Both the position numbers and the translations under genes were made by a program. 18,204 nucleotides of DNA, taken from Octopus sinensis (taxonomy: Eukaryota). The notes under the pieces were generated by a model. The model had not been told where the DNA came from and made no database searches. It worked only from the letters and a program-made list of their open reading frames with translations. Positions 1 through 18,204 of this stretch are shown one piece after another; the stretch's first letter is position 1; the number at the start of each line of letters is the position of its first letter. The stretch is from the NCBI RefSeq assembly GCF_006345805.1, contig NW_021824536.1, positions 1-18,204 on the forward strand. The letters are read 5' to 3'.

Positions 1-111
1 TGGGGTCACTAGAGGGCACCACTGCAGCTCTATTGCTAGTTCCCTTTGTGATTCGCCACCCCGCTTCAGGGTGGACTGCGGGAATTCAGTTGGGGTCAGT
101 GAACAAGTGGT

Positions 112-400
112 GGGCAAGTGGGGGTGGAGGATGAACGGGGGGTGGAGGGGGGAGGGGGGGGGGGCAGGAGGGTGGAGGATGAGGGGGGCAGGAGGGGTGG
201 AGAGATGAGGCAAGCAAGCAAGTCTGAAGGCAGAACATGTAAGTAGTGGTGGTGGATGTAGTAGTATTAGAGGAGTGGTAGTAGTAGTAGTAGTAGTAGT
301 GGTAAAAGTGGTAGCATTGGTGGTGGTCATGGTAGTAATAGCGGTGATGGTGGTGGTGGTGTGGGGTAAATGTAGCAGTCGGTGTTGGTGGTGGGGATAG
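112..400 (+). repeat. G-rich tract (potential G-quadruplex, 116-200) followed by (GTA)n/(GGT)n low-complexity sequence
   Basis: Many G4+ runs including a G12-13 run, then gtagtagta and ggtggtggt repeats. Confidence 0.6.
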
Positions 401-655
401 TAAGCGCTGACGTTAAAACACCTTTCCCCAACCCCAGGTCAGGTCAGGCCTGATCCAGACGTTCCAGTTGTGACCATCCCATCATGTTTTTTGTATAAAA
501 TTTGGACTACATTGCCTGATGTGTCCTTCCTACTACATTATATACATATATGTGTATGTGTGTATGTATATATATTATATATATATATAGATATATACTT
601 TTTTTTTTAAAGATGCTTGGGTGGGGGTGTGATTCGAGGGAGGATTTGGCTGCTA

Positions 656-665
656 TTTATTTATT
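656..665 (-). terminator. Candidate polyadenylation signal (overlapping AATAAA) of the RYBP 3' UTR
   Basis: + strand tttatttatt reads as two AATAAA on the minus strand, about 630 nt after the stop and following U-rich tracts. The true 3' end cannot be determined. Confidence 0.3.
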
Positions 666-1292
666 TATACATAGCAGGTTGAGGGGCCACGTAGCAGAAG
701 AGAGTCCTCGTTGACTTACGGTTAATAATAAAAGTAAAGTCATGTTGTGCATGGGGGTACAATGCCAAATGACAGATGGAATTTTTAAAAAATCTAAAAA
801 AATTCAGATAAATAATAAAAATTAAATTTAAAAAAAAAAATTTTTTTAAATAAAATTTAAAAAAAAAAAAAAAAAAGGGGGGGTGATGATATACAGGGAA
901 CAATATATATATGGACCCCTTCTCCATCTGGCCCCTTAATGTCAAATAATGCAATAGCAAAAACAAAGGGAAACAAACTGACTACAGGGCCCCGCCCCCC
1001 ACCACCACAGTAGGGATCTAGGATTCAAATCGCCAAACTTACCGTTCATTTTAGTTGTTCCCTGATGCTCCCTTCAAGGCTGTCCCCTACTCAACACTGC
1101 GTGTCCCCTCTGAATGCCCTACCCTGAATTTCCTCCGCATCCCCCCCACCCACTTTCCATGCCTTCGTTCCATGACTGCCTCTTCCTCTTCCTCCTCCTC
1201 CTCTCTCTCGCTTGCTCGCAACGCCACCACACTCCCTATAATCTATGTCTATCTCTCCTCCTCCTCCTCTTCCTCTCCGCACCCCTCCGTCC

Positions 1293-1506
1293 TCAGTTGT
1301 TGTCCACGCTCGAGTCCTCGTGGTAGTCGTTGGCTGTGGTTGGTGACGACGTGTCGCTGCTGTCTGAAGGACTGACGTTCTGAGTGTCCGTCGAAGACCG
1401 TCGGTCTTTCTTCGGCTGGTAGTCCGTAATCACCACCGTCACACTACCGACTGTCACTGACATGTGCGTGGCACTGCTCCGGTCAATGTTCTTTAACCGC
1501 GGTGGT
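1293..1506 (-). CDS. RYBP: Terminal coding exon of RYBP/YAF2 (RING1- and YY1-binding protein), C-terminal RING1/RAWUL-binding motif followed by a Ser-rich tail and TGA
   Basis: Translates (R)PPRLKNIDRSSATHMSVTVGSVTVVITDYQPKKDRRSS...DNN*, matching the remembered vertebrate RYBP/YAF2 motif PRLKNVDRS(T/S)AQ.L.VTVG..TVIITDFKEK. Acceptor ttctttgtttgtctttttgtacag|A CCA (phase 2); stop TGA at 1293-1295. Confidence 0.93.
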
Positions 1507-1650
1507 CTGTACAAAAAGACAAACAAAGAATCAATTAGGGGCAAAGAAACTAGTCCAGGCCCTGCTACAATAAAACAAAAAGGGTTTACTTCATCATAAG
1601 CAAGCGCAGTTTACATCAATGCAATAAAATCTACTTCGGTACCATTTTAA

Positions 1651-1854
1651 TACTCTTACTCTCTTTTACTTGTTTCAGTCATTTGACTGCGGCCATGCTG
1701 GAGCACCGCCTTTAATCGAGCAACTCGACCCCGGGACTTATTCTTTTGTAAGCCCAGTACTTATTCTATCGGTCTCTTTGGCCGAACCGCTAAGTGACGG
1801 AGACATAAACACACCAGCATCGGTAGTCAAGCAATGCTAGGGGGACAAACACAA

Positions 1855-1885
<31 letters not shown>

Positions 1886-2066
1886 CGACGGGCTTCTTTC
1901 AGTTTCCTTTTACCAAATCCACTCACAAGGCTTTGGTCGGCCCGAGGCTATAGAAGAAGACACTTGCCCAAGGTGCCACGCAGTGGGACTGAACCCGGAA
2001 CCATGTGGTTGATAAACAAAACACACCAGCATCGGTTGTCAAGCAATGCTAGGGGGACAAACACAA

Positions 2067-2099
<33 letters not shown>

Positions 2100-2470
2100 C
2101 ACATATATACAACGGGCTTCTTTCAGTTTCCGTCTACCAAATCCACTCACAAGGCTTTGGTCGGCCCGAGACTATAGTAGAAGACACTTGCCCAAGGTGC
2201 CATGCAATGGGACTGAACCCAGAACCATGTGGTTGGTAAGCAAGCTACTTACCACACAGCCACTCCTGCGCCTATATATATATATATATATATTATATAT
2301 ATTATATATATATTAACTATACGACAGGCTTCTTTCAGTTTCCGTCTACCAAATCCACTCACAAGGCTTTGGTCGGCCAGAGGCTATAGTAGAAGACACT
2401 TGCCCAAGGTGCCACGCAGTGGGATTGAACCCGGAACCATGTGGTTGGTAAACAAGCTACTTACCACACT
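1651..2470 (-). mobile_element. Composite tRNA-derived SINE (tRNA/CORE-like head, (TA)n(TG)n linker, 3' domain ending gagtaaaa) with two extra head copies
   Basis: 3' domain 1651-1862; heads at about 1885-2010 (truncated), 2110-2273 and 2322-2470. Head has A box tggctgtgtgg, B box ggttcagtccc and the ccttgggcaagt CORE-like motif. The same family recurs many times in the window. Confidence 0.85.
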
Positions 2471-2659
2471 TTCCTCAAAGCTTGCATGGGTCAGACAGAA
2501 TTTATAGAAGCTGTATGCCTTTCCTGGGGCCAAACCTCACCCCTTTCCAAGCAAGGTGAATATGAAGTGGCATCAAAAGTTCCCAGACTAGTTCTATAGC
2601 GCACCAACAGATGGCAGAACATGATTGCATGCGCAGTAACAGGTAGCAGTGACCTTCAT

Positions 2660-2742
2660 GAGGCAGTGTGCCGAATGACAAGAATTTGGAATATGGAAAT
2701 TGTAAAGGTTCTGCCTATAATAATTGGTGCATTAGGGAAAGG
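2660..2742 (+). pseudogene. Possible fossil fragment of an RLE-type non-LTR retrotransposon C-terminus
   Basis: Peptide RIWNMEIVKVLPIIIGALGK resembles the ..LW....V.V.PI.IGALG motif ending the restriction-like endonuclease of R4/HERO/NeSL-type elements (from memory). Confidence 0.35.
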
Positions 2743-2884
2743 CAAAGAGCGAATGGAAAAAAAGAGAGAAAAAGGAGGTAAGGTGAACACTAAGAGAGAA
2801 AGAGGGAAAGAGCTGTATATTAAGTCTATAAAATGGAGCATAAAGTATATAGAGAGTGTATATATATATTTCTCTTTCTCTTTT

Positions 2885-3285
2885 CTCTTTTACTTGTTTC
2901 AGTCATTTGACTGCGGCCATGCTGGAGCACCACCTTTAGTCGAGCAAATCGACCCCAGGACTTATTCTTTGTAAGCCCAGTACTTATTCTATCGGCCTCT
3001 TTTGCCGAACTGCTAAGTGACGGGGACGTAAACACACCAGCATCGGTTGTCAAGCAATGCTAGGGGGACAAACACACACAAACACATATACACACACACA
3101 TATATATATATATATATACATATATACGACAGGCTTCTTTCAGTTTCCGTCTACCAAATCCACTCACAAGGCATTGGTCAGCCCGGGGCTATAGCAGAAG
3201 ACACTTGCCCAAGATGCCACACAGTGGGACTGAACCCGGAACCATGTGGTTGGTTAGCAAGCTACTTACCACACAGCCACTCCTG
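2885..3285 (-). mobile_element. Full composite SINE (same family)
   Basis: 3' domain about 2885-3085, microsatellite, head 3126-3285. Confidence 0.85.
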
Positions 3286-3460
3286 TATATATATATAATT
3301 TTTATTTTATCTAGTTTCAGCTCACAAGCTGTGGCCATGCTGGGGCACCGCCATTTATATATATATATTATAATAATAAGGGGTTTTTGCAACAAGTTGC
3401 TTAAACCACGTACCGAAAATATTAGAAATAGCAGTCAAAGGGCTACTATTTCTTTTAAAA

Positions 3461-3538
3461 AGGCTATAGTAGAAGACACTTACCCAAGGTGCCATGTGGT
3501 TCGTTAGCAAGCTACTTACCACAGAGCCACTCCTACGC

Positions 3539-3577
<39 letters not shown>
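3461..3577 (-). mobile_element. Internally deleted SINE head plus (TA)n
   Basis: ggctatagtagaagacac...ggtgccatgtggtt...cctacgcct, with the B-box segment missing. Confidence 0.7.
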
Positions 3578-3580
<3 letters not shown>

Positions 3581-3802
3581 AAGTGCATAAAGTAATCATC
3601 ATGTTCCAGTTTCCTTTACTTTTCACTGATTAACAGATGAGTGACCATCTTTTGATACAAACACAACACGGGCCACACTTTCAGGTTTTTGGGGGTAAGG
3701 TTTTCAGAAATAACGCAATAACTTTACCATTAATTTCCATGAACTATTCATGGGTCCTGCAAGTAATAATAAAAATAATAATAATAATGATGATGAATTT
3801 AC

Positions 3803-3928
3803 CTGTTGGCCCTCTTTGTCGAATTACTGCTGTGTTTCTCCTTTCTCATCTGACTCTTCTCTTTCTTCGGTGGTGGGGCAAACTGTTGAGAATTCTGTTG
3901 GGCGACATGAGTGTTCAGTCGCGGTTTT
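3803..3928 (-). CDS. RYBP: Penultimate RYBP/YAF2 exon, 126 nt, phase 2-2
   Basis: Translates KPRLNTHVAQQNSQQFAPPPKKEKSQMRKEKHSSNSTKRAN(R), homologous to RYBP [27 protein letters not shown]. Acceptor tttgtatttgtgtttttag|A, donor AG|gtaaat. AG+A splices in frame to the terminal exon (R-PPRLK). Confidence 0.9.
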
Positions 3929-4020
3929 CTAAAAACACAAATACAAAGAGATTGTTATTTATTTATTTATGTACATGTCTGTCTGTGTGTGTGTCTACAT
4001 ATTAGTTAGGAAATCACGTG

Positions 4021-4740
4021 CGCAGGAGTGGCTGTGTGGTAAGTAGCTTGCTTACCAACCACATGTTCCCGGGTTCAGTCCCACTGCGTGGCACCTTGGG
4101 CAAGTGTCTTCTACTATAGCCTCGGGCCAACCAAAGCCTTGTGAGTGGATTTGGTAGACGGAAACTGAAAGAAGACTGTCGTATATGTATATATATATAT
4201 ATCATCATCATCGTTTAACGTCCGCTTTCCTTGCTAGCATGGGTTGGACGGTTCAACTGGGGTCTGGCAAGCTCGAAGGCTGCACCAGGCCAGTCAGATC
4301 TGGCAGTGTTTCTACAGCTGGATGCCCTTCCTAACGCCAACCACTCCGAGAGTGTAGCGGGTGGTTTTATGTGCCACCGACACAGGTGCCAGACGAGGCT
4401 GGCAGACGGCCACGCTCGGATGGTGTTTTTTATGTGCCACCGACACAGGTGCCAGACGAGGCTGGCAGACGCCCACGCTCGGATGGTGTTTTCTTATGTG
4501 CTACCGACATATGTGTGTATGTGTGTGTGTTTGTGTGTCTGTGTTTGTCCCCCTAGCATTGCTTGACAACCGATGCTGGTGTGTTTACGTCCCCGTTACT
4601 TAGCGGTTCGGCAAAAGAGACCGATAGAATAAGTACTGGGCTTACAAAGAATAAGTCCTGGGGTCGATTTGCTCGACTAAAGGTGGTGCTCCAGCATGGC
4701 CGCAGTCAAATGACTGAAACAAGTAAAAGAGTAAAAGAGT
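4021..4740 (+). mobile_element. Composite SINE on + strand, interrupted in its microsatellite linker
   Basis: Head 4021-4180, 3' domain about 4510-4740 ending gtaaaagagtaaaagag. Confidence 0.85.
4201..4495 (-). mobile_element. RTE-type LINE 3' end or RTE-tail SINE with (ATG)n tail, nested in the SINE linker
   Basis: Reverse complement of the 8490-8698 and 15560-15746 family: catcatcgtttaacgtccgctttcc...ctggatgcccttcctaacgccaacc, with about 62-nt subrepeats. Confidence 0.75.
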
Positions 4741-4754
4741 CATCACATCATTGA

Positions 4755-4850
4755 AACCTCAAAGCTATGAGATAATGCCTGATTAATTCAAAACAATTTG
4801 AGTGAAAAATTATTACATTTAACAGAATAATCTGAACACTAAAGGGTTAA
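4755..4850. mobile_element. Possible end of a TTAA-type (piggyBac-like) MITE
   Basis: Ends ...ctgaacactaaagggttaa (GGG followed by TTAA). The other end was not found. Confidence 0.25.
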
Positions 4851-5032
4851 ATATACAACTGTTTTATTTTAAAGTGAATATTGGGGGATAAGCTTCTTAT
4901 ATATTTGGAAGAGTTTTAAAAATTAACGTGTGATCGAAGTTTGAATTAATATTCGGTAATATGATTATATTAAGGAATTTTTAATTGGTGTTTGAATAAG
5001 TGTGTGTGTATAAAATAAAAGTTTTTACATAC

Positions 5033-5119
5033 GGGCTAAGAGAAGTACATTCGTCATCAGGGGAATCGGTCCACTCGTAGAGTTTGGCACTGGTAGGTGT
5101 CAGGTGTGACTTTCGTTTT
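5033..5119 (-). CDS. RYBP: Candidate RYBP cassette exon, 87 nt, phase 2-2 (KRKSHLTPTSAKLYEWTDSPDDECTSLS)
   Basis: Acceptor aaattgttttgttccag|A, donor CC|gtatgt. GC-richer island in AT-rich intron, open in the RYBP frame. No homology recognised. Confidence 0.6.
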
Positions 5120-5169
5120 CTGGAACAAAACAATTTAAAGGTATATATTATACGAGTACGGGTACAGGA

Positions 5170-5263
5170 TTGTGTGTATAAATGCACACACATACACACA
5201 CAATCACTTACATACAAATAGATGGACGCACACACACATACAATCACTTACATACAGACATAT

Positions 5264-5299
<36 letters not shown>

Positions 5300-5835
5300 A
5301 CAATCACTTACATACAGACATATGCACACACACACACACACACACGTACAATCACTTACATACAGACATATGCACACACACACACACACGTACAATCACT
5401 TACATACAGACATATGCACACACACACACACACAACACGTACAATCACTTACATACAAATAGACATACGCACACACACGTACAATCACTTACATACAGAC
5501 ATATGCACACACCACACACACACACACGTACAATCACTTACATACAGACATATGCACACACACACACGTACAATCACTTACATACAGACATATGCACACA
5601 CACACACACACGTACAATCACTTACATACAAATAGACATACGCACACACACGTACAATCACTTACATACAAATACACATACACACACACACGTACAATCA
5701 CTTACATACAGACATATGCACACACACACACACGTACAATCACTTACATACAAATAGACACACACACACACACGTATAGTCACTTACATACAAATAGACA
5801 TACACACACACATACATACAATCACTTACATACAG
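5170..5835. repeat. Minisatellite, 15 units of about 40-60 nt: cacgtacaatcacttacataca(g/a)a(c/t)a..(CA)n
   Basis: Core (a/g)tcacttacatac counted 15 times between about 5201 and 5832; spacing varies with (CA)n length. Confidence 0.9.
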
Positions 5836-6180
5836 ACATCCAAAAGATATATTCTTACATATATATAACGAGAGGATGAGAGAGAAAAACAGAAGCAAAC
5901 AGAGGGGGTCATTGCAATTTATGGACAGAACCTGATTGACAACCCCCCCTCTCCCCAGGGGCATAAAGAGGAATAAACTCACATATATAAACAGAGGAGG
6001 CGGCATGGAGTATATTCACACAAATAAACAGAGAGAATGAGGGAGATGTTAGGGTGTCTGATATCATATAAGTCAGGGCTGAACCAGAACCAGTACCACC
6101 AAATAGCGGCAGGGCCGAAACTGCTGTGCCGAAACGTCCCATTATGAGACCAAATGGCCTGAGATTGGGGAGCTACTCAC

Positions 6181-6267
6181 TTGATGATGCCGGATTCTTT
6201 ATCGTTCGATGTGTCAGTACATTCAGCTGGTTTCTCATTTGACATGCTTAAAGAGGATTTTTTGGGT
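6181..6267 (-). CDS. RYBP: Candidate RYBP cassette exon, 87 nt, phase 2-2 (PKKSSLSMSNEKPAECTDTSNDKESGII)
   Basis: Strong acceptor tttttttttcttctacag|A, strong donor AA|gtgagt, open in the RYBP frame. Confidence 0.7.
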
Positions 6268-6350
6268 CTGTAGAAGAAAAAAAAAATATTAAAAAAAAAA
6301 ACGAAAAACATTTAAAAAAAACATGAAAAGAAATTCTTCAAAACTATTTA

Positions 6351-6739
6351 TTCTTTTACTCTTTTACTTGTTTCAGTCATTTGACTGCGGCCATGCTGGA
6401 GCACCGCCTTTAATCGAGCAACTCGACCCCAGGACTTATTCTTTTGTAAGCCCAGTACTTATTCTATTGGTCTCTTTTGCCGAACCGCTAAGTAACGGGG
6501 ACATAAACACACCAGCATCGGTTGTCAAGCAATGCTAGGGGGACAAACACAGACATACAAACACACACACACATACATACATAAATATATATATATATAC
6601 ATATATACGACAGGCTTCTTTCAGTTTCCGTCTGCCAAATCCACTCACAAGGCATTGGTCGGCCCAAGGCTATAGTTGAAGACACTTGGCCAAGATGCCA
6701 CGCAGTGGGACTGAACCCGGAACCACACAGCCACTCTGC
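6351..6739 (-). mobile_element. Composite SINE with an internal head deletion (acca..acca microhomology)
   Basis: 3' domain 6351-6575; head 6607-6739 reads gaacccggaacc|acacagccactc. Confidence 0.8.
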
Positions 6740-6751
6740 AACAATGTAATA

Positions 6752-6753
<2 letters not shown>

Positions 6754-6796
<43 letters not shown>
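6754..6796 (-). repeat. T43 homopolymer (A43 on the minus strand)
   Basis: Direct count. Confidence 0.9.
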
Positions 6797-6799
<3 letters not shown>

Positions 6800-6929
6800 T
6801 TCTGTGGTGAGGGTCAGCTGCATTAACCCATCCCCATCAGTTAGCCATGCCTGGAGTAGTAGGCCCAGTCGAAACACGCACATGGATCTCGATTGGAAGC
6901 TGGCTTGTGACCTGTGGATGTCACGTGCC

Positions 6930-7892
6930 GACCGGCCCGACACATGTGGTTCACAGCAACAGATAGGAGGAGAAGTGCATCCAATTCTGGTACCCCAGAG
7001 ATCAAGCGCTGACCGCCCGACACATATGTTTCACAGCAACAGATAGGAGGAGAAGTGCATCCAATTCTGGTACCCCAGAGATCAAGCGCTGACAGCCCGA
7101 CACATATGTTTCACAGCAACAGATAGGAGGAGAAGTGCATCCAATTCTGGTACCCCAGAGATCAAGCGCTGACAGCCCGACACATATGTTTCACAGCAAC
7201 AGATAGGAGGAGAAGTGCATCCAATTCTGGTACCCCAGAGATCAAGCGCTGACGGCCCGACACATATGTTTCACAGCAACAGATAGGAGGAGAAGTGCAT
7301 CCAATTCTGGTACCCCAGAGATCAAGCGCTGACCGCCCGACACATATGTTTCACAGCAACAGATAGGAGGAGAAGTGCATCCAATTCTGGTACCCCAGAG
7401 ATCAAGCGCTGACAGCCCGACACATATGTTTCACAGCAACAGATAGGAGGAGAAGTGCATCCAATTCTGGTACCCCCAGATCAAGCGCTGACGGCCCGAC
7501 ACATATGTTTCACAGCAACAGATAGGAGGAGAAGTGCATCCAATTCTGGTACCCCCCCAGATCAAGCGCTGACAGCCCGACACATATGTTTCACAGCAAC
7601 AGATAGGAGGAGAAGTGCATCCAATTCTGGTACCCCAACCGAGATCAAGCGCTGACAGCCCGACACATATGTTTCACAGCAACAGATAGGAGGAGAAGTG
7701 CATCCATTCTTGGTACCCCAGAGATCAAGCGCTGACGCCGACACATGGGTTCACAGCAACAGATAGGAGAAGAAGTGCATCCAATTCTGGTACCCCAGAG
7801 ATCAAGCGCTGACGGCCCAACACATATGTTTCACAGCAACAGATAGGAGGAGAAGTGCATCCAATTCTGGTACCCCAGAGATCAAGCGCTGA
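6930..7892. repeat. 80-nt tandem repeat, 12 near-identical copies
   Basis: agatagga anchor at 6961, 7041, 7121, 7201, 7281, 7361, 7441, 7520, 7601, 7684, 7761 and 7841; unit cacatatgtttcacagcaacagataggaggagaagtgcatccaattctggtaccccagagatcaagcgctgacNgcccga. Confidence 0.97.
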
Positions 7893-8317
7893 TGGAGCAG
7901 AAAACAGCCACCCAATGAACAAGCAGCTGCCACTGGCACCTAGACGAAAAGCAGCGGACTGAGCCCCCGTGCAATCACGGTGAGCATACATATCTATACA
8001 CTGGGCCTTCATCCATTGCGATCTTCCCTCTGTCCTACCCCATCGGCCCACTTATCCCCCTACCATTCCCAATGCCCTCTCATTTCTACCACCACCTCCC
8101 CGACTAACTATACCTCCATACCTCCCCCTTCTGAACTACTCCTGTATCTTTCACTCCAAAACACCCCACACTGGTAGTTCCTCACCATCCATGTCTCCAC
8201 CCTTGTTCATCACTCCCTACATTCACTACCACCCCTATCTTTAGCCATCTCTTACTCTCCCCTCACATCATCACTATCAGAATCATCATTTAACATCCGC
8301 TTTCCTGTTTGAGTGTG

Positions 8318-8698
8318 GCCATTGCCAGTACCCACAACATTCTCGGAGTGGTTGGCGTTAGGAAGGGCATCCAGCTGTAGAAACACTGCCAAATCAAGAT
8401 TGGAGCCTGGTGCAGCCACCTGGTTCGCCAGCCCTCAGTCAAAATCATCCAACTCATGGAAAGCGTGTAAAAAGATTCGAGCGAGGTTATTGCCAGTACC
8501 GCCTGACTGGCCCCTGTGCTGGTGGCACGTAAAAAGCACCCACTACACTCTCGGAGTGGTTGGCGTTAGGAAGGGCATCCAGCTGTAGAAACTCTGCCAG
8601 ATCAAGATTGGAGCCTGGTGCAGCCATCTGGTTCGCCAGCCCTCAGTCAAAATCGTCCAACCCATGCTAGCATGGAAAGCGGACGTTAAACGATGATG
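8318..8698 (+). mobile_element. Two adjacent copies of the RTE-type 3' tail, the second ending aaacgatgatg
   Basis: tctcggagtggttggcgttaggaagggcatccagctgtagaaac occurs at about 8341 and about 8549. Confidence 0.75.
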
Positions 8699-8857
8699 GG
8701 CTTCGTTTAGTTTCCATCTACCAAATCCACTAACAAGGCTTTGGTCGGCCCGAAGCTATAGTAGAAGACACTTGCCCAAGGTGCCACGCAGTGGGGCTGA
8801 ACTCAGAACCATGTGGTTGGTAATCAAGCTACTTACCACACTGCCACTCCTGTGCCT
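8698..8857 (-). mobile_element. SINE head (tRNA/CORE-like)
   Basis: Same head family, slightly diverged. Confidence 0.8.
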
Positions 8858-8877
8858 ACTTGTTTCAGTCATTAGAC

Positions 8878-9520
8878 CAGTGGTTTTCAACCAGGGTTCT
8901 GCGGAACCTTAGGCTTCTGCCAGTACAGTCCAGGGGTTCCGCAAGAAGTTACAAAACTGCTAAAATCGGCAGTAATTTTTAATTCTCCTGTGCAGATATA
9001 CTCTGTTTTACTCTTTTTAATTGTTTCAGTCATTTGACTGCGGCCATGCTGGAGCACCGCCTTTAGTCAAGGAGATCGACCCCGGGACTTATTCTTTGTA
9101 AGCCCAGTACTTATTCTATTGGTCTCTAATGCCGAACCGCTAAGTGATGGGGACGTAAACACACCAGCATCGGTTGTCAAGCAATGCAAGGGGGACAAAC
9201 ACAGACACACAAACATACACGCACACATACACATATATATATATATATACACATATATACGACAGGCTTCTTTCAGTTTCTGTCTACCAAATCCACTCAC
9301 AAGGCATTAGTCGGCCCGAGGCTATAGCAAAAGACACTTGCCCAAGATGCCACGCAGTGGAACTGAACCCGGAACCATGTGGTTGGTTAGCAAGCTACTT
9401 ACCACACAGCCACTCCTGCGCCTGTGTGCATAAGGCTATTAAATTATTGCACAGGGGTTCCTCGAGCCAGTGGAATGTTTCCTTGGGGTTCCGTTCCAGC
9501 AAAAAGTTTGAAAAGCACTG
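8878..9520. mobile_element. Non-autonomous hAT (Charlie/Tip100-like) element with 8-bp TSD
   Basis: Left TIR cagtggttttcaa (8878), right ttgaaaagcactg (ending 9520); flanks cattagac (8870-8877) and cattggac (9521-9528), a 7/8 match. Confidence 0.8.
9007..9423 (-). mobile_element. Full composite SINE nested in the hAT element
   Basis: 3' domain, linker and head all present, ending ctcctgcgcct at 9423. Confidence 0.85.
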
Positions 9521-9597
9521 CATTGGACAGTGGCCATGCTGGAGCACCACTTTTAGAAACAACAACAGTAACAAAATGACTATAAAAATGGACTCAC

Positions 9598-9642
9598 CTG
9601 TCTTTTGTAGTTGCAGATTTTTTTGTCTCTGGATTTTCTTTT
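9598..9642 (-). CDS. RYBP: Candidate RYBP small exon, 45 nt, phase 2-2 (KENPETKKSATTKD)
   Basis: Acceptor tttctctcctcctctccatccacag|A, consensus donor CAG|gtgagt, open in the RYBP frame, Lys-rich like RYBP linkers. Confidence 0.65.
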
Positions 9643-9846
9643 CTGTGGATGGAGAGGAGGAGAGAAATAATAGTCAGACGAAATGATTATACAGCTGAGA
9701 AGATCAGTGTAAGATCATCTAAACCTCTTGTACTTGTTTTCAGTCATTGGAGTGCGGTCATTCTGGGGCACTGATTTGAAGAGTTTTAGTCAAATGAAGT
9801 GACCCAAGAATTTCTTTTCTTTTTATAAAGACTGTTACATATTCTA

Positions 9847-10436
9847 TTGGGTTGTCCGGAAAGTTTGTGCCGATTTTTAAAGGAAAGAAAAAGGTCAATA
9901 AATAGTTGCCATTACATTTTTAATCAACCAAATATGAACCATTTTGTTGCACAATGCGTCTCCATCTTTCCTTTAACTTGAAAAATACCCTCTTCCCAGA
10001 ATTGAGGTTGTTTCATGGCAAAGAATTCATCAAGGTATCTTTTTACGTCATCCAAAGAATTGAAATTTTTACCATTAAGACTATTCTGCAGAGACCTGGA
10101 TAAGTGGAAATCCGAAGGAGCAATATCTGGTGAATATGGAGGGTGGGGTAACACATCCCAGCCGAGCTGCAGCAATTTTTGTCTGGTTCCCGAAGCATCA
10201 AATGCCGAAAATGAACTTTCTTATCTTCCATTTTAAAGGGTTACAGAATTAACACAGGTTATAGGAACACAAACCTCCTTCCACGAAAATATAGCTTAAA
10301 CATGGATTTTCCTCTTCAGGTGCCAAGCCCACTGATGGTGATGTAGTCAAATCCTATCTTATGGTCTCGACCATGTTCTAAAATAAGTCGAAAGGTAAGC
10401 TACTATAAATTGGCACAAACTTTCCGGACAACCCAA
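9847..10436 (-). mobile_element. Internally deleted mariner (Tc1/mariner) element, 590 bp
   Basis: 30-bp TIRs 9847-9876 and 10407-10436 (29/30 identical), TA at 9845-9846. Minus strand encodes the N-terminus MEDKKVHFRHLML fused out of frame to the C-terminal transposase LLQLGWDVLPHPPYSPDIAPSDFHL (YSPDLAP motif). Confidence 0.92.
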
Positions 10437-10681
10437 CAGCTAAGTTACAGGAACAGAAACAAACACTGGTCACAAAGAAGTGGTGGGGAACAAACATAAG
10501 CACATATAGCTATAGCAACCTCTTCCTCTTCCAGTCATTTCAGTATGCGGATGCCATCTAACTGACATATGCATGTTCTTTTCTTCCTTCATTTTTTCTC
10601 CCCTCATCTGCTCTTTCTGTAGATGAGTGTATACTCAAAATGTAAAAGAATTTTCCTTCTATTTTTCCAGAACATAAAACT

Positions 10682-10853
10682 GAGTGGCTGTGTGGTAAGT
10701 AGCTTGTTTACCAACCACATGGTTCCGGGTTCAGTCCCACTGTGTGGCACCTTGGGCAAGTGTCTTCTACTATAGCCTTGGACCGACCAAAGCCTTGTGA
10801 GTGGATTTGGTAGACGGAAACTGAAAGAAGCCTGTCGTATATATGTATATATA

Positions 10854-10886
<33 letters not shown>

Positions 10887-11049
10887 AGGCGCAGGAGTGG
10901 CTGTGTGGTAAGTAGCTTGCTTACCAACCACATGGTTCTGGGTTCAGTCCCATTGCATGGCACCTTGGGCAAGTGTCTTCTACTATAGCCTCGGACCGAC
11001 CAAAGCCTTGTGAGTGGATTTGGTAGACGGAAACTGAAAGAAGCCCGTC

Positions 11050-11090
<41 letters not shown>

Positions 11091-11320
11091 TGTGTGTGTT
11101 TGTGCATCTGTGTTTTTCCCCCTGGCATTGCTTGACAACCGATGCTGGTGTGTTTATGTCCCCGTTACTTAGCGGTTCGGCAAAAGAGACCGATAGAATA
11201 AGTACTGGGCTTACAAAAGAATAAGTCCCGGGATCGAGTCGCTCGATTAAAGGCAGTGCTCCAGCATGGCCGCAGTCAAATGACTGAAACAAGTAAAAGA
11301 GTAAAAGAGAGTAAAGAGTT
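10682..11320 (+). mobile_element. Composite SINE on + strand with two heads
   Basis: Heads 10682-10838 and 10887-11049, (TA)n(TG)n linker, 3' domain about 11100-11320. Confidence 0.85.
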
Positions 11321-11379
11321 TTACAACTCTTTTTCATGTTATTTATAATTTTTGCACTACACAGACACACACACACACG

Positions 11380-11640
11380 AAGGGCTTCTTTCATTTCGCT
11401 CCTCTATCAAATCCACTTATAACGCCAGGTCTAAAGTAGATGGCAATTACTCAAGGTGTCATGCAGTGGGACTGAACCTGGAACCATGTGATTGAGAAGG
11501 AAACTTCTTATCAGACAGCTTCACTCAAAATACTACATTACTTCATTTTCCACAATTCCTCTCTGAGGAGTGATTGGCATTAGTAAGGGCATCCAGCCAT
11601 AAGGGTAACCCTGCCAAAATAGATACAGTGAAGCCATGGG
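11380..11640. mobile_element. Old diverged SINE head (minus) and RTE-tail remnant (plus)
   Basis: gggcttctttca...atgcagtgggactgaacctggaaccatgtg; then ggagtgattggcattagtaagggcatccagc. Confidence 0.5.
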
Positions 11641-11682
11641 CAGTTACTTACTTGTTACTTGTGACGGCATAATGTATATATG

Positions 11683-11722
<40 letters not shown>

Positions 11723-11851
11723 TATATATATATGTGGTGTGTATATATATGTGTGTATATATATATATGTGTATATATATGTGTATATATATGTGTATGT
11801 ATATATATGTATATATACATTAACATAAATATACATATAGATAAATATATA

Positions 11852-12260
11852 AGGCGCAGGAGTGGCTGTGTAGTAAGTAGCTTGCTATCCAACCACATGG
11901 TTCCGGGTTCAGTCCCACTGCATAGCACCTTGGGCAAGTGTCTTCTGCTATAGCCTCGGGCCAACCAAAACTCCGGGTGGGTTGAGCCGGCTTCTTCTCT
12001 TTTTGAAGAAGTTTCCTGGGAATATTGAATTCACAAGCGGTCCCCGACATCCCGCATGCATATCCCGAGTAACGGGACGCCCTGTTTGCCGCGGAGTCTC
12101 CACAGACGCAGGGACTGAACGACCTTGGAGCTGCCGGTTGCCGATCAGACGCCTCTTGGAGTGCAGTCTTCTGCCTAGCCAGCTCTACGTCAAACCGTCC
12201 CAACCCATGCCAGCATGGAAAGCAGATGTTAAATGATGATGATGATAATGACGATGATGA
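11852..12260 (+). mobile_element. Chimeric retroposon: 5'-intact SINE head (11852-11969) fused to a GC/CpG-rich segment ending in an RTE-type tail and (GAT)n
   Basis: The head breaks at ccaaccaaa|actccggg; the end is caaaccgtcccaacccatgccagcatggaaagcagatgttaaatgatgatgatg. Confidence 0.6.
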
Positions 12261-12576
12261 AATATAAATAATTCTATCAATCTCCTTTGCTGATCAGCTA
12301 AGTTACGGGGCTGTAAACACACCACATCACCAGCTATGGGCTTCTTTTAGTTTCCATCTACCAAATCCATTCACAAGGCTTTGATTGGTTTGAGGCTATA
12401 ATAGAAGATACCTCCTCAGGGTGCCATGCAGTGGGATTGAACCCGGAGCCACATGGTTGGGAGGCAAACATTTTACCTCACTGCCACGCCTCCACCTATA
12501 TACATACATTTTTTTTTTTTTTTTTTGTACTTGTTTCAGTCATTTGACTGCGGCCATGCTGGAGCACCGCCTTTTA

Positions 12577-12743
12577 GAGTGGTGAAAGAGTACAGCAGGG
12601 ATCACCACCTCCTGCCGGAGCCTCGTGGAGCTTTTTAGGGTTTTTTTCGCTCAATAAACACACTCAACGCCCGGTCTGGGAATCGAAACCGCGATCCTCC
12701 GACCGCAAGTCCGCTGCCCTAACCACTAGGCCATTGCGCCTCC
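12577..12743 (-). mobile_element. Second tRNA-derived SINE family
   Basis: Minus strand ggaggcgcaatggcctagtggttagggcagcggac...gcggtttcgattcccagacc with clear A and B boxes. There is no acceptor stem or CCA context, so it is not called a tRNA. Confidence 0.7.
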
Positions 12744-13240
12744 ATATACATATACATATATATATAATATATACACACGCACAGACTTCAAATACACAGC
12801 ATATATATATACTCATACAGACTCACTCACATGTGCATCTATCAACACTTTTATATATACATGTCCACATCTATCTCTTCACATATGCATATATATACAC
12901 ACACATATATATATACAAATGTATGTCTATATATTTTTATATATAGTGCCTGGTTTGTGTTGAAAACTTGACACCTGTTTAAACACTGGCTCAGTGTGTG
13001 TGTACGTGGCTCAGTATGAGTGTGTGTACGTGTCTCAGTATGTGTGTGCTGGTATGTGTATGGACGTACACACACACACACACATTTATATACACCCGTT
13101 GGCACACTTACTAAAATACACAAACAGTTTATTTTTAGTGCTACATGTATACACCCACAATTATTTATGTAAACAGCGTGCGACAGTCACTCACATGTAT
13201 ATGAATGTGTGTGTGTAACATATGTCTGTATATCTGGGTC

Positions 13241-13279
<39 letters not shown>

Positions 13280-13404
13280 ATGTGTAAGCCTATCCAATTT
13301 CCTTAGGGACCCCACAATGTTAAATATACATATATATACATATATATATACACACGTATATATATACACATATATAGATTACACATATATATACACATAT
13401 ATAG

Positions 13405-13456
<52 letters not shown>

Positions 13457-13475
13457 TATATACACATATATATAT

Positions 13476-13508
<33 letters not shown>

Positions 13509-13561
13509 CATACATATATATACATATATATACATACATATATATACTATATTATACATAC

Positions 13562-13604
<43 letters not shown>

Positions 13605-13730
13605 ACTATATTTACAGGTACATATAAACATATACGTTAACATAAATATACATATAGATAAATATACATATAGAGATACATATATACACACATACACATA
13701 TCTATTTATCTATATATATATATATATATT
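12744..13730. repeat. Compound (TA)n/(CA)n/(TG)n/(TACA)n microsatellite field (a similar field lies at 11663-11850)
   Basis: Direct reading; source of the spurious YI/CV/HT ORFs. Confidence 0.9.
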
Positions 13731-13764
13731 ATAAGGTATACTTGCCATCTCAATATGGCTAACC

Positions 13765-13861
13765 ACTAAGGGTGGGTGTTACTGTAGCTTGTAGCACCAG
13801 GAGAACATTGGGAGACGATGTTGTCCTGGGGCTACAAGCTACAGTAACACCCACCCTTAGT
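13765..13861. other. 97-nt near-perfect inverted repeat (hairpin or tiny MITE)
   Basis: Perfect 31-bp arms 13765-13795 and 13831-13861; pairing continues inward (ccagga/tcctgg, aacat/atgtt) to a loop of about 5 nt. Confidence 0.9.
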
Positions 13862-14409
13862 TCATACCTCGTTCAGAGATTTATTATTGCTTATATAATA
13901 TATATATATTATATATATATAACACACACACACACACGCATATATACATATTCATGTATATACATACTTACACACACACACACATAAATAAACATATATA
14001 TATACCTAAACACATATACAGACATAAACATACATAAATATATATGATAAAGAGTAGCAGACTGGTGGAGATACACTACACAGCCAATTAGGGGACATCT
14101 AGGCAAGCTGTGACAAAGACCGAGACAAAGGGACAGGGGACAGACTCTCCAAGAAACAAGGTGTCTGACAAACAGACAGACAGACAGGAACAATACAAAA
14201 ACAAACGTGAACTGACAGCAGGACAGTAATGAGGGATTGTGATCCTAACGAGGCAAAGGGGGACATCACTGGATAAATGTGGACGGGGGGGACGCATAAG
14301 TGGACACTGATTTTGACAAGTGGACAGGAGGTACTTGTTGATAGGCATGCTGCAAGAAAGGGGGAGGCGGCACAGGTGGACACTGAGACTGACAGGAGGA
14401 CGGGGTAGA

Positions 14410-14824
14410 TAGGTGGACAGTAATGCTGACAAGTGGACAGGAGGTACATGCAGACGGTGATGTGGACAGGAAGGGAGACACAGGTGGACAGTGATGCTGA
14501 CAAGTGGACAGGAGGTACATGCAGACGGTGATGTGGACAGGAAGGGAGACACAGGTGGAGAGTGATGCTGACAAGTGGACAGGAGGTACATGCAGACGGT
14601 GATGTGGACAGGAAGGGAGACACAGGTGGAGAGTGATGCTGACAAGTGGACAGGAAGTACATGCAGACGGTGATGTGGACAGGAAGGGAGACACAGGTGG
14701 ACAGTGATGCTGACAAGTGGACAGGAGGTACATGCAGACGGTGATGCGGACAGGAAGAGAGACACAGGTGGACAGGAGGTACATGCAGACGGTGATGTGG
14801 ACAGGAAGGGAGACACAGGTGGAC
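14410..14824. repeat. 71-nt tandem repeat (about 4.5 full units plus two shortened units)
   Basis: gacaagtggac anchors at 14428, 14499, 14570, 14641 and 14712; degenerate related motifs extend to about 14270. Confidence 0.92.
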
Positions 14825-14861
14825 CAACAACAAAAGAGAGAAGATATTGAGGAGGAAGTAC

Positions 14862-14957
14862 CGTTTTGTGTGGTGGTCACCATCTCGCAGGGAGCCGGAA
14901 TACAGGGACTGGTTGAGATGGGGACTCGGTGGTGAATAGCTTAGAGCAGGACTATGT
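14862..14957 (-). CDS. RYBP: Candidate RYBP cassette exon, 96 nt, phase 2-2 (HSPALSYSPPSPHLNQSLYSGSLRDGDHHTK)
   Basis: Strong acceptor tctctttcttctctccatttcag|A; donor CG|gtactt is weak. Open in the RYBP frame. Confidence 0.55.
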
Positions 14958-15094
14958 CTGAAATGGAGAGAAGAAAGAGATCAGAGTTGAAGCAGGACAT
15001 AATGGAACACAACACCACGGCTGGTGCAGATGTATATAGCGTTGTTATATACACATGAACATCGAAATAAATATCAAATGGAAACAGCAGTTGT

Positions 15095-15746
15095 GATACC
15101 TGTGCCGATGGCACGTAAAAATCACCATCCGAACATGGCCGTTGCCAGCCTTGAATGGCTTCTGTGCCGGTGACACGTAAAAAGCACCATCCGAACGTGG
15201 CCGATGCCAGTGCCGCCTTGACTGGTTTCTGTGCCGGTGGCACATAAAAAGCACCATCCGAACGTGGCCAATGCCAGACTCCCCTGGCTTCTGTGCCGGT
15301 GGAACGTAAAAAGCACCACCCAAACATGGCCGATGCCAGCGCCGCCTCGACTGGCTTCTGTACCGGTGGCACGTAAAAAAAGCACCATCTGAACGTGACC
15401 GATGCCAGTGCTGCCTCGACTGGCTTCTGTGCCGGTGGCACATAAAAAGCACCATCCGAATGTGGCCGATGCCAGCGCCGCCTTAACTGGCTTCTGTGCC
15501 TGCGGCACGTAAAAAGCACCAACCGATCGTGACCGCTGCTAGTCTCCCCTGGCACCTGTGCTGGTGGCACGTAAAAAGCACCCACTACACTCACGGAGTA
15601 GTTGGCGTTAGGAAGGGCATCCAGCTGTAGAAACACTGCCAGATCAGACTGGAGCCTGGTGCAGCCTATTGGGTTCCCAGTCCTCAGTCAAATCGTCCAA
15701 CCCATGCTAGCACGGAAAATGGACATTAAACGATGATGATGATGAT
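15095..15746 (+). mobile_element. RTE-type 3' end with 8 tandem 62-69-nt subrepeats and (ATG)n tail
   Basis: aaaa(g/t)cacc anchors at about 15122, 15184, 15251, 15313, 15382, 15449, 15516 and 15578, followed by the family tail. Confidence 0.8.
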
Positions 15747-15789
15747 ACACATGAAAATACAACTGTATAATAAATAAACCTTTATACTA

Positions 15790-16231
15790 TAGGCAAAAGG
15801 CTTGAAATTTTGCAGAGTCAATTACATCAACCCCAGTACGCAACTGGTACTCATTTTATCAACCCCAAAAGGATGAAAGCATAAATCGACCTTGGCAGAA
15901 TTTGAACTCAGAACGTAAAGATGGACAAAATGTCACTAAGCGTTTTACCCAGCGTGCTAACAACTCTGCCAGCTCACTGCTTTATATTGCAACAAAAACA
16001 ACAAGAATAATAATAGTTTCAAATTTTGCCACAAGGGCAGCAATTTTGGGGGAGGAGAGGGGTCGATTACATTGACCTCACTTTTCAACTGGTACTTATT
16101 TTGTTGACCCCAAAAGGATGAAAGGAAAAGTCGACCTTGGTGGAATTTGAACTCAGAACATAGCGGCAAGCAAAATATTGCTAAGCATTTTGCCTGAAGT
16201 GCTAACAATTCTGCCACCTTTCTGCCTTAAC

Positions 16232-16264
<33 letters not shown>

Positions 16265-16430
16265 CCTTTCTATTATAGACACAAGGCCTGAAACTTGGGG
16301 GGAAGGGGATGAGTCGATCACATCGACCCCCAGTAGGCAACTGGTACTTAAATAATCAACCCCGAAAGGATGAAAGGTAAATTTGACCTTGGTGGAATTT
16401 GAACTCAAAATGTAAAGACAGGAGAAATAC
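15790..16430 (-). mobile_element. Three consecutive diverged copies of a third tRNA-derived SINE family (central tttcatccttt.ggggt.gataaaat.agtaccagttg domain, Meta-SINE-like from memory)
   Basis: Copies at about 15795-15980, 16012-16225 and 16262-16430, separated by (AAC)/(AAT)n; B box gagttcaaattc in each. Confidence 0.7.
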
Positions 16431-16467
16431 TATGAAGTAGAGGTAATGACACTGCTAGCTTGGATGA

Positions 16468-16500
<33 letters not shown>

Positions 16501-16616
16501 CGACCACCACAACAACAATAAAAATAATAATCCTCTCTAATATAAGCACGAGACCTGAAATTTGGAAGATGGTTATTCAATTACATTGAGACGTTTTTAG
16601 GAAGCCACATCTCACA

Positions 16617-16735
16617 TCATCATCATCATCGTTTAGCGTCCGCTTTCCATGCTAGCATGGGTTGGACGGTTCAGCTGGGGTCTGGGAAGCCAGATGGCTG
16701 CACCAGGCTCCAGTCTGATCTGGCAATGTTTCTTC
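16617..16735 (-). mobile_element. Truncated RTE-type 3' tail
   Basis: catcatcatcgtttagcgtccgctttccatgctagcatgggttggacgg. Confidence 0.7.
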
Positions 16736-16817
16736 TACCATAAAGACTTGTGCCTTGGATGGGAACTTTCTAGATGCAATCCCCTAGTCACTCATGATCG
16801 AATGGAGTCTCCACATA

Positions 16818-17911
16818 TACTTTTACTTGTTCCAGTCATTTGATTGTGGCCATGCTGGAGCACCGCCTTTAATCAAGCAACTCGACCCTGGGACTTATTC
16901 TTTGTAAGCCCAGTCCTTATTCTATCGGTCTCTTTTTGCCGAACCGCTAAGTGACGGGGACGTAAACACACCAGCATCGGTTGTCAAGCGATGCTAGGGG
17001 GACAAACACAGACACACAAACACACACATATATATATATATACATATATACGACAGGCTTCTTTCAGTTTCCGTCTACCAAATCAAGGCATTGGTCGGCC
17101 CGGGGCTAATGCTATAGCAGAAGACACTTGCCCAAGATGCCACAGCCAGTGGGACTGAACCCGGAACTATGTGGTTGGTTAGCAAGCTACTTACCACACA
17201 GCCACTCCTGCGCCTATGTATATACATATATACGACGGGCTTCTTTCAGTTTCCGTCTACCAAATCAAGGCATTGGTCGGCCCGGGGCTATAGCAGAAGA
17301 CACTTGCCCAAGATGCCACGCAGTGGGACTGAACCCGGAACTATGTGGTTGGTTAGCAAGCTACTTACCACACAGCCACTCCTGCGCCTATGTATATACA
17401 TATATACGACGGGCTTCTTTCAGTTTCCGTCTACCAAATCAAGGCATTGGTCGGCCCGGGGCTATAGCAGAAGACACTTGCCCAAGATGCCACGCAGTGG
17501 GACTGAACCCGGAACTATGTGGTTGGTTAGCAAGCTACTTACCACACAGCCACTCCTGCGCCTATGTATATACATATATACGACGGGCTTCTTTCAGTTT
17601 CCGTCTACCAAATCAAGGCATTGGTCGGCCCGGGGCTATAGCAGAAGACACTTGCCAAGATGCCACGCAGTGGGACTGAACCCGGAACTATGGTGGTTGG
17701 TTAGCAAGCTACTTACCACACAGCCACTCCTGCGCCTATGTATATACATATATACGACGGGCTTCTTTCAGTTTCCGTCTACCAAATCAAGGCATTGGTC
17801 GGCCCGGGGCTATAGCAGAAGACACTTGCCCAAGATGCCACGCAGTGGGACTGAACCCGGAACTATGTGGTTGGTTAGCAAGCTACTTACCACACAGCCA
17901 CTCCTGCGCCT
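16818..17911 (-). mobile_element. Composite SINE whose head is tandemly amplified x5 (174-nt period)
   Basis: 3' domain 16818-17030; heads start at 17051, 17233, 17407, 17581 and 17755. Confidence 0.92.
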
Positions 17912-18204
17912 ATATATATATATATAAATTTGAAATGGGCGACTCTTGTCTTGGGATTCACGGTCAAACGGCTGGATGGAATTGCGCGAAAAATTACATG
18001 GATGTGTAGAATGATCCGGTGGTGATGCTGGGCTTTGTATTTTTTCATAGCTCCCATGGTTACTGAGATAATCTACTATAATAATACTCTTGTGTTTATG
18101 AATGAGAAAGGAAGGGGTGATAGATGAATAAGGAAGGAGGGAATGATGTCATACTTGGTAGTGGGATGATGAAAATTGTACACTGAAAAATAAATCAAAC
18201 AGCG

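Follow-up and report, generated by a model that had tools for sequence, protein, structure and literature searches.

A conserved block of coding exons at the R53/K54 position of RYBP/YAF2 in octopus and cuttlefish

Variant PRC1 spreads H2AK119ub1 through a positive feedback that is driven by RYBP/YAF2. Two sets of human structures serve as reference: PDB 8PP6/9DBY for the NZF finger and acidic-patch loop on the H2AK119ub1 nucleosome, and 3IXS for the RING1B-binding hairpin. In human RYBP the residues R53-K54-P55-R56 are unbroken. They lie in a loop formed by residues 47-58, from which R47, R53 and R56 contact the acidic patch according to a 2024 cryo-EM study (PMC11257959). Inserts at the GTSTR-KPR junction that follows the finger are found in predicted YAF2 isoforms of several vertebrates (mouse X1 with 24 aa, alligator, the lizard Hemicordylus, skate and the characin fish Salminus). 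These inserts are in-frame cassettes that come from the very same phase-2 intron, between finger and KPR, as the cephalopod exons described here, but they are single exons of 13-25 aa, lineage-restricted and unrelated to one another and to the cephalopod block. The orthologous YAF2 genes of Haliotis rubra, Lingula, Pinctada, Littorina and others consist of four coding exons, with their three phase-2 introns in matching positions; these non-cephalopod lophotrochozoan proteins (160-250 aa) read directly GTSTRKPR, and their genes have no exon between finger and KPR.

The window analysed here is a stretch of 18,204 nucleotides of Octopus sinensis DNA (NW_021824536.1, positions 1 to 18,204). It carries, on the minus strand, the 3' two-thirds of the single octopus ortholog of RYBP/YAF2. 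The last coding exon (1293-1506, minus strand; stop codon TGA at 1293-1295) encodes the Yaf2/RYBP RING1B-binding motif and matches PF17219 with E = 1.6e-18 (66 bits against the Pfam cut-off of 22.4), so that the gene is the one named in an earlier note on this DNA. This exon also matches PDB 3IXS chain B, and its protein sequence is 100% identical to that of O. bimaculoides, with 8 synonymous differences. The ancestral KPRLNTHVAQQNSQQFAPPPKKEK... exon (exon E, the KPR exon; 3803-3928, minus strand; 126 nt, phase 2-2) is homologous to human RYBP from residue 54 on and is aligned with K54-P-R-I-N; its orthologs in Haliotis and Sepia have identical phase. It contains the KPRxN..QQ..PPPKKEK segment that follows the finger and gives tblastn matches from many phyla. 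K230, P231, Q244 and K250 of this segment are invariant and R232 nearly so among 27 homologs. A W.C..C zinc-finger motif is not found on either strand of the window, and the finger exon lies upstream of it; the finger (PF00641) is detected in the orthologous Sepia transcripts with E = 1.3e-9 and in the O. bimaculoides fragment model P0024. The cephalopod orthologs thus resemble human RYBP/YAF2 in the N-terminal RanBP2/NZF finger (Sepia and O. bimaculoides), in the GTSTR and KPRxN...QQ...PPPKKEK motifs, in the C-terminal YAF2_RYBP hairpin (PF17219) and in the position of an intron that splits the R53 codon. Both intron positions of the family (finger/KPR and ...NR/PPRLK), each of phase 2, are kept in the octopus window, in S. 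pharaonis and in Haliotis rubra. Conservation of these motifs suggests that the octopus protein binds RING1B and H2AK119ub1.

Between the zinc-finger exon and exon E, four exons of together 315 nt and 105 aa are located on the minus strand, all of phase 2-2: exon A (14862-14957, 96 nt), which encodes (R)HSPALSYSPPSPHLNQSLYSGSLRDGDHHTK(R); exon B (9598-9642, 45 nt), which encodes KENPETKKSATTKD(R); exon C (6181-6267, 87 nt), which encodes PKKSSLSMSNEKPAECTDTSNDKESGII(K); and exon D (5033-5119, 87 nt), which encodes KRKSHLTPTSAKLYEWTDSPDDECTSLS(P). The earlier note had reported them as four islands with splice signals and lengths divisible by three, and they were re-derived at the same positions. 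All four have a pyrimidine tract and AG before them and GT after them; each opens with a leading A that completes a split codon, closes two bases into a codon, and is stop-free in one frame only, which is that of the RYBP codon split. When exons A-D, 3803-3928 and 1293-1506 are spliced in silico, the peptide given previously is obtained letter for letter, with R, R, K, P and R at the junctions. The 14.3 kb that precede the KPR exon contain 33 candidates that satisfy the bare criteria (pyrimidine tract, AG, GT, length of 3n and open frame), compared with 17 +/- 6 in shuffled sequences. Because these criteria are not discriminating, the islands were validated by outside evidence. Most of the 33 candidates sit in tandem repeats and SINEs.

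This evidence comes mainly from cuttlefish. The product of a cuttlefish RYBP transcript matches the islands in tblastn with E = 2e-10 (A), 0.009 (B), 6e-7 (C) and 8e-14 (D). Nine intron-free Sepia RNA-seq contigs of 1.1-1.5 kb from Logan assemblies, assigned to S. esculenta via papers listing the run accessions, encode ZnF-X-A-B-C-D-E-F and are 82% identical to the octopus product over 100% coverage. The two 'RYBP' models of Sepia (Acanthosepion) pharaonis, CAE1253801.1 (349 aa) and CAE1253803.1 (318 aa), which differ by exon A, carry the same exons in the same order with the predicted junction residues. S. pharaonis belongs to a different cephalopod order from octopus, and its gene is 98 kb long with much longer introns; the exon boundaries and phases at its genomic locus agree with the octopus predictions, and all nine of its introns are of phase 2. 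In the Sepia mRNAs and the S. pharaonis gene models alike, ZnF...GTSTR is joined to the linker exons and these to KPR, as was proposed for the octopus islands, and the zinc-finger exon of Sepia ends in phase 2, a check that had been set beforehand. The Sepia orthologs have the same boundaries, with exon A one codon shorter (93 nt) and exons B, C and D of 45, 87 and 87 nt. The bank of four exons proposed for the window is present, but in Sepia the block comprises six (24, 84, 93, 45, 87 and 87 nt), the additional two lying before exon A, at a position that corresponds in octopus to the region upstream of the window. These results confirm that A-D are genuine coding exons of octopus RYBP/YAF2. 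Orthology and selection argue for their inclusion in octopus mRNA.

Exon usage was counted in 52 Sepia contigs, which are assembled from a few larval and juvenile datasets, and the counts are of contigs rather than a quantification of junction reads. Exon A is present in 50 and absent from two of them. Its precise skipping is seen in the Sepia contig L010 and in CAE1253803.1, and pairs with and without it are found in Sepia (P0001 versus P0002; P0023 versus P0029/P0030). The 24-nt microexon (8 aa), which lies outside the window, is likewise skipped in some Sepia transcripts, and all four combinations of exon A and microexon are observed. Skipping of B, C or D is not found among the 52 contigs or the two S. 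pharaonis models. The Sepia block is mostly constitutive, and its only cassettes are exon A, which is usually included, and the microexon; tissue-specific skipping of B-D may occur. The earlier note's description of the four exons as optional is supported for exon A, a true cassette in Sepia, but not for the other three in these contigs. The donors of exon A and the microexon are the weakest, with 4-5 of 9 consensus matches, and those of B, C and E are strong. The exon A donor (ACG/GTACTT) has 5 of 9 matches and is the weakest of its set. Inclusion or omission of exon A (HSPALSYSPPSPH...) would provide a limited tuning of isoforms.

The exons are conserved in protein sequence. Between octopus and Sepia, pN of A-D is 0.13, pS is 0.67 and dN/dS is ~0.09, with one in-frame codon indel. 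Relative to O. bimaculoides, A-D show 6 synonymous and no non-synonymous changes: A and B are identical in nucleotides, C has one synonymous difference and D has five, all synonymous. The exons are 94-100% identical between the two octopuses, while the 150-nt flanks are ~72-80% identical upstream and less so downstream, exon C's upstream flank being left out of this comparison because of an assembly gap in that contig. This pattern of substitutions indicates that the exon block is under purifying selection since the octopus/cuttlefish split. The first 60 nt of exon A are ~92% identical to Sepia, and exons A and B have a surplus of synonymous conservation, which is typical of regulated exons. 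Conservation clusters in short segments, of 13 aa in exon D and 14 aa in exon A, that do not differ between octopus and Sepia and stand within more variable sequence, and the SAKLYEWTDSPDD stretch of exon D is invariant between the two. Exons C and D, both of 87 nt and phase 2-2, lie 1061 nt apart in octopus and 492 nt apart in Sepia; the identity between them is 8/29 and 13/29. Their in-register BLOSUM62 scores are 31 and 53 compared with -13 +/- 10 for shuffles (P <= 5e-5, 20,000 shuffles), which indicates that they are paralogs, derived from one 87-nt exon that was duplicated in tandem.

Homologs of the linker are found only in Sepia when 1.84 billion representative proteins are searched exhaustively with HMMER, and none is found within the 27-kb phase-2 intron at the same position of the abalone gene. 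GTSTR and KPR are contiguous in other molluscs, Lingula and vertebrates, so that the insert is specific to its lineage, as had been supposed. The block arose in one ancestral phase-2 intron, which splits the codon of the Arg equivalent to human RYBP R53. It probably dates to the coleoid ancestor, because it is common to octopus and cuttlefish. The vertebrate YAF2 inserts are minor predicted isoforms, whereas the cephalopod block is conserved, mostly constitutive and composed of multiple exons. A literature search found no paper describing this block; the exons are already in one public automated annotation, since the S. pharaonis models contain them.

Two alternatives concern the exons themselves. 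According to the first, the islands do not belong to octopus RYBP mRNA and are pseudo-exons that occur by chance, repeats that were exonised, or exons from a different, nested gene. This would agree with the wide occurrence of the bare criteria in the same introns and with NCBI models of O. bimaculoides that lack the islands (P0003). These models are, however, broken by an assembly gap over exon E, and the O. bimaculoides model P0035 still reads ...DDECTSLSP-KPRLN over the D-E junction. The orthologous exons are spliced into Sepia RYBP mRNA, every substitution relative to O. bimaculoides is synonymous, and the islands are single-copy in the window and do not match its repeats, so this explanation is extremely improbable. 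According to the other alternative, A-D form a freely modular linker whose independent cassettes produce as many as 16 isoforms, the canonical GTSTR-KPR form among them, by which spacing is tuned from tissue to tissue. Any combination is indeed in frame, because all four exons are of length 3n and phase 2-2. All the octopus exons begin with A, so whichever follows the finger restores Arg, and direct splicing of the octopus finger exon to exon E would yield exactly GTSTR-KPR. The combinatorial use of exon A and the microexon in Sepia and the synonymous conservation of A and B point in the same direction. The symmetry, however, is not the design feature it was taken for: all introns of this gene are of phase 2, even in abalone, its clearly constitutive exons are symmetric too, and an exon born within a phase-2 intron must be 2-2. 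Exon A is the only one of the four that is ever missing, B, C and D being included in every Sepia contig and both S. pharaonis models and B, C and E having strong donors, so the 16-combination bank is not borne out. Moreover, Sepia exon E begins with T, and direct splicing from the finger exon would produce Ser in place of the key Arg, which argues that this junction is not under selection there. A freely modular linker is thus unlikely.

A conserved coleoid RYBP block at R53/K54 that would act in three ways is the best explanation as a whole, and we consider it likely. In the HMMER alignment the insert falls exactly between human RYBP R53 and K54, and in the cephalopod protein the equivalents of these residues are separated by 105 aa (window exons) to 140 aa (Sepia). 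The block does lie between finger and KPR, as first described, but this position is more than that of a spacer, because it is within the acidic-patch-binding loop. The halves of the loop would be separated, with R47 and R53 near the ubiquitin-reading finger and K54-P55-R56 at least 105 residues away, and, to judge from the human structure, the split loop would re-tune the reading of H2AK119ub1 nucleosomes by RYBP. The tether from the reader to the RING1B-binding hairpin would be lengthened from ~45 to ~150-185 residues, which would widen the read-write reach of PRC1. The linker, rich in Ser, Lys, Pro, Thr and Asp, would add an NLS-like KKRK patch (the basic patch of exon D), six Ser/Thr-Pro sites and the invariant SAKLYEWTDSPDD motif, which probably docks a partner. 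These proposed effects on acidic-patch binding, tether length, nuclear localisation and docking are extrapolated from the human structure. The A-D segment is probably disordered: in the AlphaFold2 model it has pLDDT < 50, which may partly stem from the shallow linker alignment, and no secondary structure, in contrast to the confidently predicted finger and hairpin. A Pfam search of the linker gives no domain. KPRLN is perfectly conserved in cephalopods despite its displacement from the finger, which could reflect a finger-independent function or the existence of a linker-less isoform. Alternatively, the linker may serve chiefly to dock a cephalopod-specific partner or as a switch under kinase control, acting through SAKLYEWTDSPDD and HSPALSYSPPSPH, and not a spacer or acidic-patch modifier. 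The clustering of conservation in short segments identical in octopus and Sepia, the Ser/Thr-Pro sites and a dN/dS below that needed for a pure length-only spacer are consistent with such a role. No known domain or motif family is matched in the Pfam and HMMER searches, however, and we know of no partner of the linker. A predominantly docking role is possible but doubtful, and it is compatible with the preferred explanation, a conserved block at R53/K54, rather than exclusive of it.

The phase symmetry of new exons follows the phase of the host intron and is, in general, no evidence of modular use. The public models of this gene in O. bimaculoides are fragmented across an assembly gap, and with the coordinates given here the gene can be modelled correctly in octopus. 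The exon block at R53/K54 is a natural experiment on the acidic-patch loop and on how long the tether between reader and writer can be. Coleoid cephalopods are known for unusual transcriptome plasticity. As a speculative extension, to which we attach a low probability, splicing at the R53 codon (microexon, helix-forming X exon and cassette A) might switch the read-write feedback of PRC1 between modes that differ in nucleosome affinity and reach, the coleoid loop being interrupted by the conserved 105-140 residues of the insert. If so, the spreading of H2AK119ub1 by Polycomb would have been rewired in a lineage-specific manner in coleoids.

The window consists of cephalopod DNA that is dense in SINE-like and tandem repeats, and contains one gene, which lies on the minus strand. 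This RYBP/YAF2 gene is represented by the four exon-like islands, A (14862-14957, 96 nt), B (9598-9642, 45 nt), C (6181-6267, 87 nt) and D (5033-5119, 87 nt), by the KPR exon E (3803-3928, 126 nt) and by the last coding exon F (1293-1506, 214 nt, with TGA at its end), all on the minus strand. All six are preceded by a pyrimidine tract and AG and followed by GT; the first base of each belongs to a codon begun before the intron, and no other frame of the exon is open. The spliced A-F product is exactly the peptide given in the earlier note, (R)HSPALS...HHTK-R-KENPE...TKD-R-PKKSS...GII-K-KRKSH...SLS-P-KPRLNTHVAQQ...DNN-stop. The Yaf2/RYBP C-terminal motif is detected in exon F (Pfam, E = 1.6e-18), and exons A-D give no Pfam match. 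The RanBP2/NZF zinc-finger exon (finger exon) and the 84-nt exon X and microexon of Sepia were looked for in the window without success; all three must therefore be located upstream of position 18204.

The introns contain tandem arrays of 80 nt x 12 with 95% matches (6935-7892), 71 nt x 5 (14411-14824, beginning 38 nt downstream of the exon A donor), 67 nt x 7 (15100-15582), a 40-nt CA-rich unit x 16 (5185-5839) and a 174-nt SINE-like unit x 5 (17033-17926). A 47-nt poly(A) run is located at about 6754-6800. The A-B intron contains a truncated mariner-like element (9844-10439). Its terminal inverted repeats, of 36 nt each (9844-9879 and 10404-10439, 92% complementary), flank an ORF of 83 aa that codes for a transposase C-terminus (...PHPPYSPDIAPSDFHL...). 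This ORF (9924-10175) matches no Pfam family at E <= 0.01; the element is called mariner from its terminal inverted repeats and the PHPPYSPDxAPSD motif, which we take to be that of mariner.

The region upstream of exon E contains 33 candidate segments of 3n length that are preceded by a pyrimidine tract and AG, followed by GT and open in phase 2, as compared with 17 +/- 6 in Markov shuffles, and most of the 33 fall within the 71-nt and 67-nt tandem arrays and SINEs. These simple criteria are therefore not discriminating as proof of the four islands. The islands are validated by evidence that is independent of them. In a protein search with the octopus spliced product, a Sepia product of 341 aa (P0001) matches the whole query (100%) at 82% identity. 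This product contains both PF00641 and PF17219, and is coded intron-free on nine contigs of 1.1-1.5 kb in the Logan collection, which is assembled from public sequencing runs; several of the run accessions appear in Sepia esculenta transcriptome papers (e.g. PMC9538352, PMC10442824). Its sequence, ...CDVRKGTSTR-SLGQVLQAQKTIWERQASPKLMTTVHA-R-HSPALSYSPPSPHINQSLFSSALKEVDHVK-R-KENPEVKKTAAPKD-R-PRKSSLPPSNEKQAESTDSSNDKDPTII-K-KRKSHLAPSSAKLYEWTDSPDDDCPSLS-P-KPRLNTHVAQQ..., agrees with the prediction for A-D both in exon order and in junction residues, and has an additional 28-aa exon X before A. These results indicate that A-D are real RYBP/YAF2 coding exons, which are spliced into Sepia transcripts and conserved in octopus and cuttlefish.

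Proteins of Sepia (Acanthosepion) pharaonis annotated as RYBP, CAE1253801.1 (349 aa) and CAE1253803.1 (318 aa), are present in the 90% clusters. Alignment of all members gives four Sepia isoforms, which differ in the presence or absence of exon A and of an 8-aa microexon (FHDTTITR), whereas B, C, D and X are present in every isoform seen. Exon A is contained in 50 Sepia contigs and missing in 2, and the microexon is contained in 36; in an exon-A-skipping contig, the X|B junction is exact at the nucleotide level. Thus, exon A is optional, as was proposed, but combinatorial use of the whole bank, with up to 16 in-frame products, is an over-reach, because B, C and D are never missing in the Sepia isoforms.

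To map the exons, a Sepia mRNA was placed on the S. pharaonis locus (L012), where the gene spans 98 kb. This gene consists of ten exons, with GT-AG introns throughout, and all nine introns are in phase 2. The internal exons are 123 (finger), 24, 84, 93 (A), 45 (B), 87 (C), 87 (D) and 126 (E) nt long, and their boundaries match the octopus predictions. The alternatively used 24-nt microexon (L012 59022-59045) and the 84-nt exon X (SLGQVLQAQKTIWERQASPKLMTTVHA, L012 72854-72937) lie between the finger exon and exon A. The finger exon, for which an end in phase 2 was anticipated, does end in this phase in S. pharaonis. In the abalone Haliotis rubra, the coding sequence is divided into four exons by three introns, all in phase 2 and at positions shared with the Sepia gene, and the 27-kb finger|KPR intron contains no linker homolog. 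No intron departs from phase 2, whether among the 3 of abalone, the 9 of cuttlefish or the 5 in the octopus window, so that any internal exon, the zinc-finger exon included, could be skipped in frame. The symmetry of A-D is therefore correctly described, but is not a sign of modular use, because it is automatic for exons born inside a phase-2 intron.

The first base of exon E is T in Sepia (L012 97297) and A in octopus (window 3928). After exon D, either base gives Pro (CCN), so that the difference is silent there. A splice from the finger exon straight to exon E, on the other hand, would encode Ser for R53 in Sepia but Arg, that is, canonical GTSTR-KPR, in octopus. The T at the start of Sepia exon E thus argues against a selected linker-less isoform in Sepia.

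The window differs from the genome of O. bimaculoides, in that the introns are only about 72-80% identical and contain many indels. The O. bimaculoides contig LGKD02014783.1 (L011) bears A, B, C, D and F, which differ from the window at none, none, 1, 5 and 8 positions respectively, and 14/14 of these differences are synonymous. Exon E falls in an N-gap (L011 6617-9482), and nothing upstream of exon A could be obtained from the contig. For this gene, the public models of the species (P0003, P0024 and P0035), which comprise a 188-aa 'YAF2-like' protein, a finger fragment of 50 aa and a metaclust sequence of 111 aa, are fragments or chimeras with repeat-derived exons; they are fragmentary because exon E lies in the assembly gap. 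Between octopus and Sepia, A-D give pN of 0.13, pS of 0.67 and dN/dS of about 0.09, with one in-frame codon indel, and most of the conservation lies in two islands, HSPALSYSPPSPH and KKRKSHL.P.SAKLYEWTDSPDD.

Synonymous sites are changed between octopus and cuttlefish at 13/32 in A + B, as compared with 96/111 in C-F (Fisher P = 6e-7), and identity between the two cephalopod orders is about 92% over the first 60 nt of exon A. A local RNA hairpin is rejected as the cause of this synonymous conservation of exon A, because the local fold is ordinary (z = -0.45). The low synonymous divergence, together with the weakest donors, would fit a splicing-regulatory constraint on the cassette exon; splicing enhancers and a constraint related to RNA editing are candidate causes. 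Exons A-D are single-copy in all three loci. C and D are adjacent and equal in length and phase, with in-register identities of 8/29 in octopus and 13/29 in Sepia; their BLOSUM62 scores are 31 and 53 respectively, as compared with -13 +/- 10 for shuffles (P <= 5e-5). From this similarity, they appear to have arisen by tandem duplication of a single exon of 87 nt.

In an exhaustive HMMER profile search of 1.84 billion representative proteins, the A-D linker has a single genuine match, the Sepia cluster (E = 2e-37). One extra match, P0141 (E = 3e-4, 11 stretches), is spurious, being a 1784-aa tandem-repeat coiled-coil protein. A search with the Sepia finger, microexon, X and A gives 467 finger-containing YAF2/RYBP proteins from many phyla but no further cephalopod, and Sepia itself is missed; with the linker alignment of octopus and Sepia as query, there are zero matches. 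The word index evidently misses these proteins of low complexity, so that both null results are uninformative on squid, Nautilus and octopus transcripts. GTSTR is directly joined to KPR in every non-cephalopod homolog inspected (gastropods, bivalves, Lingula, an annelid, hemichordates, arthropods and canonical vertebrate forms), and the lineage specificity that had been suggested is borne out. In these sequence comparisons, in which the cephalopods are represented by octopus and cuttlefish, the block is common to Octopodiformes and Decapodiformes and is undetected elsewhere. Predicted vertebrate YAF2 isoforms have short inserts at the GTSTR|KPR junction, but these are unrelated to the cephalopod block; this intron is therefore a recurrent site of exon birth. 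Literature searches gave nothing helpful on YAF2 splice variants at this junction, and only one incidental mention of RYBP in cephalopods. The extra exons are already present in one automated cuttlefish annotation, with no description of them found in the literature.

Sepia residues 47-97 align by HMMER to human RYBP 2-53, and residues from 230 onward to those from 54 onward, indicating that the insert falls precisely at the R53/K54 boundary. Cryo-EM of RYBP-PRC1 bound to the H2Aub1 nucleosome shows a loop of residues 47-58 that spans the H2A acidic patch and in which R47, R53 and R56 are central; with the triple change to alanine, binding falls three- to fourfold, and H2Aub1 formation on arrays is severely compromised (PMC11257959). 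The R53 codon is interrupted by the ancestral intron (AG|A or AG|G); all observed isoforms restore this arginine, but K54-P55-R56 is moved 105-140 residues away. The 105-residue insert is 37% Ser/Thr/Pro, with 17 Lys/Arg, 15 Asp/Glu and six Ser/Thr-Pro sites, and the joining of C to D creates a KKRK patch. From an alignment of 27 sequences, AlphaFold2 predicts the finger (pLDDT 71-90) and hairpin (80-86) confidently, and a helix in exon X directly after the R53 equivalent (residues 99-114, pLDDT about 77). A-D are predicted with pLDDT < 50 and without secondary structure, which is consistent with disorder, with the reservation that the alignment is shallow in this part.

The earlier interpretation thus holds for the identity and position of the exons, but not for their combinatorial modularity. 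The best-supported reading is a coleoid-specific, mostly constitutive and selectively maintained disordered insert with limited splice tuning. All functional steps of this reading are ones that we infer: lying inside the acidic-patch loop, the insert would provide a longer reader-to-writer tether.

Follow-up and report, generated by a model that had tools for sequence, protein, structure and literature searches.

A UGCAUG-bearing intronic minisatellite beside a conserved candidate exon of an octopus YAF2/RYBP gene: a possible RBFOX-dependent splicing enhancer

On the minus strand of an 18,204-nt stretch of Octopus sinensis DNA (contig NW_021824536.1; this whole stretch is referred to below as the window) a tandem array with one UGCAUG in each unit follows a candidate 96-nt exon of a YAF2/RYBP gene. 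We tentatively propose that the array acts as an RBFOX-dependent intronic enhancer of this exon, borne by a minisatellite, which we hold to be quite possible though short of probable. It is the best-supported functional reading because of the literature on UGCAUG and because an RBFOX homologue is expressed in the nervous tissue of Octopus vulgaris (PMC5736919).

RBFOX proteins recognise (U)GCAUG, and their sites in the downstream intron enhance exon inclusion (PMC2777236). Multiple copies of UGCAUG are common, more copies give a stronger effect, and the classic repeated UGCAUG elements are found downstream of fibronectin EIIIB and of NMHC-B N30 (PMC2777236). The preliminary description of this DNA had stated that RBFOX binding downstream of an alternative exon typically promotes inclusion; for multi-copy UGCAUG in this position the same paper provides the backing, and it describes the enhancement as dependent on position. 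At weak donors the recruitment of U1 is aided by RBFOX, according to two further papers (PMC10514471, PMC13158602).

The YAF2/RYBP gene

Judged by homology, the minus-strand gene is a YAF2/RYBP homologue, in agreement with the RYBP gene named in the preliminary description. The coding part of its last exon (1293..1506), which ends with the stop codon, contains the C-terminal RING1-binding motif of YAF2/RYBP (Pfam PF17219; E 1.4e-19, 69.7 bits, cut-off 22.4) and is 100% identical at the protein level to a 188-aa O. bimaculoides protein annotated as 'YY1-associated factor 2-like' (P0009). Five exons of the window are matched by the spliced cuttlefish RYBP protein P0008/P0066. P0008, with 310 aa encoded by a transcript contig of 1066 nt, was found via a hypothetical spliced protein query, and its 90% cluster includes 'RYBP [Acanthosepion pharaonis]'. 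The internal exons that P0008 matches, all on the minus strand, are Ea (9598..9642, 45 nt, KENPETKKSATTKD, donor CAG/gtgagt, the slash marking the splice site; 0/45 differences from O. bimaculoides), Eb (6181..6267, 87 nt; 1/87 differences from O. bimaculoides), Ec (5033..5119, 87 nt, KRKSHLTPTSAKLYEWTDSPDDECTSLS) and Ed (3803..3928, 126 nt, KPRLNTHVAQQ...). Ea, Eb and Ec are thereby validated by spliced cuttlefish RYBP mRNA. Ed also matches human RYBP, where this segment comes straight after the zinc finger, as it does in other animals.

Every intron in this gene region interrupts a codon between its second and third base, and the internal exons all have lengths of 3n. A search for the RanBP2-type zinc finger gave no match anywhere in the window; the finger (PF00641) is present in the orthologous cuttlefish mRNA P0008, and the zinc-finger exon must lie upstream of position 18204. 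Downstream of the stop codon, positions 1-440 are G-rich and of low complexity, with runs of GTA/TGG triplets, and read on the minus strand they are rich in T, H and P; presumably this is 3' UTR or intergenic DNA.

The O. bimaculoides model P0009 appears from its sequence to be truncated or mis-built, since the zinc finger and all middle exons are missing from it. It is also without the candidate exon, and its N-terminal 117 aa look repeat- or intron-derived.

In non-cephalopod molluscs the segment GTSTRKPR... is unbroken (P0010, P0011, P0013), and a distant mollusc locus (L001) has a compact gene in which an intron of 560 nt leads from the zinc-finger exon to the KPKIN exon, which corresponds to Ed, as against more than 14 kb in the window. 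On these two grounds it seems that several symmetric exons were added to this single YAF2/RYBP intron in cephalopods. Ea, Eb and Ec (45, 87 and 87 nt) are absent from gastropod, bivalve and vertebrate proteins, and L001, having no equivalent of the candidate exon or of the array, tells nothing about the latter. One TGCATG was seen in L001 (9085-9095) about 45 nt upstream of the KPKIN exon, ~0.14 being expected in a 560-nt intron.

The cuttlefish isoforms P0008 and P0066/P0067 differ by an 8-aa insert, FHDTTITR (24 nt), which directly adjoins the end of the zinc-finger exon and has the look of an alternative microexon. Because the transcripts differ by this insert, the gene region can be regarded as alternatively spliced in a cephalopod. 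A counterpart of the 24-nt microexon was found nowhere in the window.

The tandem array and its motifs

The array (14411..14824, minus strand) was delimited with Tandem Repeats Finder, a unit listing and the base composition. Tandem Repeats Finder reported a period of 71 at 14411-14775 (5.1 copies with 97% matches), overlapped by a period of 51 at 14713-14824. In minus-strand orientation a 51-nt unit is followed by five 71-nt units and a degenerate tail to ~14270, so that the array described earlier is confirmed but its count of six 71-nt units becomes five plus a 51-nt one. The 51-nt unit is the 71-nt unit minus a 20-nt sub-repeat, and sub-repeats of 20-29 nt, starting with CTGTCCAC, make up each unit. 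The tandem structure is certainly beyond chance, and with its head-to-tail units of 71 nt and the 51-nt variant the array falls within the unit range of a minisatellite (~10-100 nt). Numbered from the putative donor G at 14861, it starts at ~+38 to +40 of the intron, with the first unit from 14822 (+40), as the preliminary description had it (~38 nt into the intron). The degenerate older copies at 14270..14410 (minus strand) contain one GCATG (AGCATGCC, G at 14350, +512).

Pyrimidines make up 73% of the array's transcribed strand. All three frames stay open across the array because the strand is poor in A, not because it is coding, 71 being no multiple of 3; a protein search of 5.8 billion clusters with the open frame spanning exon and array gave 0 matches. 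Array unit and candidate exon are each single-copy in the 18-kb window, and to this extent a dispersed-repeat or transposon origin was rejected.

Nine arrays with a period of at least 20, the 71-nt array included, occupy 28% of the window, so that an array beside an exon is not remarkable in itself. Among the nine, only the 71-nt array adjoins a conserved exon. The other eight, with periods of 40-245, are found at 6935-7892, 5185-5839, 15100-15582, 17033-17926, 1865-2469, 10682-11087, 15815-16420 and 4365-4509; several consist of SINE-like units with (AC)n(AT)n at their ends, and an 80-nt x 12 array (95% matches) is the largest in the window. Another dispersed repeat has copies at 4219-4563, 8255-8667, 14944-15687 and 16637-16740, the translations of which have ...DLAVFLQLDALPNANHSE... 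in common; some of this repeat is arranged in 63-67-nt tandem arrays, and one copy of this type ends ~140 nt upstream of the candidate exon's acceptor. At 9927-10220 (minus strand) an open frame reads ...PHPPYSPDIAPSDFHLSRSLQNSL..., which resembles the C-terminal part of mariner-type transposases; it had 0 matches in Pfam at E <= 0.01, and the neighbouring repeat ORFs gave nothing relevant in Pfam.

The minus strand of the array contains six TGCATG, one per unit as had been noted before, and the plus strand contains none. They are located at 14782..14787 (+75), 14731..14736 (+126), 14660..14665 (+197), 14589..14594 (+268), 14518..14523 (+339) and 14447..14452 (+410), that is on the transcribed strand and at most a few hundred nt past the exon. 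The GCATG at +512 is one further copy past the six on this strand. Elsewhere on the minus strand TGCATG occurs 4 times in the 17.8 kb outside the array, and among the nine arrays of the window only this one has ~1 TGCATG per unit on the transcribed strand; the SINE-derived array at 1865-2469 has ~0.4 per unit. When the unit was shuffled, TGCATG was present in 5% of dinucleotide-preserving and 0.8% of mononucleotide shuffles. One TGCATG per unit is a single mildly unlikely event that was then multiplied by duplication; the six are not six independent events, because one motif was copied.

For YCAY the outcome was different. The preliminary description had counted about 5 per unit and spoken of a loading with NOVA motifs. 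The count holds (27 in 414 nt, or 4.6 per 71 nt; 6 per circularised unit), and the density is 4 times the window average. Mononucleotide shuffles, with an expectation of 2.2 +/- 1.3, are exceeded by the 6 observed, but dinucleotide-preserving shuffles of the unit yield 6.2 +/- 1.2, so that YCAY is not clustered above base composition. Since the count matches this expectation, the NOVA 'loading' is the pyrimidine-rich composition; nothing points to NOVA specifically, and this part of the original idea is dropped. The classical PTB motifs UCUU and CUCUCU occur at 0.3 per unit in the array, under the window background.

The array in Octopus bimaculoides

The orthologous locus of O. bimaculoides (LGKD02014783.1, L003) was found through P0009. 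Its mean identity to the window is 84%, with ~90% in clean segments. The orthologous 71-nt array (L003 1198-1408, 3.0 copies, 97% matches) is cut by an assembly gap (L003 1409-1912), which blurs the copy-number difference in a comparison of one sequence per species. It is to this between-species difference that the terms VNTR and copy-number-tunable of the preliminary description would refer. The consensus units of the two species differ at 4 of 71 positions and both contain TGCATG. Between donor and array O. bimaculoides has ~620 nt of decayed repeat copies that the window is without, and the homology of the two introns stops at ~+38, where the array of the window begins.

The ~820 nt that follow the exon in O. 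bimaculoides contain 9 GCATG, beginning at +42, and TGCATG makes up 6 of the 9. Of the motif conservation in the orthologous intron, which the preliminary description had named as a check, this much was seen: GCATG-rich repeats follow the exon in both species, with very different architecture, and none of the GCATG positions is orthologous between the two close species compared. The 626-nt decayed part has six GCATG, whereas 0.6 are expected from shuffles, and in retention within the decayed copies GCATG ranks 5 of 63 consensus 5-mers (normalised for consensus multiplicity). This is a hint from sequence that GCATG was preferentially retained there, and it is not proof of selection because all copies share descent. 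The older copies carry two GCATG per unit (TCAGCATGAC, TCTGCATGT); the amplified unit keeps one of the two, which argues against selection for maximum motif number.

The same data also fit neutral turnover, because the homology ends at ~+38 and the ~620 nt of decayed repeats are present only in O. bimaculoides. The exon would be real and the array one of many intronic minisatellites, its motifs a by-product of pyrimidine-rich amplification that would not affect splicing to any relevant degree, and this main rival too we regard as a serious possibility without calling it probable. It would explain an array structure grossly different between Octopus species, in a window more than a quarter of which is tandem repeat, a YCAY content at the dinucleotide expectation, a TGCATG that arises in one of twenty unit shuffles and the loss of the second GCATG from the amplified unit. 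The 97% identity of the units indicates a recent expansion and agrees with it. Only five sites vary among the units; two fall within YCAY, while TGCATG is invariant, and with so few substitutions the unit comparison has no power to detect constraint. We also counted against the enhancer that the motifs of many other RNA-binding proteins might have drawn attention in its place. What neutral turnover leaves aside is that six perfect UGCAUG within 410 nt after a weak-donor exon are an arrangement known to recruit RBFOX in a dose-dependent manner (PMC2777236), that GCATG is dense downstream of the exon in both species despite the restructuring, and that it is among the best-retained words of the decayed copies.

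The candidate exon

The candidate exon (14862..14957, minus strand, 96 nt) is placed between the zinc-finger exon, which is outside the window, and Ea. Its translation is (R)HSPALSYSPPSPHLNQSLYSGSLRDGDHHTK(R), the codon at either edge being divided 2+1; its length is 3n, and just one frame is open, which is that required by the intron phase of the gene. The acceptor ttctctccatttcag/ is strong, with 17/18 pyrimidines at -22..-5 of the polypyrimidine tract that precedes the CAG (acceptor side 14958..14991). The donor ACG/GTACTTCCTCCTCA (first 14 intron bases 14848..14861), identical in O. bimaculoides, is weak, as had been stated before: ACG/gtactt scores -0.84 bits on a rough matrix of approximate human frequencies, on which Ea, Eb and Ed score 4.9-8.6 bits and the validated exon Ec -0.78.

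In O. bimaculoides the exon is identical at 96/96 positions (L003 476-571). It belongs to a 144-nt exact run common to both species (14991-14848), made up of the exon, 34 nt upstream and 14 nt downstream, which is the longest exact match in the two-species alignment; the next in length, at 79, 69 and 69 nt, correspond to Ee, Ea and Eb, all of them validated exons. The expected number of runs of at least 144 nt is ~0.01 or fewer at a background identity of 93% and ~1e-8 at 84%. The exon proposed in the preliminary description is therefore upheld to the extent that the block is, from its conservation and phase, very probably constrained and frame-compatible, and we consider it likely that it is a real exon under constraint.

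A chance pseudo-exon was first suggested, since two better-scoring 'pseudo-exons' shared the intron. It was rejected because both of these are exons of the cuttlefish mRNA and the candidate is the most conserved block of the locus.

It is unlikely that the 144-nt block is not an mRNA exon but has a constrained non-coding role (an enhancer, for example, or a small RNA, or a piece of some other transcript), which would leave the array without an exon to regulate. The peptide is absent from all proteins and transcripts in the collections searched, and the cephalopod mRNAs found, those of cuttlefish, are without the exon; together with the weak donor this would suit such an element. Yet the block has a strong polypyrimidine-CAG at one edge and a GT at the other, a length of 3n and as its single open frame the one that the gene needs, every other long exact run of the locus is an exon, and the poor donor score is shared by the validated exon Ec. 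A structured RNA or miRNA hairpin was ruled out, since the block folds no better than its shuffles (z of -0.70 for the minus and +0.42 for the plus strand) and Rfam gave 0 matches for the whole window. When metagenome contigs were scanned for exact matches to 38 nt of the candidate exon, there were likewise 0. At the position of the candidate exon the cuttlefish mRNAs have a different exon of 84 nt (SLGQVLQAQKTIWERQASPKLMTTVHA), for which no convincing homology with the candidate was found at either the protein or the DNA level.

The first 14 intron bases, GTACTTCCTCCTCA, match the segment GTACTTCCTGTCCA of the repeat unit at 11/14 positions (P ~0.02), and it may be that the donor descends from an old copy of the repeat. 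Every unit contains a donor-like CAT/GTACCT that overlaps TGCATG, and the GTAC(C/T)T in each unit resembles the real donor. That the array affects splicing by some property other than UGCAUG (PTB, PCBP or hnRNP K on C/U tracts, NOVA on YCAY, decoy donors of the type CAU/GUACCU, or length, possibly with repression or cryptic sites as the outcome) is improbable: the 73% pyrimidine content with CUCCCUUCCUGUCC in every unit, the fourfold YCAY density, the donor-like words and the example of the ABCA7 VNTR, which abuts a donor and the length of which is correlated with how often the downstream exon is skipped (PMC5954066), speak for it, and against it are the scarcity of classical PTB motifs, a YCAY content not beyond dinucleotide composition and pseudo-donors that score under the real donor in our rough scoring.

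Proposed mechanism

For the RBFOX-dependent enhancer we envisage the following sequence of events. A young minisatellite, variable between species, would have arisen by slippage or unequal exchange in a large YAF2/RYBP intron, ~38 nt after a conserved exon with a weak donor, and would be a carrier of motifs, not a designed element. Because each unit carries one UGCAUG, the pre-mRNA would have six RBFOX sites, from +75 to +410. Where RBFOX is expressed, in neurons and muscle, it would bind the cluster and help U1 to use the weak donor, and better use of this donor would raise the inclusion of the 96-nt exon. We infer that the exon is spliced into mRNA and used alternatively, and that binding of RBFOX, if it occurs, acts in the direction of inclusion.

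A more far-reaching version, in which the exon was born in the octopus lineage beside the minisatellite with a donor possibly derived from the repeat, and in which the rapidly changing number of RBFOX sites sets inclusion, so that copy number would be an evolvable dial, perhaps a polymorphic one, on how a chromatin regulator is spliced in neurons, appears to us unlikely.

If RBFOX reads the array, a tandem repeat would have created a multi-site splicing enhancer for a lineage-specific cephalopod exon. The unusual repeat content of octopus genomes would then be linked to the growth of neural splicing programmes, and a PRC1 cofactor would acquire a variable S/P-rich insert directly behind its zinc finger. 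Independent of the array, a corrected gene model results, with several symmetric exons gained by cephalopods in one intron, one of which is perfectly conserved in two Octopus species and missing from P0009.

Comparison with known systems

The array has much in common with ordinary octopus intronic minisatellites: a unit length of tens of nt, high unit identity, a sub-repeat structure, an architecture that differs in the congener and an assembly gap at the array. It differs from them in having ~1 TGCATG per unit on the transcribed strand and in adjoining a conserved exon, a combination unique among the arrays of the window.

With the YCAY-cluster enhancers of NOVA it shares a high density of YCAY downstream of an exon (4.6-6 per 71 nt), which in the octopus, however, equals what the dinucleotide composition gives (6 vs 6.2 +/- 1.2).

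The VNTR in intron 18 of ABCA7 (25-nt unit; PMC5954066) is, like the octopus array, an intronic minisatellite next to a donor. Both repeats carry predicted splicing-factor motifs, and for both it has been proposed that copy number tunes splicing. A further likeness is that the donor-proximal bases in the octopus may be derived from the repeat (P ~0.02). The ABCA7 array starts at the GT itself, whereas that of the octopus starts at ~+38. For ABCA7 the length polymorphism was measured and longer arrays lead to more skipping of the next exon; our proposal for the octopus concerns inclusion of the upstream exon.

The repeated-UGCAUG enhancers in the downstream intron of rat fibronectin EIIIB, at NMHC-B N30 and at exon 16 of protein 4.1R have, as found here, several copies on the transcribed strand downstream of a small exon, and here too the motif lies downstream of the exon in a second species. 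Those enhancers are dispersed, individually conserved hexamers, in contrast to the near-perfect 71-nt tandem repeat of the octopus, the motif positions of which are not orthologous between species and the RBFOX sites of which are putative. If functional, the array would be an enhancer of an already-known type, resembling the UGCAUG-repeat enhancers in its mechanism and the ABCA7 VNTR in its repeat-borne placement on the donor side.
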